The notes beneath the pieces were generated by a model. It made no database searches and was not told the DNA's origin. It was given only the letters and a program-made list of their open reading frames with translations. DNA of 64,000 nucleotides from Eubacteriales bacterium. GTDB lineage: Bacteria; Bacillota; Clostridia; Acetivibrionales; JANLFN01. The stretch lies in contig JANLFN010000005.1 of NCBI GenBank assembly GCA_024655885.1, forward strand, positions 116,007-180,006. The letters are read 5' to 3'. Shown piece after piece: positions 1 to 64,000 of this stretch; within the stretch, counting starts at the first letter, position 1, and each line of letters begins with the position of its first letter. A program made the position numbers and the translations under genes.

Positions 1-48
1 CAATCCCTGTGGTATTGGCCGTTAAACGGATACACAGGGGATAGTGTG

Positions 49-115
49 AGACAAGGGGACGGTTCTTGTGTCTGAGGTCTTCAGCACCTCAGACACAAGA
101 ACCGTCCCCTTGTCT
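49..115. repeat. REP-like palindrome (perfect 30-bp stem, 7-nt loop) built from two inverted copies of a GACAAGGGGACGGTTCTT-containing unit, immediately 3' of prfC
   Basis: Arms 49-78 and 86-115 are exact reverse complements. The same unit recurs at 9759-9821. A variant, GTGACAGGGGACGGTTC..., forms the ends of the elements at 24968, 28094, 31250 and 31517. Confidence 0.85.
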
Positions 116-120
116 TTGGC

Positions 121-1731
121 TTAAGCCAGGGCTTTAGCCGCAATGTCGGTGAGCACAAGCCCTTTATTGCGCTCTTCAGCCCAGCGGATGGACCATTCAT
201 TCTCAAAGAGAAGCACATACCTGCTTTCCTTGTCCTCTGTCACCGCCGTAGAACTTGTAAGATTCAGCTTTCTGGGGTCGACTTCCGCACTGCTTATCCA
301 GCGCGCGTGCTTGAAGGGAAGGTGGTGTATTTTGATATCCACACCGTATTCATGTTTGAGCCTGTGCTCCAGTACTTCAAACTGAAGCGCTCCCACAGCG
401 CCTATGATTAACTCCTCCATTCCTATGTCGATCTGCTTGAATACCTGTATGGCTCCCTCTTCCGAAAGCTGGTTAATCCCCTTCAAAAACTGCTTGCGCT
501 TCATGGAATCCGCCGCGTTCACCCTTGCGAAGTGCTCTGCAGGGAAAACGGGGATTCCTTCGAATTTCAGCTGGGGATTGCCCTCGCAAAGGGTATCCCC
601 GATGTTGAATATGCCCGGGTCAAATATCCCTATGATATCTCCGGGATAAGCTTCCTCAACAATGGTGCGCTCCTGGGCCATAAACTGCTGAGGCTGGGAA
701 AGCCTGACCTCTTTTCCCGCCTGGACGTGGTACACCGACATACCGCGGGTGAACTTTCCCGAACACACCCGAATAAAAGCGATTCTATCCCTGTGGGTGG
801 GATTCATGTTTGCCTGGATTTTAAAGATGAAGCCGGAGAATTTCTCACTTTCCGGGTCTACCTCGCCTGCTGTGGACAGCCTTATTCCAGGGGCCGGCGC
901 CAGCCTTAAAAAATCTTCCAGGAAGGGCTGAACCCCAAAATTTGTCATGGCACTGCCGAAGAAAATGGGTGTGAGTTCGCCTTTCATCACTTTTTTCCTG
1001 TCAAACTCATCGCCGGCCATATCCAGGAGCTCTATTTCCTCGCACAGGCGCTTATGGTAATGGTCCCCCAGCAGCTCGGAAAAGATTGGGTCGCCAACCT
1101 TTCCAATAGTTGACGCAACAGCGGTTTGCCCGTGTTCCCCGCCGTTGAAGAGCTCTATCTGTGCAAGGTTTCTGTTGTAAACGCCTTTAAAGTCGCCTTC
1201 GGTACCGATGGGCCAGTTCATGGGGTAGGAGCGTATGCCCAGTACCCGCTCTATTTCTTCCATGAGTTCAAAGGGGTCCTTGCTGGCCCTATCCATTTTA
1301 TTGACGAAGGTGAAAATGGGTATGCCGCGCATTTTACATACATGGAACAGCTTTATTGTCTGCGCTTCCACGCCTTTTGCCCCGTCAATCAACATGACTG
1401 CGCTGTCCGCCGCCACCAGGGTCCTGTAGGTATCCTCGCTGAAATCCTGATGGCCGGGAGTGTCAAGAATGTTAATACAGTAATCATTGTAGTTGAACTG
1501 CAAAACACTGGAGGTAACGGATATCCCCCTTTGCTTTTCGATTTCCATCCAGTCGGATACGGCGTATTTATTTGCCTTTCTTGCCTTAACCGACCCTGCA
1601 AGCCGGATAGCCCCTCCGTAGAGAAGAAGCTTTTCTGTCAATGTGGTTTTACCGGCATCCGGATGGGAGATGATGGCAAAGGTCCTCCTTCTTTTCACTT
1701 CTCTGCTTATTATGTCCTTCAAATCCTGCAT
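121..1731 (-). CDS. prfC: peptide chain release factor 3 (translational GTPase)
   Basis: 536-aa ORF with G-domain motifs AIISHPDAGKTT, DTPGH and NKMD, and full-length RF3-like organisation. Confidence 0.93.
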   Translation of the reverse strand: MQDLKDIISREVKRRRTFAIISHPDAGKTTLTEKLLLYGGAIRLAGSVKARKANKYAVSDWMEIEKQRGISVTSSVLQFNYNDYCINILDTPGHQDFSEDTYRTLVAADSAVMLIDGAKGVEAQTIKLFHVCKMRGIPIFTFVNKMDRASKDPFELMEEIERVLGIRSYPMNWPIGTEGDFKGVYNRNLAQIELFNGGEHGQTAVASTIGKVGDPIFSELLGDHYHKRLCEEIELLDMAGDEFDRKKVMKGELTPIFFGSAMTNFGVQPFLEDFLRLAPAPGIRLSTAGEVDPESEKFSGFIFKIQANMNPTHRDRIAFIRVCSGKFTRGMSVYHVQAGKEVRLSQPQQFMAQERTIVEEAYPGDIIGIFDPGIFNIGDTLCEGNPQLKFEGIPVFPAEHFARVNAADSMKRKQFLKGINQLSEEGAIQVFKQIDIGMEELIIGAVGALQFEVLEHRLKHEYGVDIKIHHLPFKHARWISSAEVDPRKLNLTSSTAVTEDKESRYVLLFENEWSIRWAEERNKGLVLTDIAAKALA

Positions 1732-1955
1732 ATTGCGTCCTTTCTTCTAAATAATATAATAGTAAATAATAGGCTTTGAGTTGTCAACTACCAAACAAAA
1801 AATATCACGACGAAATAGGATGTTGCCTTTTAAAAGAATTTATGGAATAAGATTCTTCGACATATTAAAGGAATTTTCGCACGGGTGTAGAATTGTATGG
1901 ATATAAAGTAACTTTAAAGAGTTTATAAAATATGATATAGGTGAGGCAAAAAGAT

Positions 1956-3626
1956 ATGAAAGAAAATGAAGTAAATTTGATAAAGGTTTCATTTCCCGAC
2001 GGCAGTGAAAAAATAGTTGAAGAAGGGATATCTTTAGCCGAGCTGGCGGCGGAAGTGCAAAGCCGTTATAGATATGCCATTGTCGCAGCAAAAGTGGATA
2101 ATGACATCAAAGAATTGAATTTTCACCTGTACGGCAATTGTAAGGTACAGTTTATTGACATGACGGACGAAGACGGCATGAGAATCTACAGGAGAAGTCT
2201 TTACTTTATACTCATTAAAGCGGTACATGACCTTTTTCCCGACAGAAAGCTGATTATCAGCCATTCCATAAGCAAGGGCGTTTATTGTGAAATCAGGGGA
2301 GACAAAGAGCTTGACCAGGAGGAGGTTGAAAAAATTGAGGCTCGCATGCGCGAACTGGTCCGCATGAAAACTCCTTTTACAAAAAAAACAATGACGGTGG
2401 AGGCAGCAAAGGAAATGTTCCTGAAAAGCGGCAGGATGGACCGTTTTCATATAGTTGAATACAGGCAAAAGCCTTACGTCACAATTTACAACTGTGACGG
2501 GCTGGAAGACTATCTATACGGTTACATGGTGCCGGATACGGGCTTTGTGAAAAGTTTCAAATTGATATATTATCCTCCCGGACTGATACTGATGTGCCCG
2601 GAAACGTCCAATCCTGACGTAATACCCGAGTTCCAGGAGCAAAAGAAGCTGTTCGCCATTTTCAAAGAGTATAAAAGGTGGGTGCAGATTCTCGGCGTTG
2701 AAAACGTAGGCGCATTGAATGGCATCATCAAGGCGGGGCAGATTTCGGATTTTATACGTGTATCGGAGGCTCTGCACGAGAAAAAAATTGCTCAGATCGC
2801 AGACATGATCACAGAGGACCGGCACAGGAAAAAGGTTGTCCTTATTTCAGGCCCCTCTTCCTCGGGAAAAACAACTTTTGCGCACAGGCTGGCCATACAG
2901 CTGAGAGTGAACGGCTTTAAGCCTGTCACCATCTCTCTTGACGACTATTTCGTGGACCGGGAGCACACCCCCTTGGATGAAAACGGAGAATATGACTTTG
3001 AGGCATTGGAAGCAGTAGACATAAAACTTTTCAACGCACACCTTTCCGATTTAATTTGCGGGCGGGAGGTGGAAATTCCCATATTCAATTTTGCCACAGG
3101 TTCCAGGGAAAGTGTGGGAAGACGCATCCGCATAAACGATGATCAGATCATGATTATTGAAGGGATTCACGGATTGAACGACAGGCTTACGGAATCCATA
3201 CCCCGGGAAAACAAGTTTAAAATATACGTAAGTGCGTTAACCTCCATGAACATAGACGACCACAACAGGATACAGTCAACCGATACAAGAATAGTGAGGC
3301 GTATTGTAAGAGATTTCCAATTCAGGGGGAATACGGCCATCAGCACTATAAAGCGGTGGCCATCCGTGAGACGGGGCGAGGAAAGGAACATATTCCCCTA
3401 CCAGGAGTGTGCGGACATCATGTTCAATTCTTTCCTTATTTATGAATTGAGCGTCCTTAAAACACTGGCCGAACCCTTGCTGGCGGAAATAGACAGGATC
3501 CATCCTGAGTACTCAGAAGCCAAAAGGCTTATAGAGTTTTTAAGCAATTTCCTGCCTGTGGAGCCCAGAGAAATTCCTGCGAATTCAATAATCCGGGAGT
3601 TTATCGGCGGGAGCTGCTTCTATTAG
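1956..3626 (+). CDS. uridine kinase-family nucleoside kinase with N-terminal TGS-like domain
   Basis: P-loop ISGPSSSGKTTFAHRL in the C-terminal half and a TGS/ThrRS-like N-terminal region. ATG at 1956 follows GGTGAGG; an alternative GTG start lies at 1941. Confidence 0.75.
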   Translation: MKENEVNLIKVSFPDGSEKIVEEGISLAELAAEVQSRYRYAIVAAKVDNDIKELNFHLYGNCKVQFIDMTDEDGMRIYRRSLYFILIKAVHDLFPDRKLIISHSISKGVYCEIRGDKELDQEEVEKIEARMRELVRMKTPFTKKTMTVEAAKEMFLKSGRMDRFHIVEYRQKPYVTIYNCDGLEDYLYGYMVPDTGFVKSFKLIYYPPGLILMCPETSNPDVIPEFQEQKKLFAIFKEYKRWVQILGVENVGALNGIIKAGQISDFIRVSEALHEKKIAQIADMITEDRHRKKVVLISGPSSSGKTTFAHRLAIQLRVNGFKPVTISLDDYFVDREHTPLDENGEYDFEALEAVDIKLFNAHLSDLICGREVEIPIFNFATGSRESVGRRIRINDDQIMIIEGIHGLNDRLTESIPRENKFKIYVSALTSMNIDDHNRIQSTDTRIVRRIVRDFQFRGNTAISTIKRWPSVRRGEERNIFPYQECADIMFNSFLIYELSVLKTLAEPLLAEIDRIHPEYSEAKRLIEFLSNFLPVEPREIPANSIIREFIGGSCFY

Positions 3627-3670
3627 TGAAGAGTGCAGATGGAGAGCGGAATGTAAAAATACCATATAGA

Positions 3671-3724
3671 TTGAGAGGGAGTTAAGAGATGCGGCCAATA
3701 AATCCGTCAACTCTTAACTCTCAA
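3671..3724. terminator. hairpin between convergent genes (10-bp perfect core GAGTTAAGAG/CTCTTAACTC, extended with a bulge)
   Basis: 3679-3688 pairs with 3711-3720. The loop is 22 nt, so terminator function is uncertain. The sequence belongs to the purine-rich 'TGAGAG/TTAAG' word family seen in other intergenic regions. Confidence 0.4.
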
Positions 3725-3743
3725 TTTTCAACTCTCAACTCAT

Positions 3744-3914
3744 TTATCCCTTAGGTGCAAAGGTCGCACAGTCGGTTTCCTGTGTATCGGCTGCATTTTG
3801 AGGCTGTACTTCAATCTTGTCCGCCAGGCAGTGGTCGCCGGAAGAATAATAGTAGCACGTGTTCACAACACATTTTATGCCCTGGTTCGGATGATCCATT
3901 TTGTTGGCACGCAT
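3744..3914 (-). CDS. small Cys-rich DUF1540-like protein (56 aa)
   Basis: Hand translation gives MRANKMDHPNQGIKCVVNTCYYYSSGDHCLADKIEVQPQNAADTQETDCATFAPKG. AAGGAGG lies 8 nt upstream of the ATG. The ORF is below the 60-aa cutoff of the track and replaces the implausible + strand ORF 3755-4006. Confidence 0.7.
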   Translation of the reverse strand: MRANKMDHPNQGIKCVVNTCYYYSSGDHCLADKIEVQPQNAADTQETDCATFAPKG

Positions 3915-4091
3915 TTTTAATTTCCTCCTTACAGTTTGAATATCAATTCTATTATCATCTAAATCCCCAAAAATTATGTTGGAATTATGTTGGAATACTT
4001 ACTTAAAAAGAGAATCAAGCTGCATGTCCATAAAAAAATACTAAACATTCCAAAAAAAATACAACAAATAAAAACATGCTGACTATTTTGT

Positions 4092-4123
4092 CCATTGTGC
4101 TCAGGGGCTCACAATGGTATAAT
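4092..4123 (+). promoter_or_regulatory. extended -10 promoter (TGgTATAAT, 4115-4123) overlapped by the palindrome CCATTGTG-N10-CACAATGG (4092-4117)
   Basis: The sequence is read directly and lies ~200 nt upstream of the hydrogenase operon. The palindrome sits where a -35 element would be. Confidence 0.5.
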
Positions 4124-4143
4124 GTATCCAAAAGGGTACATGA

Positions 4144-4161
4144 ATGTTAAAAACATAACAA
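4144..4161 (+). promoter_or_regulatory. Rex-like operator ATGTTAA-AAAC-ATAACAA
   Basis: Matches 12 of 14 positions of the clostridial Rex consensus TTGTTAA-N4-TTAACAA, with symmetric mismatches. It lies ~20-40 nt downstream of the -10 element. Confidence 0.45.
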
Positions 4162-4328
4162 TCAGTTCTTTTGTCGGCTGCACTGCTTGCACAGTTGACT
4201 TGCAGTCAGATTTAGCTTCTCGGAAACTAGGGAAATGGTATGGCTTGATGATTTCCGCAAATGTTATGTAAATATGTTTTAGCTGACATTTATATATGTG
4301 TGTTACTGCCGGTAATTCAGGAGGTATT

Positions 4329-4829
4329 ATGGAAACTATATCGAAGCAATATAAGAGCAAAAAGGAAACTGACCAGGAAAAATATGAGAGAATAGAGGCA
4401 ATGATCGAGGAGTATAGGGAGAAGGAGGGCAGCCTTATACAAATTTTGCATATGGCGCAGGAGATATACGGCTACCTCCCTGTTGAGCTTCAGCAGTTTA
4501 TTGCGAGGAAACTGGACAAACCCCTTTCAGAAGTATATGGTGTTACAACATTTTATTCATTTTTGTCCACAAAACCGAGAGGGGAGTATACAATCAGGGT
4601 TTGTATGGGCACGGCGTGCTATGTCAGGGGAGGAAAAAAAATTATTGAAAGATTGAAGGAAGTGCTTGATATTGATGTAGGAGAAACAACGGCCGACGGG
4701 AAGTTTACATTGGAGGTTACCCGGTGCATAGGGGCGTGCGGCCTTGCACCGGCCATCACAATCAACGACAGGGTGTATAAGCAGGTCAACCCCGACAAGC
4801 TGAAAGACATTTTAAAAACCTACTACTGA
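4329..4829 (+). CDS. hydC: NuoE/HydC-type thioredoxin-like [2Fe-2S] subunit of a multimeric [FeFe]-hydrogenase
   Basis: Motifs RVCMGTACYVRG and RCIGACGLAP are present. ATG 4329 follows AGGAGG; the 5' extension in the track lacks an RBS. Confidence 0.88.
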   Translation: METISKQYKSKKETDQEKYERIEAMIEEYREKEGSLIQILHMAQEIYGYLPVELQQFIARKLDKPLSEVYGVTTFYSFLSTKPRGEYTIRVCMGTACYVRGGKKIIERLKEVLDIDVGETTADGKFTLEVTRCIGACGLAPAITINDRVYKQVNPDKLKDILKTYY

Positions 4830-4870
4830 TTTGGTGCAATAAAATCATTTGGTCACTGGGGAGGAAATAC

Positions 4871-7800
4871 ATGGACGGTAAATTGGCTGTTCGAAGGGCG
4901 GAAGACCTTGAGAATATTAAAAATCAATATTTGAGCGAGAATTCCAGGTACCAGTACAGGGTTCTGGTCTGTTCGGGAGCGGGGTGCATTTCATCCAACT
5001 GCCATGCGGTAAAAGATGCTTTAGTCAAGGCACTGCAGGACAGCAACCTGTGCGACCGGGTTTCGGTGTCGGAGACAGGGTGTATTGGGGACTGTAATCT
5101 GGGCCCTGCCATGGTTGTGCTGCCGGAGGGCGTTTTGTACACAAAATTGGACCCTAAGGATGTAGGCCCTATTGTAGACTCGCATTTTCTAAAGGGCAGG
5201 ATAAGAATGGAGAACACCTATTACGATATCCCAAAGGAAAAACACATCCCCTTTTTAAAAGATATCGACTACTTTAAAAACCAGGTGAAAATCGCGCTGA
5301 GAAACTGCGGAAGGATTGATTACGCCTCTTTGGAGGAATATATAGCCAATGACGGGTATAAATCGATTGCCAGGGTGCTGCAGGACATGACGCCTGCGGA
5401 AGTGGTCAAGGAGATTAAGAAGTCCGGCTTAAGGGGACGCGGGGGCGGAGGCTTTCCCACCGGGGTTAAATGGGAAGAGGGAATGAAAAGCGAAGGGGAT
5501 GTAAAATATATCGTATGCAACGCAGATGAGGGAGACCCTGGCGCCTATATGGACAGGAGCATTTTAGAAGGCGACCCCCACAGCATCATTGAAGGGATGA
5601 TGATCGGCGCATACGCTATAGGCGCCAGCAAGGGCTATGTTTATATCAGGGCGGAATACCCCCTTGCCGTGGAAAGGTTGGACACGGCCATTAAAAAAGC
5701 CCGGGAAGCCGGCCTGCTGGGAGAAAACATACTGGAAAGCGGTTTTAATTTTGAGCTGGAGATAAGAATTGGAGAAGGGGCCTTTGTCTGCGGTGAAGAA
5801 ACGGCACTAATCGCTTCTATTGAAGGTAAAAGGGGAGAACCGGAGCAGAAACCTCCCTACCCGTCTCAAAAGGGCTTATATGGGAAACCCACCGTGATCA
5901 ATAATGTGGAAACCTTTGCGAATATTCCTCCCATTATTTTAAAGGGAAGCGAATGGTTTACGCAGTACGGAACCCAAGGGAGCAAGGGGACCAAAGTGTT
6001 TGCCCTTGCGGGGAGTGTCAATAATGCAGGAATTGTTGAAGTGCCCATGGGAATTACGGTAGGGGATATTGTTTTCAATATTGGGGGAGGCATAAAGAAA
6101 AATAAGCAATTTAAAGCCCTCCAGTCGGGAGGACCTTCGGGAGGCTGCGTCACAAAGGACCATTTAAACACCCCCATTGATTATGACTCCCTGGTCAAGC
6201 TTGGTTCAATCATGGGTTCCGGCGGTTTGATCGCACTGGATGAGGATACCTGCATGGTGGATATGGCAAAGTACTTTATGGAATTCGTCCAGGAAGAATC
6301 CTGCGGCAAATGTGTGCCGTGCAGGGTGGGAACCAAGAGGATGCTGGAAATACTGGAGAGAATCACAAAGGGCGAAGGGCAAAACGGGGATATAGAACTG
6401 CTTCAAGAAATTGGGCAGATGATCAAGGAGACCTCGGTATGCGGGCTGGGGCAGACAGCTCCCAACCCTGTGCTGAGCACCATCAAGAGCTTCAGGGAGG
6501 AGTATGAGGAGCATATCAAGTATAAACACTGCAGGGCCGGTGTTTGCGAGAATATGTTCATTTCTCCCTGCCAGAATGCGTGTCCCGCCGGTGTCAACGT
6601 CCCCGGCTATATTGCGCTGATTGCGGCCGGGAGACTCAGAGATGCCTATAACCTCATCCGGAAGGAGAACCCCTTCCCGGCGGTTTGCGGCAGGGTTTGC
6701 ACCCATCCCTGCGAGAGCAAGTGCAGGAGGGCGCAGCTGGACGACCCTATTGCCATTTCCGACCTGAAGCGGTATGTGACGGACTATGTGTTTAAAAATG
6801 AAGAGCCTTATATGGACCTGGTTTTTCCTAAAAAAGGGATCAGCGTGGGCATCATAGGTGCCGGGCCGTCAGGCCTTACCTGCGGCTATTACCTGGCGAG
6901 GCTGGGATACGATGTGGAGGTCTATGAGGCCCACCAGGTTGCCGGCGGCGTCCTGGCTTTCGGCATACCGGAATTCAGGCTTCCCAAAGATATATTGCAG
7001 CACGAAATCAAGCTTATTGAGCGCGTTGGGGTAAAAATCCATTTGAATACCGAGGTGGGGACGGACATTACTTTTTACCAGCTCCGCAACAAGCATGCGG
7101 CCATTTACATTGCTACAGGAACCCAGTTCCCCCACAAGATCAACATACCTGGGGAAGAATTAAAGGAAGTGTACTACGGCATGGATTTTTTAAGGTATGT
7201 GAGTCTTGGGAAAAAGCCCAAGGTTACGGGTACGGTAGCGGTCATCGGGGGAGGCAATACGGCTGTGGATGCCGCAAGGACAGCCCTGAGGCTGGGAGCA
7301 AAAAAGGTCTATATCCTGTATCGAAGGCTGATTGAAGACATGCCGGCCGACGCCAGGGATGTCAGGGAGGCTATAGAAGAGGGCATTGAAATATTGCCCC
7401 TTGTAACGCCTTTAAGGTTCTTAGGGAAGGACAGGGTCACTGGAGTGGAGTGTATCCGGATGGAGTTCGGAGAATTCGACTCTACGGGAAGAAGAAAACC
7501 GAAGCCTATCCACGGCACCGAGTTTACCATCAAGGTTGATGCGGTTATCCCGGCCATAAGCCTCTATTCGGATTTGCCCTTTATTAATAAAAATGAGGTG
7601 GAAGTCACTCAATGGGGAACTTTTGTGGCGGACAACGATACCCTTATGACCAAGATGAAAGGGGTATTTGCCGGGGGCGATGTAATCCGGGGCTCGGATG
7701 TGGTGATATCTGCCATCGCAGATGGAAAGAAGGCGGCTAAATCCATCGACAAATACCTTGGAGGAAATGGAATTCTTAATACGGGCGAGGATATAGAGAT

Positions 7801-7969
7801 ACCGGAGCCGTCGGACGAGAGGGAAGTAATGGAGCATGAAAGATTCCCCATGAGGTACCTGGATCCCGAGACAAGGAAGTCGTCTTTCGATGAGGTGGCT
7901 GTCGGGTTTTATAAGCTCAATGCGGTTGAAGAGGCCATGAGGTGCTTAAGGTGCGACAGGAGGGCATGA
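4871..7969 (+). CDS. hydB: NuoF/HydB-type flavoprotein subunit fused to a GltD/NfnB-type Fe-S + FAD/NAD(P)H oxidoreductase domain (1032 aa)
   Basis: N-terminal Trx-like 2Fe-2S region (CSGAGC...CIGDCNLGP). NuoF core with GRGGGGFPTGVKW and ESCGKCVPCRVG. This is followed by CQNACPAGV...CGRVCTHPCESKC, GIIGAGPSGLTCGYYLARLG and VIGGGNTAVDAART. Confidence 0.88.
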   Translation: MDGKLAVRRAEDLENIKNQYLSENSRYQYRVLVCSGAGCISSNCHAVKDALVKALQDSNLCDRVSVSETGCIGDCNLGPAMVVLPEGVLYTKLDPKDVGPIVDSHFLKGRIRMENTYYDIPKEKHIPFLKDIDYFKNQVKIALRNCGRIDYASLEEYIANDGYKSIARVLQDMTPAEVVKEIKKSGLRGRGGGGFPTGVKWEEGMKSEGDVKYIVCNADEGDPGAYMDRSILEGDPHSIIEGMMIGAYAIGASKGYVYIRAEYPLAVERLDTAIKKAREAGLLGENILESGFNFELEIRIGEGAFVCGEETALIASIEGKRGEPEQKPPYPSQKGLYGKPTVINNVETFANIPPIILKGSEWFTQYGTQGSKGTKVFALAGSVNNAGIVEVPMGITVGDIVFNIGGGIKKNKQFKALQSGGPSGGCVTKDHLNTPIDYDSLVKLGSIMGSGGLIALDEDTCMVDMAKYFMEFVQEESCGKCVPCRVGTKRMLEILERITKGEGQNGDIELLQEIGQMIKETSVCGLGQTAPNPVLSTIKSFREEYEEHIKYKHCRAGVCENMFISPCQNACPAGVNVPGYIALIAAGRLRDAYNLIRKENPFPAVCGRVCTHPCESKCRRAQLDDPIAISDLKRYVTDYVFKNEEPYMDLVFPKKGISVGIIGAGPSGLTCGYYLARLGYDVEVYEAHQVAGGVLAFGIPEFRLPKDILQHEIKLIERVGVKIHLNTEVGTDITFYQLRNKHAAIYIATGTQFPHKINIPGEELKEVYYGMDFLRYVSLGKKPKVTGTVAVIGGGNTAVDAARTALRLGAKKVYILYRRLIEDMPADARDVREAIEEGIEILPLVTPLRFLGKDRVTGVECIRMEFGEFDSTGRRKPKPIHGTEFTIKVDAVIPAISLYSDLPFINKNEVEVTQWGTFVADNDTLMTKMKGVFAGGDVIRGSDVVISAIADGKKAAKSIDKYLGGNGILNTGEDIEIPEPSDEREVMEHERFPMRYLDPETRKSSFDEVAVGFYKLNAVEEAMRCLRCDRRA

Positions 7970-9753
7970 CGATGGTAAACTTGACAATCAACAACAAAAA
8001 GATATGTGCGGCAGAGGAAATGACCATTCTTGAGGCGGCAAAGCAGAATAACATATTAATCCCCCATTTTTGCTCCATGGAGGGGATCCACCAGATAGGC
8101 TCATGCAGGATATGCGTCGTCGAGGTGGAGGGTGAAAAGACACTGCAGGCCTCCTGCAAGATCCGTGTAAAAGAGGGAATGGTTGTTTATACGAATACCG
8201 AAAAAGTGAAAAAAGCCCGGAAGCTGTTATATGAGCTGATGCTTTCCGACCACCCCAAGGACTGTTTAAATTGTACCAGAAACCAGAACTGTGAGTTTCA
8301 ACGGCTTGGTGAAATCATACAGGTCAGTGAATCCAGGTTTGAAGGCGAAAAATCGAAACCGGACAGGGACGATTCTTCTCCCTCCATCGTCAGGGATACC
8401 GCCAAATGCATCCTGTGCAGGCGCTGTGTAACCGTATGCAACGATGTGCAGGAAATTGGGGTGCTGAATGTTCAAAAACGCGGGTTTCATTCATTTGTGG
8501 GTCCAGCGGCGGGGCTTCCGCTCAACAGCGTCAACTGCACCTACTGCGGGCAGTGCATTAATGTTTGTCCTGTGGGAGCGCTGCAGGAAAAGGATTCCAC
8601 CCAGATGGTGTGGAATGCCCTGTATGACAGAAACAAGAGGGTCATAGTGCAAACCGCTCCTTCGGTGAGGGTGTCCCTTGGAGAAGAATTCGGATACGAA
8701 CCGGGTACGGTTGTGACGGGAAAAATGGTTACGGCCCTCCGTGATATAGGTTTTAACGATGTTTTTGATACAAGCTTTGGAGCGGATTTGACAGTTCTGG
8801 AAGAAAGCCATGAGCTGTTAAAGAGGATAAAAAATTCCTTTCTGGCAAAACAAGCGGCGCTGCCTATGATAACAAGCTGCAGTCCGGGCTGGATCAAGTA
8901 TTTCGAGCATGTTTTTCCCGAAAGGCTGGAACACCTGTCTACCTGCAAATCTCCCCACATGATGCTTGGGGCTTTGATAAAAACGTACTATGCGGATAAA
9001 ATAAAAGTAAATCCAAAGGATATTTTTGTAGTTTCGGTCATGCCGTGTACGGCAAAGAAATTTGAAATCACGAGACCTGAGCTGAAAAATAACGGCTTTC
9101 CCAATGTAGATGCGGTTTTGACAACCCGGGAGCTGGCGAGGATGATAAAAGAAGCGGGAATCGATTTCAGGAATCTGGAGGAGGGCGAATTTGATACTCC
9201 TCTGGGAATATCGGCAGGAGCGGGCAACCTGTTCGGAGCGGCCGGAGGCGTAGCGGAAGCGGTTTTAAGAACCGTTTACAGGACGGTCACGGGAAGGGAG
9301 CTTCAGCCGGGAATGGTTCACATACGTTCCATAAAAGGACAGGAGCACATCAAAGCCCTTGAGGTGAAAATAGAGAACACGGTGGAGGAATACAGGTTCA
9401 TAGACGGTGAAACACTTAAAGTGGCTGCAGCAAGCGGCATGAAGGGGATGAAAGCCTTTATGGAACAGCTGGAGGACGGTACCTCCCCGTACCACTTCAT
9501 TGAAGTTATGGGATGCCCCGGCGGTTGTATAAACGGCGGCGGGCAGCCGAGACCCAGCAACGAGTATGTGAGGAAAAAGCGTATGGAAGCGGTTCACAGC
9601 ATCGACAGGGGCAAAGCCTTAAGAGGCTCTCATGAAAATCCGGCCATAGCAAAGCTGTATGAGGAATTCCTGGCCGAACCGCTGGGAAAGAAGTCCGGTG
9701 AGCTGCTGCATACCAAATACACAAAAAGAGGAATCTATAACGAACTTATCTAA
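7966..9753 (+). CDS. hydA: [FeFe]-hydrogenase catalytic subunit, M3-type (2Fe-2S, His-ligated 4Fe-4S, 2x4Fe-4S, H-domain)
   Basis: Motifs HPKDCLNCTRNQNC, MPCTAKKFE and EVMGCPGGCINGGGQP are present. The first H-cluster motif reads TSCSPGW. The ATG at 7966 overlaps the hydB stop (ATGA). Confidence 0.9.
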   Translation: MTMVNLTINNKKICAAEEMTILEAAKQNNILIPHFCSMEGIHQIGSCRICVVEVEGEKTLQASCKIRVKEGMVVYTNTEKVKKARKLLYELMLSDHPKDCLNCTRNQNCEFQRLGEIIQVSESRFEGEKSKPDRDDSSPSIVRDTAKCILCRRCVTVCNDVQEIGVLNVQKRGFHSFVGPAAGLPLNSVNCTYCGQCINVCPVGALQEKDSTQMVWNALYDRNKRVIVQTAPSVRVSLGEEFGYEPGTVVTGKMVTALRDIGFNDVFDTSFGADLTVLEESHELLKRIKNSFLAKQAALPMITSCSPGWIKYFEHVFPERLEHLSTCKSPHMMLGALIKTYYADKIKVNPKDIFVVSVMPCTAKKFEITRPELKNNGFPNVDAVLTTRELARMIKEAGIDFRNLEEGEFDTPLGISAGAGNLFGAAGGVAEAVLRTVYRTVTGRELQPGMVHIRSIKGQEHIKALEVKIENTVEEYRFIDGETLKVAAASGMKGMKAFMEQLEDGTSPYHFIEVMGCPGGCINGGGQPRPSNEYVRKKRMEAVHSIDRGKALRGSHENPAIAKLYEEFLAEPLGKKSGELLHTKYTKRGIYNELI

Positions 9754-9758
9754 AGACA

Positions 9759-9826
9759 AGAGACAAGGGGACGGTTCTTCTGTCTGGTTTCACCAGACAG
9801 AAGAACCGTCCCCTTGTCTCTTTTTG
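9759..9826 (+). terminator. REP-like palindrome acting as the hydA terminator (30-bp perfect stem, then T-run)
   Basis: Arms 9759-9788 and 9792-9821 are exact reverse complements and are followed by TTTTT. The unit GACAAGGGGACGGTTCTT is shared with 49-115. Confidence 0.85.
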
Positions 9827-9919
9827 TATTTCGCTTATTGTTAAATCATTAACAACATGGTATAATTTCATCAGATGGTTATTAATTTAACAATAACTTA
9901 GGTGAGCTGAGGTGTTCAT

Positions 9920-10273
9920 ATGAAACTTGGGGAGGTAATTAAAATACTTGATGCCGAGCTCCTGGCGGACTGCGGGAATCTTGACCTGGATGTATGCTCG
10001 GCTTGCGGCTCGGATTTAATGAGTGATGTTATGGCGTTTGTAAAGGAAAATGTGCTGCTCTTGACAGGGCTTGTGAATCCCCAGGTCATACGGACCGCTG
10101 AAATGATGGATATTAAAGCGGTGGTTTTTGTCCGGGGAAAATGTCCCGGAGAGAATATTGTACAACTTGCCAAAGAGAAAGGCATTACCGTTTTTACGAC
10201 AAAACACTCCATGTTTACTGCGTGCGGAAAGCTTTACAGCTCCGGAGTTACCGGAAAAGGAGCGGCGGATTGA
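9920..10273 (+). CDS. DRTGG domain protein (117 aa)
   Basis: Size and pattern (…LLLTGLVNPQVIRTAEMMDIKAVVFVRG…) are typical of stand-alone DRTGG proteins found in hydrogenase loci. GAGGTG RBS. Confidence 0.7.
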   Translation: MKLGEVIKILDAELLADCGNLDLDVCSACGSDLMSDVMAFVKENVLLLTGLVNPQVIRTAEMMDIKAVVFVRGKCPGENIVQLAKEKGITVFTTKHSMFTACGKLYSSGVTGKGAAD

Positions 10274-10704
10274 GCGGGAAGGTTATCAAGCTTCATTTTA
10301 CGATTGATGCCCATGATTTTTCATTGGCCGGTGAGGCGTCCAGCAGCACGAAAAAAATGCTTAACCAGTTAGGGATAAGCCCTTTGATCATAAAAAAAGC
10401 TGCCATTGCCATGTATGAAGCTGAAATTAATGCCTTTATACATGCAAACGGCGGTGAAGCGGACGTTGAAATCGGGGTTGACAGGATCGTGATAACCGTT
10501 CGCGACGAAGGTCCGGGAATTGCGGACCTTGACCTGGCCATGCAGGAAGGGTATTCCACAGCGCCTGACAAAGTCAGGGAGTTGGGTTTTGGCGCAGGAA
10601 TGGGTCTGCCGAATATGAAGCGGTATTCCGACAGATTGGAGATAAAAACGGAAGTGGGCAGGGGGACTACGGTGACCATGACGGTGTATGTTAGGGAGGG
10701 CTGA
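10270..10704 (+). CDS. RsbW/SpoIIAB-type GHKL serine-protein kinase ('anti-sigma regulatory factor' family)
   Basis: HATPase motifs are present: EAEINAFIHA (N-box region), RDEGPGI (G1) and GFGAGMGLPNM (G2). TTG 10270 overlaps the upstream stop, and AAAGGAG lies upstream. Confidence 0.75.
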   Translation: MSGKVIKLHFTIDAHDFSLAGEASSSTKKMLNQLGISPLIIKKAAIAMYEAEINAFIHANGGEADVEIGVDRIVITVRDEGPGIADLDLAMQEGYSTAPDKVRELGFGAGMGLPNMKRYSDRLEIKTEVGRGTTVTMTVYVREG

Positions 10705-10810
10705 AAAAGCAGTTTAGAGTTGAATGTTTCAGGTCGAAAGCGGAAAAAACGGGTTAGCGTGGAAAGTTGAAAGTAGAGGGATAAAGGGTTGAGGGGTGAG
10801 CGGTGAGATC

Positions 10811-12151
10811 ATGGAGAAATATTATCATTCGGTTACTTTAAATGAAGAAAAGTGCAGAGGATGTACCAATTGCATTAAGAGATGCCCTACCGAGGCCATA
10901 AGGGTCAGAAAGAGCAAGGCAAGGATTATTGACGAGAGATGTATCGACTGCGGGGAATGTATCAGGATATGCCCATATCATGCTAAGAATGCCATTACCG
11001 ACCCTGTGGAAGCCATATACAAATTCAGGTACACTATTGCCATACCTGCACCGTCCCTCTATGGACAGTATAAAACCGTTTTTTCGAGGAACCGGATTCT
11101 CAACGCTTTTAAGCCTATGGGCTTCGACCGGGTGTATGAGGTGGCGAGAGCGGCGGAGATTGTAAGTGAAGCCACAAGGAAGCTTTTAAAAAAGGAGAAT
11201 ATTAAAAAACCTCTGATATCTTCAGCCTGTCCGGCAGTGGTGAGGCTTATTCAGGTGAGGTTTCCCAGCTTGATCGACAATGTGGTCAAACTGGAATCCC
11301 CCATGGAGGTGGCGGCCAAAATTGCAAAAAACAAGGCGGCCCATGAGGAAAACATACCACTGGAGGAGATAGGAGTTTTTTTTATTAGCCCTTGTGCCGC
11401 AAAGGCTACCAGTGTAAAGGTGCCTTATGGGGCTGCAAAATCAAATGTGGACGGAGTGATATCCATAAAGGACATTTATCTCAAGCTGCTTAACAGCATG
11501 GAAAGGAATCCGGTAAGGGAGGACCTGGAACAGGCATGCCAGGAGGGGATAAGATGGGCCAATCCCAGTGGGGAAAGCTCTGCCCTAGGAACCGAAAAGT
11601 TTTTGGCCGTAGATGGTATCCATAATGTGATCACAATACTGGAAGAGATTGAAAATGACAGGCTTGAAGACATAGATTTTGTGGAGGCACTGGCGTGTAC
11701 AGGAGGCTGCCTGGGAGGCCCGTTGACCGTTGAAAATGCCTATGTGGCCAAAAACAGGCTTGGAAGGCATATTGAAGAAGCCCGGTTAAAAGGGATATCC
11801 AAAAGCAGGAACGAAAAAATTGAGGACGACCTGGTGTGGACCGGAAGCATCGAACATAAGCCTGTGATGAAGCTTGACACGGATTTGGTGAAAGCCATGA
11901 AGAAACTGGAAGCGCTGGAGCTCATAAACGACGGATTGCCCGGACTGGACTGCGGCGCATGCGGGGCTCCAAGCTGCAGGGCCCTGGCGGAAGATATTGT
12001 CAGGGGGAACGCAAATGAGACGGACTGCATATTTAAGCTGAGGGAAAAGGTAAGGGATCTGGCCGCCCAGATGGTTGAACTGGAAGCGAAGATGCCTCCC
12101 GTGATGGATAAAAGCGGCGATAGCCAGGAGCAGGTGAAAAAACAGCGCTGA
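10811..12151 (+). CDS. HydS-like (putative sensory) [FeFe]-hydrogenase homologue: 2x4Fe-4S, H-domain, C-terminal Cx2Cx4Cx16C Fe-S domain
   Basis: N-terminal CRGCTNCIKRCP and CIDCGECIRICP. H-domain motifs read SSACPAV (versus TSCCPxW), SPCAAKA (versus MPCxxK) and ALACTGGCLGGP. C-terminal CGACGAPSCRALAEDIVRGNANETDC. No PAS domain. Confidence 0.8.
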   Translation: MEKYYHSVTLNEEKCRGCTNCIKRCPTEAIRVRKSKARIIDERCIDCGECIRICPYHAKNAITDPVEAIYKFRYTIAIPAPSLYGQYKTVFSRNRILNAFKPMGFDRVYEVARAAEIVSEATRKLLKKENIKKPLISSACPAVVRLIQVRFPSLIDNVVKLESPMEVAAKIAKNKAAHEENIPLEEIGVFFISPCAAKATSVKVPYGAAKSNVDGVISIKDIYLKLLNSMERNPVREDLEQACQEGIRWANPSGESSALGTEKFLAVDGIHNVITILEEIENDRLEDIDFVEALACTGGCLGGPLTVENAYVAKNRLGRHIEEARLKGISKSRNEKIEDDLVWTGSIEHKPVMKLDTDLVKAMKKLEALELINDGLPGLDCGACGAPSCRALAEDIVRGNANETDCIFKLREKVRDLAAQMVELEAKMPPVMDKSGDSQEQVKKQR

Positions 12152-12204
12152 TTTGCTTATGATAAAATTTGGCCGCATTGAAAATTTTATGGGGAGTGGA
12201 GTTA

Positions 12205-12540
12205 TTGAAGGTAAAGGAATTTGCAGAGAAGCTTGAATTGAAACGGTTAACGGGAGAATCCGGCCTGGATAAAGAGATTACAGGGGTATACGCCTGTGAC
12301 CTGTTGAGCTGGGTCATGTCCCATGCCGTAAAGGGCAATATATGGATTACGGTTATTACCAACATCAATATTGTTGCCGTGGCGGTCTTGACAGAGGTCT
12401 CCTGCATCATTGTCCCCGAAGGCCTGAAAGTGGAAAACGTCACGATTAAAAAGGCACAGCAGCAGGGAATTGCCATTTTGAGCAGTAGTATGGACACGTA
12501 CGGAATCTGCTGTAGGGCTTACACCTTATTGGGGAAGTAG
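12205..12540 (+). CDS. DRTGG domain protein, second paralogue
   Basis: The ORF is similar in size and pattern to 9920-10273. The start is uncertain: TTG 12205 after GGAGTGGAG, with alternatives TTG 12169 and GTG 12196. Confidence 0.6.
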   Translation: MKVKEFAEKLELKRLTGESGLDKEITGVYACDLLSWVMSHAVKGNIWITVITNINIVAVAVLTEVSCIIVPEGLKVENVTIKKAQQQGIAILSSSMDTYGICCRAYTLLGK

Positions 12541-12598
12541 TAACCCCTTGCTTTGTATTGGACAGGGAATAAAATTTCAGCCATGACGCAACTTTTTA

Positions 12599-12627
12599 TT
12601 GGACAAGAGGGAAAGGTATGATACAAT
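12599..12627 (+). promoter_or_regulatory. sigma-A-type promoter TTGGAC-17-TGaTACAAT
   Basis: Read directly, ~130 nt upstream of the PHP gene. Confidence 0.45.
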
Positions 12628-12759
12628 AAGGAATGCATTGGATTGAGCCTAGCGCCGCAATGAAAAAGTGGTATTAGTGACAAAACCGCGGCATTTCGTT
12701 GATTGCATATATTGGGAGCTTAAACGCCAGGCAATTTTTATTTTGAAGGTGGGGTTCTA

Positions 12760-13473
12760 TTGAGAACAGCGGTGGACCTTCATATTCATTCCGCACTTTC
12801 TCCCTGTTCGGAAAAGGATATGACACCCAATAATATTGTGAATATGGCTTGTTTGAAAGGTCTGGATATAATCGCTGTAACCGACCACAATTCAATGGAA
12901 AATTATTTGTCGGTGTTAAAGTGCGGGAGGGGGAAAAAAATTCTCATTGTTCCGGCTATGGAAATAGAGAGCAGGGAAGAAATTCACCTTTTGAGCTTTT
13001 TCTCTGATTTTGCTGCCGCCCAAAGCATGCAGCGGATTGTAAGCGACGCCCTGATGAAAGTGGAAAACAGAGAGGATATATTCGGCCGGCAGCTGGTGAT
13101 GGACGAATGGGACAACTTAAAGGGCACGGTGAAACATCTGCTGCTGACCGCAACGGAATTAGGCATCGAGGATATCATTGACCTGGTGGACGGCCTGGGC
13201 GGAGTGGTAATACCTGCCCATGTGGACAGGGAATCCAACAGCATCCTTTCCAATCTGGGGGCCATACCGGAGGATTTAAAAATCAATTATCTTGAAATAT
13301 CGGCGGAATGCAACCTTGAAGAGTATATTAAAAAGAATCCCCAGCTGTCCCGGTACCATTTTATACGGTCGTCGGACGCCCACCATCTGGGGGATATTCT
13401 GGAGAGGGAAAGTTTCCTCGACCTGGAGGAAGCAAGTGCGGCATGCCTGATTGACCTTCTTAAAAGGAAATAA
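12760..13473 (+). CDS. PHP-domain metal-dependent phosphoesterase
   Basis: N-terminal DLHIHSALSPC...AVTDHNS and later PAHVDR and SSDAHH metal-ligand motifs. TTG start after AAGGTGG. Confidence 0.8.
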   Translation: MRTAVDLHIHSALSPCSEKDMTPNNIVNMACLKGLDIIAVTDHNSMENYLSVLKCGRGKKILIVPAMEIESREEIHLLSFFSDFAAAQSMQRIVSDALMKVENREDIFGRQLVMDEWDNLKGTVKHLLLTATELGIEDIIDLVDGLGGVVIPAHVDRESNSILSNLGAIPEDLKINYLEISAECNLEEYIKKNPQLSRYHFIRSSDAHHLGDILERESFLDLEEASAACLIDLLKRK

Positions 13474-13523
13474 AATTCCATCCCAATTTAAAATAAAAAG
13501 TTGGAGAAAAACATATTTTTATG

Positions 13524-13552
13524 TTGATTATAGCAAAACCATTTGTTATAAT
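13524..13552 (+). promoter_or_regulatory. sigma-A-type promoter TTGATT-17-TGtTATAAT
   Basis: Near-consensus -35 element, 17-nt spacing and extended -10 element, ~60 nt upstream of 13611. Confidence 0.6.
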
Positions 13553-13610
13553 ATTAACAGATATAGTTAAAATATTAACGAAAAAATATTCTCAAAGGAC
13601 ATAAAAGCAG

Positions 13611-14180
13611 ATGAGGGACTTATCGCTGCACCTGATGGATATACTGCAAAATTCCATAGCGGCAAAAGCCAGCAAAATTTCGGTTTTTATATATACGGAT
13701 ACTGTGCAGGACGAGCTTAGAATAGTGGTTGAGGATAATGGGATGGGTATGGAACCGGAACAACTGGACCTTGTTGCTGATCCGTTTGCCACCAGCCGGA
13801 GCAGCAGGGAGGTAGGGCTGGGAATCCCTTTGTTCAAAGCTTCCGCCGAGAGAGCGTCCGGTTGCCTGACCATTGAATCAATGAAAGGCAAAGGCACCAT
13901 TGTGACGGCCACGTTTAAAATCAGCCATATAGACAGGCTGCCCTTGGGGAATGTGGCTGAGACCATGGTGCACGTCATACTGTCAAACCCGCAGTTGGAA
14001 GTGGAATTGACCCTGCATGACAGCCGTGACGGCAGTTTTCATTTCAGTTCGGCTTATATCAATGAGATGCTGGGAGAAGTTTCTATTTCGGATTATGAAA
14101 TAATCACCTGGATAAGGGATTATATAGATGAAGGCATTAAGTCAAATTTTGGAGGTGTATTGAATGAAATCGATTATTGA
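13611..14180 (+). CDS. GHKL (histidine-kinase-like) ATPase domain protein of the type found in multimeric hydrogenase operons
   Basis: Motifs LQNSIAA, EDNGMGM and GLGIPLF are present. There is no sensor or DHp domain. Confidence 0.7.
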   Translation: MRDLSLHLMDILQNSIAAKASKISVFIYTDTVQDELRIVVEDNGMGMEPEQLDLVADPFATSRSSREVGLGIPLFKASAERASGCLTIESMKGKGTIVTATFKISHIDRLPLGNVAETMVHVILSNPQLEVELTLHDSRDGSFHFSSAYINEMLGEVSISDYEIITWIRDYIDEGIKSNFGGVLNEIDY

Positions 14181-14550
14181 ATTGGAAGAAATAAGGAAGA
14201 AAACCTTTGAAAGAATAGGGATGAGGAAAAATAAAACGGGTACAAGAGTCCTGGTGGGAATGGCGACTTGCGGTATAGCGGCGGGTGCCAGGCCGGTAAT
14301 GGATGCCTTTGTGAAGGAATTAAAGAAAAGGAGCATCAGCGATGCGACCGTTGCAATGATGGGGTGCATCGGTGCTTGCAGGCTTGAGCCCATTGTGGAA
14401 ATAATTGACCCCCACGGGAGCCGGGTCACCTATGTCAAAATGACCCCTGAAAAAGCCGCCCGGGTAGTGGCCGAACACATTGTGAACGGCCGGGTGTGCC
14501 TTGACTATACCATGGGTGAGGCGGAAAGGGCTGAGAAGGCTGAGGGCTGA
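14164..14550 (+). CDS. thioredoxin-like [2Fe-2S] ferredoxin (NuoE-C-terminal-like)
   Basis: Motifs GMATCGIAAGA and GCIGACRLEP are present. The ORF overlaps the upstream gene by 17 nt. The C-terminal tail AERAEKAEG is encoded by purine-rich repeat words. Confidence 0.8.
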   Translation: MKSIIELEEIRKKTFERIGMRKNKTGTRVLVGMATCGIAAGARPVMDAFVKELKKRSISDATVAMMGCIGACRLEPIVEIIDPHGSRVTYVKMTPEKAARVVAEHIVNGRVCLDYTMGEAERAEKAEG

Positions 14551-14669
14551 GGTTGGAGAAGGGCGTTGAAGAAAGACAAGGTTAAGAAGTTAAATGAACC
14601 TTGAGTGGCTCATAAGAATTGCTTCAACCTCACCTTTGAACGGCTCATAAGGGTAGCTCCAACCTCAGC
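14539..14669 (+). repeat. structured purine-rich intergenic element with nested long-range inverted repeats
   Basis: GCTGAGGTTGGAG (14546-14558) pairs perfectly with CTCCAACCTCAGC (14657-14669). GTTGAAG (14565-14571) pairs with CTTCAAC (14622-14628). The direct repeat GGCTCATAAG occurs at 14607 and 14642. Confidence 0.6.
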
Positions 14670-14776
14670 GGTTATAAGCGGTAAAGCCAGGCCTGCACGT
14701 TTGAGAAATTTGTGCAGGCTTGACTTTATTTCTGTTTATTTGGGATAATAAGGGATAGAGGAAAAGGAGGAGAATC

Positions 14777-15178
14777 ATGGAGGATATTGAAGTTGTCGGA
14801 GCTGCAATCAGGGATGGCGGCAGGATCCTGGCAGCCCAGAGGTCGCCGGTCATGTCCTCTGCATTAAAATGGGAATTCGTAGGAGGCAAGGTGGAAGTCA
14901 ATGAAACCCACAGACAGGCACTGCGCAGGGAAGTTTTTGAAGAGCTGGGCGTACGGATAAAGGTGAACCGGTATATTGCTTCGGGAACTTCTACGGTCGA
15001 AGGAAAGAAGATCCGCCTTCATGTGTACGAGGCGGAAATAATAGAAGGTACACCCCAGGCCAGGGAACACTCTCAGATTCAATGGATAAATATTAAGGAC
15101 ATGGAAAAACTGGATTGGGCCGATGCCGACATTCCAGCCTCTAAAAGGCTGCAGGAGTTGTATGGTCATGGGAAATGA
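14777..15178 (+). CDS. NUDIX hydrolase, MutT-like (8-oxo-dGTP diphosphatase family)
   Basis: Nudix box GGKVEVNETHRQALRREVFEELGV in a 133-aa protein. Confidence 0.85.
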   Translation: MEDIEVVGAAIRDGGRILAAQRSPVMSSALKWEFVGGKVEVNETHRQALRREVFEELGVRIKVNRYIASGTSTVEGKKIRLHVYEAEIIEGTPQAREHSQIQWINIKDMEKLDWADADIPASKRLQELYGHGK

Positions 15179-15214
15179 TGAAAAAAGGTATTCTTTGTGA
15201 AATATATAATTAAA

Positions 15215-15243
15215 TTGACAACTGGAAAGGCAAATACTAAAAT
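15215..15243 (+). promoter_or_regulatory. sigma-A-type promoter TTGACA-17-TAAAAT upstream of fabI
   Basis: Read directly. Confidence 0.55.
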
Positions 15244-15305
15244 AGATTGGATACGCTAAAGAATTTACTTTGCTGTATGACTTTAATAAAGAGGAGAACT
15301 TGTGA

Positions 15306-16082
15306 ATGGGAAAATTGTTAAAAAATAAAAACGTGTTGGTTATGGGCGTGAGGAACCGGTGGAGCATTGCCTGGGGGATCGTTAAAGCGGCACATAAGGA
15401 AGGTGCAACCCTTATTTTTACATACCAGGGGGAGAGGGAGAAGGAGGACGCCGAGAATTTGGCCGCGGCTTTGGGCTGCAAATCGGTTTACCCTTGCGAT
15501 ATCTCTTCCGATCAGGATATAGACGGCCTGTTTTCCAGGATTAAGGAGGAATACGGTGTCATTCACGGACTGGTACATGCCATAGCCTATGCAAAAAGTG
15601 AGGATATCCAGAATTCATTTATCCATACCTCGAGGGACGGATTTGCCATTGCCTTGAATATAAGCGTATATTCTCTTATCGCGGTGAGCCGCAGGGCGAA
15701 GGAGCTGATGACCGAAGGAGGAAGTATCATTACCCTGACTTATTTGGGTTCCGAAAGGGTTTTCCCGGGCTATAACGTGATGGGGGTAGCAAAAGCCGCT
15801 CTGGAGGCAAGCGTAAGGTACCTGGCCTATGACCTTGGGCCCCTGGGAATCAGGGTGAATGCCATTTCCGCAGGCCCCATAAAGACGCTTTCGGCTAAGG
15901 CAATCAAGAATTTTAGTGGAATACTGGATGATGTGGAAAAAAAAGCGCCCTTAAAAAGAGGGGTTACCCAGGAAGATTTAGGAGATGCGGCCCTGTACTT
16001 CCTCAGTGACCTGTCCAGGGCGACCACGGGTGAGGTGGTCCACGTGGACTGCGGCTACAGCGTCATGGGAGTAATGACGTGA
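15306..16082 (+). CDS. fabI: enoyl-[acyl-carrier-protein] reductase (NADH), FabI type
   Basis: 258 aa with the FabI-typical N-terminus KNVLVMGVRNRWSIAWGI and the Y..M...K catalytic region (PGYNVMGVAKAALE). Confidence 0.9.
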   Translation: MGKLLKNKNVLVMGVRNRWSIAWGIVKAAHKEGATLIFTYQGEREKEDAENLAAALGCKSVYPCDISSDQDIDGLFSRIKEEYGVIHGLVHAIAYAKSEDIQNSFIHTSRDGFAIALNISVYSLIAVSRRAKELMTEGGSIITLTYLGSERVFPGYNVMGVAKAALEASVRYLAYDLGPLGIRVNAISAGPIKTLSAKAIKNFSGILDDVEKKAPLKRGVTQEDLGDAALYFLSDLSRATTGEVVHVDCGYSVMGVMT

Positions 16083-16230
16083 GTTGAAGGCGAAGAGCCG
16101 AGGTTGGAGAGGACCCCGGAGAAGGACACTGGCGAGAGGTAAGGTTAAGGGAAAGATTGCAGAGAAAGCTGAGGGCTGAGACTGGAGAGCTTTGGATATA
16201 TATTGAAGTTAAAGTATTGCTAGAATATAA

Positions 16231-16265
16231 AAGGCAGCTCACTGAAACAGTGAACTGCCTTTTTA
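16231..16265. terminator. bidirectional hairpin terminator between fabI and the convergent aminotransferase gene
   Basis: GGCAGCTCACTG-aaa-CAGTGAACTGCC (one mismatch), flanked by an A-run and a T-run. Confidence 0.7.
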
Positions 16266-16274
16266 ATACCCTTG

Positions 16275-17450
16275 CTATATTTTGCTGAAAACGTTTTTGA
16301 ACGCATTAAGGGCGTAATCCAGTTGCTCTTTTGTATGGGTTGAGGTGTAGGTGGTTCTTAACAGGGAAAGCCCCGGTTTAACCGCAGGTGAAACTACAGG
16401 ATTTACGTATACTCCTTCTTCAAGGAGCATTTTGGTTATTATAAAGGTCCTTTCATCCTCATAGGTCATTACGGGAATGATAGGGGTTTGTGATTCCCCA
16501 ATGGGTATGTTCAATTTTTTCAAACCTTCCTTCATGTATTTGGCATTATCCCACAGCCATTGAATACGTTCAGGCTCTGTTTCGATTATTTTGACGGCCT
16601 CCAGGGCGGCGGCGGCGTTTGCCGGCGGAATGGATGCGGAAAAGATAAATGGCCTTGAAATATGCTTGACATAGTGCACCACATCCTCACTGGCGGCCAT
16701 GAATCCTCCCAGGCTTGCCAATGACTTGCTGAAGGTGCTCATAATGATATCCACCTCATTTTCAAGTCCGTAATATTCCGCCGTACCGCTGCCTCTTTTT
16801 CCCAGAACCCCGAGACCGTGGGCGTCATCCATCATTGTCCTTGCCCCGTATTTTTTAGCCAGTCTTACAATTTCGGGGACATTGGCGATATCTCCCTCCA
16901 TACTGAACACACCGTCAAAAACAATCAGCTTTCCGTTGCCGTCGGGTATATTTTTCAGTATGCGCTCCAGGTCTTCCATATTATTGTGCTCATATTTGAG
17001 AAGCTTTGCGAAACTTAGCCTGCACCCGTCGATTATACTTGCATGATTGCCGCTATCACAGATGATGTAGTCGTTTCTTCCCGCAATGGCCGATAGGATT
17101 CCCAGATTTGTCTGAAAACCGGTACTGAATGTAAGTGCGGCCTCCTTGCCCACAAAAGCGGCCAAACGCTTTTCCAATTCTATATGCAGGTCCAATGTAC
17201 CGTTTAAGAATCTGGAACCGGAACAGCCTGTCCCATACTTGTCAAGTGCTTCATGAGCCGCTTTTATAACCCTTGGATCGGATGTCAGACCCAGGTAATT
17301 GTTTGATCCGATCATGATTGTCCTTTTGCCGTTTATTATAACTTCGGCATCCTGACCAGATTCCAGGACGTGAAAGTAGGGATAGATCCCAGCCTTCATA
17401 GCCTCTTTCGCCGCAGTGTAATTAAAGCACTTTGAGAAAATGTCCATCAT
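16275..17450 (-). CDS. alpha-oxoamine synthase family PLP enzyme (BioF/Kbl/SPT family; local motifs closest to serine palmitoyltransferase-like members)
   Basis: 391 aa with SNNYLGL, GSRFLNGT, DDAHG and the STFSKSLASLGGF PLP-lysine motif. The C-terminal YVNPVVSPAVKPG...LLR region resembles that of SPT. Confidence 0.8.
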   Translation of the reverse strand: MMDIFSKCFNYTAAKEAMKAGIYPYFHVLESGQDAEVIINGKRTIMIGSNNYLGLTSDPRVIKAAHEALDKYGTGCSGSRFLNGTLDLHIELEKRLAAFVGKEAALTFSTGFQTNLGILSAIAGRNDYIICDSGNHASIIDGCRLSFAKLLKYEHNNMEDLERILKNIPDGNGKLIVFDGVFSMEGDIANVPEIVRLAKKYGARTMMDDAHGLGVLGKRGSGTAEYYGLENEVDIIMSTFSKSLASLGGFMAASEDVVHYVKHISRPFIFSASIPPANAAAALEAVKIIETEPERIQWLWDNAKYMKEGLKKLNIPIGESQTPIIPVMTYEDERTFIITKMLLEEGVYVNPVVSPAVKPGLSLLRTTYTSTHTKEQLDYALNAFKNVFSKI

Positions 17451-17709
17451 TACAAAAAATCTCCTTTACCTACAAATATTATACATCATTTGCGTTTTGC
17501 TGTCCGTTGCATCCTTCTTAAAAGAAAAGAAGGCATTGTTGCCATTAAATTAATAAGTGGACCAACAATATTTTACCATACAACTTGAGAGAATTGTATG
17601 TTTTCTGTATTATTTTCCAAAGACCCGTCTGTTTTGTCCATAACCGTGATTGAATTGGTGTCCGGTACAATGTATAATTGTTTCAAAGTGCTTTTGAAGG
17701 AGATTCTTT

Positions 17710-18555
17710 ATGGAGATTTTATATGGAAGTGTTGTACTGGTGACCGGTGCATCTTCGGGAATAGGGAAGGCAATAGCTGAAAAATTGGCAATGGAAGGCT
17801 ATAAGGTATACGGGACTTCCAGAAATCAACGCCTTGAGGATGAGGACAGCCCTGTAATAAGGTCCGGTGCAAAAGGCGGCTTTCTAAAAATATTGAAAAT
17901 GGATGTCTGCAGTGAGGAGTCGGTGAAAAGGGCTGTTGGCCATGTTATTGAAAGGGAAGGGACCATCAATATACTTATAAACAACGCCGGGTTTGGGATT
18001 GGCGGCGCCGTTGAGGACACTACGGCGGAAGAAGCCTTTAGACAATTTGATACGAATTTTTTCGGCGTATTGAGAATGTGCAGAAATGTCATTCCCGTCA
18101 TGCGGGCACAGGGGAAAGGGCTGATTATCAATATAGGGTCGGTTGCGGGCCTGATTTCCATACCCTTTCAATCTATGTACAGTGCGAGCAAGTATGCTGT
18201 TGAAGCAATGTCGGAGGTTTTAAGGATGGAAGTGCAGCCTTTCGGCATAAAAGTCACACTTATAGAACCGGGAGATACCAAGACCGGTTTTACGAAAAAC
18301 AGGCAGGCTGCCCAAGCGGCGGAGAAAAACACTTCGGTTTACAGGGACAGGTATGAAAAGGCCATAAATGCCATGGCTGTTTCCGAGATGAACGGACCGG
18401 GTCCCGACAAAGTTGTAAATGTGGTTTTAAAAGTAATTGAGATGAAAAACCCTCCGGTGCGAAAGGTGGTAGGGGTTTCATATAAGCTGATCGTGTTTTT
18501 AAAAAGAATTCTTCCGTCAAGACTGGTGGAGTTTGTTGTAGCCAAACTTTATTAG
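17710..18555 (+). CDS. classical short-chain dehydrogenase/reductase (SDR)
   Basis: Motifs TGASSGIGKA, NNAG and YSASK are present. AAGGAG RBS. Confidence 0.85.
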   Translation: MEILYGSVVLVTGASSGIGKAIAEKLAMEGYKVYGTSRNQRLEDEDSPVIRSGAKGGFLKILKMDVCSEESVKRAVGHVIEREGTINILINNAGFGIGGAVEDTTAEEAFRQFDTNFFGVLRMCRNVIPVMRAQGKGLIINIGSVAGLISIPFQSMYSASKYAVEAMSEVLRMEVQPFGIKVTLIEPGDTKTGFTKNRQAAQAAEKNTSVYRDRYEKAINAMAVSEMNGPGPDKVVNVVLKVIEMKNPPVRKVVGVSYKLIVFLKRILPSRLVEFVVAKLY

Positions 18556-18609
18556 CCTTCCCTTACAAAGGCCTGTTTGACTCAAGGTGGGAAAGTGGAG
18601 CAAAGCAGC

Positions 18610-19506
18610 TCACACTTCTATATCCTTCCGCCTCTTTGATTTTGGTGCCTTACTATTTTGCAGGGTTGTTATTATGCTGCGTGCCGTTATGGACACAAGT
18701 ACGATAGACCCGCCCGTAAGAGCCCATGGGCCGGGTATCTCTCCTAAAAACAGAAAGACCCAGATTGGATTCAGTATGGGCTCTAAAGTAGAGGTCAATA
18801 TGGCTTCAAGAGCAGTTACCTGCTTGATAGCGATGGAGTATAAGACATAGGCCAGACCCAGCTGGAATACGCCGAGCAGGATCAGGCCGAGCCAGCTCGA
18901 AGCGCCGGGCATGGACCCGAACATAAAGGGAATGCTTACAACTGCGGTGATTATATTCCCCAGCAGGATGGTTTCAATAGGGGACCCGTCTTTTTGCATC
19001 CGTGAAAAAATAAAAAGCAAAGCGAAGCTTATCCCGGAAAAAACAGCAAGGATATTGCCGGTCATGCCGCCTATGGAAAGGTTGTCCATAAAAAACAGCA
19101 CCATGCCGCCCATTGTAAAAACGATGGTTATGCTGTCCACTATTTTGATTTTTTCCTTTAGCAGCCATACACCCAGGACCGCCACGTAGATGGGGGCCGT
19201 ATATTGAAGGAGAATGGCATTGGCCGCAGTCGTCATTTTGGTTGCTGAAACAAACAGGGTTACAGTGGCCGCATAGGACAGGGCGCCGGCAATTTGGGGA
19301 AAAGACCAAGTGAAACGGGGTTTGCGTATAAGGATTAAAAGAAAAAGCGCCGAGATGGCACTGCGCATGCCTGCGATAGCTATAGGGTTCCATGAGACCA
19401 GCTTTATCAGCACACCGCCTGAACTCCACAGCAGGGCTGTTCCGACAAGAAGGAGGATGGCCGTTGAGTGTTTGACCTGAAATTCGCCCAGAAGCATTTT
19501 TATCAT
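18610..19506 (-). CDS. EamA/DMT-family transporter (10-TM)
   Basis: Two-repeat hydrophobic architecture. ATG 19506 follows GGAAAGGAAGG; the longer ORF in the track has no RBS. Confidence 0.75.
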   Translation of the reverse strand: MIKMLLGEFQVKHSTAILLLVGTALLWSSGGVLIKLVSWNPIAIAGMRSAISALFLLILIRKPRFTWSFPQIAGALSYAATVTLFVSATKMTTAANAILLQYTAPIYVAVLGVWLLKEKIKIVDSITIVFTMGGMVLFFMDNLSIGGMTGNILAVFSGISFALLFIFSRMQKDGSPIETILLGNIITAVVSIPFMFGSMPGASSWLGLILLGVFQLGLAYVLYSIAIKQVTALEAILTSTLEPILNPIWVFLFLGEIPGPWALTGGSIVLVSITARSIITTLQNSKAPKSKRRKDIEV

Positions 19507-19627
19507 TACAGAGCCTTCCTTTCCGTATTTGGACAATAAAACCATTATAGCAAAAAAGATTTTTATGGTAAATGGAAATTTGAAAAACGGTTATATTCTT
19601 CGGAAGATGGGGGAAAAATTTTTATGC

Positions 19628-19655
19628 TTGATTTTCTCTAAAAAATGGGTATAAT
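19628..19655 (+). promoter_or_regulatory. sigma-A-type promoter TTGATT-16-TATAAT
   Basis: Read directly, ~150 nt upstream of the J-protein/clpB operon. Confidence 0.6.
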
Positions 19656-19664
19656 AGAGCTATA

Positions 19665-19687
19665 AGTCAAGGAAAGTCAAAGTCAAT
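19665..19687 (+). promoter_or_regulatory. CtsR operator (AGTCAAG-GAA-AGTCAAA, plus a third GTCAA)
   Basis: Matches the CtsR direct-repeat consensus RGTCAAA-NAN-RGTCAAA with one mismatch. It lies immediately downstream of the -10 element. Confidence 0.65.
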
Positions 19688-19806
19688 AAGCTTTGTGTTG
19701 GACATGCACACTTTTATGATATGGACAGCCTGTAGATACCGGATTTTGCGCAGGTGTGGTGAGTGGAAGCAGGGATGGAGCCCTTTGAAAAAAGGAGGAA
19801 TAGATT

Positions 19807-20757
19807 ATGCAGTACAGGGATTACTATGAAATCCTGGGCGTTGATAAAAACGCTTCCCAGGACGAAATAAAAAAAGCCTATAGAAAGCTGGCAAAGAAAT
19901 ACCATCCGGATGCAAATCCCGGGAACAAGGAAGCGGAGGAGAAGTTCAAAGCGGTCAACGAGGCCCATGAAGTGCTGGGTGATCCTGAAAAGAGGAAGAA
20001 GTACGACAGCCTGGGGCAGGGGTTCCATTTCCAGGAAGGATATGACTTTGACCCGTTCCAGTACGGGTTCGGAAAGAATGGAAGGTCTGAGTACAGGACG
20101 GGAATGAATAACGGCTTCAGCGATTTCTTCAATATGTTTTTTGGCGGCGACTCTTTTAACCTTGAGGATATTTTGGGCAGAAGTGCCGGAAGAACGGGCT
20201 TTTCCAGGAATTTTGCCATGAATGGAGAGGACAGTGAGGCAGAAATAGAGATCACTCCTGAGGAAGGGTTCACCGGTGTTGAAAAAAGGGTAACCATCGG
20301 CGGAAACGGACAGGGCAGGACCATCTCCTTTAAGATCCCGGCGGGCATTAAAGAGGGGGAAAGGATAAAACTAGCGGGACAGGGATCACCCGGGTTTGGC
20401 GGGGGAAAAAACGGCGACCTGTATCTTAAAATCAGGTTTAAGACAGAGGGACGCTTTGATATCATGGGAAACAATTTATTGGCCGTCATCGACCTGACTC
20501 CCTGGGAGGCCGCCCTGGGAGGAGAAGTGCCCTTTAATACCATAGATGGAAGGATTATTGTAAAAATACCCGAGGGGATACAGGCCGACAGCAAAATCAG
20601 GGTAGCCGGTAAGGGCTACAGGGAAAAAAACGGCAAAAGGGGAGACCTGTTTTTAAAGGTTAGAATCGTAAATCCACCGTCCCTGACAACGGAGGAAAAG
20701 CAACTGTATGAGAAGCTGAAACAGGTTTCAGGGTTTAAACCTTACGGCAGGCAATAA
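19807..20757 (+). CDS. J-domain co-chaperone, CbpA-like (J domain, G/F region, DnaJ C-terminal domains, no zinc finger)
   Basis: DYYEILGV...[19 protein letters not shown] motif. The CxxCxGxG repeats are absent. Confidence 0.85.
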
Positions 20758-20815
20758 GGTAAAAAGCAATAATTTAACGGCTTATACGTGAAATTAAAGA
20801 TAGAGGTGAATGATT

Positions 20816-23407
20816 ATGAATATGGAAAAATTTACAGAAAAGGCGCAGGAAGCTGTGGCTACTTCCCAGGAGATTGCAATCAGGTATGGAAACCAGCAGG
20901 TGGACGGAGAGCATTTGCACCTTGCCCTTTTGACCCAGGAGGAGGGTCTGATCCCCCGGCTTATAAACTTTATGGAGGAAAATGTAGGCTTGGTTATAAA
21001 GGACGTTGAAAGGGAGCTGGAAAAGCTGCCCAAGGTCTACGGCGGATCAGCCAGCCTGTATGCCGGCCGGAGGTTTAACGAGCTGCTGCTCCATGCAGAG
21101 GATGAAGCGAGGAAGTTTAAGGATGAATACGTAGGTGTAGAGCATATTTACCTGGCCCTGTTGAAGGAGAGAAATACTCCTTCGGAGGCTGTGTTTAAGC
21201 GTTATGGAATCAATTACGAAAAATTTCTGGCAGCGTTGAGCAAGGTGAGAAGCAACCAGCGCATCACCTCAAAAAATCCCGAGGAAACTTACGATGCGTT
21301 AAACCGGTTTGGAAGGGACCTGGTGGAGCTGGCCAGGAGCGGAAAGGTGGATCCGGTCATTGGAAGGGATACGGAGATCAGGCGGGTTATCAGGATCCTT
21401 TCAAGAAGAACCAAGAACAATCCGGTTTTGATAGGGGAACCGGGGGTAGGAAAAACCGCTGTGGTGGAAGGCCTTGCCCAGCGCATGCTTAAAGGGGATG
21501 TGCCGGAAGGGCTTAAAAACAGGACCATCTATGCCCTGGACATGGGGTCCCTGATTGCAGGCGCCAAATACAGGGGAGAATTTGAAGAACGGCTGAAAGC
21601 GGTTTTGAATGAAGTGGAAAAATCCCAGGGCAGGATTATCCTGTTCATTGATGAGCTCCACAATATTGTGGGCGCAGGTAAGGCTGAAGGAGCCATGGAT
21701 GCGGGCAACATCCTGAAACCCATGCTTGCAAGGGGCGAGCTTCACTGCATAGGGGCCACCACCCTGGATGAATACAGGAAGTACATAGAAAAAGATGCCG
21801 CCCTAGAAAGGAGGTTCCAGCCTGTTATGGTGGACCAGCCTTCGGTAGAGGATACCATATCCATATTAAGGGGCTTGAAGGAGAGGTTTGAAATCCACCA
21901 TGGAGTGAGGATAACGGATAATGCCATTATTGCTAGTGCCGTTTTGTCAAACCGGTATATCAGCGACAGGTTTCTCCCGGATAAGGCCATTGACCTTATG
22001 GATGAGGCGGCTTCCATGATCAGGACCGAGATTGACAGCATGCCTGCGGAACTTGATGAAATAAGCCGGAAAATCATGCAGCTTGAAATAGAAAGGCAGG
22101 CCCTGAAAAAAGAGGATGAAAGGGACTCAAAGGAAAGGCTTGAAGCCCTGGAAAAGGAAATCTCAGGCCTAAAGGACAGGGCGAACAGCATGAAGGCCCA
22201 GTGGGAGCTTGAAAAGGGCTATATAAAAAAGGAAAAGGAATTGAAAGAGCAGATAGAGGAGGTTAAAAGGCAGATTGAAGAGGCGGAGAGAAAATATGAC
22301 TTAAATGAGCTGGCCATCTTGAGGCATGGAAAACTGCCTGAACTGGAACGACTTCTGGGAGAGGAAAAGGCAAGGCAGAAAACGGGAAGCGGAAAAAGGC
22401 TGCTTAAGGAAGAAGTCACTGAGGAGGAAATTGCGGAGATTGTATCCAGATGGACAGGGATTCCTGTCACCAAACTGGTTGAAAATGAAAGGGAAAAGCT
22501 ATTAAATCTGGAAGAGGTTTTGCACAGGAGGGTTATAGGACAGGAGGAAGCGGTAACTGCCGTTTCGGATGCGGTCATCAGGGCGAGGTCCGGACTCAAG
22601 GACCTGAGAAAACCCATCGGTTCCTTTATATTCCTTGGACCTACCGGGGTGGGCAAGACTGAGCTTGCCAAAGCACTTTCGGAAGCCCTGTTTGACAGTG
22701 AAGAGAATATTGTCCGGATAGATATGAGCGAGTACATGGAAAAGCACACCGTTGCAAGACTCATCGGAGCGCCTCCCGGATATGTGGGATATGAGGAGGG
22801 GGGCCAGCTTACCGAAGCCGTCAGGAGAAAACCTTACTGCGTAATCCTTTTTGACGAGATCGAAAAAGCTCACAGCGACGTGTTCAACGTGCTGCTGCAG
22901 ATCCTTGACGACGGAAGGCTCACCGACAGCCAGGGAAGAACGGTGAACTTCAAAAACACCGTGATCATTATGACATCCAATATAGGAAGCCAGTACCTGT
23001 TAAACGGGATCGGCAGCGGCGGTGAGATAGACGAGAAGGCCAAAGAAGAGGTTATGAATGAGTTGAGAAGGAACTTCAAACCGGAGTTCTTAAACCGGAT
23101 TGACGAAACCGTCATGTTCAAACCGCTACTTAAACCGCAGATCATACAAATTATCGAGCTGGCACTGAAAGAAATCCAAAAAAGGCTGGACGACAGGCAC
23201 ATAGCCCTGGAAGTGACGGACAGGGCAAAGCACCTCATTGCGGATACGGCGTATTCTCCGGTTTACGGCGCAAGACCTGTAAAGAGGTACCTGCAGAAGC
23301 ATATTGAAACGGAGATCAGTAAAATGATTATCAGAGGGGAACTGGAGGACAACAGCAAAATCATTATAGACTCCGGTGAAAACGGATTAATCTTTAGGAC
23401 AGCATAG
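20816..23407 (+). CDS. clpB: ATP-dependent chaperone/disaggregase ClpB
   Basis: Two AAA+ modules (GEPGVGKTA and GPTGVGKTE) with a long middle coiled-coil. The start is ATG 20816, 7 nt after GAGGTG. Confidence 0.93.
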
Positions 23408-23767
23408 GGTAAGAATAGGATTAAAGAAGCAAGGGAGAGAAAGTTTATGTGGAAATTGGATCTTGTAGCATAAAAAATAGATTGCAGAATACCAAACAGA
23501 ATAAATTCAATAAAGGCTGAATACTTCGGCTTTGTAGTCATGCTTTTGTTTGAGTTTGGAAAGTAGGCATTGGGAAGTAATTGATGTAATTTAGCTGCAA
23601 TATGGGATTTTTATTAATGTACTACAGGAAAAATTGCTTTCAAGGTGTGTTGAAAGACATGAAATTCCTCTTACAAAAAAATGATGCTTCAGCTGTGCAA
23701 TACAATGCATCCAGTTGTAAAATTGAGGTAATTGATGTACAATATAATGAGATGACTTATGAATGAC

Positions 23768-23958
23768 TTTGCAGGATATTCATTTACCTGAAAAATTTGC
23801 TTCTGATGTGGATCGGACTGTGAAATTTAAAAAAAAGAGGGCCGTGCTGAAGTCTAAATTTTAAGAACTTTACCGATCATTCTGACATTGATATCGCAGA
23901 AAGAGGTTTAACTTCTCAAAAGTATTTTAAGGTTATGGGGAAGCTTTTGAGACTTTAA
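23768..23958 (+). pseudogene. decayed minimal nucleotidyltransferase (MNT-like) remnant
   Basis: Fragments in different frames read LQDIHLPEKFASDVDRTVK..., (E)ILKKEGRAEV and NFTDHSDIDIAERGLTSQKYFKVMGKLLRL. The pieces are separated by stops and by frameshifts around an A8 run. Confidence 0.35.
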
Positions 23959-23990
23959 AAAGATTAAAATAAGCATGAAGGAGTGGTACT

Positions 23991-24971
23991 ATGAACAGTG
24001 TGTTCAAAGACATGCGTGCAAAGGGTAAGCCCTTGGGTAACTTTGAAGATAAGATCGGCAGACTCGGCGAAATTCTTAAACGTGATGATGTCATCAGAAG
24101 CTCTGAGAATTCTCGAAAACAAGGTGAAATACTCGGGAATCCTTTGGATAATGTGCCTTTTTTTAAAAAGTTGATGCTTTCGCCGATTTTGATGAGTATT
24201 ATGAAAGAATTGAATAAAAGCTATGACGGTATAGATACTCCAGTAAAAAAGAACCGGATAAATGAAGAAGAACTCCAAAAAATTGAAAAAAAGGCCAAGG
24301 AATTGGGGGCACTTTCAATCGGATATGCCAGAGTTGATAAGGAAGATATTTTTGAAGGTTACGGGATCGTTTATCCCAATGCTATTGTTTTTACAATTGA
24401 AATGGATAAGGAAAACATCAATAAAGCACCTAGTATTGATACAGCGAAAATGATTATGAAGACCTATGACCAAACCGGTATTGTTGCAAACAAGCTTACG
24501 GAATTCATACGTGAGATGGGCTTTGGCGCGCATGCCGGACCGGGTTTGGGAGGGCTGACAATTTATCCTGTGCTGGCTGAAAAGGCTAACTTGGGTATAA
24601 TCGGAAGACACGGACTGCTTATATCACCAGAAGTTGGTCCAAGATTACGGCTTGCTGTTGTATATACAAATATTGATAACCTTCCGTTAAAAAATGAAAA
24701 TACGCACAAATGGGTTCTGCAATTCTGTAAAAGCTGCGGCAAATGTATCAGGAAGTGTCCTGACGGTGCAATCTATAACACACCAGTTAAAACCAAGGGT
24801 GAGCATGTTTCATATATGGACTATAAAAAATGTGCTGTACATTTTGCCGAATGGTTTGGCTGCACGGTTTGTGTCAAAGAATGTGTGTTTAGCCAGAATG
24901 ACTATCAGGATATCAAAGAAAATTTCTTTCAAAATAAGGATAAGTCCGAAGCGAATGAGTATAAAATGTGA
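23991..24971 (+). CDS. Fe-S oxidoreductase of the reductive-dehalogenase/QueG superfamily (326 aa, no signal peptide)
   Basis: GIIGRHGLLISPEVGPRLRLAVVYTN core, followed by CKSCGKCIRKCP and a second Cys cluster (CAVHFAEWFGCTVCVKEC). Confidence 0.6.
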   Translation: MNSVFKDMRAKGKPLGNFEDKIGRLGEILKRDDVIRSSENSRKQGEILGNPLDNVPFFKKLMLSPILMSIMKELNKSYDGIDTPVKKNRINEEELQKIEKKAKELGALSIGYARVDKEDIFEGYGIVYPNAIVFTIEMDKENINKAPSIDTAKMIMKTYDQTGIVANKLTEFIREMGFGAHAGPGLGGLTIYPVLAEKANLGIIGRHGLLISPEVGPRLRLAVVYTNIDNLPLKNENTHKWVLQFCKSCGKCIRKCPDGAIYNTPVKTKGEHVSYMDYKKCAVHFAEWFGCTVCVKECVFSQNDYQDIKENFFQNKDKSEANEYKM

Positions 24972-25225
24972 CAGGGGACGGTTCTTTGTCACGCAATGCT
25001 CATAAGTGGCATAATCCCCAAAACCTAAACAGGAGGGGGATGCTATGCCAAGACGTATTCGAAGTTTGAGCAGCAGAAAAATATACCATGTGATGGCACG
25101 CGGCAACGAAAGAAAGAACCTATTCATGTAAGAAGACAGAGCAAGGTATATAGAGGCTTTATCCAGGGCCAGAGGGCACTCTTCCGGCGGAATTAAAACA
25201 ATACGCCAAGGGTGCCCTGTTTTTT
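24968..25225 (+). mobile_element. RAYT/IS200-like element remnant, copy A (left terminal unit, truncated Y1-transposase N-terminus, hairpin/T-run; right terminal unit missing)
   Basis: The terminal unit GTGACAGGGGACGGTTCTTTGTCAC spans 24968-24992. An AGGAGG RBS precedes an ORF (25045-25131) reading MPRRIRSLSSRKIYHVMARGNERKNLFM*. The copy is near-identical to copy C. Confidence 0.75.
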
Positions 25226-25242
25226 AAAGTAGGAAACTTGAG

Positions 25243-25686
25243 TTAATTACTTTCTTGTTCAGCAAAATAATTAATAATATTTGAGCCGACTTTTTCTATT
25301 AATTCGAACAGTTGCTCCTTTTGATCCTGGGAAAAGTTCTCTAACATTATTTTATTCCAGGAATCAAGGACATTTTCAAGATACTCCCTAACAGCGGCAG
25401 CTTTTTTTGTAGTATATAATTTTTGGGCCCGTTTATCATCTTCGCTGGTCATTCTAAAAACATAGCCTTCCTTTTCTAACTTTTTAATAGCTCTTGCTGT
25501 TGTGGCCTTGTCTAGTTTTACCAACTTAGAGAGTTGTTCCTGGATAATTCCATTATTATCGTACAACGTCATTAGAAATTGATATTGACCACTTCCTAAA
25601 TTATATTTGTTTAATAATGGGTTAAAAAATATTTGGCTGTACCGATAAATTAATGAAATATGCTTACCGAATCTGTCCGTATCCAT
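25243..25686 (-). CDS. MarR-family transcriptional regulator
   Basis: 147 aa with a winged-helix region (QEQLSKLVKLDKATTARAIKKLEKEGYV). ATG 25686 is preceded by GGAGGA. Confidence 0.85.
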   Translation of the reverse strand: MDTDRFGKHISLIYRYSQIFFNPLLNKYNLGSGQYQFLMTLYDNNGIIQEQLSKLVKLDKATTARAIKKLEKEGYVFRMTSEDDKRAQKLYTTKKAAAVREYLENVLDSWNKIMLENFSQDQKEQLFELIEKVGSNIINYFAEQESN

Positions 25687-25990
25687 TTTTTCCTCCATGA
25701 ATAGGTTATAGTCATGTCTAAAAAATTGAAATATAGTTACATGTGCAATCATTTAATTGTATATAAAATTATTGTCTAAGTAAAGTATCATAAAAGCCTA
25801 TATACTTTGTTTTTATAGATTATCATCATAGGAATTTCAAATATCTATTAAACTCAACGGATTATCATGTATTGTATAATGATAGAATTATACAAAATAA
25901 GTTGCAAATGCAACATTTTGTGTTATAATATAGTTGCATACGCAATTATATTATAACACAATAAAATTAATTCTATAGGAGGTATTTTTT

Positions 25991-27037
25991 ATGATTATTG
26001 ACATCAATATGCACCACCTTCCCGAAGATTTTTTTACCAACGAGAAGATTCTGAATGGTTTTTTGAACACGGCGCCCCGCTCATTTGGAGAGATCGTGAC
26101 TTTGAGTAAAGTACCTGATACCGGCGCCCACCAGCTCACTCTCGAAAAACCAAAAGGCTATCCGAACCTCAACTACGTTGAGGGCGATTATTCACTCGAG
26201 GCTAAGCTTCGGGCGATGGATGACGCCGGCGTCGACAAGGCTATACTTCGCGTGCCGGTTTGGCAGGAGTGGCTACAGCTTGAAACATGCAAGATCGTAA
26301 ATGACAACGCGGCAGACATGTGCAAGCGATCAGGCAGCCGCCTTTATTCGGTCGCTTGTGTTCCGCCCTGGGGAGGTAAGGAGAACATTTATGAGCTCGA
26401 ACGCTGTCTAAAGGAACTCGGAATGGTCGGTGTCCAACTGGCCTGCCATTACGGACAGCTTTACCTCGACGACGAGGCCTTTAAGCCCTACTTGAAGGTT
26501 CTTAACGAGATGAACGTGCCGGTCGTTGTTCATCATACCCCACTGCCGGTCTACTGGCAGTCCATCTATGAATATACGAATCTGCGCCGTGAGTTCGGCC
26601 GCATCGTCGACCAGGGTACTGCTGTGGGACGCGAGTTGTTCAGCGGCATGTTCGACGAATTCCCGAACCTCAAATTCATCCACACCATGTTCGGCGGCAA
26701 CTGGTTTGCAAACTACCACCTGCTTGCGCCCCACAAGAGCAACAAGAAGGAAGCTATATCGCGTTTGGATACCGCCGATGCCGACAGGATTACGCGCTAT
26801 CTGCAGAATAATATCTACTTCGACATGACTCACCCGGCCTCTTGGGGCAAAGCGGAAGTCGAGTGTGCGATCAAGGTCTGCGGCGCCGACCACATGTTGT
26901 TTGGCACTTCGTTCCCGGTGGTCTATGGTTGGATGTCACAAGGTGTCGAGTTTGTCAAAGCTCTGGACATCACAGAGGAGGAACGCGAACTCATCATGAA
27001 TGGGAATGCTCTTCGTCTCTTCAAGCTCGACGTATAG
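25991..27037 (+). CDS. amidohydrolase-2 (ACMSD/LigW-type metal-dependent hydrolase/decarboxylase) family protein
   Basis: 348 aa with N-terminal IDINMHH, a later HH pair (VVVHHTP) and a C-terminal FGTSFP...NALRLF pattern. GC is markedly higher than in the flanks. Confidence 0.75.
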   Translation: MIIDINMHHLPEDFFTNEKILNGFLNTAPRSFGEIVTLSKVPDTGAHQLTLEKPKGYPNLNYVEGDYSLEAKLRAMDDAGVDKAILRVPVWQEWLQLETCKIVNDNAADMCKRSGSRLYSVACVPPWGGKENIYELERCLKELGMVGVQLACHYGQLYLDDEAFKPYLKVLNEMNVPVVVHHTPLPVYWQSIYEYTNLRREFGRIVDQGTAVGRELFSGMFDEFPNLKFIHTMFGGNWFANYHLLAPHKSNKKEAISRLDTADADRITRYLQNNIYFDMTHPASWGKAEVECAIKVCGADHMLFGTSFPVVYGWMSQGVEFVKALDITEEERELIMNGNALRLFKLDV

Positions 27038-27130
27038 GAGGAAGGCAATGATTGAAGTTCTTTATGCGGTGTGTGTGACTGGTTATGTTGCAATATTCTG
27101 CTGTTAAAAACGTCCCAAACTGCAGAAGGT

Positions 27131-27405
27131 ATGGAACGTTTCAAAACGGATGCAGATAGATTCAGAGGTTACTTTAAGGAAAATTTATTCTTTGATATGT
27201 TGCACGCTGGGCCGTGGGGTAAAGAACAAGTAGAGTGTGCGATTAAAGCATGTGATGCTGACCATGTTTTTTTGGCTCTTCTTATCCTGTTAGACATGAG
27301 TGGCTGATCAAAGGCATTGATTATGTTAAGAGCCTGAATGTCAGCGGAGAAGAAAAAGCTTTGGTTCTCGGTGGAAATGCACAAAGATTATTTAATATTC
27401 GATAA
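27131..27405 (+). pseudogene. 3' remnant of a paralogous amidohydrolase-2 gene (5'-truncated and frameshifted)
   Basis: ERFKTDADRFRGYFKENLFFDMLHAGPWGKEQVECAIKACDADH aligns to residues ~255-300 of the intact gene. Adding 1 nt in the T7 run at 27267-27273 restores VFFGSSYPVRHEWLIKGIDYVKSLNVSGEEKALVLGGNAQRLFNIR*. Confidence 0.8.
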
Positions 27406-27445
27406 GCTGAGTATTAAAGAACTATTTAGTTTTAAATCTGTATGT

Positions 27446-27488
27446 TTTACCCAGGATAACCTAATTTTATAAAGTTATCCTGGGTAAA
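27446..27488. terminator. 15-bp perfect hairpin (TTTACCCAGGATAAC / GTTATCCTGGGTAAA)
   Basis: Read directly. It lies between the amidohydrolase remnant and the MarR remnant. Confidence 0.6.
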
Positions 27489-27564
27489 TCTAGAAAGGAA
27501 AAAATTGAAAATCCCATGTGTATTTATGAATAAAGAATGTTTTTCTACTTGCTTACCTGAATAT

Positions 27565-27747
27565 TCATTGGAGAATGAAAATTAACTTAGAAAGCTGTTC
27601 CTGGATAATTTCATTATTATCGTATAAAGTCATGAGAAACTGGTATTGGCCACTTCCTAAACCATATTTGCTTAATAATGGATTAAGAAATAAATGGCTG
27701 TACCGATAAATTAATGAAATATGTTTGCCGAATCTGTCCGTGTCCAT
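27565..27747 (-). pseudogene. 5' remnant of a paralogous MarR gene, with a duplicated copy of its promoter region
   Basis: MDTDRFGKHISLIYRYSHLFLNPLLSKYGLGSGQYQFLMTLYDNNEIIQEQLSKL is near-identical to the N-terminus of 25243-25686 and then diverges to a stop. 27748-27880 resembles 25687-25830. Confidence 0.8.
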
Positions 27748-27919
27748 TATTACCCCCATTAATAAAGTCATTTCTAACAAGTGAAATATAGTTACATATG
27801 CAACCATTTAATTGTACATAAAATTATAGGCTAAGTAAAGTATTATAAAAGCCAATATCTATGTTTTGATAAATTATTATCTCGTCAAGAGTAAATAAAC
27901 ACCCTTTTCAAGGGCGCTC

Positions 27920-27948
27920 TTGACATGTCATTTGCTTTTCTCTATAGT
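27920..27948 (+). promoter_or_regulatory. orphan sigma-A-type promoter TTGACA-17-TATAGT
   Basis: Read directly. It is followed by a 9-bp hairpin (27957-27987), and no ORF precedes the hairpin/T-run of element copy B. Confidence 0.4.
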
Positions 27949-28033
27949 ATAATCAAGGCTTGTAAACCAACATCTGGCTTACAAGCCCCAAAAGATCATC
28001 ATAGAAAGCAATTTACAGAAAAAGTTTCACATA

Positions 28034-28118
28034 ATCCAGGGCGCTCTTCCGGCGGAATTAAAACAACACGCCAAGGGTGCCCTGTTTTTTAGTGCGACAA
28101 AGAACCGTCCCCTGTCGC
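28034..28118 (+). mobile_element. RAYT/IS200-like element remnant, copy B (hairpin/T-run plus right terminal unit only)
   Basis: ATCCAGGGCGCTCTTCCGGCGGAATTAAAACAACACGCCAAGGGTGCCCTGTTTTTT is followed by GCGACAAAGAACCGTCCCCTGTCGC (28094-28118). The latter is the inverted form of the copy A left unit. Confidence 0.75.
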
Positions 28119-28145
28119 ATGCAACAAATGAAAATACATGCCATC

Positions 28146-29036
28146 TCATTTCCATTCATGATTTGAGACAGTATCTATGAAAACTTGTATGGAAGAATCC
28201 AGATTGCCTTTCCGCCAGGCTAATGACATATCTAAGTAAACCTCTGTGCTATCAAAATCAATATAAACAATTTTAGGGTTATCAAACCTCCGGAAGGAAC
28301 GGGGAACAGGGGATACACCCAAACCTGAAGCTACCATTGCTATAGCGCTTTCGTATTTCGATACCAGTGTAGCTTTTTTCATATCGACACCTGCCCTTAA
28401 CAACCTGTAGTGGATTTTAGACAGACTGATAGGTGCAAATTGATTATTGGACATGATTACTCTTACTCCGTCCAGATCTTGTGCCGAAATACTGCTTTTT
28501 GAAGCAAGCGGATGGTGAACGGGGACAGCGAGACAGGCAAATTCTCTAAAGAGTAATCTTTGCTCTATTTCAGGCATGTTTTCTATTTCAGATTTCTCTA
28601 TAAAAATGACATCTAGGGAATCCTTAATCAACATTTCCTTTAACTCACCCCATCCGGCAATTTGTAATTCAATGTGAATATTAGGATGATCCTGGTAAAA
28701 TCTACTCAGAACGTCAGGTAACAGTGCCCAATCTACCGGACCATGATAACCGACCCTTAGGGAGGAACCCTCTTCAATAGATATTTGTTTTGCTTTCAGC
28801 AATGCTTTTTCATATAGAGACATAACATTTTCCAACTCTTTTTTTAGACACTCCCCAGCAGCTGTGAGCTTTACATAATGTTTATTACGAATGAAAAGTT
28901 TTGCTCCAATCTCTTTTTCCATAGCGTTGATTTGGGATGTAATAGTGGATTGCGCGACAAATTGCTCTTCAGCTGCTCTTGTAAAATTTAAATGTTTTGC
29001 AACACTTAAAAAACACTTAATAGTATGTGTATTCAA
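28146..29036 (-). CDS. LysR-family transcriptional regulator
   Basis: 296 aa with an N-terminal HTH (FLSVAKHLNFTRAAEEQFVAQSTITSQINAMEKEIG) and a LysR substrate-binding region. Confidence 0.88.
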   Translation of the reverse strand: MNTHTIKCFLSVAKHLNFTRAAEEQFVAQSTITSQINAMEKEIGAKLFIRNKHYVKLTAAGECLKKELENVMSLYEKALLKAKQISIEEGSSLRVGYHGPVDWALLPDVLSRFYQDHPNIHIELQIAGWGELKEMLIKDSLDVIFIEKSEIENMPEIEQRLLFREFACLAVPVHHPLASKSSISAQDLDGVRVIMSNNQFAPISLSKIHYRLLRAGVDMKKATLVSKYESAIAMVASGLGVSPVPRSFRRFDNPKIVYIDFDSTEVYLDMSLAWRKGNLDSSIQVFIDTVSNHEWK

Positions 29037-29395
29037 GCAACCTCCTCCTATTCGTCCACTTATATTATATTATAGTAGATATCCGTGCTTTATTAAATAT
29101 TAAAAAATATCTATGTTTATTAATATATTACCTTCATCTATTCCCGAAATTTTGTAATTGATTTATTCGATTATATAAGCAAAAATATGAATTTCCATAT
29201 GTTTTTTGATTGGGCTATAATACAGTTGAACTCGTAAATTCTAATGTTCATGCCACAGCAGTCCTATGCTTCAAGCTTAAGAGAACAATGTGATGTTTGT
29301 TGGAGGTATGGGCGAAATTTCAGACCTCATAACATAGGACTCGAAAGCAGTTAGAGTCTACGATGGAATTAAAAAACATAGGGGGGTAGAATGAA

Positions 29396-30955
29396 TTGAG
29401 GAAAGGTAAAAAAATACTAGCGTTGTTTTTGGCATTGTTGGTGGTAATTAGTATTGCAGGTTGCAGCTCACCAACTGGCAATGAAAAACAAACAGCGGCT
29501 CCCGCTACGCCTACAGCTATGGATACCGCCACTAAACAAGCTGATGTTGTAGTTGTCGGGAGTGGTATGGCCGGTATGTCGGCGGCAATTGAAGCAGCCA
29601 GTCAAGGTGCGAAAGTAATTTTGTTGGAAAAAATGGGTGTTCTAGGTGGAAGCACAAATCATGCTGAAGGTATGTTCGCCAGTGAAAGTCCGCTTCAAAA
29701 GAAATTGGGCATCACGGTTAACACGGAGGAATTGTTAAGGGAAGAGTTCAACTTTTCAAACTATAGAGTGGACGGCAACCTGTGGAAAGATGTCATGAAA
29801 CATTCAGGCGAGGATATTCAATGGCTCCTCGATATGGGCGTAAAGTTTGAAACGGTAACCAGTACAGGTGCCGGCGCGAAGACATGGCATGTGTATGAAG
29901 GATTTGGAGAAAAAGTAATTAACGCATACATGAAGCCAAAAGCCGAAAAGCTTGGCGTGGAGATCCTGCTTGAAACTCCTGCCAAAGAGCTTATCATGAA
30001 AGATGGACAGGTGGCCGGTGTTAAAGCAACTACGAAGGACGGAAAAGAATTAGCCATTAGTGCGAAGGCCGTTGTTCTCGCAACAGGCGGTTTTGGAAAC
30101 AATGAGCAAATGGTTAAAGAATTTACGCATGCTACCAAAGAAAAATATGTTGACAGGGGTGCGCCCGGACATACGGGTGACGGAATCAACATGGCGAAAG
30201 CAGCCGGTGCCCTTACGGGTGAACGTGCGATCGTCATGCAGCTGGGAAATACGCTGGAAAGTTCTTTTATTACTACACATATTAATGCAGCAGCCGGCAT
30301 GGAACCGTCTCTTTGGGTGAATCAAGACGGTAAGCGTTTTTGCAATGAGGATGTTATTTGGTATTATACCCGCGGCAGCAATGCAATCATGTCACAATAT
30401 AAAACCTTTACCGTTTTGGACAGCAACGAGGTTAAGAGGCTTGCTACCGAAGGTGCTACCGTTGGCTACGGCATGTATGTAACCCCCGGCACAAAATTGG
30501 ATAAATTGGAGGCTGAGCTTCAGAAGGCGGTTGCTGATAAAGCTCCCGATGTATTTAAAGCTGATACAATTGAAGAGCTTGCAGCCAAAATGGGGGTTGA
30601 CAAAGCTAATTTCGTAGAAACTGTCAATACCTACAACGCTTTTTGTGCGAATGGAAAAGACCTTGATTACGGCAAGAATCCCAAGTATCTTCATGCTGTG
30701 AAAACCGGTCCGTTTTACGGCTTCCGCGTAAAAGCAAATAACCTCACTTCCTGTGGTGGTATAAGAATCAATGAGAATTGTGAAGCATTGAATAAAGATT
30801 ACCAACCGATCAAAGGACTTTATGTTGCAGGAATGGATTGTGACGGCTTTACCGGTGATACCTACGGATTAACGATTCCCGGTTCAGCTCAAGGTTATTC
30901 TTGTTACACCGGTAGAACCAGCGGGAAAAATGCCGCTCAGTATGCCAAGCAATAA
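29396..30955 (+). CDS. lipoprotein-anchored FAD-dependent reductase of the fumarate/urocanate reductase flavoprotein family (FAD_binding_2)
   Basis: Lipobox LVVISIAGC|SS after a basic N-terminus. The dinucleotide fold VVVVGSGMAGMSAAIEAA is present. The C-terminal GLYVAGMDCDG motif is typical of soluble flavocytochrome-type reductases. TTG start after AGGGGGG. Confidence 0.75.
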   Translation: MRKGKKILALFLALLVVISIAGCSSPTGNEKQTAAPATPTAMDTATKQADVVVVGSGMAGMSAAIEAASQGAKVILLEKMGVLGGSTNHAEGMFASESPLQKKLGITVNTEELLREEFNFSNYRVDGNLWKDVMKHSGEDIQWLLDMGVKFETVTSTGAGAKTWHVYEGFGEKVINAYMKPKAEKLGVEILLETPAKELIMKDGQVAGVKATTKDGKELAISAKAVVLATGGFGNNEQMVKEFTHATKEKYVDRGAPGHTGDGINMAKAAGALTGERAIVMQLGNTLESSFITTHINAAAGMEPSLWVNQDGKRFCNEDVIWYYTRGSNAIMSQYKTFTVLDSNEVKRLATEGATVGYGMYVTPGTKLDKLEAELQKAVADKAPDVFKADTIEELAAKMGVDKANFVETVNTYNAFCANGKDLDYGKNPKYLHAVKTGPFYGFRVKANNLTSCGGIRINENCEALNKDYQPIKGLYVAGMDCDGFTGDTYGLTIPGSAQGYSCYTGRTSGKNAAQYAKQ

Positions 30956-30978
30956 TCTCATTCCTTGGCAGCTTCCCA

Positions 30979-31188
30979 TTGCTCTTTGTGGATGAATACG
31001 GTAAAAGGTTCATTAATGAGCAGGTATTCAAAGAACAAGCCCTCAATGTAGGAAATGGGAAAATCATTGATAAGCGAGATTATTTCGTTTTTATGGATAA
31101 GCCAAATGTTGATTCTCTCGGTGGCGTTGAAATCAATACCAAAGCTGAAGCTGTAAATAACTATTTTTGCTCTTTCCTTGAGCAATAG
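30979..31188 (+). pseudogene. heavily deleted remnant of a paralogous flavoprotein reductase
   Basis: LFVDEYGKRFINEQV resembles LWVNQDGKRFCNEDV, and LGGVEINTKAEAVNN resembles CGGIRINENCEALNK of the intact gene. Confidence 0.5.
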
Positions 31189-31249
31189 ACGAAATAAACA
31201 AATTTCTTGGTAGTATCAACGATACAGCTCAACAGACAAACCTTCTATA

Positions 31250-31541
31250 TGTGACAGGGGACGGTTCCTCGACACACATGCTCATAAATGGCATAGTCTC
31301 CCAAACCTAAACAGGAGGGGGATGCTATGCCAAGACGTATTCGTAGCTTGAGCAGCAGCAAAATATACCGTGTGATGGTACGCGGCAACGAAAGAAAGAA
31401 CCTATTCATGGATGAAGAAGGCAGAGCAAGGTATGTAGAGGCTTTATCCAGGGCTGCAGGGCACTCTTCCGGCGGAATTAAAGCAAACACGCCAAGAGTG
31501 CCCTGTTTTGTGAAGTGTGACAAAGAACCGTTCCCTGTCAC
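31250..31541 (+). mobile_element. RAYT/IS200-like element, copy C: complete 292-bp non-autonomous (MITE-like) derivative with both terminal units
   Basis: The left unit is GTGACAGGGGACGGTTCCTCGACAC (31250-31274). The right unit is GTGACAAAGAACCGTTCCCTGTCAC (31517-31541), in inverted orientation. The internal ORF begins MPRRIRSLSSSKIYRVMVRGNERKNLFMDEEGRARYVEAL, a Y1-transposase N-terminus, and then runs into the hairpin. Confidence 0.8.
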
Positions 31542-31591
31542 GTTCGGTATAATTATTTCTAAATGGTCAAATAATACTTGTAGGTGATTGA

Positions 31592-32101
31592 ATGATATAC
31601 ATATACAGCTGTTATGCAGGCACTCATTCTTCCTCTATTGCGGCGGCGCTGCATTTGAAGAGGATTCGGGAAGACAGGATACCCACAAAAAGTGAGATAC
31701 TAAACATAGAGTATTTTAACAAGCTGAAAAAGAAGGACATGGGAAGGATTATATACCGGGGTATGGATGAAGACGGGAACAAGGTCTATACACTGGGCAG
31801 AGGCACCTCCAATATTTTGCTCCCGTGTATAAAAGACCTTGTTACAATTTTGCAAAGTGAAAGTGGGCTAAATGAAAAAATAGTGCTTTCAAATATGTCC
31901 CCTTGCGTAACCGTGTCCATGAGTGTCGGGGGATTCCTCTCCAGGCGCCTGGGGCTGGATTTCATAGGAGTGCCGTTTTTAATCATAGGCTGCCAACTGG
32001 GTTTCAGAAATATTGTAAGGGTGGTAAACCATACAAAGGAGGCGGCTAAAAACTCCAGTGACAATGTGCTTGTGCTTATGAACGATCTCCGCCGAATGTG
32101 A
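31592..32101 (+). CDS. DUF3189-like protein (169 aa)
   Basis: The N-terminus IYIYSCYAGTHSSSIAAALHL matches my recollection of the DUF3189 family signature. The function is unknown. Confidence 0.5.
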   Translation: MIYIYSCYAGTHSSSIAAALHLKRIREDRIPTKSEILNIEYFNKLKKKDMGRIIYRGMDEDGNKVYTLGRGTSNILLPCIKDLVTILQSESGLNEKIVLSNMSPCVTVSMSVGGFLSRRLGLDFIGVPFLIIGCQLGFRNIVRVVNHTKEAAKNSSDNVLVLMNDLRRM

Positions 32102-32108
32102 CAGGGGA
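32096..32108 (+). repeat. solo fragment of the element terminal unit (ATGTGACAGGGGA)
   Basis: The 13-mer is identical to the junctions at 24966 and 31248. It supplies the TGA stop of the DUF3189-like ORF. Confidence 0.6.
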
Positions 32109-32112
32109 AATC

Positions 32113-33141
32113 TTACCGGGATAGAAGCTCCTTCATAACGTCCACAGTGTAAAAGATATCCTCCCTGCTCACCCAGTAATTCGTTACGAAACGGATCATT
32201 CCTCCTTCGGGGGGATTGATTTTTATCCCTTTGCTGTAGAAACCCTGAACAAGCTTGTTTTTATCCACCCCGGTCCGGCTTACGTCGAAAAAGACCATGT
32301 TTATGTGTATATCCTCCAGGTTGACGGCTATGCCGGGTATTTTTGAAAGCTCGGTACCCAGCAGCAGGGCATTTTCATGGTCCGTTTTGAGCCTTTGCCG
32401 CATTTCCTTCAGAGCTACAAGGCCTGCAGCGGCAAGGATCCCTGCCTGTCTCATGCCCCCGCCCATGAGCTTTCTCCCTTTTCTCGCCCTGTCGATGAAG
32501 TCCCGCCCGCCTGCCAGCATGGAACCCACAGGGGCGCACAATCCTTTGGACAGGCAAAACATGACCGAATCACAAAAAGCACTGATTTCCGCAGCCTCTT
32601 TTTCAAGATGGACGGCTGCATTAAAAAGCCTGGCGCCGTCCAGATGCACGGGAATTCCATATTCTTTTGCCAGCGAATATATTTCGGACATGTTTTCCAG
32701 AGAAACAACCCTCCCGTTGGAATGGGCGTTTTCCAGGCAAATCAGCCCGGTTCGCGGGTAGTGTATGTCTTCGCCGCGGATTTTCCGCCTTATTTCCTCG
32801 GGATCAAGCTCTCCCTTCCTGCTGCTTAATGTCCTCAGCTGTACGCCTGCAATGACAGAGGCTGCCCCGACTTCGTGCATGACGATATGGCAGTCGTCGC
32901 CCAGGAGCACCTCGTCTCCGCGCCTGCAGTGGGTAAACAGGGCCAGCTGGTTTCCGAAGGTTCCGCTTGGGACAAACAGGGCCGCCTCTTTGCCCGAAAT
33001 GTGTGCCGCATATTCCTCCAGCTCTTTTACAGTGGGGTCATCCCCGTAGACATCGTCTCCTACTTCCGCCTTAAACATGGCCTCCCTCATCTGGTCGGTA
33101 GGTAAAGTAACCGTATCGCTTCGTAAGTCTATGAAATGCAT
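32113..33141 (-). CDS. ltaE: low-specificity L-threonine aldolase
   Basis: 342 aa. The N-terminus DLRSDTVTLPT...GDDVYGDDPTV and the PLP lysine context (CLSKGLCAPVGS) are present. Confidence 0.88.
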   Translation of the reverse strand: MHFIDLRSDTVTLPTDQMREAMFKAEVGDDVYGDDPTVKELEEYAAHISGKEAALFVPSGTFGNQLALFTHCRRGDEVLLGDDCHIVMHEVGAASVIAGVQLRTLSSRKGELDPEEIRRKIRGEDIHYPRTGLICLENAHSNGRVVSLENMSEIYSLAKEYGIPVHLDGARLFNAAVHLEKEAAEISAFCDSVMFCLSKGLCAPVGSMLAGGRDFIDRARKGRKLMGGGMRQAGILAAAGLVALKEMRQRLKTDHENALLLGTELSKIPGIAVNLEDIHINMVFFDVSRTGVDKNKLVQGFYSKGIKINPPEGGMIRFVTNYWVSREDIFYTVDVMKELLSR

Positions 33142-33159
33142 TTTTAACCTCCTATATAA

Positions 33160-33203
33160 ATCGCGGAAATGGTTTTATAAGGAATCCTTTGGATTTCCGC
33201 GAT
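33160..33203 (-). promoter_or_regulatory. 11-bp perfect hairpin in the ltaE 5' leader
   Basis: ATCGCGGAAAT (33160-33170) pairs with ATTTCCGCGAT (33193-33203). The hairpin lies ~15 nt upstream of the ltaE RBS on the minus strand. Confidence 0.4.
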
Positions 33204-33465
33204 ATTTACTAAGGAAATTGAATCGTGAAAATGTTGTAAATGCAAAATTATTTTCAACGTTCAATATAGCAAAATAAAATCATTTGTGAAATTGTAGAAT
33301 ACCGCTTACTCATTATATCACTTTCCAGACTGTATAAAAAGTCTTTGTGAAAAACGAGAAATGCAAAATATTTTTCGTAAAGCGTATACTACGTCCATTT
33401 CTTTTATTCTAGCAGATTAGAGGCTCCCCTTTGCGGACCGGATGGGACAGAAATCATGAATCTTG

Positions 33466-33494
33466 TTGACAATAACATGATAAACTGCTAAATT
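33466..33494 (+). promoter_or_regulatory. sigma-A-type promoter TTGACA-17-TAAATT upstream of lepB
   Basis: Read directly. Confidence 0.5.
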
Positions 33495-33604
33495 TTTATC
33501 TATGAATAAACATTAAATATGTTATCTATTCCAGTGGAAAAGTATAAAATAACGAATGAAGGATACAGTTATAACGGACTGATTTTTACTGTAGGAGAGC
33601 TGTG

Positions 33605-34159
33605 ATGGAAGAAAAAAAAGCTGAAAGCAATGTATATAAGGAAATTTTAAGCTGGGTCAAGGCAATTGCACTGGCGCTGGCTGTTGCCCTGGTAATCCGG
33701 TTTTTCCTGTTTGAGCCCATGACCATCCCTTCAGGGTCAATGCTGGACACCCTGCAAATTGGTGATAGGATCTATGTGAATAAATTTATTTATAAGCTTA
33801 CCCCTATAAAAAGAGGAGATATTGTCGTATTCTGGTACCCTGACAACCCCTCCGTAAGATATGTAAAGAGGGCTGTCGGCCTTGGCGGGGATGTGGTGGA
33901 AATAAAAAAAGGAAGGCTTTACGTTAACGGAGTGGTACAAAACGAGCCCTATCTCAAAGAACCCATGCGCCCCGAAGACTTTGGACCTTACAAGGTGCCT
34001 GCGGACCATTACTTCATGATGGGGGACAATAGAAACGATTCTCTGGACAGCAGGTACTGGAACAACAAATACGTGGATAAAAGTGCGGTTATAGGCAAAC
34101 CTGTGTTCATATACTTTCCTTTGAACAGGATCGGAGTGATTAAAACGGCTGCGCCTTAA
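33605..34159 (+). CDS. lepB: signal peptidase I
   Basis: Motifs SGSM (catalytic Ser), KRAVGLGGD (catalytic Lys region) and GDNRNDSLDSRYW are present. Confidence 0.92.
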   Translation: MEEKKAESNVYKEILSWVKAIALALAVALVIRFFLFEPMTIPSGSMLDTLQIGDRIYVNKFIYKLTPIKRGDIVVFWYPDNPSVRYVKRAVGLGGDVVEIKKGRLYVNGVVQNEPYLKEPMRPEDFGPYKVPADHYFMMGDNRNDSLDSRYWNNKYVDKSAVIGKPVFIYFPLNRIGVIKTAAP

Positions 34160-34175
34160 CAGGCACAGCCGTTTT
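34142..34175. terminator. bidirectional hairpin between the convergent lepB and acyl-CoA ligase genes
   Basis: AAAACGGCTGCGCC ... GGCACAGCCGTTTT (one mismatch), flanked by A and T runs. Confidence 0.65.
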
Positions 34176-34177
34176 AA

Positions 34178-35896
34178 TCACTCTTGCTTTTCAAGGTATC
34201 TTTTAATTTTTTTGGTTGTAGTTTTAGCAAACTCATTTTCACGCAGCCGGAAATTTTTTATGTACTTATAAGTGACCAGCTGCTTATTCACATCTTTTAC
34301 TTCACTTTTTATCAATTCGTGGACAAACTCATCGGTGATTTTCTGATCCTTAAAATCTTCCTGTATTTTTTCCATATCCGGAATAATGACGGCAGATACA
34401 GACACTTCACCGGGTTCTCCGCCATGTTCACCGTATACAAGGGATTCCTTTATGTGAGGGCTTTTATTGAGCAGTGCTTCAATTTCTTCAGGAAAAATAT
34501 TTTTTCCGTTCTTTGTGACGATGACATTTTTTTTACGGCCTGTAATATGGATAAATCCGTCACTATCATAAAATCCCAGGTCGCCCGTGCACAACCAACC
34601 GTCTTTGAAAACGGCGGCTGTGGCTCTTTCATCTTCGTAGTAACCCAGCATGACGCTTGGTCCTTTGACTATAATTTCTCCCACACCGTCATCTCCGGGA
34701 TTGTCGATTTTTACCTCTAGATTGGGAAGAGGCAGGCCTGCGGCGTCGTCTTTAAAATCCACATCCCGGTTCAGCGCAACAATGGGGGAACACTCGGTAA
34801 GGCCATATCCCTGTACAAAGTGAAGACCCAGATCTCTGAATCCCTTTGCCACCACAGGATCAATTCCTGCAGCTCCGCTGATAAGTATTTTTATTTTGCC
34901 GCCGAAATTTTCGTGGACTTGCGCAAACAACTTTTTTGTCACATCTATGCCAAGTTTTTTCAGGAAGTTGCTTATTTTAATCCCTATTTTCAGCTTTTTC
35001 AGCAGGGCAGGGTCCTTGGCCGCCTGGTCCCATATCCGGCGGTAAAAGGCTTCGAAAATCAAGGGGACTCCAAGCATTACAGTGGCTTTGGATTCCTGGA
35101 GGTTTTTGGGGATGTGCCTCAGGCCTTCGCAAAAGGCTATGGCAGCTCCTCGATATAGGGGGCAGAGAAAACCGCAGCTACACTCGTAGGTATGATGTAT
35201 GGGAAGCACGGATAAAAAAATGTCGTGCTCGGAAATATAAAGCATGGAGCACATGGCCATCAGGTTTGAACAGATGTTTTTGTGGGACAGCATTACCGCT
35301 TTTGAGGTATCCATTGTACCTGAAGTAAATAGGAGCATGTTTAAATCCTCATTATTGATTTCAGCCGCTATAAAACTTTGATCCCCCTTTGAAACCAATT
35401 CATAGCCCTTTTCTATCAAATCCTTGAAGGAAATGGCCCTGTCATGGCTTTCTTCCCCATCCATATTGATAAAGAAATCTACGGTGCCTATTCTGCCGGC
35501 GATTCTCATGATGTTCTCCCGGTTGTTCCCGGTGAATATTATGGCATTGGCCCTGGACCTTAATATCAGGCTTTCCACTTCATTTTCGGGGAGTTCCTTG
35601 TCGAGAGGCACAACGGTTCCTACTCCGTTTACAACAGCTAGGTAGGAAACGGCCCATTCATACCTGTTTTCACCGATCAATGCAATTCTTTTGCCTTTCA
35701 GTCCAAGATTTATGAGGGCGGTGCCAAGGGCATCCACGTCCTTTTTATATTGTTTATAGGACACCGGCGCATAGTTTTCATTTCCCTTTTTCTTTATCAG
35801 AAAGGCTGTCCTGCTGCCATACAAATCAACGCTGGAATTCAGCATTTCCTTTAGGCTGCTGATAGGTCTGACCTCATAGAGGGAGATATTCTTCAT
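34178..35896 (-). CDS. long-chain-fatty-acid--CoA ligase (AMP-forming, ANL superfamily)
   Basis: Motifs FTSGTMDTSKAVMLSH (AMP-binding) and GYGLTE...TGD are present. ATG 35896 follows GAGGTG; the 32-codon upstream extension in the track is hydrophobic nonsense. Confidence 0.88.
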   Translation of the reverse strand: MKNISLYEVRPISSLKEMLNSSVDLYGSRTAFLIKKKGNENYAPVSYKQYKKDVDALGTALINLGLKGKRIALIGENRYEWAVSYLAVVNGVGTVVPLDKELPENEVESLILRSRANAIIFTGNNRENIMRIAGRIGTVDFFINMDGEESHDRAISFKDLIEKGYELVSKGDQSFIAAEINNEDLNMLLFTSGTMDTSKAVMLSHKNICSNLMAMCSMLYISEHDIFLSVLPIHHTYECSCGFLCPLYRGAAIAFCEGLRHIPKNLQESKATVMLGVPLIFEAFYRRIWDQAAKDPALLKKLKIGIKISNFLKKLGIDVTKKLFAQVHENFGGKIKILISGAAGIDPVVAKGFRDLGLHFVQGYGLTECSPIVALNRDVDFKDDAAGLPLPNLEVKIDNPGDDGVGEIIVKGPSVMLGYYEDERATAAVFKDGWLCTGDLGFYDSDGFIHITGRKKNVIVTKNGKNIFPEEIEALLNKSPHIKESLVYGEHGGEPGEVSVSAVIIPDMEKIQEDFKDQKITDEFVHELIKSEVKDVNKQLVTYKYIKNFRLRENEFAKTTTKKIKRYLEKQE

Positions 35897-36108
35897 TGTA
35901 AAACACCTCATCAAAAATAATGTTAACTGAATAAGGTATATTATATATGAAGATGATGACAGTTTAAAGAAGATAATAAAATAATAATACATTTTATTAT
36001 TATTTATTTGACAAAACCCTGTGGATGTTAAAGAATAGGAATTATATAAGTGTAATATCTCACTAAGCTTATTAATTATAATAATACTACAACCAGGGAG
36101 GCAAAAAT

Positions 36109-36801
36109 ATGGATAATAACAGGGGAACGGGGAAACTTAGGAGACTGAACGAATACTTCCAGGTGGCCTTCAGGTTTTATAATTTAAAGCAGGAATACCT
36201 GACGCCTGTCCTTTTCGTAATACTGCTTGCCATAATTTTTCTGCCGAATTTAATTCAGGAGATTAATTTCACTTTTTTTGCGGCTTATATTGCCTCGAGA
36301 ATTGTTTTCTATGTTGTTTCAACCATTTACCTGCTGGCCTGCATCAAAGAATTTAAAAATGAGAAATATACCGTAAAAACCCTTTTAAAGGAAGTGATGC
36401 TAAAAATCCATAAAGTTATCGCCACATGGGCGATATATGATATTTTGACTTCGGCAGGAATGTTTTTGCTCATCGCTCCGGGAATATACTTCTATTTGAG
36501 CTATATTTTCAATATCTGCTATTTGATGGACAAAAATGAAAGTATTTTTGGAACCTTCAAAGCCAGCGGAAAAATAACTTCCGGAATCAAGCTGCAAATA
36601 CTCTATGCAATTTCATTCCTTGTACTGCTGCGGCTATTTCCCTTTATTGCCTATGATCCTGCAAAAAAATTTCTTATCTTCCTGTTTGTACTGTCTTTCC
36701 TTGCCTCGGTAACACATTTAATTCAACAAAGAATGGTGGCATTAATGTATATGGACCTGGAGTACGGGAAAAAACTTGATGAGGGGCAGGAATGGGAATA
36801 A
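36109..36801 (+). CDS. integral membrane protein, unknown function
   Basis: 230 aa with multiple hydrophobic spans. AGGGAGG RBS, and a hairpin with a T-run at ~36865-36900. Confidence 0.6.
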   Translation: MDNNRGTGKLRRLNEYFQVAFRFYNLKQEYLTPVLFVILLAIIFLPNLIQEINFTFFAAYIASRIVFYVVSTIYLLACIKEFKNEKYTVKTLLKEVMLKIHKVIATWAIYDILTSAGMFLLIAPGIYFYLSYIFNICYLMDKNESIFGTFKASGKITSGIKLQILYAISFLVLLRLFPFIAYDPAKKFLIFLFVLSFLASVTHLIQQRMVALMYMDLEYGKKLDEGQEWE

Positions 36802-37103
36802 TTGGATTGAATTATAATTAAATACAAAATATGGACGCATTTTTTTCATAACAGGCTTACTTTCCAAGGTAAGCTTTTATTTTTTTAGGCTTCGGTACAC
36901 TTTTTCAATTGTTTTCTGAGTAAAACGGCAGCTATTTGTGAATAATAGTAAAAAAGGACTGAGCATCTCCGGACAGAAGCTGTAGAAGACCCGGATTTTA
37001 GACACACGATACCGGGAACTCTTGAACATTTTTATGAGGTGGCGGACAATGTACATAATATATGCCTATATAATATGCTTGTGGCTGAGAAGCAGGTGAT
37101 TTT

Positions 37104-37262
37104 ATGGATTATATTCATATTAGCAACGATGAAGTTTTGAACAGAGGACGTATTGACGCCAATAAGATTTATTTGGACGACAAGGAATACCGGATCATTT
37201 CCTTTGAACTGGCAACGGGAGATTTTATCGTAGAGGAAATACCAAAGGATATGCTCCATTGA
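37104..37262 (+). CDS. small hypothetical protein (52 aa)
   Basis: Hand translation gives MDYIHISNDEVLNRGRIDANKIYLDDKEYRIISFELATGDFIVEEIPKDMLH. AGGTGA lies 7 nt upstream. It is preferred over the antisense 75-aa ORF 37032-37259. Confidence 0.45.
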   Translation: MDYIHISNDEVLNRGRIDANKIYLDDKEYRIISFELATGDFIVEEIPKDMLH

Positions 37263-37334
37263 CTTTTTGAATGCTATCCGAACATACGTTTGATTTGCTG
37301 CTTGAATTGTGTTATAATTGTTATGGGTGATACT

Positions 37335-37559
37335 ATGACAAATTATTTTTTAAAAAAATCTCTGGAGAATAACCTTGTTATAACTATTGTGTACCAGAAA
37401 AACGGAAGGATTACCCAAAGAAACATAAAAGTGCTGGGCATTGACGGAAGCCGGGTGAGGGCTTTTTGCTACCTGCGCGGACAGATAAGGGAGTTTAAAG
37501 TGGATAATATCCTTGCGGCAGGCTTTTTAAAGCCCACCGCCCGTAGAAGTATTTCTTAA
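37335..37559 (+). CDS. small WYL-like beta-barrel protein (74 aa)
   Basis: The pattern ITIVYQKNGRITQRNIKVLGIDGSRVRAFCYLRGQIREFKVDNI follows the WYL-domain core (I.Y...G..T.R.I.....-..A.C..R...R.F..D.I). The assignment rests on this motif only. Confidence 0.45.
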   Translation: MTNYFLKKSLENNLVITIVYQKNGRITQRNIKVLGIDGSRVRAFCYLRGQIREFKVDNILAAGFLKPTARRSIS

Positions 37560-37729
37560 ACTTTTTCCATCTTTCTGTGTCTTAGGACCATTCAAATTAT
37601 TTGCCTGCATTGACACACTTGCAGCAGCGCATCGGCTGCAGTGGAATTCAGTTTAAAAGGGAATTTTAATATGAGTTAGTTTTAAAAAATAATAAATAAA
37701 ACAGCACGGCATGTGTAATGATGTAAGCA

Positions 37730-37758
37730 TTGACAATATTTTACATATATGATATATT
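37730..37758 (+). promoter_or_regulatory. sigma-A-type promoter TTGACA-17-TGaTATATT
   Basis: Read directly, ~35 nt upstream of the TTG 37794 start. Confidence 0.55.
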
Positions 37759-37793
37759 GTATTATCAGTAGAGTAAATGAAGAGGTGAGGGTA

Positions 37794-38033
37794 TTGAAGG
37801 ATGAACAAAAACATGCTTTGGCAAAGTGCTGTATACTGATGCTGGAGATGTTAATCGTTGAATACAGGAGGAAGAACATAAGCAGCGAAAAATTTGCACA
37901 GGAGGCAAAATTGAAAATACATTTCCTCAAGGACTATGTTGCCCAACTGGAGGATAGTGAAGAAAAACAGCAAATTAAAAAGTTGTTGAAGAGTTGTGAT
38001 GATATTCTTGCTGTAAATAGTATTCCTCAATAA
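37794..38033 (+). CDS. small helical hypothetical protein (79 aa)
   Basis: The TTG start follows GAGGTGAGG, and a promoter lies directly upstream. The 3' end overlaps the convergent Spo0E-like gene by 59 nt. Confidence 0.4.
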   Translation: MKDEQKHALAKCCILMLEMLIVEYRRKNISSEKFAQEAKLKIHFLKDYVAQLEDSEEKQQIKKLLKSCDDILAVNSIPQ

Positions 38034-38151
38034 GCTTATCAAGTTCCCTGCTTACTTCTAAAATTTTTTCCTTATGCTGGACTTCGGCTTCCAATAATCT
38101 GTTAAGCTCTCTTCTTAAAAGCTCAATTTGCTTTTTTAAATTTTTCTGCAT
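37975..38151 (-). CDS. Spo0E-family aspartyl-phosphate phosphatase-like sporulation regulator
   Basis: The family signature is IELLRRELNRLL...EKILEVSRELDKLIEEY. ATG 38151 follows GAGG. Confidence 0.7.
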   Translation of the reverse strand: MQKNLKKQIELLRRELNRLLEAEVQHKEKILEVSRELDKLIEEYYLQQEYHHNSSTTF

Positions 38152-38475
38152 TTGTATCAACCTCGTTTTATCATTTGTAGATTATTACATATATTGTCTT
38201 AGTATACTCTCTATTTACATAATTTGTCTATCGTTTTACATTAAAAGACAAAAGCTAACAGGATATCCTTTTTTTTCACAAAAATCACAAGCATCTACCC
38301 TTTTTGCAAAAATCTTTGTATCTTTGTTCTTACACTATTATTTTCATATAACCCATGCTTTATTCCATAGAAACCAAATTAAAGATGGCGCTGGCAAAGG
38401 GTTAAAATAGCCTTTTAATGGGGATTTAAAAGGAAGGGCCCCTGTAGTTTTCTTGTATTTCCATTAATACGCGTG

Positions 38476-38504
38476 AAAAAAATCCCCCTGATAGCAAGGG
38501 GGAT
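38476..38504 (-). terminator. rho-independent terminator (ATCCCCCT/AGGGGGAT stem plus U-run on the minus strand)
   Basis: Read directly. It begins 2 nt after the stop of the 58-aa ORF. Confidence 0.75.
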
Positions 38505-38506
38505 CG

Positions 38507-38683
38507 CTAATTCTCCTTTTCTTGGTGTTTTTCACCGACAGTTTGCCGGTCTGTATCTATCTGCTCGTCTCTAACTTTTTTATTTTTTGAACAGGCATAA
38601 GTTTTAAAGCGGTTACGGAACCTTTCCTGTGAGCATCCGGCCGGAGTTCCTTTTGATAGGGACAGCAATTCCCTGTAGTCCAT
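38507..38683 (-). CDS. small basic hypothetical protein (58 aa)
   Basis: Hand translation gives MDYRELLSLSKGTPAGCSQERFRNRFKTYACSKNKKVRDEQIDTDRQTVGEKHQEKEN. GGAGG lies 7 nt upstream and a dedicated terminator lies downstream. The ORF is below the track cutoff. Confidence 0.55.
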   Translation of the reverse strand: MDYRELLSLSKGTPAGCSQERFRNRFKTYACSKNKKVRDEQIDTDRQTVGEKHQEKEN

Positions 38684-38780
38684 AAGCTCGCCTCCTATAC
38701 ATCAGTACAGTATAATTATATGAAATAAATAGAAGGATGTTACACTTATGTTGACTTATTAAGTAACTTGCATCCCAGGT

Positions 38781-39134
38781 TCATTCTACAATTCTGTTTG
38801 CTTCATCTACATGGAGGACAACGGGCTTGTGATTTGCCGCCGATTCTTCATCTATGAGGCAGTAAGCCATGATGATAAGAAGATCGCCCTTATGGACAAG
38901 CCTCGCTGCAGCGCCGTTGAGGCAGATATCTCCCCGTCCTTTTTCTCCTTTTATGACATAGGTCTGGAATCTTTTTCCGTTATTGATGTTTACCACCTGT
39001 ACCTGTTCGTTTTCATAAAGACCGGCAGCATTCATCAAATTTTCGTCGATGGTGATGCTTCCCACATAGTTGAGATTGGCATCCGTAACCGTTGCCCTGT
39101 GGATTTTGCTTTTTAACATGAATAAGCCCTTCAT
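38781..39134 (-). CDS. panD: aspartate 1-decarboxylase (pyruvoyl-dependent)
   Basis: The sequence [25 protein letters not shown] contains the G-S self-cleavage site. It overlaps the panC stop (ATGA). Confidence 0.93.
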
Positions 39135-39976
39135 CCCGTCACCACCTTATTGTCAATCAGTCTTGTTTTCCCGATTTTTACCGCGACGGCCACCAGGACT
39201 TCCCCCTCTATCTTTTCAACGGGCATGAGGCTGTTGGGGTCAACAAAGTCAACATATTCAAGGGAGGCGCTTTTGGCAGTGCCGATGTGGTTGACCATCT
39301 CATTCCTTATATATGTGACATCTCTGACCCCGTGTCTAACAAGCTTTTCCGCAATATTCAAGGATTGGCTGAGAACTAAAGCCTGTTGCCTTTCATCTGC
39401 CGAAAGATAGGAATTCCTTGAACTCATGGCAAGCCCATCCGCTTCCCTGACAATGGGACAGCCGACAATTTCAATTCCCAAAGCAAGGTCGCTTACCATT
39501 TTCCTTATCACAGCCAGCTGCTGGGCGTCTTTTTGACCAAAATACGCCTTATCCGGCCTGACCAGGTTGAACAGTTTTGTGACTACGGTGCAAACCCCCT
39601 TAAAATGGCCCGGCCTTGCAGCACCGCACAGTACTTCGGTCAATCCTGACACTTCAACGTATGTGCAAAAGCCGTCAGGGTACATTTCGGAGGCCTGGGG
39701 CATAAAAACGATATCACAGCCCGCTTCCATACATACCTTTGCATCGTGTTCCTCATCCCGGGGATATTCCTCATAATCCTCGTTGGGCCCAAACTGGATG
39801 GGATTCACGAAAATGCTTGCCACAACCACATCGTTTTCCTTCCTGGCCCTTTCCATAAGGCTTTTATGTCCGTCATGCAGATAGCCCATTGTAGGGACAA
39901 AACCTATACTCAGGTTATTGGCCTTTACCTTTTTTATTTCCCGCTTCAAATCTTCCAGCTTTCTTACGGTTACCAT
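39131..39976 (-). CDS. panC: pantoate--beta-alanine ligase
   Basis: 281 aa with the motifs [13 protein letters not shown] and FGQKDAQQ. Confidence 0.93.
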
Positions 39977-39992
39977 TCTTTTTCTCCTTAAG

Positions 39993-40829
39993 TCAATACA
40001 GTTTTTTTATTTCCTCAAATAATAATTTGTCTATTTTAAAGGAGTGCTTTTCATCCGGAAAGACGCCGCTTTCAACGTCATTTATATACTCCCTGACGCC
40101 GCTTATGATCTCCTCTTTCAGATGCTTATATTGTTTCACAAACTTTGGCGTAAAATCAGAAAACATCCCCAGTAAATCCTGGGTAACCAGAATTTGTCCG
40201 TCGCAGGCGGCGCCGGCACCGATCCCTATTACAGGGATGGAGATGGAATCCCTTATCATGGCTGCAACTTCATCGGGAACACACTCCAGCACGATGGAAA
40301 ATGCGCCGGCATCTTCAAGAAGTTTGGCGCCTTCTATGATTTTACCGACCTGTTCTTTTGTCTTTCCATATACCTTAAATCCTCCGAACATGTTGACCGA
40401 TTGGGGTGTCAGGCCTAAATGCCCCATGACCGGAATCTGGGCTTTTATAATTCCCCTGATCTGGTCTGCGACCTCCGCACCGCCTTCAAGCTTTACTGCG
40501 TGAGCCATGCCCTCCTGGATCATTTTCCCCGCATTTCGGATGGATTCCTCCACACTGACGTGGTAGGACAAAAAGGGCATATCTGCCACAATAAGGCTGT
40601 TTTTGGAGCCTCTTGCCACTGCCCTAGTGTGGTGAATAATGTCTTCCACCGTCACCTGGAGCGTATTTTCATAACCCAGCATTACCATTCCAAGGGAATC
40701 CCCTACAAGGATACCGTCCACCCCGGCTTCATCCACCAGCTTAGCCATGGAATAATCATAGGCCGTAAGCATGGTAAGCTTTTTTCCCTGGGACTTCGCT
40801 TCTCTGAAATATGAGGTTGTCTTTTTCAT
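39993..40829 (-). CDS. panB: 3-methyl-2-oxobutanoate hydroxymethyltransferase
   Basis: 278 aa with [14 protein letters not shown] and KLEGG motifs. Confidence 0.93.
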
Positions 40830-40831
40830 TT

Positions 40832-41662
40832 TTACTCCTCCAATAGCTTGTTTAACTCATTTCTTTTATTCTCCCCTATGGCACCCCGTTTATAGGAAAG
40901 GGACACTGCAACCTTGCCAAGGCTTCTGTACAGGTCTTGATAATCGGTGAGCGCCTCCAGGTGCTTTTTTACCGTCCCTGTATCTCCTCTTACAATGGGT
41001 CCCGTCAGGGCACGGTCAATGCCGTAATTCGCAATGTTGTTTACTGCTCCGGCTAAAAGGGGATAAATGGATTTTTCCAATTCCCGGGGCATGCCGCATT
41101 GGATGAGAATTTCCTTCGAAATTTCTGCAAGACACACGATGTAATTGGACGCAAAGACTGCAGCCGCATGGTATTTGGCCTTGTTTTCACCTTGGATGGG
41201 GAAGTGCTTTATCTTTGCGGCATCTAAGAAATCCTGGATTAAGTTTAAATTCCTGCCTTCGATAGTAAAAAATGCATTTTGGAGTTCTTTGAACACCTCC
41301 GGGTGGGAAAAGGGGAACAATGGGTGAAGGGAATACCCGTATGCGCGGCAGTCTTCGATGCCGCAAAAGATATGGGAGGACAAAGACCCGCTCATGTGGA
41401 ATATCTTCTTGTCCTCTATGTTGAAATCCTTTATTTGGTTCCAAACAGAAGCGATGGCGTCGTCGGGTGTAGTAATAAAGATGTACTCGCACCCCGCAAC
41501 CAGTTCGCCCAATGACAGGCACAGAGTGTCGGTAAACAGGGCGGCCTTTTTTGCAGAGGAGGCACTTCGGCTGAAATAGCCTAAAACCTCCACCCTGTTT
41601 TCCTTTAAATAGCGTCCGAAGGCGGTTCCAACCTTTCCGGCGCCGATGAAGCCTATTTTCAT
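40832..41662 (-). CDS. Rossmann + DUF2520-type oxidoreductase, probable PanG-type ketopantoate reductase
   Basis: [16 protein letters not shown] dinucleotide fold. The gene is first in the pan operon, 2 nt from panB. ATG 41662 follows AAGGAAGGAG; the 64 upstream codons in the track are rejected. Confidence 0.6.
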
Positions 41663-41838
41663 ATGCAGCTCCTTCCTTAGTCCCAAGAGTCCCATTCCAC
41701 CCGGATATGGGCTTCCTGCAGTCCTGAACAGTGCTGTTTGTGCTATTATCATAATATTATACCACATTTTACGGTATAGCATCATTTTATTGTGGTTTAT
41801 TTTATAAAATGATATGGAGGATAACGATAAGGAAAGAA

Positions 41839-42441
41839 GTGAAGACTGTGCCAACGAATTTTTTCTATCAGATTAGTTTCGATATCGGTCAATGTGACGA
41901 AGTTATTTTATCGAATGAAGCAGATAGGGCGGAGAAATTGGTAAAGCTTTTGGTAGGAGTGTATTCTAAGCACATTGACCAGATCCATTCGGGATTAACA
42001 TTAAAAAATTCCGATGAAGGCTCCAGAGATTATTTCTCCGATCTGAAAGTGCTGAAGGCAAAACTTGAGATTCTTAAGACCCAGGTAGAAAATAATTTGT
42101 ATAAACCTCAAGGGCAGAATCAAAGCGGATTTGTTATCAACAATAGTGCGGTGAACAAAAGTTCAAATAACTATGCAGCGAGCAAAGATGCAAATATAGC
42201 TGCTTATCTGGAGAATTTGCGCCAGGAGATCAGAGATAACGAATTCCTGTCCAGCGATGAGACCAACGAGATATTGGATAGGATTGATGAGATCGAACAG
42301 ATTGCCGGAGACCCGGAGACAAAAAAGGAAAAGTGGCTGAAACTCAGGCAAATGATGGGGTGGATCAGCACTAAGGGTCCGGATGTGGGGCTTAAGCTGA
42401 TGCGGCTGATTCTAGTTGTATTTGAAGAAAAGAAAGGATAA
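41839..42441 (+). CDS. hypothetical protein
   Basis: An ORF of 200-210 aa with no motif I recognise. The start is uncertain (GTG 41839 after AAGGAAAGAAG, or ATG 41809). Confidence 0.5.
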   Translation: MKTVPTNFFYQISFDIGQCDEVILSNEADRAEKLVKLLVGVYSKHIDQIHSGLTLKNSDEGSRDYFSDLKVLKAKLEILKTQVENNLYKPQGQNQSGFVINNSAVNKSSNNYAASKDANIAAYLENLRQEIRDNEFLSSDETNEILDRIDEIEQIAGDPETKKEKWLKLRQMMGWISTKGPDVGLKLMRLILVVFEEKKG

Positions 42442-42500
42442 GGCGGTAAGAAGGGCTATGCGGCAAAAGCCCAAAGGCTTCATGCCTCTGGGCTTTAATC

Positions 42501-42576
42501 TGGCAGGGGAGACAGGACTCGAACCTGCAGCCGACGGTTTTGGAGACCGCTACTCTACCAATTGCGCTACTCCCCT
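42501..42576 (-). tRNA. tRNA-Trp: tRNA-Trp (anticodon CCA), 76 nt with encoded CCA end
   Basis: The manual cloverleaf has acceptor AGGGGAG/CTCCCCT, anticodon loop CTCCAAA, T-arm GCAGG-TTCGAGT-CCTGT and discriminator G. A hairpin terminator lies at 42468-42495. Confidence 0.92.
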
Positions 42577-42591
42577 ATAAAAGACTACTAT

Positions 42592-42620
42592 AGTATACAA
42601 TAAGGGAATTTCTCTGTCAA
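42592..42620 (-). promoter_or_regulatory. sigma-A-type promoter TTGACA-17-TATACT for tRNA-Trp
   Basis: Read on the minus strand. The -10 element ends ~15 nt upstream of the tRNA 5' end. Confidence 0.55.
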
Positions 42621-42814
42621 TGAGAGTTATAAAGAATTAATTTAATTTGTCGCGAGAATTTTACGAAATGCATATCAGCGCAGGATATTGCACAGATTTG
42701 CCGGCGGGCGGAACACCCTGTCCGCCTGTGCTATTTCCATTAGTTCTATGGATTTGTATGAATTTGTGATATCATAATAAAGTAAAATAGATAAAGTGAA
42801 GCAGGAGTGATTGT

Positions 42815-43639
42815 ATGAATATCAGTGTCGGATTTATCGGAGCGGGGAATATGGGTGCGGCAATGATAAAAAGCCTTGTAAAGTCAGGTACTGTGCCTCC
42901 GGGGAAAATATATATCTATGATGTGGATCCGGTGAAATTGAGAGCATTAAAGGAGGAGACAGGTGTAAATATCGGAAACGGCAGTGCGGCAGTAGTGGAA
43001 AAATCCGATGTGGTAATCCTTGCAGTTAAACCCAATACGATCAAAGAGGTACTCGAAGCATGTAAGGACAAGCTGGATCAAAAGAAAATATTGGTTTCCA
43101 TTGCGGTGGGCATTCCTCTTAAGTTTTATAAAGGAATTGTGGGCCGCGATAAAAAGATTGTCCGCACCATGCCCAATACACCTGCCCTTGTAGGGGAGGG
43201 GATGACTTTGGTGTCCTTTGATGAAAATATAAACCAGGAGGATAGGGCCGTTGTAAAGACTTTGTTTGAATGTCTGGGCAAGGTGGAGACTTTGGATGAG
43301 AAGCTCATGACTGAAGTAACCGCGCTTACGGGAAGCAGTCCCGCTTATGTGTTTATGTTCATTGAAGCCATGGCGGATGCCGCGGTTTTATCCGGAATGC
43401 CGAGAAACCTTGCCTATAAGCTTGCTGCCCAGGCTGTGCTTGGCTCTGCAAAGATGGTGCTGGAGACCGGAAAACACCCGGCAGACTTGAAAGACCAGGT
43501 TTGCTCACCTGCAGGCACCACCATAGAAGCTGTGAGTGCACTGGAGAAAAACAGGTTCAGGTATGCCGTCATTGAGGCAATGAATGAATGTACAAAAAGG
43601 GCAAGGGAAATAGGCCGGCAGTTTGATGGCGAAATGTAA
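42815..43639 (+). CDS. proC: pyrroline-5-carboxylate reductase
   Basis: 274 aa with the GFIGAGNMG fold and the C-terminal SPAGTTIEA motif. Confidence 0.92.
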   Translation: MNISVGFIGAGNMGAAMIKSLVKSGTVPPGKIYIYDVDPVKLRALKEETGVNIGNGSAAVVEKSDVVILAVKPNTIKEVLEACKDKLDQKKILVSIAVGIPLKFYKGIVGRDKKIVRTMPNTPALVGEGMTLVSFDENINQEDRAVVKTLFECLGKVETLDEKLMTEVTALTGSSPAYVFMFIEAMADAAVLSGMPRNLAYKLAAQAVLGSAKMVLETGKHPADLKDQVCSPAGTTIEAVSALEKNRFRYAVIEAMNECTKRAREIGRQFDGEM

Positions 43640-43726
43640 CCGGTGTTCTGCTCCAATTTTTGTTGTAGGCACTATATGGCATATTCTATCAAACCGGACT
43701 CTTAAATTTATGTGAATGGAGAACCT

Positions 43727-44164
43727 ATGAAAAAGGTGATTATTTATACGGACGGCGCATGTTCGGGAAACCCGGGAAAAGGGGGCTGGGCGGCTGTACT
43801 AAAATATGGCGAGAAAGAGAGAGAAATATCCGGTTTTGAAAATAATACCACCAATAACCAGATGGAGCTCAGGGCTGCAATTGAAGCGCTAAAATGTCTC
43901 AAAGAGCCATGTGAAGTGGAGTTATACAGTGACAGCGCCTATCTGATAAACGGCTTTAATAAAAATTGGCTGAAGAATTGGAAGCTTAACGGATGGATGA
44001 ATGCTGAGAAGGAAGCTGTAAAGAATATTGACCTTTGGAAGCAGCTGGACAGCTTGAACAATATACATAAAATCCGGTGGATTAAAGTCAAAGGCCATGC
44101 GGACAATGAATACAACAACCGGTGTGACAGGATGGCCGTAAACGAGATAAAAATGCATGAATAA
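43727..44164 (+). CDS. rnhA: ribonuclease HI
   Basis: Motifs [21 protein letters not shown] and DSAY are present. Confidence 0.9.
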
Positions 44165-44201
44165 TACGGCTTGCAGGAAAATATTATACGGAGGAAATAA
44201 G

Positions 44202-44750
44202 ATGATCTATGACGAAAAGACGGTTGAGTCTAGGGAAGTTTACAAGGGAGGTATTATCAGTGTAAATGTACTGGATGTGGTGCTTCCTGACGGAAAAAGG
44301 GCGAAGCGGGACGTGGTCAGGCACCCGGGTGCTTCGGTGATAATCCCTTTAAGTGAAGACAGTGAATTGTATATGGTAAGGCAGTTCAGAAAACCCATAG
44401 AGAGAGAGACGCTGGAGCTACCTGCGGGAAAATTGGATTCGGGCGAGGATCCAAAGGAATGTGCAAAAAGGGAGCTAAAAGAGGAAACGGGACTGGAGGC
44501 GGAGGAAATGAAACCTCTTATAAGCCTGTATTCCACACCGGGTTTTAGCGATGAAATACTTCACATGTTTGTTGCCACCGGCCTGAAAGAGGGCAAGGCC
44601 TGTGCGGATGAGGACGAATTTATTTCTTGGGAGAAGATCCCGGTTAAAAAACTTGTCGATATGGTTTTAAACCATGAAGTTACCGACGGAAAAACGATTA
44701 TCGGCATACTGCTGGCTGAAAAAATAGTAAAGGGTGAGATTGCCCTGTAG
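44202..44750 (+). CDS. nudF: ADP-ribose pyrophosphatase (NUDIX, NudF-type)
   Basis: Nudix box GKLDSGEDPKECAKRELKEETG. ATG 44202 follows GGAGGAAA. Confidence 0.85.
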   Translation: MIYDEKTVESREVYKGGIISVNVLDVVLPDGKRAKRDVVRHPGASVIIPLSEDSELYMVRQFRKPIERETLELPAGKLDSGEDPKECAKRELKEETGLEAEEMKPLISLYSTPGFSDEILHMFVATGLKEGKACADEDEFISWEKIPVKKLVDMVLNHEVTDGKTIIGILLAEKIVKGEIAL

Positions 44751-44816
44751 ACGGAAAACAATCTAAATGTCCTGAGGATTTATTGGCTGGTACCTAGAGG
44801 AGGGACTAGTTTACTT

Positions 44817-44855
44817 AAAAATTACTATACGGCGAATGTATAGTAATTTTTTTTA
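44817..44855 (+). terminator. rho-independent terminator (12-13 bp stem AAAATTACTATAC/GTATAGTAATTTT plus T-run)
   Basis: Read directly. Confidence 0.8.
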
Positions 44856-44914
44856 TTGGTACGGCATAGAATTCATAGTGAAGGGCGATAATTTCCTGGC
44901 GAAGAGGGGTTAAA

Positions 44915-45556
44915 TTGATTTTTAAAATACGGGACACTTTGAGAAGACATGTAAAGAACAACTCTAAAAAGTACTTTTTGCTGCTGCTGGTCTTTATTGC
45001 CGGTGTTTCGGCGGGTGCGTTTACTGTAAACGGATTAAGTACAATACAGAGAGAGGAGCTGGCAAATTATTTTCAAGGCTTTCTTCAGTTGTTTGATAGT
45101 CAGAATATGGAATGCGGGGAGCTTTTAAAGGTTTCGATACTTGAGAATGCCAGGCTGGTAATTGCTTTATGGGTCCTTGGAGTTACAATTATCGGTATTC
45201 CATTCATATATGTACTGATAGGCATAAGGGGCTTTATAACCGGTTTTACCTCGGGATTTATAATTGAAACACTGGGATTGAAGGGGGTATTGTTTATTTT
45301 TTTTGCACTGCTGCCTAAAGAGATAGTAATTATTCCTTTCCTCATAGCCATGGGGGTTAATGGGATCAATTTTTCATTAGACATAATAAAAAGCAAGTCC
45401 ATTAGACATTTATCGAAGGAGAGCTTGAAAACAAATTTTTTAGCCTATTGTATGACAACGTTGTTTTTTACCGGTTTTATTTTTATAGGTGTGCTCATTG
45501 AAGCATATATTATACCGGTTTTTATTAGAATTATTTTGCCATTGGTTACAAGTTGA
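44915..45556 (+). CDS. spoIIM: stage II sporulation protein M
   Basis: 213-aa polytopic membrane protein with the SpoIIM pattern, in the conserved nudF/xerD neighbourhood. TTG start after GAGGGG. Confidence 0.8.
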   Translation: MIFKIRDTLRRHVKNNSKKYFLLLLVFIAGVSAGAFTVNGLSTIQREELANYFQGFLQLFDSQNMECGELLKVSILENARLVIALWVLGVTIIGIPFIYVLIGIRGFITGFTSGFIIETLGLKGVLFIFFALLPKEIVIIPFLIAMGVNGINFSLDIIKSKSIRHLSKESLKTNFLAYCMTTLFFTGFIFIGVLIEAYIIPVFIRIILPLVTS

Positions 45557-45842
45557 TGTATAAATATGGTAACATGTGTAAATAATATTGATTAAAGTTA
45601 AGTAAATAGCATGCTATTGGTGGAGAAGTTCGACAAAACGCCAGCGGCGATAAAGCTTGAAAAGGAATTTTATTATATACAGAATGTTACTGAAATAAGA
45701 AAAATCTATATCTTTAGAAAGTTTTTCTTTAAAAATAGAAAAAAATGTATTAAAATCAATGTATACATTTGGCTTAATTGAAATAAATTATTGAACTGTA
45801 AATAGATTACCGGAGAAATTCAAAAAAAGGGGTAGTTTTTTA

Positions 45843-46727
45843 ATGGAAGCATTAGTTCAAAAGTTCGTAAATTTTTTAGAAATGGATAAGCGGCTATCTT
45901 TAAATACCTTGCAATCGTACAGGAGAGACATAGAACAGTACATGACCTATTTGCGCGAAATAAATCTGCACAATATATCCAACACCAATAAAACCACTGT
46001 AATTGCATATCTTCTATACCTGCAGAAAAAAGGGAGGGCTACATCCACCATTTCAAGGAATCTGGCCTCCATCAGGTCCTTTTACCAGTACATAGCCAAA
46101 AATAAGATTATTGACCACGACCCTACCGCTGAGCTTGAATCGCCCAAGGTCGAAAAGAAGCTGCCGCAGATACTTTCCACCAAAGAAGTGGAGCTGCTGC
46201 TGGAGCAGCCCAAGTGTGTAGACCTTAAAGGGTACAGGGACAAAGCAATGCTGGAACTGCTTTATGCTACAGGAATCAGGGTATCGGAGCTTATATGCCT
46301 CAACGTGTCCGATATAAACCTTGATATGGGGTTTATCAGGTGCAACAAGGGTTCCAGGGAAAGGATGATCCCCATAGGCTCAATGGCCATAGCCGCTCTG
46401 CAGGAGTATCTCAGCAAATCCAGGCAGCTTTTAATACAAAAAAGCGATGAAAAAGCCCTCTTCGTGAATATAAACGGGAGAAGGCTTACCAGGCAGGGTT
46501 TTTGGAAGATAATCAAGCAGTATAAGAATCAGGCCAAGATAAACAAGGATATTACACCTCATACTTTAAGACACTCGTTTGCCGCACATTTGCTTGAAAA
46601 CGGCGCGGATTTGAGGTCCATACAGGAGATGCTCGGCCATTCGGATATTTCATCCACCCAGATTTATGCGCAAATTGCAAAAAACAGGATAAAGGAGATA
46701 TACAAGAAAACGCACCCCAGAGCCTGA
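45843..46727 (+). CDS. xerD: site-specific tyrosine recombinase XerD
   Basis: 294 aa. The R...HxLRH...Y catalytic pattern is present (ATGIRVSEL, HTLRHSFAAHLL, LGHSDISSTQIY). Confidence 0.9.
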   Translation: MEALVQKFVNFLEMDKRLSLNTLQSYRRDIEQYMTYLREINLHNISNTNKTTVIAYLLYLQKKGRATSTISRNLASIRSFYQYIAKNKIIDHDPTAELESPKVEKKLPQILSTKEVELLLEQPKCVDLKGYRDKAMLELLYATGIRVSELICLNVSDINLDMGFIRCNKGSRERMIPIGSMAIAALQEYLSKSRQLLIQKSDEKALFVNINGRRLTRQGFWKIIKQYKNQAKINKDITPHTLRHSFAAHLLENGADLRSIQEMLGHSDISSTQIYAQIAKNRIKEIYKKTHPRA

Positions 46728-46977
46728 AAAAGCCCTCTAGGGCTGAGCACGACGAGGGAGAAAACACGGCAAAATGAAAGTTATGGCGGTATAACCCTGG
46801 GATACGATTAAAGTAAATATAGAGTTAAAAATATAGAGGACATTCCATGAAAAGACTGGTTTGTCCTCTTCATATTTGTGGTAATATATATCCGTAACTT
46901 AACTTTCCCGCTTTGAATAAAGCAGCTGCCGACGAGGTCTAATGTTGAACGACTCTATAGAAATGGAGGAATTTGCT

Positions 46978-48153
46978 ATGAAAAGGGCAATCATTATGGT
47001 AATGGACAGTGTAGGCTTTGGAGAACTGCCGGATGCGGAGAGGTATGGAGACAAGGGGAGCAACACGCTGGCCCATATTGCTTCGCAGATAGAGGGCTAC
47101 AGGCTTCCCAACCTTGAGAGGCTGGGGCTGGGAAATATGGATGGGGCAAAGGGATACGCGAGGGAAGACCGCCCTGTCGGGTGTTATGGCAGGATGGCGG
47201 AGGCCTCCCCGGGGAAGGACACTACAACGGGGCACTGGGAGATGATGGGGATTATTCTGGAAAAGCCTTTTCCCACATACCCAAATGCCTTTCCCCGTGA
47301 ACTCATCGAAGCCTTTGAGAAGGCCATCCATACAAAGACCATTGGAAATGTGGTGGCCTCGGGAACCGAAATCATAAAACAGCTGGGAGAGCAGCACATG
47401 AAGACGGGATATCCCATTGTGTACACCTCCGCGGATAGCGTGTTTCAAATCGCGGCCCATGAAGAAGTGATCCCGGTGGAAAAGCTCTATGAGATTTGCA
47501 GGGTTGCCCGGGAGCTCCTGGTAGGCGAACACGCAGTGGGAAGGGTGATTGCCAGGCCCTTTGTAGGCACACCGGGTAATTTTGTCAGGACAGACCGCCG
47601 GCATGATTTCTCAATCAAGCCTATCGGCCCCACAATTCTTGACTATGCCGTGGAAAAGGGCTGCAGGGTAAAAGGCGTAGGGAAAATAAACGATATTTTC
47701 AGCGGGCAGGGAATTACGGATTCGATTCCCATCCATAACAACATGGATGGTGTGGACAAGACCTTGGATTATATGAAAGAAGAGTTTGAAGGGATTATTT
47801 TCACCAACCTGGTTGATTTTGATATGCTGTATGGGCATAGAAACGATGTAAGGGGGTATGCCGATGCCTTAACCGACCTGGACAACAGGATTCCCGGGAT
47901 AATGGATTCGCTGAGGGAGGACGACATCCTGTTCATTACGGCGGACCATGGTTGTGACCCCACAACTCTGAGTACCGACCACTCCAGGGAGTATGTACCC
48001 CTTCTGGTTTACGGGAAAAGGCTGAAGCAAAATATAAACCTGGGGACGAGGAAGACTTTTTCCGATCTTGGAGCTACTGTGGCAGAGTTCCTCGGCACCA
48101 GGAAGCCTGCCAACGGGACAAGTTTTTACAGGGATATAGCAATGATAGGGTGA
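46978..48153 (+). CDS. deoB: phosphopentomutase
   Basis: The N-terminus [12 protein letters not shown] and the TADHGCDP motif are present. ATG 46978 follows GGAGGA. Confidence 0.92.
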
Positions 48154-48256
48154 AAAGAGTATACTCGCGGTATTATTACAGCAAAGGCACTATTTTTCAT
48201 GTTTGCCCATGTTTCCCCATGTATATTTAAAATAAAGTAAGGATGTGAGAAAGCCT

Positions 48257-49579
48257 ATGCGGATGTATGACATTATTGAAAAAAAGCGGGATGGAAACGA
48301 GCTTTCCTACGAGGAGATCAGCTTTTTTATCAACGGATACTGCCGGAATGAAATTCCCGATTACCAGGCAGCCGCCCTTCTAATGGCCATATTCCTCAGA
48401 GGAATGAATGAACGAGAGACGGCGCAGCTGACAGAGGCAATGGCCAATTCGGGAGACAAGGTGGATTTGTCGCCCATAAGCGGTATTAAGGTGGATAAAC
48501 ACAGCACGGGCGGGGTGGGCGATAAGACCACCCTTATACTGGCACCCATTGTGGCGGCATGCGGCGTGCCTGTGGCGAAAATGTCGGGAAGAGGTCTTGG
48601 GCATACAGGAGGCACTATTGACAAGCTGGAATCAATTCCAGGATTCAGGACAGGTTTAACGCGGGATGAATTTATCGGAAATGTGAAGGAAATAGGTCTG
48701 GCTATAGCCGGTCAAACCGGAAACCTGGTTCCTGCGGACAAGAAGCTGTATGCCTTGCGTGACGTAACAGCCACAGTTAATAATATATCATTAATAGCGA
48801 GCAGCATAATGAGCAAAAAAATTGCCTCGGGTGCGGATGCAATTGTGCTGGATGTAAAAACAGGCAGCGGGGCTTTTATGAAAACTCTGGAAGATTCAAT
48901 CGCCCTTGCAGAAGCGATGGTGAAAATAGGCAGTAGTTTAGGCAAAAAGACTGTGGCGGTCATAACCGATATGGATGTGCCCCTGGGGAATGCGGTAGGG
49001 AACTCCCTTGAGGTAATGGAAGCCATAGACACCTTAAAGGGCATAGGTCCCGAGGACCTTCAGACGGTGTCTTTCGCACTGGCTGCAAAAATGCTGAAAT
49101 TAGCGGGTATGGGGAGTGAACAATACTGTAGTGACAGGATAAGAGAGGTAATAAGCAACGGGAGCGCCTTGAAAAAGTTCACCGAAATGATAGAACGGCA
49201 GGGAGGCGATCCCCGGGTGGTAAATGACCACAGCCTTTTTGACAGGGCATGCTTTTCTTATGAATTTATTTCTCCACAGGACGGTTTTATCCAATCCATT
49301 CAAACCGATCAACTGGGAGTGGCGGCGATGGTGCTGGGGACAGGAAGGGAAACCAAGGACAGCGGCATAGATTTCTCCGCCGGGATCGTATTAAGCAAAA
49401 AGACGGGATGCAGGGTGGCAAAGGGTGATTTACTGGCCACACTGTACACCAACCGGGAGGAAAAAATAAAAGAGGCCGTAAGGATACTGCACCATTCGTT
49501 TAAATTTGTGGAAACAGCGCCCCAGTCGAGGCCTCTTATTCTTGCCTATATAGATAAGGATACAATCAACCTCTCATGA
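48257..49579 (+). CDS. pdp: pyrimidine-nucleoside (thymidine) phosphorylase
   Basis: Motifs DKHSTGGVGDK and SGRGLGHTGGT are present. Confidence 0.92.
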   Translation: MRMYDIIEKKRDGNELSYEEISFFINGYCRNEIPDYQAAALLMAIFLRGMNERETAQLTEAMANSGDKVDLSPISGIKVDKHSTGGVGDKTTLILAPIVAACGVPVAKMSGRGLGHTGGTIDKLESIPGFRTGLTRDEFIGNVKEIGLAIAGQTGNLVPADKKLYALRDVTATVNNISLIASSIMSKKIASGADAIVLDVKTGSGAFMKTLEDSIALAEAMVKIGSSLGKKTVAVITDMDVPLGNAVGNSLEVMEAIDTLKGIGPEDLQTVSFALAAKMLKLAGMGSEQYCSDRIREVISNGSALKKFTEMIERQGGDPRVVNDHSLFDRACFSYEFISPQDGFIQSIQTDQLGVAAMVLGTGRETKDSGIDFSAGIVLSKKTGCRVAKGDLLATLYTNREEKIKEAVRILHHSFKFVETAPQSRPLILAYIDKDTINLS

Positions 49580-49634
49580 AAGTTTTTCGTACATTGGGCA
49601 GGGAAAGAATTTGCTGAAAAGAGTTTTTTAGTAT

Positions 49635-49663
49635 TTGCATTTTGATAAAAAGAATGTTATAAT
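49635..49663 (+). promoter_or_regulatory. sigma-A-type promoter TTGCAT-17-TGtTATAAT for the hydG-hydE leader
   Basis: Read directly. Confidence 0.55.
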
Positions 49664-49808
49664 TATAACAAATATTTCTAACCTATGGAGGCAAGCCTCT
49701 GAGGGAAGAAACCATATTCGCTGTAACGAGTAATCTTATGCTAAGGAGAAATCTGAAGCAGCGGAACATTCGTCAATAATGGTGTACCCATACATCAGGT
49801 GTATTATA

Positions 49809-49855
49809 CCTTTTTGAGAGTGTTTTCGCATTCTTGAAAAGGGTTTTTTATTTTA
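49809..49855 (+). terminator. leader (attenuator-type) terminator ~20 nt upstream of the hydG RBS
   Basis: The 11-bp stem CCTTTTTGAGA / TCTTGAAAAGG includes two G-U pairs and has a 12-nt loop. It is followed by G and TTTTTTATTTT. Confidence 0.6.
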
Positions 49856-49875
49856 TAAAAAGGAAGTGTATATGG

Positions 49876-51324
49876 ATGAACTTTTTGGAGAAATACAAGA
49901 AAGATTTTGAAGAGTATGACAAAATGGACAGGGATTTTATCGACGACGATAAAATTTGGAGCCAGCTTGACAAGTGGAAAAAACCAAGCAAAGCAGATGT
50001 CCGCATGGTATTAAAAAAGGCGGAGCAGAAAATCAGGCTGGACCCCGAAGAGACGGCCATCCTTATCCAGAACAAGGACCGGGAAACTATCGAGGAGATG
50101 TACGCTTTGGCAAACAAGCTGAAGAGGGAGGTGTACGGGGATCGCATCGTTTTCTTCGCTCCCCTCTATATAAGCGATGAGTGCGCCAACAATTGCAAGT
50201 ACTGCGGGTTCAGGAGCAGCAACCACTTGATAGAGCGCAAAACCCTTACCATGGACGAACTGGAGCAGGAAGTCAGGATAATGATAAACGAGGGGCAGAA
50301 GAGGACGGTCCTGGTCTATGGGGAATCACCCAAAACGGATATTGATTTCATGTGTGAGACTGTAAAGAAGGTTTACAGCGTGAAGACTGAAAATGGCGAA
50401 ATAAGAAGAGCCAACATAAACTGCGCTCCTCTTGCAAGAGAAGAGCTGGCTAAATTTAAAAAGGTGGGGATAGGAACTTTTCAGGTCTTTCAAGAAACCT
50501 ACCATCATGAGACTTACAGGAAAATGCATCCTGCCAACACCATTAAGGGGCATTACAGGTGGCGCTTGTATGCACAGGACCGTGCCCAGGATGCAAAAAT
50601 TGACGACGTAGCCATCGGGGTGCTGTTTGGACTTTATGACTGGCGGTTTGAAGTAATGGGGCTTTTATACCATACAATACACCTGGAAGAAAAATATAAC
50701 GGGGTAGGTCCTCATACCATATCTTTCCCTCGGATTACACCGGCCATCGGGACACCGTACTCGGATCATCCGGAGTATGCGGTGAGCGATGAGGATTTCA
50801 AAAAACTGGTCGCTATTTTAAGGCTTTCGGTACCCTATACAGGCTTGATTTGTACTGCCAGGGAAAGCGATGAAGTGAGGAGGGAAGTAATCCAGTTAGG
50901 TGTGTCACAGATTGACGCAGGTACAAGAATTGGTGTTGGGGGCTACAGTAAATCCATGGGGAACCAGCTACCGGACAAAGAGCAGTTCTCTTTGGGAGAT
51001 ATACGCACACTTGACGATGTTGTGCGTGAAACCTGTTCAATGGACAGCATACCGTCCTTCTGTACGGCCTGTTACCGCAAGGGAAGGACCGGCGAAAACT
51101 TCATGGGATACGCGAAATCCAAATTCGTACACAATTTCTGCATACCCAATGCAATTTTTACCTTTAAGGAATATCTGATGGACTACGCCTCCGAGGAGAC
51201 CAGAAAAATAGGCGCAAGAGTGATAGAAGAACACGTGGCTAGGTTCAAGGGGGAAAAGGTGTATGACATAATAATAAAAAATCTGGAGCGGCTTGAAAAG
51301 GGTGAAAGGGACCTGCACATATAA
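49876..51324 (+). CDS. hydG: [FeFe]-hydrogenase H-cluster maturase HydG (radical SAM tyrosine lyase)
   Basis: Radical-SAM motif CANNCKYCGF and the C-terminal auxiliary cluster motif CTACYRKGRTGE, at HydG-typical length. Confidence 0.9.
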   Translation: MNFLEKYKKDFEEYDKMDRDFIDDDKIWSQLDKWKKPSKADVRMVLKKAEQKIRLDPEETAILIQNKDRETIEEMYALANKLKREVYGDRIVFFAPLYISDECANNCKYCGFRSSNHLIERKTLTMDELEQEVRIMINEGQKRTVLVYGESPKTDIDFMCETVKKVYSVKTENGEIRRANINCAPLAREELAKFKKVGIGTFQVFQETYHHETYRKMHPANTIKGHYRWRLYAQDRAQDAKIDDVAIGVLFGLYDWRFEVMGLLYHTIHLEEKYNGVGPHTISFPRITPAIGTPYSDHPEYAVSDEDFKKLVAILRLSVPYTGLICTARESDEVRREVIQLGVSQIDAGTRIGVGGYSKSMGNQLPDKEQFSLGDIRTLDDVVRETCSMDSIPSFCTACYRKGRTGENFMGYAKSKFVHNFCIPNAIFTFKEYLMDYASEETRKIGARVIEEHVARFKGEKVYDIIIKNLERLEKGERDLHI

Positions 51325-51365
51325 AGCTTGAAACTAAATAGACAAGGAGTAAATAAAGGGAACGT

Positions 51366-52421
51366 ATGGGGGATTTGAAAGGGCTAATTGACAAACTATA
51401 CCGGAGCAATCGTCTTAATGAGGATGAGTTGCTTGAGCTTCTCGACAACATGAATGAGGAAAGCAGGAAATATCTTATGGGGAAAGCCCATGAAACCAGG
51501 GTCAAGCATTATGGCACCAGGGTTTATTTGAGAGGGCTGGTTGAGTTTACCAATTACTGCAGAAGGGACTGCATTTACTGCGGTATCAGGGCTTCAAACA
51601 GGAATGCCGAAAGGTACAGGCTGTCCGTCCAGCAGATACTGCTAGCCTGTGAAGAAGGCTACAGGCTCGGCTACAGGACCTTTGTCCTGCAGGGAGGGGA
51701 GGATGGCTTTTATACAGATGAAAAAATCATAGAAATTATAAAAGAAATCAAAAAGAGATTCCCTTCCTGTGCAATTACTCTTTCCATTGGCGAGAAATCT
51801 TTTGAGTCTTACAAAAAATATTATGATGCCGGGGCCGACAGGTATCTGTTAAGGCATGAAACTGCTTCCAGACGCTTGTATGACAGCCTTCATCCGGGCA
51901 TGAGCTTTGATAACAGGATGCGGTGCCTGTGGGATCTTAAAAAAATCGGATACCAGGTTGGCGCAGGTTTCATGGTAGGACTTCCAAAACAGACCAACAG
52001 GGATTATGTAGAGGACCTGTGCTTTTTGAAAGAGTTTCAACCCCACATGGTTGGGATCGGTCCCTTTATTCCGCATAAGGAGACTCCGCTGGCAAAAGAA
52101 AGCAGGGGGACCGTTGAAATGACTGTAACATTGCTTGCCATTATCAGGCTGCTTTTGCCGGAGGTGCTTTTGCCTGCCACTACTGCCCTGGGCACCATAG
52201 ACCCCATGGGCAGGGAGAAGGGATTGAAAGCGGGGGCAAATGTGGTGATGCCCAACCTGTCACCTTTAGAGGTAAGGGAAAAATATGCCCTCTATGACGG
52301 TAAGGTCTGTACCGGGGAAGAGGCTGCCGAATGCAGGCAGTGTATTGACAGCAGGATTGTGTATGCCGGATTTGTCCCTGATATGTCCAGGGGAGACAGT
52401 ATATTATGGGAAAGGAAATAA
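51366..52421 (+). CDS. hydE: [FeFe]-hydrogenase H-cluster maturase HydE (radical SAM)
   Basis: Motif CRRDCIYCGIR, BioB-like fold length (351 aa), adjacent to hydG. Confidence 0.88.
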   Translation: MGDLKGLIDKLYRSNRLNEDELLELLDNMNEESRKYLMGKAHETRVKHYGTRVYLRGLVEFTNYCRRDCIYCGIRASNRNAERYRLSVQQILLACEEGYRLGYRTFVLQGGEDGFYTDEKIIEIIKEIKKRFPSCAITLSIGEKSFESYKKYYDAGADRYLLRHETASRRLYDSLHPGMSFDNRMRCLWDLKKIGYQVGAGFMVGLPKQTNRDYVEDLCFLKEFQPHMVGIGPFIPHKETPLAKESRGTVEMTVTLLAIIRLLLPEVLLPATTALGTIDPMGREKGLKAGANVVMPNLSPLEVREKYALYDGKVCTGEEAAECRQCIDSRIVYAGFVPDMSRGDSILWERK

Positions 52422-52592
52422 TTATATAATCAATTAATATGTATAATAACAGAATATAGTGCATGTATACGGCATAAAAATGTATTATGATACTTGAGCC
52501 TGTTTTAAGTATAAACTTATAAGGTTTATTGGAGAAACACATAAGATTTTATGTTGATAATTTTGAATTCAGCTTTTCGGGGGTGTTCTCTA

Positions 52593-53804
52593 ATGGTTAA
52601 AAAGATCATTGCTGTTTTTATAGCCGTTACATGTCTCGTTTCAAGTTTCTCTGTCCCGTGGGCAGCGGGGTCTGATGGAGAAAATGAATACAATGCCGTC
52701 ACGGTTGCAAAAATCCAGGAAAAAACCAGCGTTTTCGACTTGAAGGCAAAATCCGCCATACTGGTGGACGGAATTTCCGGCAGTATTTTGCTTGAGAAGA
52801 ACAGCCATGAAAAACTTCCCATCGCAAGTGTGACAAAGATAATGACAATGCTGCTGGCAATGGAGGCCATTGACTCGGGAAAATTGAAGTTTGAAGATAC
52901 CGTACCCGTGTCCGAGCACTCCTATTCCATGGGAGGATCGCAGGTATACCTGAAACCAGGAGAAGAGTTTAGCGTACTGGAAATGATGAAGGCCATCGCC
53001 ATTCATTCCGCCAATGATGCTTCTGTCGCAATAGCGGAAAAAATATCGGGAAGCGAGGACGTATTTGTCGCCGACATGAATGAAAAGGCAAGAGCTCTGG
53101 GAATGAATGATACCAATTTCCTGGACTGCACGGGACTGACGGATGACGGGCATTACAGCAGCGCCTATGATATTGCACTCATGTCCAGGGAGTTGATTAT
53201 GAAGCATCCTAAAATATTGGAATTGACCTCAACCTGGCATGATACCTTTAGAGACGGAAAGTTTTCGCTTGACAATACCAATAAGCTTATCCGGTTCTAC
53301 CAGGGTGCTAACGGCCTAAAAACAGGTTTTACCAACAAGGCCGGCTACTGCCTGTCAGCGACGGCCAAAAGGAATAATTTGCAGTTGATAGCCGTTGTGC
53401 TCGGAGAGCCGGATTCAAATACGCGCTTTGCCGAAAGCAGAAAACTGCTGGATTACGGCTTTGCAAATTATGAGCTGAGCCAGGTGAACACCAAGGGTGA
53501 AATCGTTGGAACGGTGCAGGTTAAAAAAGGAGTGAAGCCCAGTGTTAACGGGGTGTTCGGCGAAGATGTCAAACTGCTGATCAACAGGGGAGACAAGGGC
53601 AATATAACACGGGAGGTTCAGCTGCAGCAGGACTTGACCGCACCGGTGCGGGAAGGCCAGAAAATAGGTGTGGTGGTTTACCGGGTGGGGGACAAGGAAG
53701 TGGGGAGAGCGGATGTGTTGGCTGAGGGCAAGGTGGAAAGGGCAACTTTTTTAAGGATCTTTTTAAAGATGGCCCAGGGGTGGTTCGGCCTGGGAAGAGC
53801 ATGA
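52593..53804 (+). CDS. D-alanyl-D-alanine carboxypeptidase (PBP5-type, DacB/DacF-like)
   Basis: A signal peptide is followed by SVTK, SAND (the SxN motif) and KTGF motifs. ATG 52593 follows GGGGGTG. Confidence 0.88.
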   Translation: MVKKIIAVFIAVTCLVSSFSVPWAAGSDGENEYNAVTVAKIQEKTSVFDLKAKSAILVDGISGSILLEKNSHEKLPIASVTKIMTMLLAMEAIDSGKLKFEDTVPVSEHSYSMGGSQVYLKPGEEFSVLEMMKAIAIHSANDASVAIAEKISGSEDVFVADMNEKARALGMNDTNFLDCTGLTDDGHYSSAYDIALMSRELIMKHPKILELTSTWHDTFRDGKFSLDNTNKLIRFYQGANGLKTGFTNKAGYCLSATAKRNNLQLIAVVLGEPDSNTRFAESRKLLDYGFANYELSQVNTKGEIVGTVQVKKGVKPSVNGVFGEDVKLLINRGDKGNITREVQLQQDLTAPVREGQKIGVVVYRVGDKEVGRADVLAEGKVERATFLRIFLKMAQGWFGLGRA

Positions 53805-53817
53805 AGCCGCCAAAAAA

Positions 53818-53850
53818 GCCCTTCCGGCAAAAGTCGGGAAGGGCTTTTTT
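53818..53850 (+). terminator. rho-independent terminator (GCCCTTCC/GGAAGGGC plus T6)
   Basis: Read directly. Confidence 0.85.
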
Positions 53851-53997
53851 GACGTGCATAAATATATCGCCCGTGGAAGGCGTATAATATGTTGTTGTTG
53901 AAAAACATTGGGTTTTATGATATTTTATAATGCATAAGAACATAAAAATGTTAGCAGATGGGAAAAGATATACTTATGGCCGGCAAGAGGATGACCA

Positions 53998-55110
53998 ATG
54001 GTTGAATACGAAAGAACATTAAGAAAAATGTCTGTGGGGGATATACTGGATTATTCCCTGGAGGTTTACAAAAAAGACTTTAAAAAGCTGACACTTCTGG
54101 CTCTGATATTTTATGTCCCGTTTATGGTCCTGTATACAGCCGTTGTGAGCTATGTGTCGGGGGAACTTCTGAACTCCGCCGAGGTAAAAGGGGCTACGGT
54201 TTTCCACTCCTTCCACTTCCTCAAAAGCTTTTCTGGTCTTGCGGTTTTCGGCGCAAACGGTATAAACCGGTATCCCGGCAGTCCGGGAGAGTTTACCTAT
54301 ATGCTTTTAGCTTATTATCTGGTGCTCCTTTTGGTAAGTCTTGTGTATTTCGCATACACAATCACGCTGAAACCTGTGATGGACACGGCCATAATCAAAA
54401 TTGTGTACGCCGATGTCGTATACGGCCGGGAGCAGGGATTGAAGGAGACAGTCAGGGAGGCTTTTAAAAGGTTTCCAAGGCTGGTTGCCAATAGGCTGCT
54501 CTATGGGCTTATTGTATTTGGGGCTTTCCTGGGCGTGTATATTCTCTTTATAGTTTTTTTTGTAGTTTTGCTTCTGAGTTCATCTGCATGGCTTTTAAGC
54601 GGAGTGTTTTCGCGGCCCGCTGGCCCAGTGGGAAATGTAGCGCTGGCTATGGGCATTTCTGTTGTCGTGCTTGTTGTAATCATGGCCATGGGCTTGTTTG
54701 TGGCTTTTTTTGCCCTTAAGTTCGGATTCGGCCTGCAGGCTGTTGTAATTGAAAATAAAGGGGCGGTGGAGGGGCTGTCGCGAAGCTGGAGATTGACAGG
54801 AAAAAATTTCTGGCATATTTTATTCAGCAGCCTTTTCGGCGCGTTATTATTTTTTACGGTGCCCGCCCTTTTGTCCGCAGGGGTGTCGGTGCTCATAGAG
54901 GTAAACAAGGCTTTGTACACCCTCCTGGCAACGGTTGTCCAGGTTGTGGCTTCCCTTGCATACCCCTACCTTACGGTCCTTATGACCATGGTGTTTATAA
55001 ACCTGAAGATAAAAAAGGAAGGCTTAGACCTGGAAGTGAAAGTGGATAAGCTGCTGGAAGCCCAGCAGGCGGAAGAACAAAAAGGACTGGAACTGGAAAA
55101 TGGTGAATAA
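53998..55110 (+). CDS. polytopic membrane protein (resembles the membrane domain found on some glycerophosphodiester phosphodiesterases), first gene of the MoxR operon
   Basis: 370 aa with ~7 hydrophobic spans. The 3' end overlaps the next gene. Confidence 0.6.
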   Translation: MVEYERTLRKMSVGDILDYSLEVYKKDFKKLTLLALIFYVPFMVLYTAVVSYVSGELLNSAEVKGATVFHSFHFLKSFSGLAVFGANGINRYPGSPGEFTYMLLAYYLVLLLVSLVYFAYTITLKPVMDTAIIKIVYADVVYGREQGLKETVREAFKRFPRLVANRLLYGLIVFGAFLGVYILFIVFFVVLLLSSSAWLLSGVFSRPAGPVGNVALAMGISVVVLVVIMAMGLFVAFFALKFGFGLQAVVIENKGAVEGLSRSWRLTGKNFWHILFSSLFGALLFFTVPALLSAGVSVLIEVNKALYTLLATVVQVVASLAYPYLTVLMTMVFINLKIKKEGLDLEVKVDKLLEAQQAEEQKGLELENGE

Positions 55111-55870
55111 ACCCGTGCCCCGTCTCAGATATATAAAAAATAGGGCAATGCCCTTTCTGGCTGTTGTTGTAGCAATCTCTACGCTGTTTGTTTCCCATGC
55201 CCAGGATTTTGATATTTCCCGCGAACGGGAGATAAGGGATAAAATTCAGGGAATACTATCCTCTGGAGAGTTTTCGCCCCCGGGCGGGGACGCCGGGATA
55301 CTTAAAAGTATTGCGGACAGAATAAAGGATTTTGCAGACTGGTTGAAAAGCCAGGTAGACAAATTGAAACTGCCGGACAACCCAGCGGCAATCAACGGCA
55401 GGGAACTATCGGCCGCAGAATCCGCGGTCCTCAAAATAACCGGTATTTTTCTTATTTTAGCATTCATAGGGGCCATCTTTTATTTTATAAAGAGAAACCT
55501 GAGTTTGTCAAAAAACTTGAAGCAGAGGGAGGACAACCTCCTCCTTACCACCATAAAGGACTATAAATCGGTGGAACAGAGGGCTTTTCAACATTACCAG
55601 CGAGGGGAGTACAGGCTGGGCATAAGGTTTTTGTATATAGCCCTTTTATTGCGGTTCAACGAGGTGAACCTGATACGGATAAACAAGTCCAAAACCAACA
55701 GCCAGTATTTGAAGGAGCTCTTCGATTATGGGTTCGGCAGGTATGAGACGGTGCGGGACTTTACCCTGTTTTTCAATGAAAGCTGGTACGGGAACAGAGA
55801 GGTGGACAGGGAAAAATTTGAGTTCTGGCTTGAGAAATACAACTTCCTTTTAAAGGTGGTTGAAACATGA
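55100..55870 (+). CDS. DUF4129-domain membrane protein
   Basis: Signal/TM segment, a central TM span and a C-terminal YRLGIRFLYIALLLRF...T..QY...F...WYG pattern typical of DUF4129. Confidence 0.65.
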   Translation: MVNKPVPRLRYIKNRAMPFLAVVVAISTLFVSHAQDFDISREREIRDKIQGILSSGEFSPPGGDAGILKSIADRIKDFADWLKSQVDKLKLPDNPAAINGRELSAAESAVLKITGIFLILAFIGAIFYFIKRNLSLSKNLKQREDNLLLTTIKDYKSVEQRAFQHYQRGEYRLGIRFLYIALLLRFNEVNLIRINKSKTNSQYLKELFDYGFGRYETVRDFTLFFNESWYGNREVDREKFEFWLEKYNFLLKVVET

Positions 55871-56907
55871 AGGATGTAAAAGGGGTAGGAAGAATTTTAA
55901 AAAGGATGCTGGCTTATTTTTTTATCCTTGGAGCCATTCTCGCAGCGGCGCTGATCCTGTATGCTTTCAGAAGGGGAGATACAAAGCCCGAGTATACTAC
56001 ATTCAGCAGCGGGAATAACGGAGTAAAAGCCCTGTATCTTTTAACGGCGCAAATGGGGTATGATGTAAAACGCTACGAGAGCACCTCCAGATTTCTTCCC
56101 GACAAGGTTACGCTTGTAGCCGTTAAGCCGGACATGAACGTATTTAACGCCAGCGCTGAACGGCGGTATTTAAAGGAATGGCTTTCCAGGGGAAATGTCA
56201 TGATTATTATTGATACTGCGGGAGAGCTGTCCCAATACCGGCTTAAAGAATTTTCCGGGCTGGAGCCCACCTTTATGGAAGAGGAGGCCGGCGACCGGGT
56301 GTACAGCGTAGGAAAAGGATCACTGATATTTTTAAATAACGTGGAGAGTTACACAAATCAGGGATTGCATGGTTACCGGGCGGGTATAAGGTTTATCCGG
56401 ATACTGGACGGGTTAAAAAACAATGAGGTTCTTTTCGATGAGTATTACCACGGCTTCGGCCAATCCGGCCTTACCCTGTGGGACCTGCTGGGGGCGACGG
56501 GGCGGCTGGTGGTGCTGCAGATGGTTTTAGGGATTATGGTGCTGATGCTCTCAAAAGCGGGAAGATTGGGCAAGCCCGTAACGGTTTTGGAGCTGGTTAA
56601 GAGAAGGGAAAACGAGAACCTGTATGCGCTGTCCAACTTATATGTGAAGGCAAAGGCAAACGGCACCGTTCTTCAAATACTGCTGGACGATTTCAAGCGC
56701 GATCTGTCGAAGCTTTTGGGCTGTGACAGCAGTGCAGGGGACAGCGAATTGACGGGCGCTGTTTCGGAAAACAAAGGACTTAGTAAAATGAGGGTGGGAG
56801 AAATCCTGGAGGAATGCGGGGATTATATCCGCCGCGGAAGCAAAGATACCAGGCTGCTGTTTAAACTGGCGGGAAAACTGGACAGGACAAGAAAGGGGAT
56901 AAAATGA
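55867..56907 (+). CDS. DUF4350-domain protein
   Basis: An N-terminal TM span is followed by NGVKALYLLTAQMGYDV. It is translationally coupled on both sides (ATGA overlaps). Confidence 0.6.
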   Translation: MKDVKGVGRILKRMLAYFFILGAILAAALILYAFRRGDTKPEYTTFSSGNNGVKALYLLTAQMGYDVKRYESTSRFLPDKVTLVAVKPDMNVFNASAERRYLKEWLSRGNVMIIIDTAGELSQYRLKEFSGLEPTFMEEEAGDRVYSVGKGSLIFLNNVESYTNQGLHGYRAGIRFIRILDGLKNNEVLFDEYYHGFGQSGLTLWDLLGATGRLVVLQMVLGIMVLMLSKAGRLGKPVTVLELVKRRENENLYALSNLYVKAKANGTVLQILLDDFKRDLSKLLGCDSSAGDSELTGAVSENKGLSKMRVGEILEECGDYIRRGSKDTRLLFKLAGKLDRTRKGIK

Positions 56908-57884
56908 TGGATAACGGGAATACTGCCGTGGATACCGAATTTACAAGGAATTTAAGCAAACAGATCATTGATGAAGTATCAAAAGCTGTTGTAGGACAGT
57001 ATGAATTTATTGAGCAGCTGGTTGTGGTCCTTCTCACGGGAGGGCACGTATTGATCGAAGGTGTTCCGGGCTTGGCGAAAACCCTTGCGGCCAAAGCGAT
57101 TTCCAAAACCGTCAGGGCGGATTTCAAAAGGGTTCAATTCACTCCTGACTTGATGCCTGCGGATATCATGGGGACCAAGGTCTATGATACAAAATCGGGA
57201 AGCTTTTACCTGAGGAGGGGACCCCTCTTTACAAATATTTTTCTTGCAGACGAGGTCAACAGGACTCCGCCCAAAACCCAGGCCGCTCTCCTTGAATCCA
57301 TGGAGGAAAGGTCTATCACCATAGACGGAGAAACCCACAGCCTCCAGGAGCCGTTTATGGTTGTAGCGACTCAAAACCCTGTGGAGTACGAAGGTACCTA
57401 TCCGCTGCCGGAGGCCCAGCTGGACAGGTTTATGATGAAGCTCACGGTTGATTACATACCGCAGAAATTTGAAAATATTCTCCTGGAAAAATACAACTCC
57501 GGCTTCAGCAGCTCCAGGCTGGAAGATGCGGACATTCATGCCGTATGCGGTCTTGAAGAAATTGCCCGGTGCCGTGAGGAGATACAAAAGGTAGAAGTGA
57601 ACAGTGGAATCATAAATTATATAACTTCCATCATCCGGGCCACCAGAAATTCGCCGGCCCTGATGCTGGGAGCAAGCCCCAGGGCATCCATATCCCTGCT
57701 GCTGGCATCCAAGACCTTTGCGGCAATCCAGGGGAGAAGCTTTGTTGTCCCCGAGGATGTGAAAGACCTGGCCCTCCCGGTGTTGAGACACAGGGTCATA
57801 CTGAAGCCCGAAGCCGGGATGGACGGGCTCAGCAACGACGATATAATAAGGAATATCCTAAGTAAGGTGGAAGTGCCGAGATAA
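56904..57884 (+). CDS. MoxR-family AAA+ ATPase
   Basis: Walker A is GVPGLAKT and Walker B is IFLADEVNR. The VATQNPVEYEGTYPLPEAQLDRF motif is characteristic of MoxR. Confidence 0.92.
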   Translation: MMDNGNTAVDTEFTRNLSKQIIDEVSKAVVGQYEFIEQLVVVLLTGGHVLIEGVPGLAKTLAAKAISKTVRADFKRVQFTPDLMPADIMGTKVYDTKSGSFYLRRGPLFTNIFLADEVNRTPPKTQAALLESMEERSITIDGETHSLQEPFMVVATQNPVEYEGTYPLPEAQLDRFMMKLTVDYIPQKFENILLEKYNSGFSSSRLEDADIHAVCGLEEIARCREEIQKVEVNSGIINYITSIIRATRNSPALMLGASPRASISLLLASKTFAAIQGRSFVVPEDVKDLALPVLRHRVILKPEAGMDGLSNDDIIRNILSKVEVPR

Positions 57885-58036
57885 TAGGTTGCTGAGGACT
57901 AAGTGCTGAGAAGCTGAAGAAAGGATTGGGATTAAGGTTAAATGAAGTAAACATCTCAGCCTTGTGAAACAAGAGAATCAGCATTCGCAGTGCGAATATT
58001 CAGCCTTTATTGAATGAATAGTACGGAGGAGTGTAA

Positions 58037-59347
58037 ATGCCTTTCAGCAGGTTGTTTGTCATACTGGTTTTGGCGGGCGTAGTGCCGGTTCTTGCGGCAG
58101 GCATGCTGGGTGCGGCTTTTTATGCCTTTATCCTGTACAACGGAATACTTATACTGCTTTTGGCGGTGGATTGGATCATCACGCCTGGGGGAAAGGCCTT
58201 TGAGGTCCTGAGGGAATGCGATGAAAAGCTGTCACTGGGATGTGACAATAAAATCGTTATCAAAGTGAGAAACAACAGCGATTATTCTTTTAACCTTGAA
58301 CTGAGGGATACAGTACCCTTGTTTTTCAAAGTAAACAATTCTACGGTAAAAATCAAGGCGATTCCCCACCATGAAATTGACGGCAGGTATTCTGTCATTC
58401 CTGAAAAACGGGGAGAGTTCATTTTCGGGAATGTATACTGCCGATATGCCGGCCTGCTCAGTTTGTGCCGTAAAAGGGCGGAATTTGAGCTGGAACACAC
58501 CTGCAAGGTTTATCCCAACTTAAAGGACATGAGAAGGTTCAGGCTTGCAGCCTTGAAAAAAAGCCAGCTCTTGTACGGTGTGAAAAAAACAAAAGCCTAC
58601 GGCGAAGGCACCGAATTTGAGAGCCTCAGGGAGTACAGCCAGGGTGACGATTACAGGAAAATCAACTGGATGGCCACCGCCAGGGCCAATAAGCCCATAG
58701 TCAATACTTATACGCCGGAGAAAAACCAGCAGGTTTTTATACTGCTGGACAGCAGCAGGGTGATGAATTCCGAAATCAACTCCATAAAGAAGCTGGACTA
58801 CTCCATTAATTCCTCCTTCCTTCTGGCGGAGGTGGCCGTTAAAAACGGGGACAACACGGGACTGATGGTGTTTGACAGCGATGTGCGGAGGTTTATCAAG
58901 CCGGGCAAGGGGATGGGGCACTTTCGGCTGATCGCCGAAAACCTGTATAATGTGGAAGAAAATCTTGTAACGGCAGACTACAAGGGGGCCCTGGTCTACT
59001 TAAACCAGCGCCAGAAGAGAAGGAGCCTGCTCTGTATTTTTACCGAGCTTTTTAATGCGGAGGAGGCACTGCGCCTGGCAGAGGCTTTGAAAAGCCTGGC
59101 ACGGCATCACCTGCCCCTTGTGATCACCATAAAGGATATGAGGCTCTATGAACTGGCGGAAAAGGAACTGAAAGAGGCGGAGGACATATTCTTAAAAGCC
59201 GCTGCCCTCAAACTGCTGGAGGAGCGTGAAAAGATTGCCGGGATTTTCAGGAAATCGGGAATCCCTTCCATGGATGTGCCGCCGGATAAGCTCTCCATTG
59301 AAGTTGTAAACAAATATCTGACCATGAAGTCCACACTGCAGCTATAG
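58037..59347 (+). CDS. DUF58-domain protein (vWA-like partner of MoxR) with two N-terminal TM helices
   Basis: The signature LREYSQGDDYRKINWMATAR is present. GGAGGAG RBS. Confidence 0.85.
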   Translation: MPFSRLFVILVLAGVVPVLAAGMLGAAFYAFILYNGILILLLAVDWIITPGGKAFEVLRECDEKLSLGCDNKIVIKVRNNSDYSFNLELRDTVPLFFKVNNSTVKIKAIPHHEIDGRYSVIPEKRGEFIFGNVYCRYAGLLSLCRKRAEFELEHTCKVYPNLKDMRRFRLAALKKSQLLYGVKKTKAYGEGTEFESLREYSQGDDYRKINWMATARANKPIVNTYTPEKNQQVFILLDSSRVMNSEINSIKKLDYSINSSFLLAEVAVKNGDNTGLMVFDSDVRRFIKPGKGMGHFRLIAENLYNVEENLVTADYKGALVYLNQRQKRRSLLCIFTELFNAEEALRLAEALKSLARHHLPLVITIKDMRLYELAEKELKEAEDIFLKAAALKLLEEREKIAGIFRKSGIPSMDVPPDKLSIEVVNKYLTMKSTLQL

Positions 59348-60307
59348 GTTAATGCCGCTGTCCCTGTGCCTGACATTGCAGAACAGAATGTAAAATGCCA
59401 GCAGCGTTAGTGTAAAGAAGGCAAACAGCAGTTTCAATTCTTCGGAAACGGGCAAGGGGGTTACATAGCCCTCAATCAGGCCGGCTACGACAAATACGGG
59501 AATGGTGCCGCAGACAAGCTTTACGGCGGCCTTGCCTTTCATTATAAAGGAGTCCTTCCGGGTGTAAACCCCCGGGTTTATTATGGAGTAGCCTATCATG
59601 AGTCCGGCTGCGCCGCACACAAAGATGGCGAAGAGCTCAAGGATGCCGTGGGGAAGAATGAGGGACCAGAATCTCAGGCCCGCACCGCTGTGATAGGCCA
59701 TTGCGCCCACCCCTCCCAGGATGAAGCCGTTGTACACCAGCAGGAAGGCGGTTCCGGCCCCAAGGGTTACGCCAAGTGCGAAAGCCCCCAGTCCAACCCT
59801 TATGTTATTGGTGAAAATGTAGCTTGACATCACCGTCCCATCCCAGGAACCGGAGCCGCCTTCGCCGGATCCCATGCTGTTGAGGATCTCCTGGGGCAAA
59901 AAGGCCGCCGCATTATCCGGCGACATCATGGTATAGATAAAGCTGACCGCCGAACCCAGTAAAAAGATGAGAAAAGAAAGGACGATGTAGGTTTTATACT
60001 GTCTCAAGAGCAGGGGAAAATCCTTTAATAAAAACAGCTTCAGCCTGCGGAGACTTGAGGTTTTCGGCAAATAGATAAAGCTGTGGGCTGAAGCTATAAG
60101 CCTGTTTAAATAGCCGGTAGTGCCGGTATTCCCGTAGTAGGTGCGGCTGTAGGATAAATGCCCGCATACCCGGTTATAGGCGGTGATAAAGTCGTTGAGT
60201 TCGTTCCCTTCCAGCTGTCCTAAACCTCCGTTTTTCAGCCTGGCCAGGGTTATCTCCAAGTATTTCCACGTCTTTGAATTTTCCTGTATAAACCTGTCCT
60301 CTTTCAT
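59342..60307 (-). CDS. SpoIIM-like (DUF95) polytopic membrane protein
   Basis: The HGILELFAIFVCGAAG motif is present. The gene is convergent with the DUF58 gene, and the two 3' ends overlap by 6 nt. Confidence 0.75.
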   Translation of the reverse strand: MKEDRFIQENSKTWKYLEITLARLKNGGLGQLEGNELNDFITAYNRVCGHLSYSRTYYGNTGTTGYLNRLIASAHSFIYLPKTSSLRRLKLFLLKDFPLLLRQYKTYIVLSFLIFLLGSAVSFIYTMMSPDNAAAFLPQEILNSMGSGEGGSGSWDGTVMSSYIFTNNIRVGLGAFALGVTLGAGTAFLLVYNGFILGGVGAMAYHSGAGLRFWSLILPHGILELFAIFVCGAAGLMIGYSIINPGVYTRKDSFIMKGKAAVKLVCGTIPVFVVAGLIEGYVTPLPVSEELKLLFAFFTLTLLAFYILFCNVRHRDSGINL

Positions 60308-60450
60308 ACTCTCTCCAAAATCCTATTCTTTTGAAATCAGCTGATTATATAAATTATATTTTAACAAAAACTATTTTTTGATACAATAGATGAGGTGGGA
60401 GAGTGGAAATGTATTGGATGGATTATATTACGTAAAAAGGTGGATGGTTG

Positions 60451-61200
60451 ATGAGAAAAATACTTGAGATACCGACTCCGGAAAATGTCCATGTGGACTA
60501 TGAGCTTGCAGGCCTGGGTTCAAGATTTGTTGCCCTGATCATAGACCATCTAGTTCAAATAGGAATGCTTCTTCTGGTTCTTATGGCAATGCTGATGGGT
60601 GGGGTGGATTTTAAAAACGCAGGAGAATACAATTCAGTGGTTGTGGCACTGGGAATTATCCTGGCTTTCGTGGTTTTATCCGGCTATTTTATATTTTTTG
60701 AGATGATTATGAACGGACAGACTCCCGGCAAAAAGGTGATGAAGCTGAGGGTAATCAAACAGAACGGTGAGCCGGTAAGCTTTTTCGATTCGTTCCTGAG
60801 AAATATTCTCAGGATTGTCGATATGCTCCCTTCTTTATATCTTGTGGGAGCTTGTTTTATAGTGTTTACAAAGTATTATAAAAGAGTGGGGGATTTTGCG
60901 GGGAACACCGTGGTGGTAAAAGTAAGGAAGGAGGAGAAGCCGGCAGGCCTGGACACCTTGCTCTCCAAAACGCCCTATGGGGGTGAAGGGGCCGCAGTTC
61001 CCAATGTTTATCCGGTAAACGATTTTGAATATGGGATATTAAAGGAATTTTTAGCCAGGAAGGATGGACTGGGGGAAAGGAAGCCCGTCTTTGCCTATCA
61101 TTTAAACCGGTACTTTATGTGGAAGTTTGCCATGGAGAAACCTGCGGAGGACCCCTATGCGTTCTTTGAAGACATCCTGAGAATGAATTCCGGGATGTAG
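60451..61200 (+). CDS. RDD-family membrane protein
   Basis: AGLGSRFVALIIDHLV...GQTPGKKVMKLRV pattern; divergent from the SpoIIM-like gene. Confidence 0.8.
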   Translation: MRKILEIPTPENVHVDYELAGLGSRFVALIIDHLVQIGMLLLVLMAMLMGGVDFKNAGEYNSVVVALGIILAFVVLSGYFIFFEMIMNGQTPGKKVMKLRVIKQNGEPVSFFDSFLRNILRIVDMLPSLYLVGACFIVFTKYYKRVGDFAGNTVVVKVRKEEKPAGLDTLLSKTPYGGEGAAVPNVYPVNDFEYGILKEFLARKDGLGERKPVFAYHLNRYFMWKFAMEKPAEDPYAFFEDILRMNSGM

Positions 61201-61226
61201 AGAAGTTAAAAACCCACCCCCGGGTT

Positions 61227-61865
61227 TTATAAACGAAGAAATGCGATAATAATATTTAATATGAGCATGACGATGGGAGATAGGATATAAGAGGTTATAT
61301 TTGCGACAATTAAAATTAAAAGAATGATTGAACCATATCTTTCCAGTGTATCAATGATGTGATAGCTTGTTGCGGGAATCACGTTGGCAAGTATATGGAA
61401 CCCGTCCAGGGGTGGAACGGGGAGCAGGTTGAATATGGACAGCACCACGTTGATCCTTATTGTATAGAACAACAACAGGGATACATTGTTAAAAATCTTT
61501 TCGGACACGGTATAATTAGCGCTGTATACCAAAAAAAACTTGTATATCAATGCGAAGACAAGGGCCAGCAGGAGGTTGGTGAAAGGTCCGGCTATGGAAA
61601 TCAGGATATCGTCTCTTCTGGGGTGCTTCAGGTTTCTAGGATTGATTTGCACCGGCTTGGCCCAACCAAATCCTACAAGCATAATTAAGATGAAACCGAG
61701 TATGTCTATATGGGGCAAGGGAGAAAGAGTCAGCCTTCCCTGACTTCTCGGCGTAGGATCTCCCAGGCGGTCGGCGGCGTAGGCGTGGGCAAACTCATGC
61801 ATTGCCAGGCCGATGAGAATTCCGGGTGTTGTCAATAGTATTCTTAAGGGGTCTAAGTCAAACAT
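61227..61865 (-). CDS. site-2 protease family (M50) zinc metalloprotease
   Basis: HEFAHAYAA (the HExxH motif) and LLPVPPLDG motifs are present. ATG 61865 follows AAGGAG. Confidence 0.85.
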   Translation of the reverse strand: MFDLDPLRILLTTPGILIGLAMHEFAHAYAADRLGDPTPRSQGRLTLSPLPHIDILGFILIMLVGFGWAKPVQINPRNLKHPRRDDILISIAGPFTNLLLALVFALIYKFFLVYSANYTVSEKIFNNVSLLLFYTIRINVVLSIFNLLPVPPLDGFHILANVIPATSYHIIDTLERYGSIILLILIVANITSYILSPIVMLILNIIIAFLRL

Positions 61866-62055
61866 AATTTCTCCTTGATAAGTAATTGATAAAAATTTTA
61901 CCAGAAGAATCAATTTATGTCCAGTGCTTAAAATTGTATTAAGGAATCAACGAGTAGCTATACAAATTCCTCAACGGTTAATATTGTTGTAATTTTTCTA
62001 TTTAATATGCTATTATTATTACTAAAATAATGTGCGACTTGAGGAGCGTGAAGGC

Positions 62056-63042
62056 ATGAAAAAAGGTACTATCTTAAGTGGAATGAGGCCCACGGGGGCG
62101 CTGCACCTGGGAAATTATTTCGGAGCCCTGGAAAACTGGGTAAAGCTCCAGGACGACTACGACTGCTATTTTATGATCGCAGATTGGCATGCCCTTACCA
62201 CAGGCTATGAAGATACTTCACAAATTAAAAATAATATAGATGAAATTGTTATCGACTGGCTGAGCGCAGGGCTTGATCCCGAAAAGTGCACCATGTTCCT
62301 GCAGTCCAATGTGAAGCAGCATGCGGAACTGCACCTGTTGTTTTCCATGATTACACCGCTGTCATGGCTTTTCAGGTGCCCTACCTACAAGGAACAGCTT
62401 GCCCAGCTGAAGGACAAAAATATAACGAACTACGGTTTTTTAGGCTACCCGTGCCTGCAGGCCGCCGATATCCTGGTCTATAAAGCGGATGTGGTGCCTG
62501 TGGGAGAGGACCAGTTGCCCCACCTGGAGCTTACAAGGGAAATAGCCAGAAGGTTTAACTACATTTTTGGCCAGGTATTTCCCGAGCCTGCCCATTTGCT
62601 GACAAAAGCGAAAGTACTGCCGGGAACCGACGGAAGGAAGATGAGCAAAAGCTATGGAAACACCATCGCACTGTCGGACAGCCCGGATGAAGTGAGGAAA
62701 AAAGTGAGCGTGATGATCACCGACCCTGCGAGAATACGGAAGGATGACCCGGGCCACCCGGAAGTGTGTGCTGTGTATGCCTTCCACAAGGTTTTCAATG
62801 AGGAGGGGGCTGCCGAGACCGAAGAGCTGTGCAGGGGAGGGAAAATAGGCTGTGTGCAGTGCAAACGCAATCTTGCGGATAAAATGGTTCAGTACTTAAG
62901 TCCCATTTATGAAAGAAGACGGGCAATACTGGATAAACCGGGCCTGATCAGGGAGGTTATTGAAAGCGGCAGCGAAAGTGCGCGGAAAAAGGCGGAAAAG
63001 ACCATGGAAGAGGTAAGGACCGCAATGAAGATAGACTGGTAA
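62056..63042 (+). CDS. trpS: tryptophan--tRNA ligase
   Basis: Class I motifs GALHLGNY (HIGH-like) and KMSKS are present. ATG 62056 follows GAGGAG. Confidence 0.93.
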   Translation: MKKGTILSGMRPTGALHLGNYFGALENWVKLQDDYDCYFMIADWHALTTGYEDTSQIKNNIDEIVIDWLSAGLDPEKCTMFLQSNVKQHAELHLLFSMITPLSWLFRCPTYKEQLAQLKDKNITNYGFLGYPCLQAADILVYKADVVPVGEDQLPHLELTREIARRFNYIFGQVFPEPAHLLTKAKVLPGTDGRKMSKSYGNTIALSDSPDEVRKKVSVMITDPARIRKDDPGHPEVCAVYAFHKVFNEEGAAETEELCRGGKIGCVQCKRNLADKMVQYLSPIYERRRAILDKPGLIREVIESGSESARKKAEKTMEEVRTAMKIDW

Positions 63043-63080
63043 GCTTTGACCTTAACCTTTAATTTTTGCGGGGGTAAACT

Positions 63081-63851
63081 TTGGAAAGTTCGTTGACAAA
63101 AGCCTGCACCATAAAAATACAGAATTTTGAAGGACCCTTGGACTTATTGTTTCACCTTATAGAAAAAAACCAGTTCAATATATACGATATTCCCATCAAT
63201 GATATAACCGACCAGTATATGGAATATCTTTTTGTCGCGCAGAAGTTGGACCTGGAGATTGCCAGCGAGTTTCTGGTCATGGCCGCCACCCTCCTGCATA
63301 TCAAATCCAGACTGCTGCTGCCGGAGAAAAAGGAAAAAAGGGAGGAAGAGCCGGACCCGAGGGAAGAACTTGTAATCAGGCTTATGGAATACAAGAAGTA
63401 CAAGGAGTTTTCCGCCGTGCTCAAAGAGAGGGAAAAACAGTGGGCGACGGTCTATTATAAATTGCCTGAAGTGATGGAGTTCCATAGGGAAGAAGAGCCC
63501 CTGGAATTGTCGGTGGAAGAATTGAAAAGAGTCTATTTTGATCTGCTGAAAAAGAATATGAAAAAAGCAAGTCCTGATGCTCCAAAAATGGAGGAGATCG
63601 TACGCCAGGAAAAGGTTTCCCTTAAAGGCACAATGAGGGAAGTCGTAAGAGCTTTGCTGAATAGGACGTTTTTCAGGTTCACCGAGCTCTTCTCAATTAA
63701 GAAAAGGTCCAAGGCGGAAGTTGTGAGTGGATTCCTGGCTATTCTTGAGCTTTCCAAGCTTGACAGGGTCCGCCTTGAACAGGAGAAACAGCTTTCGGAA
63801 ATTCTGGTTTACAGGAACAGCACTGAAATAAAAGTATGGGAAGAGGACTAG
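63081..63851 (+). CDS. scpA: segregation and condensation protein A
   Basis: The N-terminus FEGPLDLLFHLIEKNQFNIYDIPINDITDQY is present. TTG start. Confidence 0.88.
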   Translation: MESSLTKACTIKIQNFEGPLDLLFHLIEKNQFNIYDIPINDITDQYMEYLFVAQKLDLEIASEFLVMAATLLHIKSRLLLPEKKEKREEEPDPREELVIRLMEYKKYKEFSAVLKEREKQWATVYYKLPEVMEFHREEEPLELSVEELKRVYFDLLKKNMKKASPDAPKMEEIVRQEKVSLKGTMREVVRALLNRTFFRFTELFSIKKRSKAEVVSGFLAILELSKLDRVRLEQEKQLSEILVYRNSTEIKVWEED

Positions 63852-63903
63852 TGGGCGGTAACGCATGTTATTCAGGGGATGCGGGCCGCAAATCAAGGAA
63901 GTG

Positions 63904-63949
63904 GTTTGTAACGCTTTGAATAGGTCTATGAAATTGAAGCGTTACAAAC
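63904..63949. repeat. 13-bp perfect hairpin (GTTTGTAACGCTT / AAGCGTTACAAAC, 20-nt loop) downstream of scpA
   Basis: Read directly. There is no adjacent T-run. Confidence 0.5.
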
Positions 63950-64000
63950 TACTAAGAGGAAGGATGAAACCGTAGGGGAGAACATAAAGAAAAGGTGGTG

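Follow-up and report, generated by a model that had tools for sequence, protein, structure and literature searches.

The palindromes, hairpin units and element relics of the window (the whole stretch of DNA analysed, 64,000 nucleotides) listed in Table 1 are probably non-autonomous derivatives of a single kind of TIRtron-type element (RAYT group 1, TnpA-REP subclass 2.1). The repeats share the core GGGGACGGTTC, which, allowing at most one mismatch, occurs eight times in the window (sites 55, 99, 9767, 9803, 24974, 28102, 31257 and 31525) compared to 0.8 expected, a count reached by none of 100 shuffled sequences. All eight copies are confined to the first 31.6 kb, with none between 31600 and 64000, and the 10 kb to the left of the window, which bring the genome stretch covered to 74 kb, contain neither a hairpin unit nor a Y1 gene.

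The core is found in two free-standing palindromes behind prfC and hydA (doublets 1 and 2, Table 1), which the initial annotation had described as inverted copies of one unit. Both are real and perfect: the arms of doublet 1 (49-78 and 86-115) are 30 nt long each, those of doublet 2 (9758-9788 and 9792-9822) 31 nt each, and the arms are 100% complementary around spacers of 7 and 3 nt, respectively. Folded as single-stranded DNA they reach -38.2 kcal/mol (z -12.3) and -39.2 kcal/mol (z -13.1), values matched by 0 of 200 shuffles, while single units alone fold weakly (-3.6 to -6.2 kcal/mol, z mostly about -1.3). The sequence confirms that both doublets are inverted copies of AGACAAGGGGACGGTTCTT(G/C)TGTCT, in which the 25-nt unit reads AGACA-A-GGGGACGGTTC-TT(G/C)-TGTCT; the unit common to these two unlinked sites extends over 26-27 nt at 96% identity. 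Doublet 1 fills the gap between the convergent stop codons of an ECF-S (ECF-transporter) gene (42-44) and prfC (stop 121-123; gene 121-1731, minus strand, Pfam GTP_EFTU and RF3_C), lying 4 nt from the former and 5 nt from the latter, and doublet 2 begins 4 nt past the stop codon of the group A6 [FeFe] hydrogenase gene hydA (7942-9753). The terminator consensus is matched by doublet 2 on either strand, and a T-rich tract follows it, which is absent at doublet 1; long hairpins lodged right after stop codons, as these are, probably have a second role in termination or in stabilising mRNA 3' ends. The DNA comes from an uncultured Clostridiales MAG; its placement in the genus Clostridium is not supported, as the nearest relatives of its HydA share only 73% identity.

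An assembly artefact was ruled out, since the window sequence, palindromes included, is also present in the independent JGI metagenome assembly 3300038743, and a CRISPR array was ruled out as there is no spacer-repeat array. In the JGI assembly, position 1 of contig Ga0417229_000121 corresponds to window position 9788, the last base of the left arm of doublet 2, and the neighbouring contig Ga0417229_000138 starts at window position 9734, so that the two overlap by 55 nt. Searching the whole window against Rfam at gathering thresholds matched the units to no known RNA family, and the sole match was a tRNA gene (42504-42576, minus strand). Two unrelated palindromes were also seen, one with 23-nt arms (96% complementary) between convergent genes at 34134-34183, and one with 20-nt arms at 25918-25961, upstream of an amidohydrolase gene beside a MarR gene, which is operator-like.

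Table 1. Hairpin units, doublets and element relics in the window.
Feature	Position	Strand	Remarks
Possible partial unit CACAGGGGA	33-41	+	In the last codons of the ECF-S gene, 8 nt 5' of doublet 1; weak, chance possible
Doublet 1 (67 bp)	49-115		Units 49-73 (+) and 91-115 (-), 17-nt centre; perfect 30-bp stem
Partial 5' unit copy AGACAAG ("stutter")	9754-9760	+	Directly abuts the full unit of doublet 2
Doublet 2 (65 bp)	9758-9822		Units 9761-9785 (+) and 9795-9819 (-); perfect 31-bp stem
Left-end hairpin unit GTGACA-GGGGACGGTTCTT-TGTCAC	24968-24992	+	3' stem gives a -35-like TTGTCA
Decayed Y1 transposase N-terminal remnant	25045-25170	+	In-frame stop at codon 29, one-codon deletion
D3 terminator-like hairpin and T-run, copy 1	25173-25226	+	Internal
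D3 hairpin, copy 2	28038-28091	+	96% identical to copy 1
Right-end hairpin unit TGCGACA-AAGAACCGTCCCC-TGTCGCA	28093-28119	-	With the unit at 24968, encloses 3.15 kb
MITE-like element, 291 bp	31251-31541	+	Sole complete one, both inverted units present
Left unit GTGACAGGGGACGGTTCCTCGACAC of the 291-bp element	31251-31275	+	3' stem degenerate
Promoter-like site of the 291-bp element	31269-31297	+	-35 in the left unit's 3' stem
43-codon N-terminal remnant MPRRIRSLSSSKIYRVMVRGNERKNLFMDEEGRARYVEALSRA	31327-31455	+	In the 291-bp element; preceded by a ribosome-binding site
D3 hairpin, copy 3	31458-31511	+	In the 291-bp element
Right unit of the 291-bp element	31517-31541	inverted	Right terminus of the element

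GGGGACGGTTC also ends one complete 291-bp element and two half-elements (24968-25226 and 28038-28119). Elements of about 0.3 kb encoding the N-terminus of a Y1 transposase had initially been annotated at 24968, 28094 and 31250/31517; the shared core is present in all of them, but only the copy at 31251-31541 is complete with both units, and the peptide is encoded there and at 24968 (in the latter with an in-frame stop) but not at 28038-28119, which consists of the D3 hairpin and the right unit alone. The half-element at 24968-25226 lacks the right unit and matches the left 260 bp of the 291-bp element at about 90% identity. A promoter-like sequence in the window, TTGTCA-18-TGgCATAAT, has its -35 in the left unit. 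While the loop core is shared by all copies, the stems differ between the doublets (AGACA(A)...TGTCT) and the element ends (GTGACA...TGTCAC), which may therefore depend on different enzymes. The internal D3 hairpin folds at -14.1 kcal/mol (z -4.3) ahead of a T-run, and a search of all related loci fetched revealed it nowhere beyond the three copies in the window.

The 3.15 kb between 24968 and 28119 hold a MarR gene, an Amidohydro_2 gene and a truncated MarR paralog (the MarR repeats at 25523-25803 and 27584-27858 are 87-89% identical), and a 54-nt D3 copy lies just inside each end of the segment, whose left and right units are correctly oriented to each other. This arrangement could have come from the capture of cargo, from recombination of two elements with each other or from two deletions that happened independently. 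At its left border, the TGA stop codon (24969-24971) of the upstream Fer4-domain gene (23991-24971) sits inside the stem of the left unit, and the insertion at 24968 seems to have supplied or replaced the 3' end of this gene.

The encoded peptide ends at residue 43, ahead of the HUH motif, and the C-terminal helix-turn-helix (HTH) is likewise deleted. Comparing the 86-aa open reading frame to Pfam and NCBIfam with hmmscan gave no match even at an E-value of 10, so that the HMM check proposed in the initial annotation came out negative, and a word-indexed protein search with the 43-aa peptide returned only the window's own open reading frame. The homology is visible only through phmmer matches to full-length proteins: among 1.8 billion representative proteins the 43-aa peptide found 59 matches (E 2e-9 to 1e-3), all but a few of which align at the N-terminus of the matched protein. 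Of these 59 cluster representatives, ten are 255-273 aa long and 42 are shorter than 130 aa. The identity of the window remnants to full-length homologues is 53-56% over the shared N-terminal residues (about 43). The tested full-length homologues (about 265 aa) match Y1_Tnp (PF01797) with E-values of 1e-13 to 1e-19, and their best NCBIfam model is NF047646, "REP-associated tyrosine transposase" (67-97 bits, cut-off 80), whereas the IS200 model NF033573 falls short of its cut-off (55), with 17-37 bits on all full-length homologues. Their HUH motif reads NHxHL and their class-2 Tyr motif, of the Y---NP type, RYIHNNP; in five of the eight homologues tested a C-terminal HTH_23 domain is matched at E 2e-5 to 4e-3, at or just below the Pfam cut-off, and the C-terminal motif L..R.IA.L.G...N.V is conserved in all homologues tested (264-273 aa). 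The sole sequence match of a full-length relative in the PDB is E. coli TnpArep, 4ER8 (E 0.0047). The proposed Y1 origin of the remnants is thus supported by way of the full-length homologues, as Y1 (HUH) transposases of the RAYT/TnpA-REP class, and it is also correct that every copy in the window is deleted, as all of them lack the HUH and Tyr motifs; an intact Y1 gene was found neither in the window nor in the 10 kb to its left.

Shortened versions of such proteins are also present in public data. The open reading frames include in-frame internal deletions (P0026 joins the first 34 to the last 13 residues, and P0036 is similar), and other short phmmer matches may be cut at contig ends. A metagenome scan for close relatives of the peptide retrieved, among the matches listed, three distant full-length relatives and no copy from the same organism. 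The C-terminus of P0021, QGTVP, could be encoded by the unit's CAGGGGACGGTTCC, judging from the protein only. Other sightings were a human-gut phage record (MT835484.1, 1215-1916) with a distant Y1 relative (28.5% identity over 91% of the query) and a 2,689-aa protein, P0003, that matches residues 7-23 of the peptide twice.

The claim that inverted units flank the transposase gene is borne out around full-length relatives. Inverted units enclose a full-length gene in an Oscillospiraceae MAG (L050, 837 nt apart), in a metagenome contig (L122, 873 nt apart, stem GAGTCA/TGACTC), in L115 (721 nt apart) and in the isolate Acetoanaerobium noterae DSL2 (L126, about 880 nt apart), whose units, AATCATTAGGGACGGTTC, carry GGGACGGTTC, with a core one G short. 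The right unit of L126 overlaps the 3' end of the gene (...KEPSLMI), as confirmed at the DNA level, and the C-terminal EPSP of P0027 and P0054 would, from its sequence, be encoded by GAACCGTCCCC. The ATG follows the left repeat at a distance of about 35-70 nt (L050, L122, L123, L124 and the window), which is about 50 nt in L050, L122 and the window. In A. noterae (NZ_CP154629.1), nine units lie within 40 kb of the intact gene, and three 50-kb samples from elsewhere in this sequence (150 kb, L128-L130) contained none. NZ_CP154629.1, taken from PLSDB, is a 2.63-Mb circular sequence with four listed features that is labelled as a plasmid and is probably the chromosome.

One genome per species was scanned with the key GACA(A)GGGGACGGTTC, yielding at least 120 stretches, of which at least about 100 came from Clostridia (Lachnospiraceae, Oscillospiraceae, Syntrophomonadaceae and others), with a few from Coriobacteriia and one from an Atribacterota MAG. 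As the 11-nt loop was the search key, its recurrence is selected for, while the stem around it covaries. By our own estimate about 1,400 chance matches to a 15/16-mer are expected in 596 Gb, so that single matches in other, non-Firmicutes phyla are probably noise, and it is the structure of the units, not their number, that carries the argument. Among the stretches listed, the core is enclosed by a stem of 4 bp or more in 98 of 134 units, and stems of at least 7 bp were found in 51 units versus 14 expected when 3' flanks were swapped between units. Stem pairs 5-7, which were not selected by the key, are paired in 66-91% of 95 distinct units, with 32-37 double changes each, giving a covariation score of 0.66 compared to 0.23 in shuffled data (0 of 500 reached 0.66) and at most 0.17 with the partner slid. 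Neighbouring units that fall outside the search pattern have still other stems (CACA/TGTG, ATCA/TGAT, GTCA/TGAC and GACAA/TTGTC). Covariation of the stem with compensatory changes indicates selection for intrastrand pairing.

The arrangement of the units follows the ends of the gene. Among close inverted pairs (at most 60 nt apart) 33 are convergent and one is divergent, convergent being the orientation of the left and right ends of the gene; in this REPIN-like sense the doublets are unit pairs oriented as the gene's two ends. Such convergent doublets occur in at least 29 further loci besides 49-115 and 9758-9822, and the spacings of paired units fall into three groups of 25-60, 100-530 and 720-875 nt. 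Just 5' of many full units we also observed a tandem "stutter" made of the unit's 5' stem and the first 2-8 nucleotides of the loop, with end points after loop nucleotides 2-3 and 6-8; a partial copy within 50 nt is found upstream of 31 of 222 units and downstream of 11. Stutters were seen at 9754-9760 and possibly at 33-41 in the window and in L004, L013, L039, L045, L052, L072, L095, L105 and L110, with L039 containing arrays of half-units at a 21-nt period. The stutter may mark a point of cutting and rejoining in the loop. Beyond Bacillota, well-formed units and doublets were noted in L006 (Coriobacteriales), L120 (Denitrobacterium) and L018 (Atribacterota). Over 29 nt, the units of L018 share 93% identity with the termini of the 291-bp element, which suggests, together with the presence of units outside Bacillota, horizontal transfer or mis-binned contigs.

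These properties fit TIRtrons/TIRYTs (RAYT group 1, TnpA-REP subclass 2.1) as the closest class. TIRtrons were described with GGGGWSAS-type repeats that are partly self-complementary and occur in dimers or clusters, with no example named from Firmicutes (Di Nocera et al., 2013, PMC3733652); TIRYTs were later equated with TnpA-REP subclass 2.1, to which RAYT group 1 was also assigned, and the same authors detected no REP-like sequences beside the genes of this subclass (Quentin et al., 2018, PMC6006769). Clostridia are among the reported carriers of RAYT group 1 (Bertels et al., 2017, PMC5581495). As in TIRtrons, the proteins related to the remnants are RAYT-like Y1 homologues that exceed classical RAYTs in length and have a Y---NP motif and, at the C-terminus, an HTH_23/28-like domain. 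Terminal inverted repeats surround the gene, here the remnant between 31251-31275 and 31517-31541 and likewise the intact genes in relatives, and the repeat families seem moderately abundant, partly self-complementary and often in dimers or clusters. The repeats also carry a G-run motif: GGGGWSAS is exact in the distant relatives L123 (GGGGACAG), L124 and L127 (GGGGTCAG), and the window units, with GGGGACGG, agree at seven of the eight positions, having G instead of A at position 7. The flanks of these relatives read GATTTTCGGGGACAGTCCCCAAAAATC in L123, CATCGGGGTCAGTCTTGGC in L124 and GGGGTCAGGCC in the Sporomusa plasmid L127. The present case departs from the described TIRtrons in having a hairpin whose stem covaries around an 11-nt loop (the key of our scan) that is unchanged across many Clostridia, some Coriobacteriia and Atribacterota MAGs, and a window that holds deletion derivatives only rather than the gene.

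Classical REP/RAYT systems of Proteobacteria were reportedly also treated by Nunvar in 2010 and Ton-Hoang in 2012. The classical REP/RAYT systems (REPtrons) and the REPINs of Proteobacteria (Bertels and Rainey, 2011, PMC3116915) share with our case a Y1 gene flanked by inverted hairpin repeats and dispersed inverted doublets that form long hairpins, mostly extragenic at gene 3' ends, and that are read as non-autonomous elements served in trans. They differ in that the units here have no GTAG/CGTC tag, the conserved block being the loop GGGGACGGTTC, and in that the protein probably belongs to subclass 2.1 rather than 2.2/2.5. Moreover, a classical RAYT is a domesticated single-copy gene with tens to hundreds of dispersed repeat copies per genome, whereas here two to three decayed gene copies lie within 7 kb, in an IS/MITE-like manner, and the eight units in 74 kb, all within 31.5 kb, suggest a moderate and locally clustered copy number. 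The REP/RAYT architecture proposed in the initial annotation therefore stands as regards the Y1 gene with inverted units and the REPIN-like doublets, but it is not of the classical GTAG type and fits TIRtron/TIRYT. With IS200/IS605 elements such as IS608 the present elements have in common the HUH/Y1 catalytic domain, subterminal recognition hairpins and internal-deletion derivatives. However, the homologues score 17-37 bits with the IS200 model (cut-off 55) as opposed to 67-97 with the REP-transposase model, measure about 265 aa with an HTH compared to about 150 aa, and are accompanied by no tnpB gene here, and the ends are inverted copies of one unit instead of two like-oriented hairpins on one strand. 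We conclude that the elements probably belong to a known class (TIRtron/RAYT group 1) and are not a new system.

The probable course of events can be outlined as follows. The parent would be a TIRtron of about 0.9 kb encoding a Y1/HUH transposase of the RAYT class (about 265 aa) with a C-terminal HTH, flanked by inverted short hairpins with a covarying 6-7-bp stem and the near-invariant loop GGGGACGGTTC. Its left unit would lie about 50-70 nt before the ATG, with the 3' half of the stem serving as a -35 box, and its right unit would abut or overlap the stop codon. Internal deletions would then generate a size series, in which the 291-bp element keeps both ends and 43 codons and the 67- and 65-bp palindromes keep the two end units only, as REPIN-like doublets. 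The deletion open reading frames and the spacing groups indicate that the window holds two steps of this series, the full-length member being missing. An intact enzyme, encoded at another place, would bind the hairpin and cut next to or within it and, by analogy to IS200/IS605 and E. coli TnpA-REP, would move any pair of a left and a right end via a single-stranded intermediate. Because the end units are inverted, the loops that one strand presents are G-rich at one of its ends and C-rich at the opposite end, unlike in IS608, so that the enzyme may read double-stranded DNA through its HTH.

A different view of the same remains is that the transposase lineage is extinct here and that units and doublets are immobile fossils, kept by drift or by use as terminators. 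All gene copies in the 74 kb are truncated before the HUH motif, one of them with an in-frame stop, the 3' stem is degenerate in the left unit of the complete element, and the two element copies are only about 90% identical, all of which this view would explain. We nonetheless consider it unlikely: the doublets are perfect over 30-31 nt and 96% identical to each other, pointing to recent origin or maintenance, and the stretch seen is about 15% of a 485-kb contig and less of the genome.

It is a good deal less probable that the palindromes never moved and are simply intrinsic terminators or mRNA 3' stabilisers of the host, resembling the element termini only through shared sequence constraints, even though both lie 4-5 nt past stop codons, one of them between convergent genes, and doublet 2 fits the terminator consensus on both strands. 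Such an origin leaves unexplained why a 26-27-nt unit recurs at two unlinked sites with 96% identity, why the 11-nt loop is found with covarying stems in at least about 100 Clostridia loci and flanking Y1 genes, and why close inverted pairs are biased 33:1 in orientation, and doublet 1 has no T-tract. Finally, the repeats could be double-stranded TIRs bound by the enzyme's C-terminal HTH in a cut-and-paste-like or site-specific reaction to which the single-stranded hairpin is irrelevant, as the inversion of the units at the two ends, the 11-nt conserved block (a typical size for an HTH site), the plain TIRs with GGGGTCAG in L124 and L127 and the HTH_23-like domains of the enzymes would allow, but the compensatory stem changes, which speak for selection on intrastrand pairing, and the HUH/Y1 catalytic domain, a single-strand nuclease, make this very improbable.

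On the derivation from a TIRtron-type element that we favour, one may go further and regard the invariant-loop hairpin as the DNA on which the HTH-bearing Y1 enzymes of subclass 2.1 act, a substrate common to Clostridia and interchangeable among them that was also handed on to Coriobacteriia and Atribacterota, a tentative and rather unlikely extension at present. If it were true, the stutter copies would mark where the enzyme cuts and rejoins in the loop, and a left/right pair could capture host genes, as in the 3.15-kb MarR-amidohydrolase segment at 24968-28119. Text searches of the literature (the motif on both strands, TIRYT, RAYT/REPIN) returned no description of this Clostridial repeat, the motif searches on both strands yielding only coincidental primers, and no biochemical work on subclass 2.1 enzymes was found in the literature searched.

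No RAYT-like class is larger than subclass 2.1 (group 1), which also ranks second in size among all Y1 subclasses, and published surveys found no hairpin substrates beside its genes. For the annotation of Clostridia, the doublets and relics add spurious short open reading frames and altered gene ends to MAGs, and the perfect hairpin doublets fragment short-read assemblies, as in the JGI contig that is broken exactly at one arm. For the family, the units described here provide a candidate substrate-enzyme pair: the 25-nt hairpin, invariant in its loop, comes with a natural series of deletions, and an intact flanked gene is present in a cultured host, A. noterae DSL2.

Follow-up and report, generated by a model that had tools for sequence, protein, structure and literature searches.

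A serine at the L1 ligand position of a HydABC-type [FeFe]-hydrogenase is a documented natural variant

The stretch of DNA analyzed here, 64,000 nucleotides long and called the window throughout, was recovered from an uncultured Clostridiales population. The genes that bear on its hydrogenases, each given with the evidence for its assignment, are as follows.

4296..4829, plus strand: hydC, NuoE-like thioredoxin-like [2Fe-2S] subunit (Pfam PF01257, E=5.8e-53; NCBIfam NuoE/HoxE models)
4871..7969, plus strand: hydB fused to a GltD/NfnL-like module, 1032 aa (Pfam, NCBIfam and PDB search)
7972..9753, plus strand: hydA, catalytic [FeFe]-hydrogenase (translation, Pfam, NCBIfam and PDB match)
10796..12151, plus strand: HydS-like [FeFe]-hydrogenase paralogue, 451 aa (Pfam, NCBIfam and motif search)
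49834..51324, plus strand: hydG, H-cluster radical-SAM maturase (NCBIfam TIGR03955, 488.7 bits; cutoff 312)
51366..52421, plus strand: hydE, H-cluster radical-SAM maturase (NCBIfam TIGR03956, 545.7 bits; cutoff 254.6)

The genes hydC, hydB, and hydA are co-directional and nearly contiguous, which is the gene adjacency expected of electron-bifurcating HydABC (HydDB group A3), and hydC is kept upstream in related loci. HydB joins an N-terminal NuoF-like part, comprising FMN/NADH and Fe-S domains, to a C-terminal part that consists of Fer4_20 (2x[4Fe-4S]) and an FAD/NAD(P)H pyridine-nucleotide oxidoreductase domain. A PDB search aligned residues 27-594 with the HydB-type chains 7t2r_B and 7q4v_B and residues 565-1029 with 9bov_A, 8oh5_C, NfnA (9n5u_A), and NfnI (5jca_L). 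The match to Acetobacterium woodii HydB ends at residue 594 of the window protein, overlapping Fer4_20 (residues 555-643) in the GltD-like module. HydB usually ends in a ferredoxin-like 2x[4Fe-4S] domain, proposed as the site for ferredoxin; judging from these boundaries, a 470-aa FAD/NAD(P)H module seems to supplant or extend that end. The NuoF-GltD fusion is conserved in each related locus with an upstream flank that reaches hydB.

HydA is encoded within an open reading frame at 7942..9753 (plus strand), for which the ATG at 7972 is the probable start; the product is 593 aa long. It derives from a MAG of uncultured Clostridiales and is 100% identical to a database protein (P0001) that is recorded on two contigs. 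The domain layout is of the M3 type: an N-terminal 2Fe-2S domain, a NuoG-like 4Fe-4S domain, 2x[4Fe-4S], the H-domain, and a small-subunit-like tail. Pfam matches include Fe_hyd_lg_C (PF02906, E=4e-96) and Fe_hyd_SSU, and the protein exceeds the cutoffs of both NCBIfam NF040763, “NADH-dependent [FeFe] hydrogenase, group A6” (842 bits over the full length; cutoff 765), and TIGR02512 (492 bits; cutoff 406). Its top PDB match is A. woodii HydA1 (7q4v_A, E=7.8e-173), with 50% identity over 566 aligned positions. The H-domain is that of a group A catalytic subunit, with L1, L2, and L3 H-cluster motifs, and on this sequence evidence HydA is a bona fide [FeFe]-hydrogenase of group A. The H-cluster and proton-pathway residues of hydA lie at the following positions.

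8803..8826, plus strand: proton-pathway residues E278, E281, and R285 (CpI E279, E282, and R286), in LEESHELLKRI (sequence, column conservation)
8872..8892, plus strand: L1/P1 H-cluster motif, T301-S-C303-S304-P-G-W, against the canonical TSCCPxW (sequence, in-frame translation)
8878..8880, plus strand: Cys303 (TGC), proton-relay Cys adjoining the azadithiolate amine, equivalent to CpI C299 (conservation; role from PMC10407848)
8881..8883, plus strand: Ser304 (AGT), at the [4Fe-4S]H ligand position (gap-free alignment, residue numbering, PMC10021017)
8938..8946, plus strand: S323-T-C325 of LSTCKSP, with S323 equivalent to CpI S319 and Cys325 at the position of CpI A321 (alignment)
9043..9066, plus strand: L2, (M)PCTAKKFE, with ligand Cys359 (CpI C355) and Lys362 (CpI K358) (PCxxKxxE match)
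9514..9537, plus strand: L3, EVMGCPGGCINGGGQP, (EVMG)CPGGCING(GGQP), with Cys515 (CpI C499) and bridging Cys519 (CpI C503) (CxGGCxxG match)

The original prediction read T-S-C-S-P-G-W at 8872-8892, and the sequence (codons ACA AGC TGC AGT CCG GGC TGG) and its in-frame translation agree. It took the first Cys of the canonical motif for the proton relay and the second for the [4Fe-4S] ligand, roles that the literature gives to CpI C299 (PMC10407848) and to T. kivui Cys299, which occupies the position of A. woodii Ser301 (PMC10021017); our alignment confirms the numbering. In CrHydA1, C115 is the ligand and C114 its neighbor (PMC5855289). The equivalents of Ser304 are CpI C300, T. kivui Cys299, A. 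woodii Ser301, and CrHydA1 C115. The predicted placement of Ser at the ligand position stands, since the alignment to A. woodii, the solved homologue, is gap-free and fixes it, as is that to CpI. HydA accordingly has Ser in the L1 ligand column (7q4v_A residue 301) and keeps the relay Cys, the combination that defines a Ser-ligand subclass. L2 (MPCTAKKFE) and L3 had been called canonical, and motif matches at 9043-9066 and 9514-9537 bear this out. Three of the four [4Fe-4S]H ligand positions in HydA are Cys (C359, C515, and C519) and the L1 position is Ser304. HydA does not have the usual four Cys ligands, but the literature treats Ser as a natural variant within the family and not as a ground for exclusion.

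An AGT codon differs from TGT by one base, and a sequencing or assembly error that turned Cys into Ser was raised at the outset. This can be practically dismissed: the identical protein stands on two contigs, the experimentally studied A. woodii protein also has Ser, and conservation at the site is complete among the nearest homologues and the related loci. The motif (T/S)SCSPGW occurs in 120/120 nearest database homologues (68-73% identity) and in all 75 HydA copies detected across 78 species-representative genome loci. These copies come from Bacillota, Sumerlaeota, Spirochaetota, Armatimonadota, Acidobacteriota, and Synergistaceae, at identities down to 57%. The Ser codon varies among the homologous loci (AGC 31, TCG 24, AGT 12, TCA 3, TCC 3, TCT 2), and the use of all six Ser codons at one site points to long-standing selection for Ser. 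Neither Ala nor Gly was seen at this position among the 120 nearest homologues and the 75 related-locus copies.

The rarity that the original prediction implied is not borne out either. The alignment it had proposed, to count TSCSP and place it by clade, found Ser in the L1 ligand column of 22 of the 121 diverse representatives (18%; 50%-identity representatives, the other 99 being Cys-type), in keeping with a published estimate of ~20% of [FeFe]-hydrogenase sequences at the position equivalent to CrHydA1 C115 (Kertess et al. 2017, PMC5855289). In a neighbor-joining tree of 122 H-domains, Ser-type sequences are scattered and interleaved with Cys-type ones, with 13 parsimony changes on a tree (uncorrected BLOSUM distances, midpoint-rooted) that is too crude for reliable event counts. 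A single-origin Ser clade was considered, and the scatter in this crude tree weakly disfavors it. A full-text literature search for “TSCSP” returned a single result, a 2013 Melainabacteria paper describing two paralogues with TSCSPGW, in both of which an L3 Cys is missing as well; these are a different case and probably non-catalytic. The prediction had conceded that its interest would fall if TSCSPGW were a common, characterized variant of its clade with normal activity, and the frequency counts together with A. woodii HydA1 establish just that. TSCSPGW is a documented and common natural variant, already known and ordinary. Its prototype has a solved structure and is normally active, and HydA is one further member, so the finding is of little import in itself. 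For annotation, TSCSPGW should not be taken as a defect, a sign of a pseudogene, or a base-call error.

Another reading offered for the motif was a shift of register, whereby its lone Cys would ligate the [4Fe-4S] cluster, leaving no relay Cys. Ser304 would then be a bystander. Although chemically conceivable, this is very improbable. Alignment of the motif to CpI, T. kivui, and A. woodii needs no gaps, and the A. woodii enzyme, modeled with Ser301 as the ligand, is fully active and shows the canonical FTIR states, protonated ones among them (PMC10021017); a missing relay Cys, by comparison, is a hallmark of slow sensory enzymes (PMC10407848). The rest of the group A proton pathway, which feeds the relay Cys, is strictly conserved in HydA as well. 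Residues C303, E278, S323, E281, and R285 align with CpI C299, E279, S319, E282, and R286, and by these alignment columns the full pathway is present. Across 127 aligned H-domains the relay column is Cys in 126, the E278 and E281 columns are Glu in 123 and 125, and the R285 column is Arg in 116, while the Cys359 and Lys362 columns are invariant (127/127).

Cys325, 21 residues downstream in LSTCKSP, could in principle compensate for the Ser as a relocated fourth ligand or as the relay. HydA, the 75 related-locus copies, and A. woodii HydA1 all combine TSCSPGW with S[ST]C[KR]SP; in CpI and T. kivui, which have TSCCP, the Cys325 position is Ala. This pairing dissolves in the diverse representatives, where the column is Cys in 16/22 Ser-type and 55/99 Cys-type sequences (Fisher p=0.16) and Ala in six Ser-type proteins; for lack of covariation Cys325 was ruled out in this role, and we regard relocation as exceedingly improbable. 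A mutual-information scan of all H-domain columns against the Ser/Cys state likewise yielded no convincing covarying partner that would explain tolerance of Ser. Gaps in fragmentary sequences accounted for the highest scores, and the sole hint was a G or C replacing the A directly ahead of the L3 Cys in a subset of Ser-type proteins.

We consider it likely that HydA is a functional catalytic subunit of the multimeric NAD(P)-linked HydABC type and of the large natural Ser-ligand subclass, with Cys303 as the relay and Ser304 as the likely ligand. Cys303, the sole Cys of TSCSPGW, would keep its usual task of relaying protons toward the azadithiolate bridge. The Ser304 oxygen would most likely coordinate the fourth cubane iron, while Cys359, Cys515, bridging Cys519, and the entire proton pathway would be unaltered. 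With Ser304 as a ligand and the remaining ligands and pathway intact, normal H2 turnover would be expected. The window also encodes the maturases HydG and HydE. In A. woodii, Ser301 takes the place of a Cys that ligates the H-cluster [4Fe-4S], and both the FTIR signatures and the activity are normal (Katsyv et al. 2023, PMC10021017); by analogy we infer that both the ligation and the normal behavior may carry over to HydA. That Ser ligates the cluster was among the readings first proposed, and it agrees with the modeling of the identical motif in the A. woodii cryo-EM structure (PMC10021017).

The map of that structure has a resolution of 3.4 A (PMC10021017), which is insufficient to prove an Fe-O(Ser) bond, and at this resolution a bonded Ser and a nearby non-bonded Ser are indistinguishable. 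Ser304 might then sit off the iron, beside a three-Cys cubane whose fourth iron is open or bears water or hydroxide; the cluster would then be site-differentiated, with redox or regulatory behavior of its own. The failure of engineered CrHydA1 C115S to hold the cluster (PMC5855289) would fit such an arrangement. We nonetheless think it quite unlikely: the A. woodii authors modeled Ser as a ligand with H-cluster signature and activity unperturbed (PMC10021017), and strict conservation of Ser through six codons, with Ala and Gly absent, suggests a specific role for the hydroxyl. We found no EPR, Mossbauer, or redox-potential data for a natural Ser-type H-cluster in the literature. The loss of cluster and activity in CrHydA1 C115S implies that Ser is not tolerated in every scaffold.

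Compatible with Ser ligation, and adding a functional consequence to it, is the proposal that Ser is an adaptation to multimeric hydrogenases linked to NAD(P), in which it would tune the potential of [4Fe-4S]H or shift the bias of catalysis. In CrHydA1, rates and bias changed when Ser or Asp was placed at two other ligand positions (PMC5855289), and Ser is fixed in entire lineages in several phyla. Against this, the A. woodii (Ser) and T. kivui (Cys) HydABC enzymes are alike in FTIR and activity (PMC10021017), and the interleaving of the two types, on the same crude tree, looks more like near-neutral exchange. We hold adaptive tuning to be doubtful, if worth some credence.

The HydB fusion invites a broader proposal. 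The HydDB rule assigns group A3 if a NuoF domain is present, even alongside GltD, and also mentions GltD “but not NuoF” (PMC5037454). The literature searched returned only Stn/Nfn papers and this rule, and no biochemical description of a HydB-GltD fusion hydrogenase. As far as its domains tell, the fusion, which is conserved across phyla, probably marks an uncharacterized NADP-linked HydABC subtype. That the Ser ligand is itself non-neutral, part of a coordinated adaptation in a widespread uncharacterized HydABC subtype with a HydB-NfnL/GltD (FAD-NADPH) fusion, seems to us unlikely. Were it true, the H-cluster, its potential tuned by Ser, would supply an enzyme that couples H2 directly to NAD+ and NADP+, or to NADP+ and ferredoxin, a hydrogenase-transhydrogenase hybrid that still awaits a biochemical description.

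The neighboring HydS-like frame reads ISSACPAVV, with the SSACP motif at 11219-11239, and had been described as complementary to TSCSPGW. The pattern is there, but it is the usual exchange of the relay Cys for Ala in groups C and D (PMC10407848) and no counterpart to the Ser of HydA. These sensory groups have another residue, mostly Ala, in place of the relay Cys; they carry an accessory Fe-S domain at the C-terminus, and their genes lie in a signaling context; PAS is present in group C and absent in group D (PMC10407848). The HydS-like protein has N-terminal 2x[4Fe-4S], an H-domain, and a C-terminal 4-Cys “FeS” domain (PF04060, 381-413), and its gene is flanked by DRTGG, HATPase_c, and PHP genes. 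SSACP, the FeS domain, and the signaling-gene neighbors are the features of groups C and D, and no PAS domain was matched by Pfam, which suggests by sequence that the paralogue belongs to group D. The same cluster also lies downstream in related loci L009, L010, L021, L022, L068, and L076. Taken as a whole, the original prediction was right in its reading of the motif, the roles of the residues, and the placement of Ser, and went astray on the rarity and the SSACP counterpart; the register shift, one of the readings it listed, finds no support.

Among the closest known systems, A. woodii HydA1 of the electron-bifurcating HydABC(D) complex (7Q4V, 7Q4W, 8A5E) has the same domain layout. Its LPMITSCSPGWIK segment is identical to that of the window HydA, with Ser at the ligand position (Ser301Aw), and the two share the downstream S-x-C-K-S-P, canonical L2 and L3, and partnership with NuoE- and NuoF-like subunits. 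The difference lies in HydB, which in A. woodii is a plain 599 aa and in the window adds the GltD/NfnL-like C-terminal module. T. kivui HydA (8A6T, 8BEW) and CpI (e.g., 4XDC) have the same H-domain, F-domain, proton pathway, L2, and L3, but canonical TSCCP(S/G)W, an all-Cys [4Fe-4S]H, and Ala at CpI-321, where the window HydA has Ser and Cys. Engineered CrHydA1 C115S carries the Cys-to-Ser exchange at the position of Ser304; it holds no [4Fe-4S] cluster and is inactive, at <1 umol H2 per min per mg (Kertess et al. 2017, PMC5855289), in contrast to the active natural Ser-type A. woodii HydA1. Like TamHydS (group D, Thermoanaerobacter mathranii), a putative sensory hydrogenase (PMC10407848), and TmHydS (group C), the HydS-like protein has Ala for the relay Cys. 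It resembles them further in its N-terminal 2x[4Fe-4S] and in a Cys-rich Fe-S domain at the C-terminus, lacks PAS as group D does, and sits among kinase- and phosphatase-like genes adjoining hydABC. StnABC and NfnABC (Bfu-type; 8OH5, 9BOV, 9N5U) and the NfnI large subunit (5JCA) have the GltD-like 2x[4Fe-4S]+FAD+NAD(P)H module that matches window HydB 565-1029, and the NuoF-like B subunits of StnABC/NfnABC match its N-terminal half. Their GltD module is on the A subunit, whereas in the window it is on the NuoF-like subunit. The StnABC/NfnABC A subunit is described as a HydA-derived remnant without an H-cluster; unlike these complexes, the window locus has a complete catalytic HydA.

The motif TSCSPGW in the catalytic [FeFe]-hydrogenase subunit HydA was read exactly in the original prediction, as the codons and the in-frame translation confirm (...LPMITSCSPGWIKYFEH... 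around the motif, read directly from the plus-strand ORF at 7942..9753).

8872-8892, plus strand: H-cluster motif L1, TSCSPGW, in frame (ACA AGC TGC AGT CCG GGC TGG)

HydA likely starts at the ATG at 7972, immediately past the stop of the preceding gene. The resulting 593-aa protein is 100% identical in a database search to P0001, a protein present on two contigs and labeled by NCBI as “NADH-dependent [FeFe] hydrogenase, group A6,” from a Clostridiales MAG. It has the complete M3-type layout in Pfam (2Fe-2S, NuoG-type 4Fe-4S, 2x[4Fe-4S], Fe_hyd_lg_C with E=4e-96, and Fe_hyd_SSU), it scores 842 bits with NCBIfam NF040763 (curated cutoff, 765), and its other H-cluster motifs, L2 (MPCTAKKFE) and L3 (EVMGCPGGCINGGGQP), are canonical.

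Ser at the L1 ligand position of the H-cluster [4Fe-4S] (Ser-type) is shared by all 120 best homologues (68-73% identity; TSCSPGW n=119, SSCSPGW n=1). A scan of species-representative genomes gave 78 related loci, with identity as low as 57% and MAG labels covering Bacillota, Sumerlaeota, Spirochaetota/Brevinematales, Armatimonadota, Acidobacteriota (Holophagales, Thermoanaerobaculia), and Synergistaceae; (T/S)SCSPGW occurs in 75/75 HydA copies retrieved from them. These copies use all six Ser codons at the ligand position (AGC 31, TCG 24, AGT 12, TCA 3, TCC 3, TCT 2), which argues for long-term selection for Ser and not a miscalled TGT. The six codons, together with conservation in homologues and related loci, exclude a sequencing error (AGT for TGT). 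One locus, L009 from a Clostridia MAG, has two TSCSPGW-type hydA copies <8 kb apart, at about 2589 and 8892, which suggests local duplication. Among 121 proteins with recognizable L1 and L2, drawn as 50%-identity cluster representatives from an exhaustive HMMER search, 22 (18%) have Ser at this position, in agreement with the figure of about 20% given by Kertess et al. 2017 (PMC5855289).

The Ser variant is already known, and TSCSPGW had been remarked in Melainabacteria paralogues by a 2013 genome paper. The best solved-structure match to HydA is 7q4v_A (E=7.8e-173, 50% identity over 566 positions), which is HydA1 from the electron-bifurcating HydABC complex of A. woodii (also 7Q4W, 8A5E); it shares the identical LPMITSCSPGWIK, with its Ser at residue 301 by alignment numbering, whereas T. 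kivui HydA (8A6T), the second-best structure match, reads TSCCPSW, its second Cys being residue 299. The motif had been flagged as unusual; we find instead a common and already characterized variant with normal activity.

By alignment to C. pasteurianum CpI, HydA keeps the relay Cys (C303 = CpI C299), the proton-pathway residues E278, E281, R285, and S323 (CpI E279, E282, R286, and S319), Lys362 (CpI K358), and the three remaining cubane ligands (C359, C515, and bridging C519). The simplest reading, and in our judgment a quite probable one, follows A. woodii: Cys303 would stay the proton relay, Ser304 would ligate the fourth iron of the cubane via an oxygen, and catalysis would be essentially normal, although the anaerobic A. 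woodii HydABC map, at 3.4 A (Katsyv et al., PMC10021017), cannot prove an Fe-O bond. Kertess et al. (PMC5855289) mutated the equivalent Cys of algal HydA1, C115, which adjoins relay C114, and the engineered C115S enzyme lost the cluster. Neither redox nor EPR work on a natural Ser-type H-cluster came up in the literature search.

The original prediction also considered that the single Cys might shift register to become the ligand, with loss of the relay. This is unsupported, since the alignment is gap-free and the relay-feeding proton pathway is intact; further, hydrogenases truly without a relay Cys are slow sensory types (PMC10407848). A relocated ligand was examined as well: the window HydA, every related-locus copy, and A. 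woodii HydA1 have another Cys 21 residues further on (LS[ST]C[KR]SP), whereas CpI and T. kivui have Ala there. However, this Cys occurs in 55/99 all-Cys versus 16/22 Ser-type representatives (Fisher p=0.16), and six Ser-type sequences have Ala, so compensation by it was rejected. A column-by-column mutual-information scan gave no convincing covarying partner of the Ser/Cys state. The residue preceding the first L3 Cys is Gly in the window HydA (EVMGCPGGC, 9514 region) and Gly/Cys in 7/23 Ser-type sequences of that scan, versus Ala/Ser in Cys-type sequences, a weak association that phylogeny may confound. Ser-type sequences are scattered in a crude neighbor-joining tree (13 parsimony changes), which weakly suggests repeated, near-neutral Cys/Ser exchange, the tree being too rough to rely on.

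Downstream of hydABC lies a conserved putative H2-sensing/regulatory cluster (9920-14550, plus strand), and the two H-cluster maturase genes are mutually adjacent about 40 kb downstream of hydA.

9920-10273, plus strand: DRTGG gene
10141-10704, plus strand: HATPase_c gene
10796-12151, plus strand: group-D-like HydS
12169-12540, plus strand: DRTGG gene
12760-13473, plus strand: PHP phosphoesterase gene
13611-14180, plus strand: HATPase_c gene
14164-14550, plus strand: thioredoxin-like [2Fe-2S] protein gene
49834-51324, plus strand: hydG, H-cluster maturase
51366-52421, plus strand: hydE, H-cluster maturase

The cluster order is repeated in five related loci (L009, L021, L022, L068, and L076), and L010 has its first three genes. 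The HydS-like protein (451 aa) has an N-terminal 2x[4Fe-4S], an H-domain with motifs SSACP, SPCAAK, and CTGGC, and a C-terminal PF04060 Fe-S domain; a domain search found no PAS domain in it. SSACP is indeed present (11219-11239), but, contrary to what had been proposed, it does not complement the HydA change: the two have independent known explanations. In sensory hydrogenases of groups C and D the relay Cys is characteristically an Ala, as documented for A131 in TmHydS and A137 in TamHydS (PMC10407848). Outside the window, the HMMER search also returned P0121, a 4122-aa protein with seven tandem H-domain-like repeats matching HydA residues 221-584, which may be a giant multi-hydrogenase protein or else an oddity of gene fusion or assembly.

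Apart from the TSCSPGW question, the most interesting loose end is HydB, encoded in the order hydC (4296-4829), hydB, hydA, with hydA last.

4871-7969, plus strand: hydB, 1032-aa NuoF-like HydB with a GltD/NfnL-like module

HydB residues 27-594 match HydB/BfuB-type subunits (7t2r_B, 7q4v_B), and residues 565-1029 match a GltD/NfnL-type 2x[4Fe-4S]-FAD-NAD(P)H module (8oh5_C, 9bov_A, NfnA 9n5u_A, NfnI 5jca_L). The HydDB rule text implies that NuoF+GltD proteins have been seen and placed in group A3 (PMC5037454); our literature search turned up no biochemical account of a complex of this kind. The fusion may mark an NADP-linked HydABC subtype. It occurs, across several phyla, wherever the upstream flank of a related locus extends as far as hydB, and the sampled Ser-type HydA lineage is therefore tightly linked to it. 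The module appears to take the place of the ferredoxin-like C-terminus of canonical HydB. A. woodii combines a HydA that is likewise Ser-type with a plain HydB.

What the first reader, a model, noticed from the sequence alone, without database searches (positions are those of the whole stretch)
24968..32108. A 7-kb mosaic accessory island is delimited and subdivided by RAYT-remnant elements, and the terminal units donate stop codons to flanking genes
The segment order is as follows.
- Element copy A (left unit, transposase stub and hairpin; no right unit).
- MarR and an amidohydrolase, followed by remnants of both.
- Copy B (hairpin and right unit only).
- LysR and a lipoprotein flavoenzyme, followed by a remnant.
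- Complete copy C.
- A DUF3189-like gene.
- A solo 13-nt unit fragment.

Copies A and B together look like one element split by ~2.8 kb of cargo, or like recombination between two copies.

At three junctions the sequence ATGTGACAGGGGA supplies the in-frame TGA stop of the upstream ORF. These are the RDH/QueG-like gene at 24969-24971 and the DUF3189-like gene at 32099-32101. The same 13-mer also occurs at 31248. A specific 13-mer is expected ~0.002 times by chance in this window. The insertions therefore sit exactly at, or have replaced, the native 3' ends of these genes.
Basis: partly seen in the sequence, partly recalled or inferred. Interest (0 to 1): 0.6.

Follow-up and report, generated by a model that had tools for sequence, protein, structure and literature searches.

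The report
Decayed RAYT cassettes ending host genes
Three copies and one stub of a dead, internally deleted REP/RAYT transposase cassette sit at gene 3' ends in a variable 7-kb stretch, and their hairpin unit supplies the TGA stop of two host genes; this turns out to be a general habit of this widespread repeat family, but it is a known kind of behaviour for REP elements.

Summary
ATGTGACAGGGGA occurs exactly three times (24966, 31249, 32096), and its TGA is the stop of the RDH-like gene and the DUF3189 gene.

The 13-mer is the 5' half of a 25-nt hairpin unit, GTGACA-GGGGACGGTTCTT-TGTCAC. In many Bacillota, and some Bacteroidota and Actinomycetota, this unit flanks a ~265-aa Y1/HUH transposase of RAYT type in inverted orientation.

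- **Copy C** (31249-31543) is a complete 295-bp internally deleted cassette: unit, 76-nt leader, first ~43 codons, terminator hairpin, inverted unit.
- **Copies A and B** are its left and right parts. Both carry the hairpin, so they are not one element simply split.
- **Family-wide test:** in 295 unit ends from other genomes, 22 long ORFs stop exactly at the unit's TGA and only 6 read through (p about 1e-6).

Stop donation is therefore a family property. The analogous behaviour is already published for GTAG REPs.

The "island" reading is only partly supported:
- The cargo is mosaic and low in GC.
- DUF3189 belongs to the conserved backbone.
- No empty site could be found.
- Both proteins keep normal-length tails.

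Verdict: real, a new member of a known kind, of moderate interest.

The parts
23991..24971 (+). RDH-domain/4Fe-4S protein gene (326 aa). Its last codon ATG and stop TGA (24969-24971) lie in the left unit of copy A.
   Evidence: ORF list. TIGR02486 RDH 91 bits, below cutoff, plus Fer4 domains. C-terminal tail variable among homologues.
24966..25230 (+). Copy A: left unit (24966-24992), 76-nt leader, 28-codon stub (25045-25131, ends in TAA), terminator hairpin (25173-25226). The right unit is missing; homology stops exactly at its inner edge.
   Evidence: 89.6% identical to C 31249-31516. tblastn of full-length RAYTs hits 25045-25161. Hairpin folds at -14.1 kcal/mol, z -3.7.
25243..25752 (-). 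MarR-family regulator (cargo module 1). Its 3' end lies 13 nt from the end of copy A.
   Evidence: Pfam MarR, 2.5e-14.
25991..27037 (+). Amidohydrolase_2 enzyme (cargo module 1). GC ~53% against 30-40% in its neighbours.
   Evidence: Pfam PF04909, 3.7e-28. Composition profile.
27092..27399 (+). Frameshifted C-terminal remnant of a distant amidohydrolase paralogue (aa 243-346, 44% identical).
   Evidence: tblastn.
27580..27858 (-). N-terminal remnant of a second MarR gene (aa 1-78, 73% aa identity) plus its promoter region. About 87-89% nt identity to 25523-25803.
   Evidence: Repeat families D1 and D4. tblastn.
28037..28120 (+). Copy B: terminator hairpin (28038-28091) and inverted right unit (28094-28118). 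Left unit, leader and stub are absent.
   Evidence: 89% identical to C 31457-31539; 96.3% to A over the 54-bp hairpin. Inverted repeat I7 with the A left unit, 96% complementary.
28146..29036 (-). LysR-family regulator (cargo module 2).
   Evidence: Pfam HTH_1 and LysR_substrate.
29396..30955 (+). Lipoprotein-type FAD flavoenzyme resembling vinyl phenol reductase (cargo module 2).
   Evidence: Pfam FAD_binding_2, 3e-54. NF053717 VprA 479 bits, below the 600 cutoff.
30979..31188 (+). Decayed, internally deleted fragment of a paralogous flavoenzyme.
   Evidence: BLASTP to aa 306-350 and 449-466 of the intact enzyme, E 4e-4 and 9e-4.
31249..31543 (+). Copy C, the complete 295-bp miniature cassette: left unit (31249-31275), 76-nt leader with RBS, stub (ATG at 31327, RAYT-homologous to about codon 43), hairpin (31458-31511), inverted right unit (31517-31541).
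   Evidence: Stub matches by phmmer and tblastn. Hairpin -17.2 kcal/mol, z -4.4. Same 76-nt unit-to-ATG spacing as full-length genes in L036, L177, L178 and L197.
31592..32101 (+). DUF3189 gene (169 aa), a backbone gene. Its last codon ATG and stop TGA (32099-32101) lie in the solo unit fragment.
   Evidence: Pfam DUF3189, 3e-47. Homologue alignment. Synteny in L003 and L128.
32096..32108 (+). Solo 13-nt 5' half of a unit (14 nt shared with copy A), truncated after GGGGA. It fills the 11-nt gap between the convergent DUF3189 and lyase genes.
   Evidence: Exact match. No fold. No homology beyond GGGGA.
48..115 (.). Inverted doublet (REPIN-like) of a sister subfamily of the unit (AGACA-A-GGGGACGGTTCTT-G-TGTCT), 5 nt after the stop of ORF 121-1731 (-).
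   Evidence: Inverted repeat I2, 30-nt arms, 100% complementary. ORF list.
9758..9822 (.). Second inverted doublet of the sister subfamily, 4 nt after the stop of ORF 7942-9753 (+), followed by a T-run.
   Evidence: Inverted repeat I1, 31-nt arms, 100% complementary. Folds at -39.4 kcal/mol, z -15. ORF list.

Best explanation
**What the repeats are.** They belong to a REP-type hairpin family. The unit has a 6-8-bp stem, (A)TGTGACA / TGTCACA(T), around a near-invariant loop, GGGGACGGTTCTT. Its natural setting is as an inverted pair around a ~265-aa Y1/HUH tyrosine transposase of RAYT type with a C-terminal helix-turn-helix.

**The four pieces in the window.**
- Copy C is an internally deleted, non-autonomous version of such a cassette. 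It keeps both units, the promoter/leader and the first ~43 codons, fused to a strong terminator-like hairpin.
- A and B are the left and right portions of the same deleted cassette type.
- The solo 13-mer is the 5' half of a unit.
- None encodes the HUH or Tyr motifs, so any movement would need a full-length enzyme in trans. None is present in this window.

**How the stop codon arises.** Units of this family lie at or just after gene 3' ends. In the window they sit mostly between convergent genes. The stem reads G-TGA-CA inward from either side, so a unit that overlaps a gene end in one of the three frames terminates the protein at once. Insertions in the other two frames would add a long foreign tail and are rarely kept. 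This explains why the RDH-like and DUF3189 genes both end ...ATG TGA inside the unit while keeping their conserved domains.

**The DNA between the copies.** It is a low-GC, mosaic stretch of two regulator-enzyme modules (MarR + amidohydrolase_2; LysR + vinylphenol-reductase-like flavoprotein). Each module is followed by decayed paralogue fragments.

**Inferred, not shown.** The three same-orientation copies served as portable homology for recombination. One example is Campbell-type integration of a circle through the hairpin, which would give [L-stub-hairpin]-cargo-[hairpin-R] for A...B. On this reading the copies were not transposon ends that carried the cargo in.
For: **Shown**
- The stub aligns to residues 1-40 of 264-273-aa proteins at 50-60% identity, E 6e-6 to 8e-4 against 1.8e9 proteins. 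tblastn gives E 1e-9 to 1e-11 in the window.
- Those proteins and the unit-flanked examples carry Y1_Tnp, and match NCBIfam REP_Tyr_transpos at 74 bits against a cutoff of 80.
- Twelve full-length genes with HUH and Y motifs were found in unit-containing loci. Five are flanked on both sides by inverted units. Four have the left unit 76 nt before the ATG, as in copy C.
- Independent internally deleted derivatives flanked by the same units occur in L154, L179, L208, L225 and L251.
- Among 295 non-redundant unit ends, 116 have an open frame of at least 120 codons stopping within -150 to +90 nt. Of these, 22 stop exactly at the unit's TGA, no other offset exceeds 4, and only 6 read through. Against the 1/3 frame expectation p = 1.2e-6; without the RAYT genes' own ORFs, about 17 against 6, p = 8e-5.
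- The window's doublets lie 4-5 nt after stops.
- A and C share the same stub-to-hairpin junction, so the deleted form was itself copied.

**Published precedent.** GTAG REP termini often provide the TAG stop of flanking ORFs (PMC3733652).
Against: - No full-length RAYT is in the window, and the rest of the source genome could not be searched. Mobility in this organism is therefore untested.
- No close relative with an empty site exists in the data. The best are 61-68% aa identical, with no upstream synteny. Insertion history and any role of the copies in assembling the cargo are inference.
- Single units fold only weakly as ssDNA (-4 to -6 kcal/mol, z -1.1 to -2.5).
- The loci used for the statistics were chosen by pattern and sample many organisms unevenly.
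- One DUF3189 orthologue ends at the same codon with an unrelated TGA. The unit may therefore have replaced a native stop rather than changed the protein.
Confidence: 0.7

Rival explanations
1. A...B (24966-28120) is a single unit-bounded composite element. A RAYT cassette captured the MarR-amidohydrolase cargo between its ends and can be moved as a 3.15-kb block by a RAYT acting in trans.
For: - The outer units are inverted and 24/25 complementary (I7).
- A ends exactly at the inner edge of the missing right unit.
- The A and B hairpins are closer to each other (96%) than either is to C (about 89%).
Against: - The hairpin is present in both A and B, which a simple insertion into one element does not produce.
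- The cargo contains dead paralogue fragments.
- No second copy of the block, or of its hairpin, was found in any fetched locus.
- Single host genes bracketed by inverted units are common simply because units occupy intergenic DNA.
Confidence: 0.12
2. The copies are bystanders. REP-type units and their decayed cassettes settled independently into the safest spots (3' ends, mostly between convergent genes) of a region already variable for other reasons. The partial copies are later deletions.
For: - Units lie at gene 3' ends family-wide.
- A, B and the solo fragment each sit between convergent genes.
- The doublets elsewhere in the window lie just after stops.
- The DUF3189/lyase junction is variable in relatives that show no units there.
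Against: - Three copies of one particular internally deleted cassette, sharing the same deletion junction and the same orientation, lie within 6.6 kb, with none in the other 57 kb. This points to local duplication or recombination rather than independent arrivals.
- A and B break exactly at element landmarks.
Confidence: 0.3
3. The TGA is native rather than donated. The element prefers to insert at or against a pre-existing TGA stop (target-site choice, as IS200/IS605 elements choose a short flanking motif), so the protein ends are unchanged.
For: - The DUF3189 orthologue in L252 ends at the same codon position with TGA in an unrelated context.
- DUF3189 has a typical length.
- The spike is at exactly offset 0, with very few read-through cases.
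Against: - The TGA is part of the paired stem on both sides of the unit, with G at -1 in 88% of ends, so it belongs to the element.
- Other DUF3189 orthologues end 3 codons earlier or later, and with 18 orthologues one coincidence is expected.
- The RDH-like tail is 8-13 aa longer than in its four closest homologues.
Confidence: 0.2
4. The arrangement is a metagenome assembly artefact: chimeric joins at the repeats.
For: The source is a metagenome contig (JGI 3300038743 Ga0417229_000138), and repeats can mis-join contigs.
Against: - The copies are only 89-96% identical, and their longest exact shared stretches are about 36 nt or less, shorter than usual final k-mers.
- The flanking proteins are recorded on two contigs, 107 kb and 485 kb.
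- Gene order across the junctions is coherent.
Confidence: 0.04

Closest known systems
REP / RAYT systems (repetitive extragenic palindromes with REP-associated tyrosine transposases; Nunvar 2010 PMC2817692; Bertels 2017 PMC5581495, whose Group 1 is also found in Clostridia)
   Same: - A Y1/HUH transposase gene flanked by inverted short hairpin repeats.
- The same repeats are scattered in extragenic 3' positions.
- Inverted doublets are present.
   Different: - The unit lacks the GTAG tag. Its conserved part is a 13-nt loop kept across phyla, although the flanked proteins are as little as 35% identical.
- The enzyme carries a C-terminal HTH.
- The copies in the finding are dead internal-deletion cassettes, not bare REPs.
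GTAG-tagged REPs that supply TAG stop codons (Di Nocera et al. 2013, PMC3733652)
   Same: The terminus of the repeat provides the stop codon of the adjoining ORF, and repeats abut or overlap coding regions.
   Different: - The stop here is TGA, inside the paired stem, and available from either side of the unit.
- The family is from Bacillota, a phylum not listed in that survey.
- Here the frame bias was quantified: 22 stop at the TGA against 6 that read through.
REPINs (Bertels and Rainey 2011, PMC3116915)
   Same: Two units in inverted orientation forming a long hairpin; seen at 48-115 and 9758-9822.
   Different: The elements of the finding are 295-bp cassettes that retain the transposase 5' end and a terminator, not 60-110-bp doublets.
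MITE/PATE-type internal-deletion derivatives of IS200/IS605-family elements
   Same: - Small and non-coding for an active enzyme.
- Both ends are kept.
- Several copies share one deletion junction (A and C).
- No target-site duplication.
   Different: Only three copies were seen, all within 6.6 kb and two of them partial. There is no evidence of dispersal in the genome.

Membership tests
REP/RAYT system | Y1 HUH transposase with HUH and catalytic Tyr motifs | tested here: not met
   The window's stubs cover only residues 1-28 (A) and about 1-43 (C) and lack both motifs. No full-length gene is in the window. Full-length relatives elsewhere have both motifs, so the window holds remnants, not a working member.
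REP/RAYT system | Transposase gene flanked by inverted copies of the repeat | tested here: met
   Copy C has inverted units at both ends. The full-length genes in L036, L066, L177, L197 and L224 are flanked likewise.
REP/RAYT system | Sequence membership of the enzyme (Pfam Y1_Tnp; NCBIfam REP_Tyr_transpos) | tested here: inconclusive
   The unit-flanked full-length protein from L051 scores Y1_Tnp 42.8 bits (cutoff 23) but REP_Tyr_transpos 74.4 bits against a cutoff of 80. The stub alone hits no model.
REP/RAYT system | Repeat abundant and mostly extragenic in the host genome | tested here: inconclusive
   There are 8 cores in 64 kb against 0.8 expected, all extragenic or at gene ends. The genome-wide count for the source organism could not be obtained.
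REP/RAYT system | Enzyme cleaves and joins the repeat as single-stranded DNA | not testable with these tools
   Needs biochemistry.
MITE-like non-autonomous element | Short, with terminal inverted repeats, no active transposase, and multiple dispersed copies sharing one structure | tested here: inconclusive
   Size (295 bp), inverted ends and a dead ORF are met. A and C share the deletion junction. Copies are clustered rather than dispersed, and the hairpin was found in no other fetched locus.
Genomic (accessory) island | Present/absent polymorphism against related genomes at a defined site | tested here: inconclusive
   The nearest relatives are 61-68% aa identical. Downstream synteny exists only from DUF3189 onward. 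The relatives' contigs break 118 and 197 nt upstream of DUF3189. No empty site was recovered.
Genomic (accessory) island | Atypical composition | tested here: met
   GC is 30-42% from about 23.4 to 29.3 kb, except the 53% amidohydrolase, against about 50% in the flanking ClpB and lyase genes. The compositional boundary includes the RDH-like gene, so it does not coincide with copy A.
Composite transposon bounded by element ends | The same bounded block found at another site, or clean ends with nothing duplicated inside | tested here: not met
   The hairpin is duplicated inside A...B. No second copy of the block was found.

The most novel reading that the evidence does not exclude
The units of this cross-phylum RAYT family may be more than parasites parked at gene ends. 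They could act as portable 'stop codon plus terminator' modules. Together with decayed cassettes they could serve as single-strand recombination sites that shuffle regulator-enzyme modules, loosely like attC sites at the 3' ends of integron cassettes. A...B would then be a captured cargo. The truncated units ending at GGGGA| (the window's solo fragment and the partial unit in L251) might mark the enzyme's cleavage point next to CGTC.
Probability: 0.1. Interest if true: 0.65.

Novelty: new member of a known kind. Interest (0 to 1): 0.35.

Why it matters
- **Annotation.** It identifies a REP/RAYT family that is widespread in Bacillota, the phylum where such systems are least described. The family has a strikingly conserved 13-nt core. 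This gives annotators a simple reason why many genes in these genomes end in ...G TGA CA GGGGACGG.
- **Selection.** The 22 against 6 frame bias is direct evidence that selection, or target choice, shapes where such repeats may overlap genes.
- **This locus.** It marks a variable stretch carrying phenolic-acid-type catabolic modules.
- **Limits.** It does not reveal a new mechanism. Stop donation by REP termini and internal-deletion derivatives of Y1 transposons are both known.

Tried and rejected
- **Word-index protein search with the 46-aa stub** found only the window's own ORF.
- **Pfam, NCBIfam and PDB searches with the stub alone** found nothing. The exhaustive phmmer search was needed.
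- **Rfam** found no family for the units or the hairpin, at gathering or E-value thresholds.
- **Empty-site search** through the closest DUF3189 and RDH-like homologues found no upstream synteny. Two relatives' contigs end just before DUF3189.
- **Plasmid collection.** The 7-kb block has no match beyond a weak amidohydrolase hit. RAYT relatives are rare and distant there.
- **Breakpoint hypothesis.** I tested whether truncated units pile up at one breakpoint, which would suggest a cleavage site. There were 8 prefix-10 cases against about 3 expected by chance, and some of them are just variant units, so this is not significant.
- **Cargo capture.** Genes bracketed by inverted units 0.7-1.3 kb apart turned out to be ordinary single host genes, which is uninformative.
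- **Literature.** The motif GGGGACGGTTC gave no relevant paper. A search for RAYTs in Clostridia was swamped by unrelated hits. A search for REP effects on translation termination returned no directly relevant paper.
- **Integron-like cassette array** was considered and not adopted: there is no integrase, and the repeats are RAYT-cassette derived.

Full report
**1. The observation**

The 13-mer ATGTGACAGGGGA occurs exactly at 24966, 31249 and 32096 on the + strand. Its TGA is the stop of ORF 23991-24971 and of ORF 31592-32101. The third copy ends no real gene.

Repeat finding and alignment confirm the layout:
- A = 24966-25230, 89.6% identical to C.
- B = 28037-28120, 89% identical to C.
- C = 31249-31543, complete.
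- A 13-nt solo fragment at 32096-32108.

The three remnants are real:
- MarR' covers aa 1-78 at 73% identity.
- Amidohydrolase' covers aa 243-346 at 44% identity and is frameshifted.
- The flavoenzyme fragment matches aa 306-350 and 449-466 of the intact enzyme.

**2. What the repeat is**

The 13-mer is the 5' half of a 25-nt hairpin unit, GTGACA-GGGGACGGTTCTT-TGTCAC. The core GGGGACGGTTC occurs 8 times in the window against 0.8 expected. Four of these are in two perfect inverted doublets of a sister subfamily, at 48-115 and 9758-9822.

The small ORF inside A and C looked like a transposase N-terminus, but it gave no hit with the word-index search, Pfam, NCBIfam or PDB. An exhaustive phmmer search gave 59 hits. 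These include the N-termini (residues 1-40) of 264-273-aa proteins at 50-60% identity, along with many short stubs.

A pattern scan for the unit found more than 118 stretches in reference genomes. They span Lachnospiraceae, Oscillospiraceae, Syntrophomonadaceae, Pelotomaculum, Desulfosporosinus, Thermoanaerobacter and Virgibacillus, and also Coriobacteriia, Prevotellaceae and Muribaculaceae. A second scan found more than 120 stretches in metagenomes.

In those loci:
- Twelve full-length genes of 248-325 aa carry HUH and Y motifs.
- Five are flanked on both sides by inverted units.
- Four have the left unit exactly 76 nt before the ATG, the same spacing as in copy C.
- The L051 protein tested scores Pfam Y1_Tnp, and NCBIfam 'REP-associated tyrosine transposase' at 74 bits against a cutoff of 80.

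The window's stubs stop before the HUH motif, and no full-length gene lies in the window. The elements are therefore dead, internally deleted REP-RAYT-REP cassettes. A and C share the same stub-to-hairpin junction, so the deleted form was itself copied. Independent deletion derivatives with the same ends occur elsewhere, in L154, L179, L208, L225 and L251.

The internal hairpin folds strongly (-13 to -17 kcal/mol, z -2.6 to -4.4) and is followed by a T-run. Single units fold weakly. The hairpin sequence is specific to this contig among all fetched loci.

**3. Stop-codon donation**

The stem reads G-TGA-CA inward from either side of the unit. I took 295 non-redundant unit ends from the fetched loci and asked where open frames of at least 120 codons stop.
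- 116 ends have such a frame stopping within -150 to +90 nt of the unit's TGA.
- 22 stop exactly at the unit's TGA.
- No other single offset exceeds 4 cases.
- There is a shoulder of stops at -4 to -20 nt.
- Only 6 frames read through the unit.

Against the one-in-three frame expectation, 22 of 28 gives p = 1.2e-6. Four of the 22 ORFs carry the transposase N-terminal motif and so are the RAYT genes themselves. One or two more look like remnants. Leaving about five out gives roughly 17 of 23, p = 8e-5. Position -1 is G in 88% of ends, so the TGA belongs to the paired stem.

Both genes in the window follow this family rule. So do the two doublets, which lie 4-5 nt after stops. [quoted passage not shown]

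**4. Did the units replace native ends?**

This remains unresolved.
- DUF3189 is 169 aa against 165-182 aa in homologues. Conservation runs to ...VLVLMND, followed by a variable tail of 1-10 residues.
- The orthologue in L252 ends at the same codon with TGA in an unrelated context.
- L003 ends three codons later and L128 three codons earlier.
- The RDH-like tail is among the longest of a variable set, 8-13 aa beyond its four closest homologues.
- At most the last one or two codons are unit-derived, and no conserved domain is affected.

**5. The 'island'**

GC falls from about 50% (ClpB) to 30-42% from about 23.4 kb. This is before the RDH-like gene, so copy A is not the compositional boundary. 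The amidohydrolase stands out at 53%.

The two closest relatives keep the order DUF3189...lyase-(DUF4901)-S26 peptidase-AMP-binding. DUF3189 is therefore backbone, and the variable block ends at copy C. Between DUF3189 and the lyase those relatives carry three or two extra genes. The window has only the solo half-unit there, so the fragment marks a second variable junction.

Upstream synteny could not be assessed. Both relatives' contigs end 118 and 197 nt before DUF3189, and more distant genomes place DUF3189 or the RDH-like gene in unrelated contexts. No plasmid carries the block.

**6. A and B**

Both carry the 54-bp hairpin at 96.3% identity, closer to each other than either is to C. A stops exactly at the inner edge of the missing right unit, and B starts at the foot of the hairpin. 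A simple split of one element would not duplicate the hairpin.

The pattern [left-stub-hairpin]-cargo-[hairpin-right] is what homologous integration of a circle through the hairpin, or unequal exchange between two direct copies, would give. That is inference.

The composite-transposon reading is not excluded, because the outer units are 24/25 complementary. It lacks support, because no second copy of the block exists in the data. Gene-sized DNA bracketed by inverted units is common anyway.

A, B and the solo fragment each lie between convergent genes. These are the positions where insertions are least harmful, so part of the 'delimiting' pattern may simply reflect where such repeats survive.

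**7. Verdict**

Stop donation is real and general for the family. The island-building role and the replacement of native ends are unproven.

It is a new member of a known kind (REP/RAYT with miniature derivatives). The useful extras are a quantified frame bias and a core conserved across phyla although the flanked enzymes are as little as 35% identical.

Noticed in passing
window 48-115 and 9758-9822: There are two perfect inverted doublets (REPIN-like, 30-31-nt arms) of a sister subfamily of the unit. Each lies 4-5 nt after a gene's stop, and the second is followed by a T-run, so they probably also act as terminators.
   Followed up: partly
loci L036, L066, L177, L197, L224 (and the scans): The 11-13-nt core GGGGACGGTTC(TT) is identical around RAYT genes whose proteins are only 35-38% identical. 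It is found in Bacillota, Bacteroidota and Actinomycetota MAGs. The DNA site is far more conserved than the enzyme, although the sample was chosen by this pattern.
   Followed up: partly
L066, L139, L177, L197: The RAYT gene's own stop codon is the TGA of its right-hand unit.
   Followed up: partly
window 24986-25015 and 31269-31297: The 3' stem of the left unit overlaps a -35-like hexamer (TTGTCA / TCGACA) with a TG-extended -10 downstream. The unit-to-ATG distance is a constant 76 nt here and in four full-length genes. This suggests the enzyme's promoter is built into its binding site. These are consensus matches only.
   Followed up: no
window 25243-27037 and 28146-30955: Both cargo modules look like phenolic-acid metabolism: a MarR regulator with an amidohydrolase_2 (decarboxylase-type) enzyme, and a LysR regulator with a flavoprotein that scores 479 bits on the vinyl phenol reductase model (cutoff 600). 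The amidohydrolase has 53% GC among 30-40% neighbours.
   Followed up: no
window 25918-25961: A 20-nt inverted repeat (95% complementary, 4-nt gap) overlaps a TATAAT in the MarR-amidohydrolase intergenic region. It is a likely MarR operator.
   Followed up: no
L003 1-118 and L128 1-197: The contigs of the two closest relatives both end just upstream of DUF3189. This hints at a repeat or a variable segment at the same place in those genomes.
   Followed up: no
window 32096-32108; L251 184-196; L189, L149: Partial units truncated after GGGGA(C), next to the CGTC of the opposite strand, recur. Some lie directly beside a complete unit. The counts are not above chance overall.
   Followed up: partly
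L003 tail against window 32089-32108: The relative's DUF3189 tail reads ...CGAAGGGGATTT, where the window reads ...CGAA[TGTGACA]GGGGAAAT. The window looks like the relative plus 7 nt. This could be coincidence at 68% protein identity.
   Followed up: no

Follow-up and report, generated by a model that had tools for sequence, protein, structure and literature searches.

Our analysis of a 64-kb stretch of DNA from a Eubacteriales metagenome-assembled genome (MAG), hereafter the window, leads us to propose that it carries a MarR-controlled catabolic cassette whose enzyme gene was swapped by horizontal transfer, a reading to which we assign a probability of roughly 65%. As judged from nucleotide alignment, a 1.1-kb segment (25992-27092), consisting of a complete Amidohydro_2 open reading frame of a subfamily we call type A together with 55 nt of 3′ flank, is shown to share very recent ancestry with a marR-linked O-demethylase operon of Desulfosporosinus fructosivorans, and its surroundings to be anciently diverged or unalignable between the two loci. 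A preliminary description of this DNA had proposed that most of one amidohydrolase copy was overwritten by a foreign high-GC allele. Overwriting by a foreign allele is strongly supported by the D. fructosivorans comparator (90.6% identity, dS 0.22), by the saturated divergence of the adjoining marR gene and by the scar of a second, type-B amidohydrolase; the label "high-GC" applies only in a relative sense, and the hybrid 5′ end that was part of the proposal is not upheld. Gene swaps by horizontal transfer are ordinary, well-documented biology, and the locus reveals no new mechanism or system. The features of the locus are as follows.

25243-25698, minus strand: marR1, an intact, AT-rich gene for a MarR-family regulator of 151 aa (from MEEKMDTDRF; the frame stays open up to 25752)
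25699-25990, no strand assigned: divergent promoter/operator region P1, supported by promoter scan, repeats and box pattern
25736-25749, 25901-25914 and 25933-25946: palindromic boxes GTTGC-N4-GCAAC, the second over the −35 and the third after the −10 hexamer of the next entry
25902-25907 and 25921-25929: predicted amidohydrolase promoter in P1 (promoter scan), −35 TTGCAA and extended −10 TGtTATAAT
25977-25982: ribosome-binding site AGGAGG
25991-27037, plus strand: intact type-A Amidohydro_2 gene, 348 aa, the imported reading frame (PF04909, GC3, identity to D. fructosivorans)
27038-27092, plus strand: donor-type 3′ non-coding flank of 55 nt, carried in with the reading frame
27093-27405, plus strand: low-GC 3′ remnant of a type-B amidohydrolase gene, its last 104 codons and stop (homology to the type-A C-terminus and to type-B genes)
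27446-27488, plus strand: hairpin with 20-nt arms, 3′ of the remnant stop (inverted repeat I3, 90% complementary)
27584-27881, minus strand: marR′, a 5′ fragment of a second marR (~55-76 codons; translation MDTDRFGKHISLIYRYSHLF...), with the marR-proximal part of a second promoter region, P′
27791-27804: box GTTACATATGCAAC of P′, within the marR′-P′ fragment

Base composition

In 200-nt windows, GC content is 0.47-0.56 between 26.0 and 27.0 kb, 0.21-0.35 directly upstream and 0.27-0.41 downstream. The best two-breakpoint segmentation of this profile has a change-point LLR of 68.6, against a maximum of 11.3 in the 100 shuffles that served as null, and puts the left break after position 26067 (support interval 25998-26072). 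The GC jump that had been noticed over the amidohydrolase is therefore borne out as a discontinuity in the computed profile, and the accompanying estimates, a GC in the mid-40s for the window and an AT-rich marR, agree with computed values of 0.449 for the whole 64 kb and 0.318 for marR1 (GC3 0.312, z −4.7 vs host). Two anomalies of opposite sign add up to this jump. For most genes of the window GC lies at 0.45-0.51 and GC3 at 0.544 ± 0.049; the type-A gene (GC 0.521, GC3 0.650) stands merely 2.2 sd above the host in GC3, with a Karlin codon-usage distance of z +2.7 vs 43 host genes, and the genes adjoining it (GC3 0.31-0.42) stand 2.5 to 4.7 sd below. All genes in 23.4-31.5 kb are compositionally atypical for the host. 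The allele is thus GC-richer than its surroundings, but the implied source probably had a GC of only ~50% and the flanks are anomalously AT-rich for this host.

We considered whether the gene could be native, with a GC content set by amino-acid or codon constraints of its family. In most low-GC hosts the gene does lie a few points of GC above its own flanks. Across 31 orthologues, however, GC3 follows the GC of the flanks (r 0.92) and is as low as 0.35 in AT-rich hosts; there is therefore no intrinsic constraint, and elevated GC as a family property is ruled out. The window and D. fructosivorans alleles lie +1.9 to +4.8 sd above this 31-orthologue trend, and in a set of 24 low- and mid-GC loci the two-sided local GC step is greatest in the window.

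Shared ancestry with an O-demethylase operon

A sequence search for the donor lineage of the patch, as had been suggested, led to the marR-amidohydrolase-O-demethylase operon of D. fructosivorans 63.6F (NZ_SPQQ01000019, locus L006). Positions 25992-27092 align with L006 5002-6100 as a single HSP of 90.6% identity that begins at base 2 of the start codon, is perfect over its first 44 nt and ends at 27092; outside it nothing aligns except marR, at ~72% over 220 nt, and the upstream spacers are unalignable. The type-A reading frames are 91.5% identical in nucleotides and 87.9% in amino acids with a dS of 0.217, whereas synonymous differences between marR1 and its D. fructosivorans counterpart are saturated (pS 0.766). 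ClpB indicates that D. fructosivorans is not a close relative of the host: the closest named relatives of the host protein are from Clostridiaceae and Acetivibrionales MAGs and Pseudobacteroides (79-82%), and no Desulfosporosinus occurs among its best 120 matches. The discordance in dS between enzyme and marR, together with the distant ClpB, rules out vertical descent. Since the 90.6% identity is confined to the patch, with marR saturated, the spacers unalignable and ClpB distant, we interpret the reading frame and its 55-nt flank as a recent horizontal patch. The contigs of the nearest host relatives (ClpB 87-88%) both end within ~230 nt after clpB.

Both loci have a divergently oriented marR and a conserved operator box, and the elevated GC and the 3′ flank of the type-A gene are the same in each. 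They differ in what follows the gene. In D. fructosivorans a 430-nt GC-rich spacer precedes genes for a methyltransferase, a pterin-binding protein and a corrinoid protein, with no type-B remnant; in the window these operon partners are absent and a type-B remnant begins after 55 nt. An intact locus of similarly high GC with no remnant had been named beforehand as evidence against replacement if found in close relatives. D. fructosivorans has such a locus, but it is not a close relative, and in its genome (GC 42.3%; PMC6675983) the type-A gene is compositionally discordant too, which strengthens the case for horizontal transfer.

The scar of the displaced gene

The 55-nt flank aligns with L006 6048-6100 as part of the same HSP and has no match to any other orthologous locus. 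A tiny reading frame with a ribosome-binding site at 27049-27108 (MIEVLYAVCVTGYVAIFCC) was considered as the start of the donor's next gene and set aside as probably not a gene: its D. fructosivorans equivalent has nine codons, and the 430-nt spacer there matches nothing else. At the junction, 27092|27093, the donor flank and the type-B gene overlap by 1 nt, and the imported segment adjoins codon ~243 of the type-B gene.

Aligned with residues 243-346 of the intact type-A protein, the remnant shows 45% identity (47/104, E 5e-35); it has a GC of 0.394 and scores 23.6 bits against PF04909, just under the cut-off of 26.4 (profile positions 224-288). Its sole lesion is the loss of one nucleotide in the T7 run 27267-27273, which causes a frameshift. 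The broken paralogue of the preliminary description, and the lesion in its T run, are thus real, the fragment being longer than the ~90 codons claimed. It does not represent a recent duplicate of the same gene, as had been supposed, but belongs to a distinct subfamily (type B, ~62% aa identity). Comparison of the two groups indicates that they are coexisting paralogous subfamilies, found together in at least one other genome. The hairpin downstream of the remnant probably represents the old 3′ end structure of the type-B gene, and the type-B gene of Propionispora has a hairpin at the equivalent position; the one in the window was not called by the terminator scan because it is not followed by a U-tract.

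Intact type-B genes exist elsewhere (346 aa, GC3 0.34-0.39), and the remnant shares 70-74% aa and 72-78% nt identity with the type-B genes of three loci (L005, L088 and L089). Searches for closer relatives returned three fragments from proteins and, from metagenomes, only two clear type-B loci at 71-74% aa identity to the remnant, neither of them close. As a model for the resident unit that was displaced, none available comes closer than the unit of Propionispora sp. 2/2-37 (CYSP01000004, L005), in which a divergent marR (64% aa) faces a low-GC type-B gene whose 3′ end is 70% identical to the remnant in amino acids. Unlike the window, it has a full-length type-B gene, with an in-frame TAG at a conserved Gln codon, and no type-A gene in the 16 kb examined.

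Because the window comes from a MAG, we weighed an assembly artefact, namely a metagenomic chimera in which two amidohydrolase genes were linked through their conserved 5′ ends, and the first 44 nt of the reading frame are the type of conserved stretch that is prone to assembler mis-joins. Against this, the type-A flank and the type-B gene share no k-mer at the right junction, which therefore cannot be a graph mis-join, and an identical junction-bearing sequence recurs in two assemblies whose contigs differ in length (485 kb and 107 kb) and which may derive from the same sample. We consider an artefact or a native gene very improbable. A contig carrying a remnant-derived reading frame (L004, P0122) was rejected as an independent comparator: it is 100% identical to the window over 13 kb and holds no comparative information.

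The regulator, its promoters and a second marR copy

marR1 matches the MarR profiles PF01047 (53.3 bits) and PF12802 (42.5 bits), and its product is 64% identical to the Propionispora and 60% to the D. fructosivorans regulator. P1 also contains a 20-nt inverted repeat (25918-25961) and a three-copy direct repeat, D4. Where 0.7 occurrences of the pattern GTTGC-N4-GCAAC would be expected, the window has four, two of which fall in P1 and P′; in Propionispora and in D. fructosivorans, too, similar boxes precede the amidohydrolase gene. By position and symmetry these palindromes fit putative MarR operators that would overlap the −35/−10 region of the divergent gene and that of marR. Rfam searches gave one tRNA at 42.5 kb and nothing else at gathering thresholds over the window, and at relaxed thresholds on 24900-28200 and L006 nothing, including no riboswitch in the spacer.

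The second marR 5′ end and promoter copy that had been seen downstream are borne out: 27584-27881 is 85% identical over 305 nt to 25523-25827. With the same order and orientation at this level of identity, a decaying tandem duplication of a marR-amidohydrolase unit is plausible. The second copy has no enzyme gene, no 3′ half of marR and no surviving duplication junction. Its 15% divergence is also compatible with independent acquisition, and a model in which adjacent units were trimmed by deletion fits equally well.

In full, the deletion model runs as follows. Three adjacent cassettes, marR1-P1-A (with its spacer), marR-P-B and marR′-P′-X, would have been fused by one deletion running from 55 nt past the type-A stop to type-B codon ~243, and later deletions would have trimmed marR′ and its target gene; type A would be horizontally derived but would never have replaced type B in situ. 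A 1-nt overlap at the right junction is what illegitimate deletion is expected to leave, the region is deletion-prone (marR′ is truncated and the repeat elements described below are split), and the two subfamilies lie 10 kb apart on one metagenome contig. Moreover, several other Firmicutes have a marR of this family (49-62% aa) linked to a type-A gene, in D. fructosivorans as a direct and divergent neighbour, and so marR1-P1-A could be an original pairing rather than a capture. Yet this scenario needs one cassette and one marR more than are observed, and it does not account for an identity to D. fructosivorans that breaks off precisely at the start codon on one side but extends through 55 nt of non-coding sequence on the 3′ side. 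In addition, P1 resembles P′ in its marR-proximal part (85-89% identity), and this likeness links marR1-P1 with the AT-rich resident family rather than with the GC-richer import. We regard deletion fusion as unlikely, though as the likeliest alternative to replacement in situ.

The 5′ end of the imported gene

The first ~70 nt of the gene were correctly described as AT-rich (GC 0.35 over ~75 nt). As a sign of a hybrid gene, however, this has no value, since it is a trait of the family found in every orthologue from low- and mid-GC genomes (0.29-0.43). An intragenic hybrid was also suggested by a type-B-like KILNGFLN motif. Within type A the residues concerned, I20, N22 and N26, have frequencies of 40%, 44% and 5%, and we read them as common or otherwise explainable polymorphisms that are not diagnostic; a hybrid is neither supported nor excluded. 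The left breakpoint can be placed solely between the start codon and nt ~80, because types A and B are too similar over the first ~75 nt and the 5′ end of the resident type-B gene does not survive. The left crossover being thus beyond exact location, we infer the single homologous anchor invoked below.

Repeat elements on either side

A 2.8-kb block (25227-28037) that contains the whole locus lies between two parts of a repeat element.

24966-25226, plus strand: E1, the left part of a putative miniature RAYT/IS200-like element, with a REP-like hairpin, a putative truncated transposase N-terminus (MPRRIRSLSSRKIYHVMARGNERKNLFM) and the terminator-like repeat D3; bounds the block on the left
28037-28120, plus strand: E2, the right end of the same element type, with D3 and an inverted REP-like hairpin; bounds the block on the right

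E1 is 89% identical to a complete copy, E3, at 31249-31516, and E2 is 89% identical to 31457-31539. The outer ends of E1 and E2 form inverted repeat I1 (24966-24990 vs 28096-28120, 96% complementary). The MPRR..IYHVM.RGN of the element resembles the N-termini of RAYT proteins, to which we presume it is related; Pfam gave no match to the 28-aa reading-frame fragment.

This arrangement raises the question of whether the mosaic was built in another organism and the block arrived ready-made, integrating at the element, for example as a circular intermediate through one crossover in the 54-nt D3. In a three-way alignment the left part and D3 of E1 and the D3 and right hairpin of E2 jointly rebuild one complete element like E3, the block sits exactly between two D3 copies (25173-25226 and 28038-28091) that are 96% identical in a family of elements otherwise at 89%, and the atypical composition extends to all genes of the 23.4-31.5 kb stretch. 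In the collections searched, however, neither the block nor its junctions turned up a second time, and within the window the elements are confined to the AT-rich island, with which they may have come. We think a ready-made arrival improbable as an account of the locus; it would change the place of the replacement and not its nature. Given the 54-nt direct repeat that bounds the block inside the split element, the swap itself could have taken place in another genome before the block arrived.

A possible route to the exchange

To return to replacement in situ, we envision a resident unit marR←P→amidoB, of the kind found in Propionispora, in which incoming DNA of a ~50% GC source took the place of the first ~70% of amidoB. 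One of the crossovers would have fallen at or just inside the start of the reading frame, where types A and B are most alike and the upstream operator architecture is shared; the other join, 55 nt past the type-A stop, would have been illegitimate, making this a case of homology-facilitated illegitimate recombination. The new reading frame would thereby have captured the resident ribosome-binding site, sigma-70 promoter and putative MarR operators, whose boxes overlap the −35 and the transcription start, with MarR1 as its probable repressor and a phenolic ligand as its probable inducer. The truncated marR′-P′ would be the relic of a second, older unit, and the block would now lie between the halves of the repeat element, inside an AT-rich island of phenolic metabolism next to clpB.

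In situ xenologous (paralogous) gene displacement is a concept of comparative genomics, and most described cases have been inferred from phylogeny alone. As in those cases, a homologue of other origin replaces a gene in a conserved regulatory and positional context, and adjoining genes are discordant in divergence and composition. The window differs in that a scar remains (104 codons of the displaced gene and 55 nt of donor flank), and the event can for that reason be mapped to the base on one side. Homology-facilitated illegitimate recombination is known from bacteria with natural transformation, among them Acinetobacter and Streptococcus pneumoniae. The likeness lies in a patch with one end at a stretch conserved between donor and recipient and the other at ~1 nt of microhomology, with recipient DNA deleted; the candidate anchor here is short (less than ~80 nt of reading frame plus operator motifs) and diverged. 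The locus would thus offer a natural case of the rewiring of a catabolic cassette, with a foreign reading frame behind a resident sensor and promoter and one breakpoint mapped to the base, and a datable one (dS ~0.2) of transfer between orders of anaerobic Firmicutes that metabolise phenolic compounds and derivatives of lignin.

In this MAG and in D. fructosivorans alike, the same allele, probably from a source of ~50% GC, is compositionally discordant exactly from the start codon on, behind anciently diverged promoters that MarR would control. It is conceivable, if a long shot, that the type-A reading frame is a recurrently exchanged cassette and that an ORF-precise, homology-guided swap among paralogous amidohydrolase subfamilies occurred in two unrelated Firmicutes. 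If true, the conserved first 45-75 nt, the conserved MarR operator or both would act as a landing pad, and substrate specificity would be exchanged while sensor and promoter are kept.

The enzyme

The type-A protein matches PF04909 with 99.6 bits (cut-off 26.4) over residues 68-346. Its best matches of solved structure are 4qs5 and 4inf (E ~1e-19, residues 70-346), together with 3s4t, 2dvt and 4ofc, and its best solved-structure relatives overall (LigW/LigW2, gamma-resorcylate decarboxylase and ACMSD) have E values of 1e-19 to 1e-13. No NCBIfam model, equivalogs included, matches the protein; in the literature we found no characterised member of the subfamily, and the DCB-2 genome paper does not mention the amidohydrolase. 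Type A shares its Pfam family and contexts of aromatic-acid metabolism with the 5-carboxyvanillate decarboxylases LigW/LigW2, gamma-resorcylate decarboxylase and ACMSD. It differs from them in showing remote similarity only and in forming a distinct, very conserved clade, and on this evidence we do not consider it orthologous to LigW, gamma-resorcylate decarboxylase or ACMSD as specific enzymes. These relationships suggest an ACMSD/LigW-type metal-dependent non-oxidative decarboxylase (or hydratase) that would act on a hydroxy- or methoxy-substituted aromatic acid.

Members of the subfamily are 68-87% identical from Firmicutes/Clostridia to Actinobacteria. Their neighbours in other genomes include components of O-demethylases, MFS transporters, dienelactone hydrolase, FAD hydroxylases and LysR or MarR regulators, and so conserved and uncharacterised an Amidohydro_2 subfamily, often beside O-demethylases, merits biochemical characterisation. 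The copy in the window looks functional by its sequence, deviating at two (L14F and G116S) of 121 near-invariant columns (at least 98% conserved in its own subfamily). On the branch of the window and D. fructosivorans alleles dN/dS is 0.27, compared with ~0.1 for deeper pairs, which could mean relaxed constraint.

Composition of the locus

The preliminary description had reported a sharp jump in GC at an amidohydrolase gene, and sliding windows, GC3 and likelihood segmentation all bear it out. In a window with an overall GC of 44.9%, values climb from 0.21-0.35 over marR and the adjoining spacer to 0.47-0.56 in the amidohydrolase gene and return to 0.27-0.41 downstream. The left change-point falls after 26067 (support interval 25998-26072; LLR 68.6 versus at most 11.3 in shuffled sequence).

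Genes of the locus
20810-23407, clpB; an AT-rich stretch begins directly after it and extends to ~31.5 kb
23991-24971, reductive-dehalogenase-like Fe-S protein (TIGR02486 at 91 bits, below cut-off)
25243-25698, minus strand, marR (MarR family), divergent partner of the amidohydrolase gene
25991-27037, plus strand, Amidohydro_2 gene of type A, 348 aa (PF04909, 99.6 bits)
28146-29036, LysR regulator of the island, paired with the flavoprotein
29396-30955, vinyl-phenol-reductase-like flavoprotein (NF053717 at 479 bits, below the cut-off of 600)

With the 43 non-island ORFs of the window as the host reference (GC3 0.544 +/- 0.049), the type-A gene has a GC3 of 0.650 (+2.2 sd) and codon usage atypical for the host (Karlin B 0.452, z +2.7), and its neighbours marR (0.312), LysR (0.327), the Fe-S protein (0.382) and the flavoprotein (0.419) lie at -2.5 to -4.7 sd. 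The jump combines two departures of opposite sign: the island is AT-rich, and the gene embedded in it is GC-richer.

A recent patch shared with Desulfosporosinus fructosivorans

A scan of species-representative genomes recovered 80 orthologous loci. The best, L006 from D. fructosivorans 63.6F, carries a divergent marR, the amidohydrolase, a 430-nt spacer and O-demethylase components (URO-D-type methyltransferase, pterin-binding protein and corrinoid protein). Window positions 25992-27092 align with L006 5002-6100 in one HSP at 90.6% identity, which opens with 44 perfect matches at base 2 of the start codon and runs through 55 nt past the stop; beyond it only marR aligns (~72% over 220 nt). By the Nei-Gojobori method the amidohydrolase pair has a dS of 0.217 and a dN of 0.058, whereas the adjacent marR pair is saturated (pS 0.766, dN 0.33). 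The nearest named relatives of the host ClpB, at 79-82%, are Clostridiaceae and Acetivibrionales MAGs and Pseudobacteroides, and by this marker the host is not related to Desulfosporosinus. Together, the identity to L006, the discordance of marR and the distant ClpB argue firmly that 25992-27092 is a recent horizontal patch. The replacement proposed earlier is supported and acquires a comparator.

The identity to L006 ends exactly at 27092, where similarity to the low-GC paralogous subfamily, type B, starts. Three-frame translation of 27038-27420 reveals a type-B C-terminus from NILL (27092-27094 onward) to the TAA at 27403-27405, with one frame switch at a 1-nt deletion in the T7 run 27267-27273. 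Once corrected, it comprises 104 residues, which match positions 243-346 of the intact protein at 45% identity (E 5e-35). The frameshifted paralogue end described previously thus keeps its estimated identity and its T7 lesion and is ~14 codons longer than was thought. The second marR 5' fragment and promoter copy proposed with it is also present: 27584-27881 matches 25523-25827 at 85% identity, covering the first ~55-76 marR codons and the marR-proximal promoter region. A tandem duplication of a marR/amidohydrolase unit is a plausible candidate origin.

Probable displacement of the type-B gene

The right junction is illegitimate, with a 1-nt overlap, and the left end of the patch falls where A and B share their most conserved sequence. 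We infer that a resident B gene had its first ~243 codons replaced, with a homology anchor on one side only. Assembly chimerism is unlikely, because no k-mer is shared at the right junction and the identical sequence is present in two assemblies. Horizontal in situ gene displacement is a familiar process, of which the locus is a tidy example; it does not represent a novel type of system.

For the left breakpoint, the data allow any position from the start codon to about nt 80. AT-richness at the gene start had been taken as a hint of a hybrid gene; it is real, but the hint is not supported, since the first 75 nt (GC 0.29-0.43), encoding a conserved MIIDINMHHLPEDLFTNEK motif, are AT-rich in every orthologue from low- and mid-GC genomes. 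The window protein has B-like residues at I20 and N22, which 40-44% of type-A proteins also carry, and at N26, which 5% carry; each is separated from L006 by a single G-to-A transition. Elsewhere, identity to L006 drops to 0.78 around codons 33-50 (26087-26146), a variable loop with an extra Pro42 in the window, and over 26500-26900 the more distant type-A allele L001 is as close to the window gene as L006 (0.92-1.00). Such unevenness could reflect mosaicism among A alleles or merely uneven constraint.

Relatives of the remnant are few: a protein search gave only three fragments, and a metagenome scan gave two clear type-B loci, L088 and L089, with full-length uninterrupted genes (346 aa, GC3 0.34-0.39). 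Among isolate genomes, a type-B amidohydrolase linked to marR was found solely in Propionispora sp. 2/2-37 (L005), where the two genes diverge and operator-like boxes resemble those of the window. In this B gene (7344-8384) an in-frame TAG takes the place of a conserved Gln codon (D*GTA for DQGTA), either a nonsense mutation or a sequencing error, and the annotation splits the gene into two ORFs, 207 and 127 aa long. Type-B genes seem to be lost easily.

A and B proteins are ~62% identical. An intact B gene (L088) and a type-A gene (L110, 83% aa identity to that of the window, with a marR homologue 3 kb downstream) lie ~10 kb apart on one 297-kb contig, Ga0316602_10000004 (~40% GC); judged from this coexistence, A and B are paralogous subfamilies, not alleles. 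A deletion joining adjacent A and B cassettes is a rather unlikely source of the window arrangement. Homologues of marR (49-62% aa) also accompany type-A genes in several Firmicutes, so this marR family is not exclusive to type B.

Likely source of the patch

Elevated GC as a family trait was rejected: among 31 orthologues from hosts below 62% GC, GC3 follows flank GC (r 0.92), reaching as low as 0.35 where the host is AT-rich. The window allele exceeds this trend by 1.9 sd relative to its host and by 4.8 sd relative to its local flanks, and the L006 allele exceeds it by 2.4 to 3.6 sd; the D. fructosivorans genome has 42.3% GC (PMC6675983). Read off the trend, the source would have had about 50% GC. 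The window also has the largest two-sided local GC step (+0.21 upstream, +0.20 downstream), followed by L006 (+0.20, +0.10); none of the remaining low- and mid-GC loci exceeds about 0.11 on one side and 0.06 on the opposite one. Given its elevated allele and its two-sided step, D. fructosivorans probably received the allele as well and was not its original donor. Its 430-nt spacer (L006 6048-6481, 48-49% GC), which separates the amidohydrolase from the first O-demethylase gene, contains no ORF of note and no Rfam hit, and no other locus matched it except for a 51-nt piece in the window; the spacer probably survives from the donor.

Putative regulation and function

The imported ORF would sit behind resident signals.

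Predicted regulatory features
25736-49, third GTTGC-N4-GCAAC box
25901-14 and 25933-46, palindromic putative operator boxes GTTGC-N4-GCAAC, overlapping the promoter
25902-07 and 25921-29, good predicted resident sigma-70 promoter (-35 TTGCAA; extended -10 TGtTATAAT)
25977-25982, resident RBS AGGAGG
27791-804, fourth box, in the promoter copy beside the truncated marR

The imported ORF is probably under classical MarR repression, lifted by a phenolic ligand. The type-A protein looks functional, deviating at 2 of 121 near-invariant columns; dN/dS is raised on the window/L006 branch (0.27). It matches no curated equivalog, and its nearest relatives of solved structure are LigW/LigW2, gamma-resorcylate decarboxylase and ACMSD (E 1e-19 to 1e-13). 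Orthologue neighbours (O-demethylase genes, DAPG-hydrolase-family proteins, MFS transporters, DUF3500, dienelactone hydrolase, FAD hydroxylases and FAA hydrolase) point to a role in aromatic-acid catabolism, which the Fe-S protein, LysR regulator and flavoprotein of the island fit.

Repeat elements around the block

Copies of the miniature element E
24966-25226, E1, half element
28037-28120, E2, half complementary to E1, sharing the core repeat D3 with it (96% identical)
31249-31539, E3, complete copy

The element (~290 nt) has REP-like terminal inverted hairpins (TGTGACAGGGGACGGTTC...) and the terminator-like 54-nt core D3. Its ~40-codon N-terminal ORF fragment resembles a RAYT/IS200 transposase. 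E1 and E2 bracket the entire marR/amidohydrolase block, as if it had integrated into one E element. A mosaic built elsewhere could then have arrived as one 2.8-kb block, in keeping with its position between the two D3 copies of the split element; we regard this as improbable, and prefer displacement in place.

Within 27920-28091, a predicted near-consensus sigma-70 promoter (TTGACA-17-TATAGT, 11/12) precedes a stable hairpin, AGGCTTGTAA...TTACAAGCC, and then the D3 hairpin and a T-run. This ~140-nt unit, with no ORF and no Rfam match, could specify a small RNA or be a promoter relic.

The whole stretch after clpB, 23408-31539, is compositionally atypical (gene GC3 0.31-0.42, host mean 0.54), encodes phenolic-compound functions and is probably a genomic island built of modules with E elements between them. 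The two metagenome contigs with the nearest ClpB relatives (87-88%), L143 and L144, both end within ~230 nt 3' of clpB, where the region could be repetitive or variable in this lineage.
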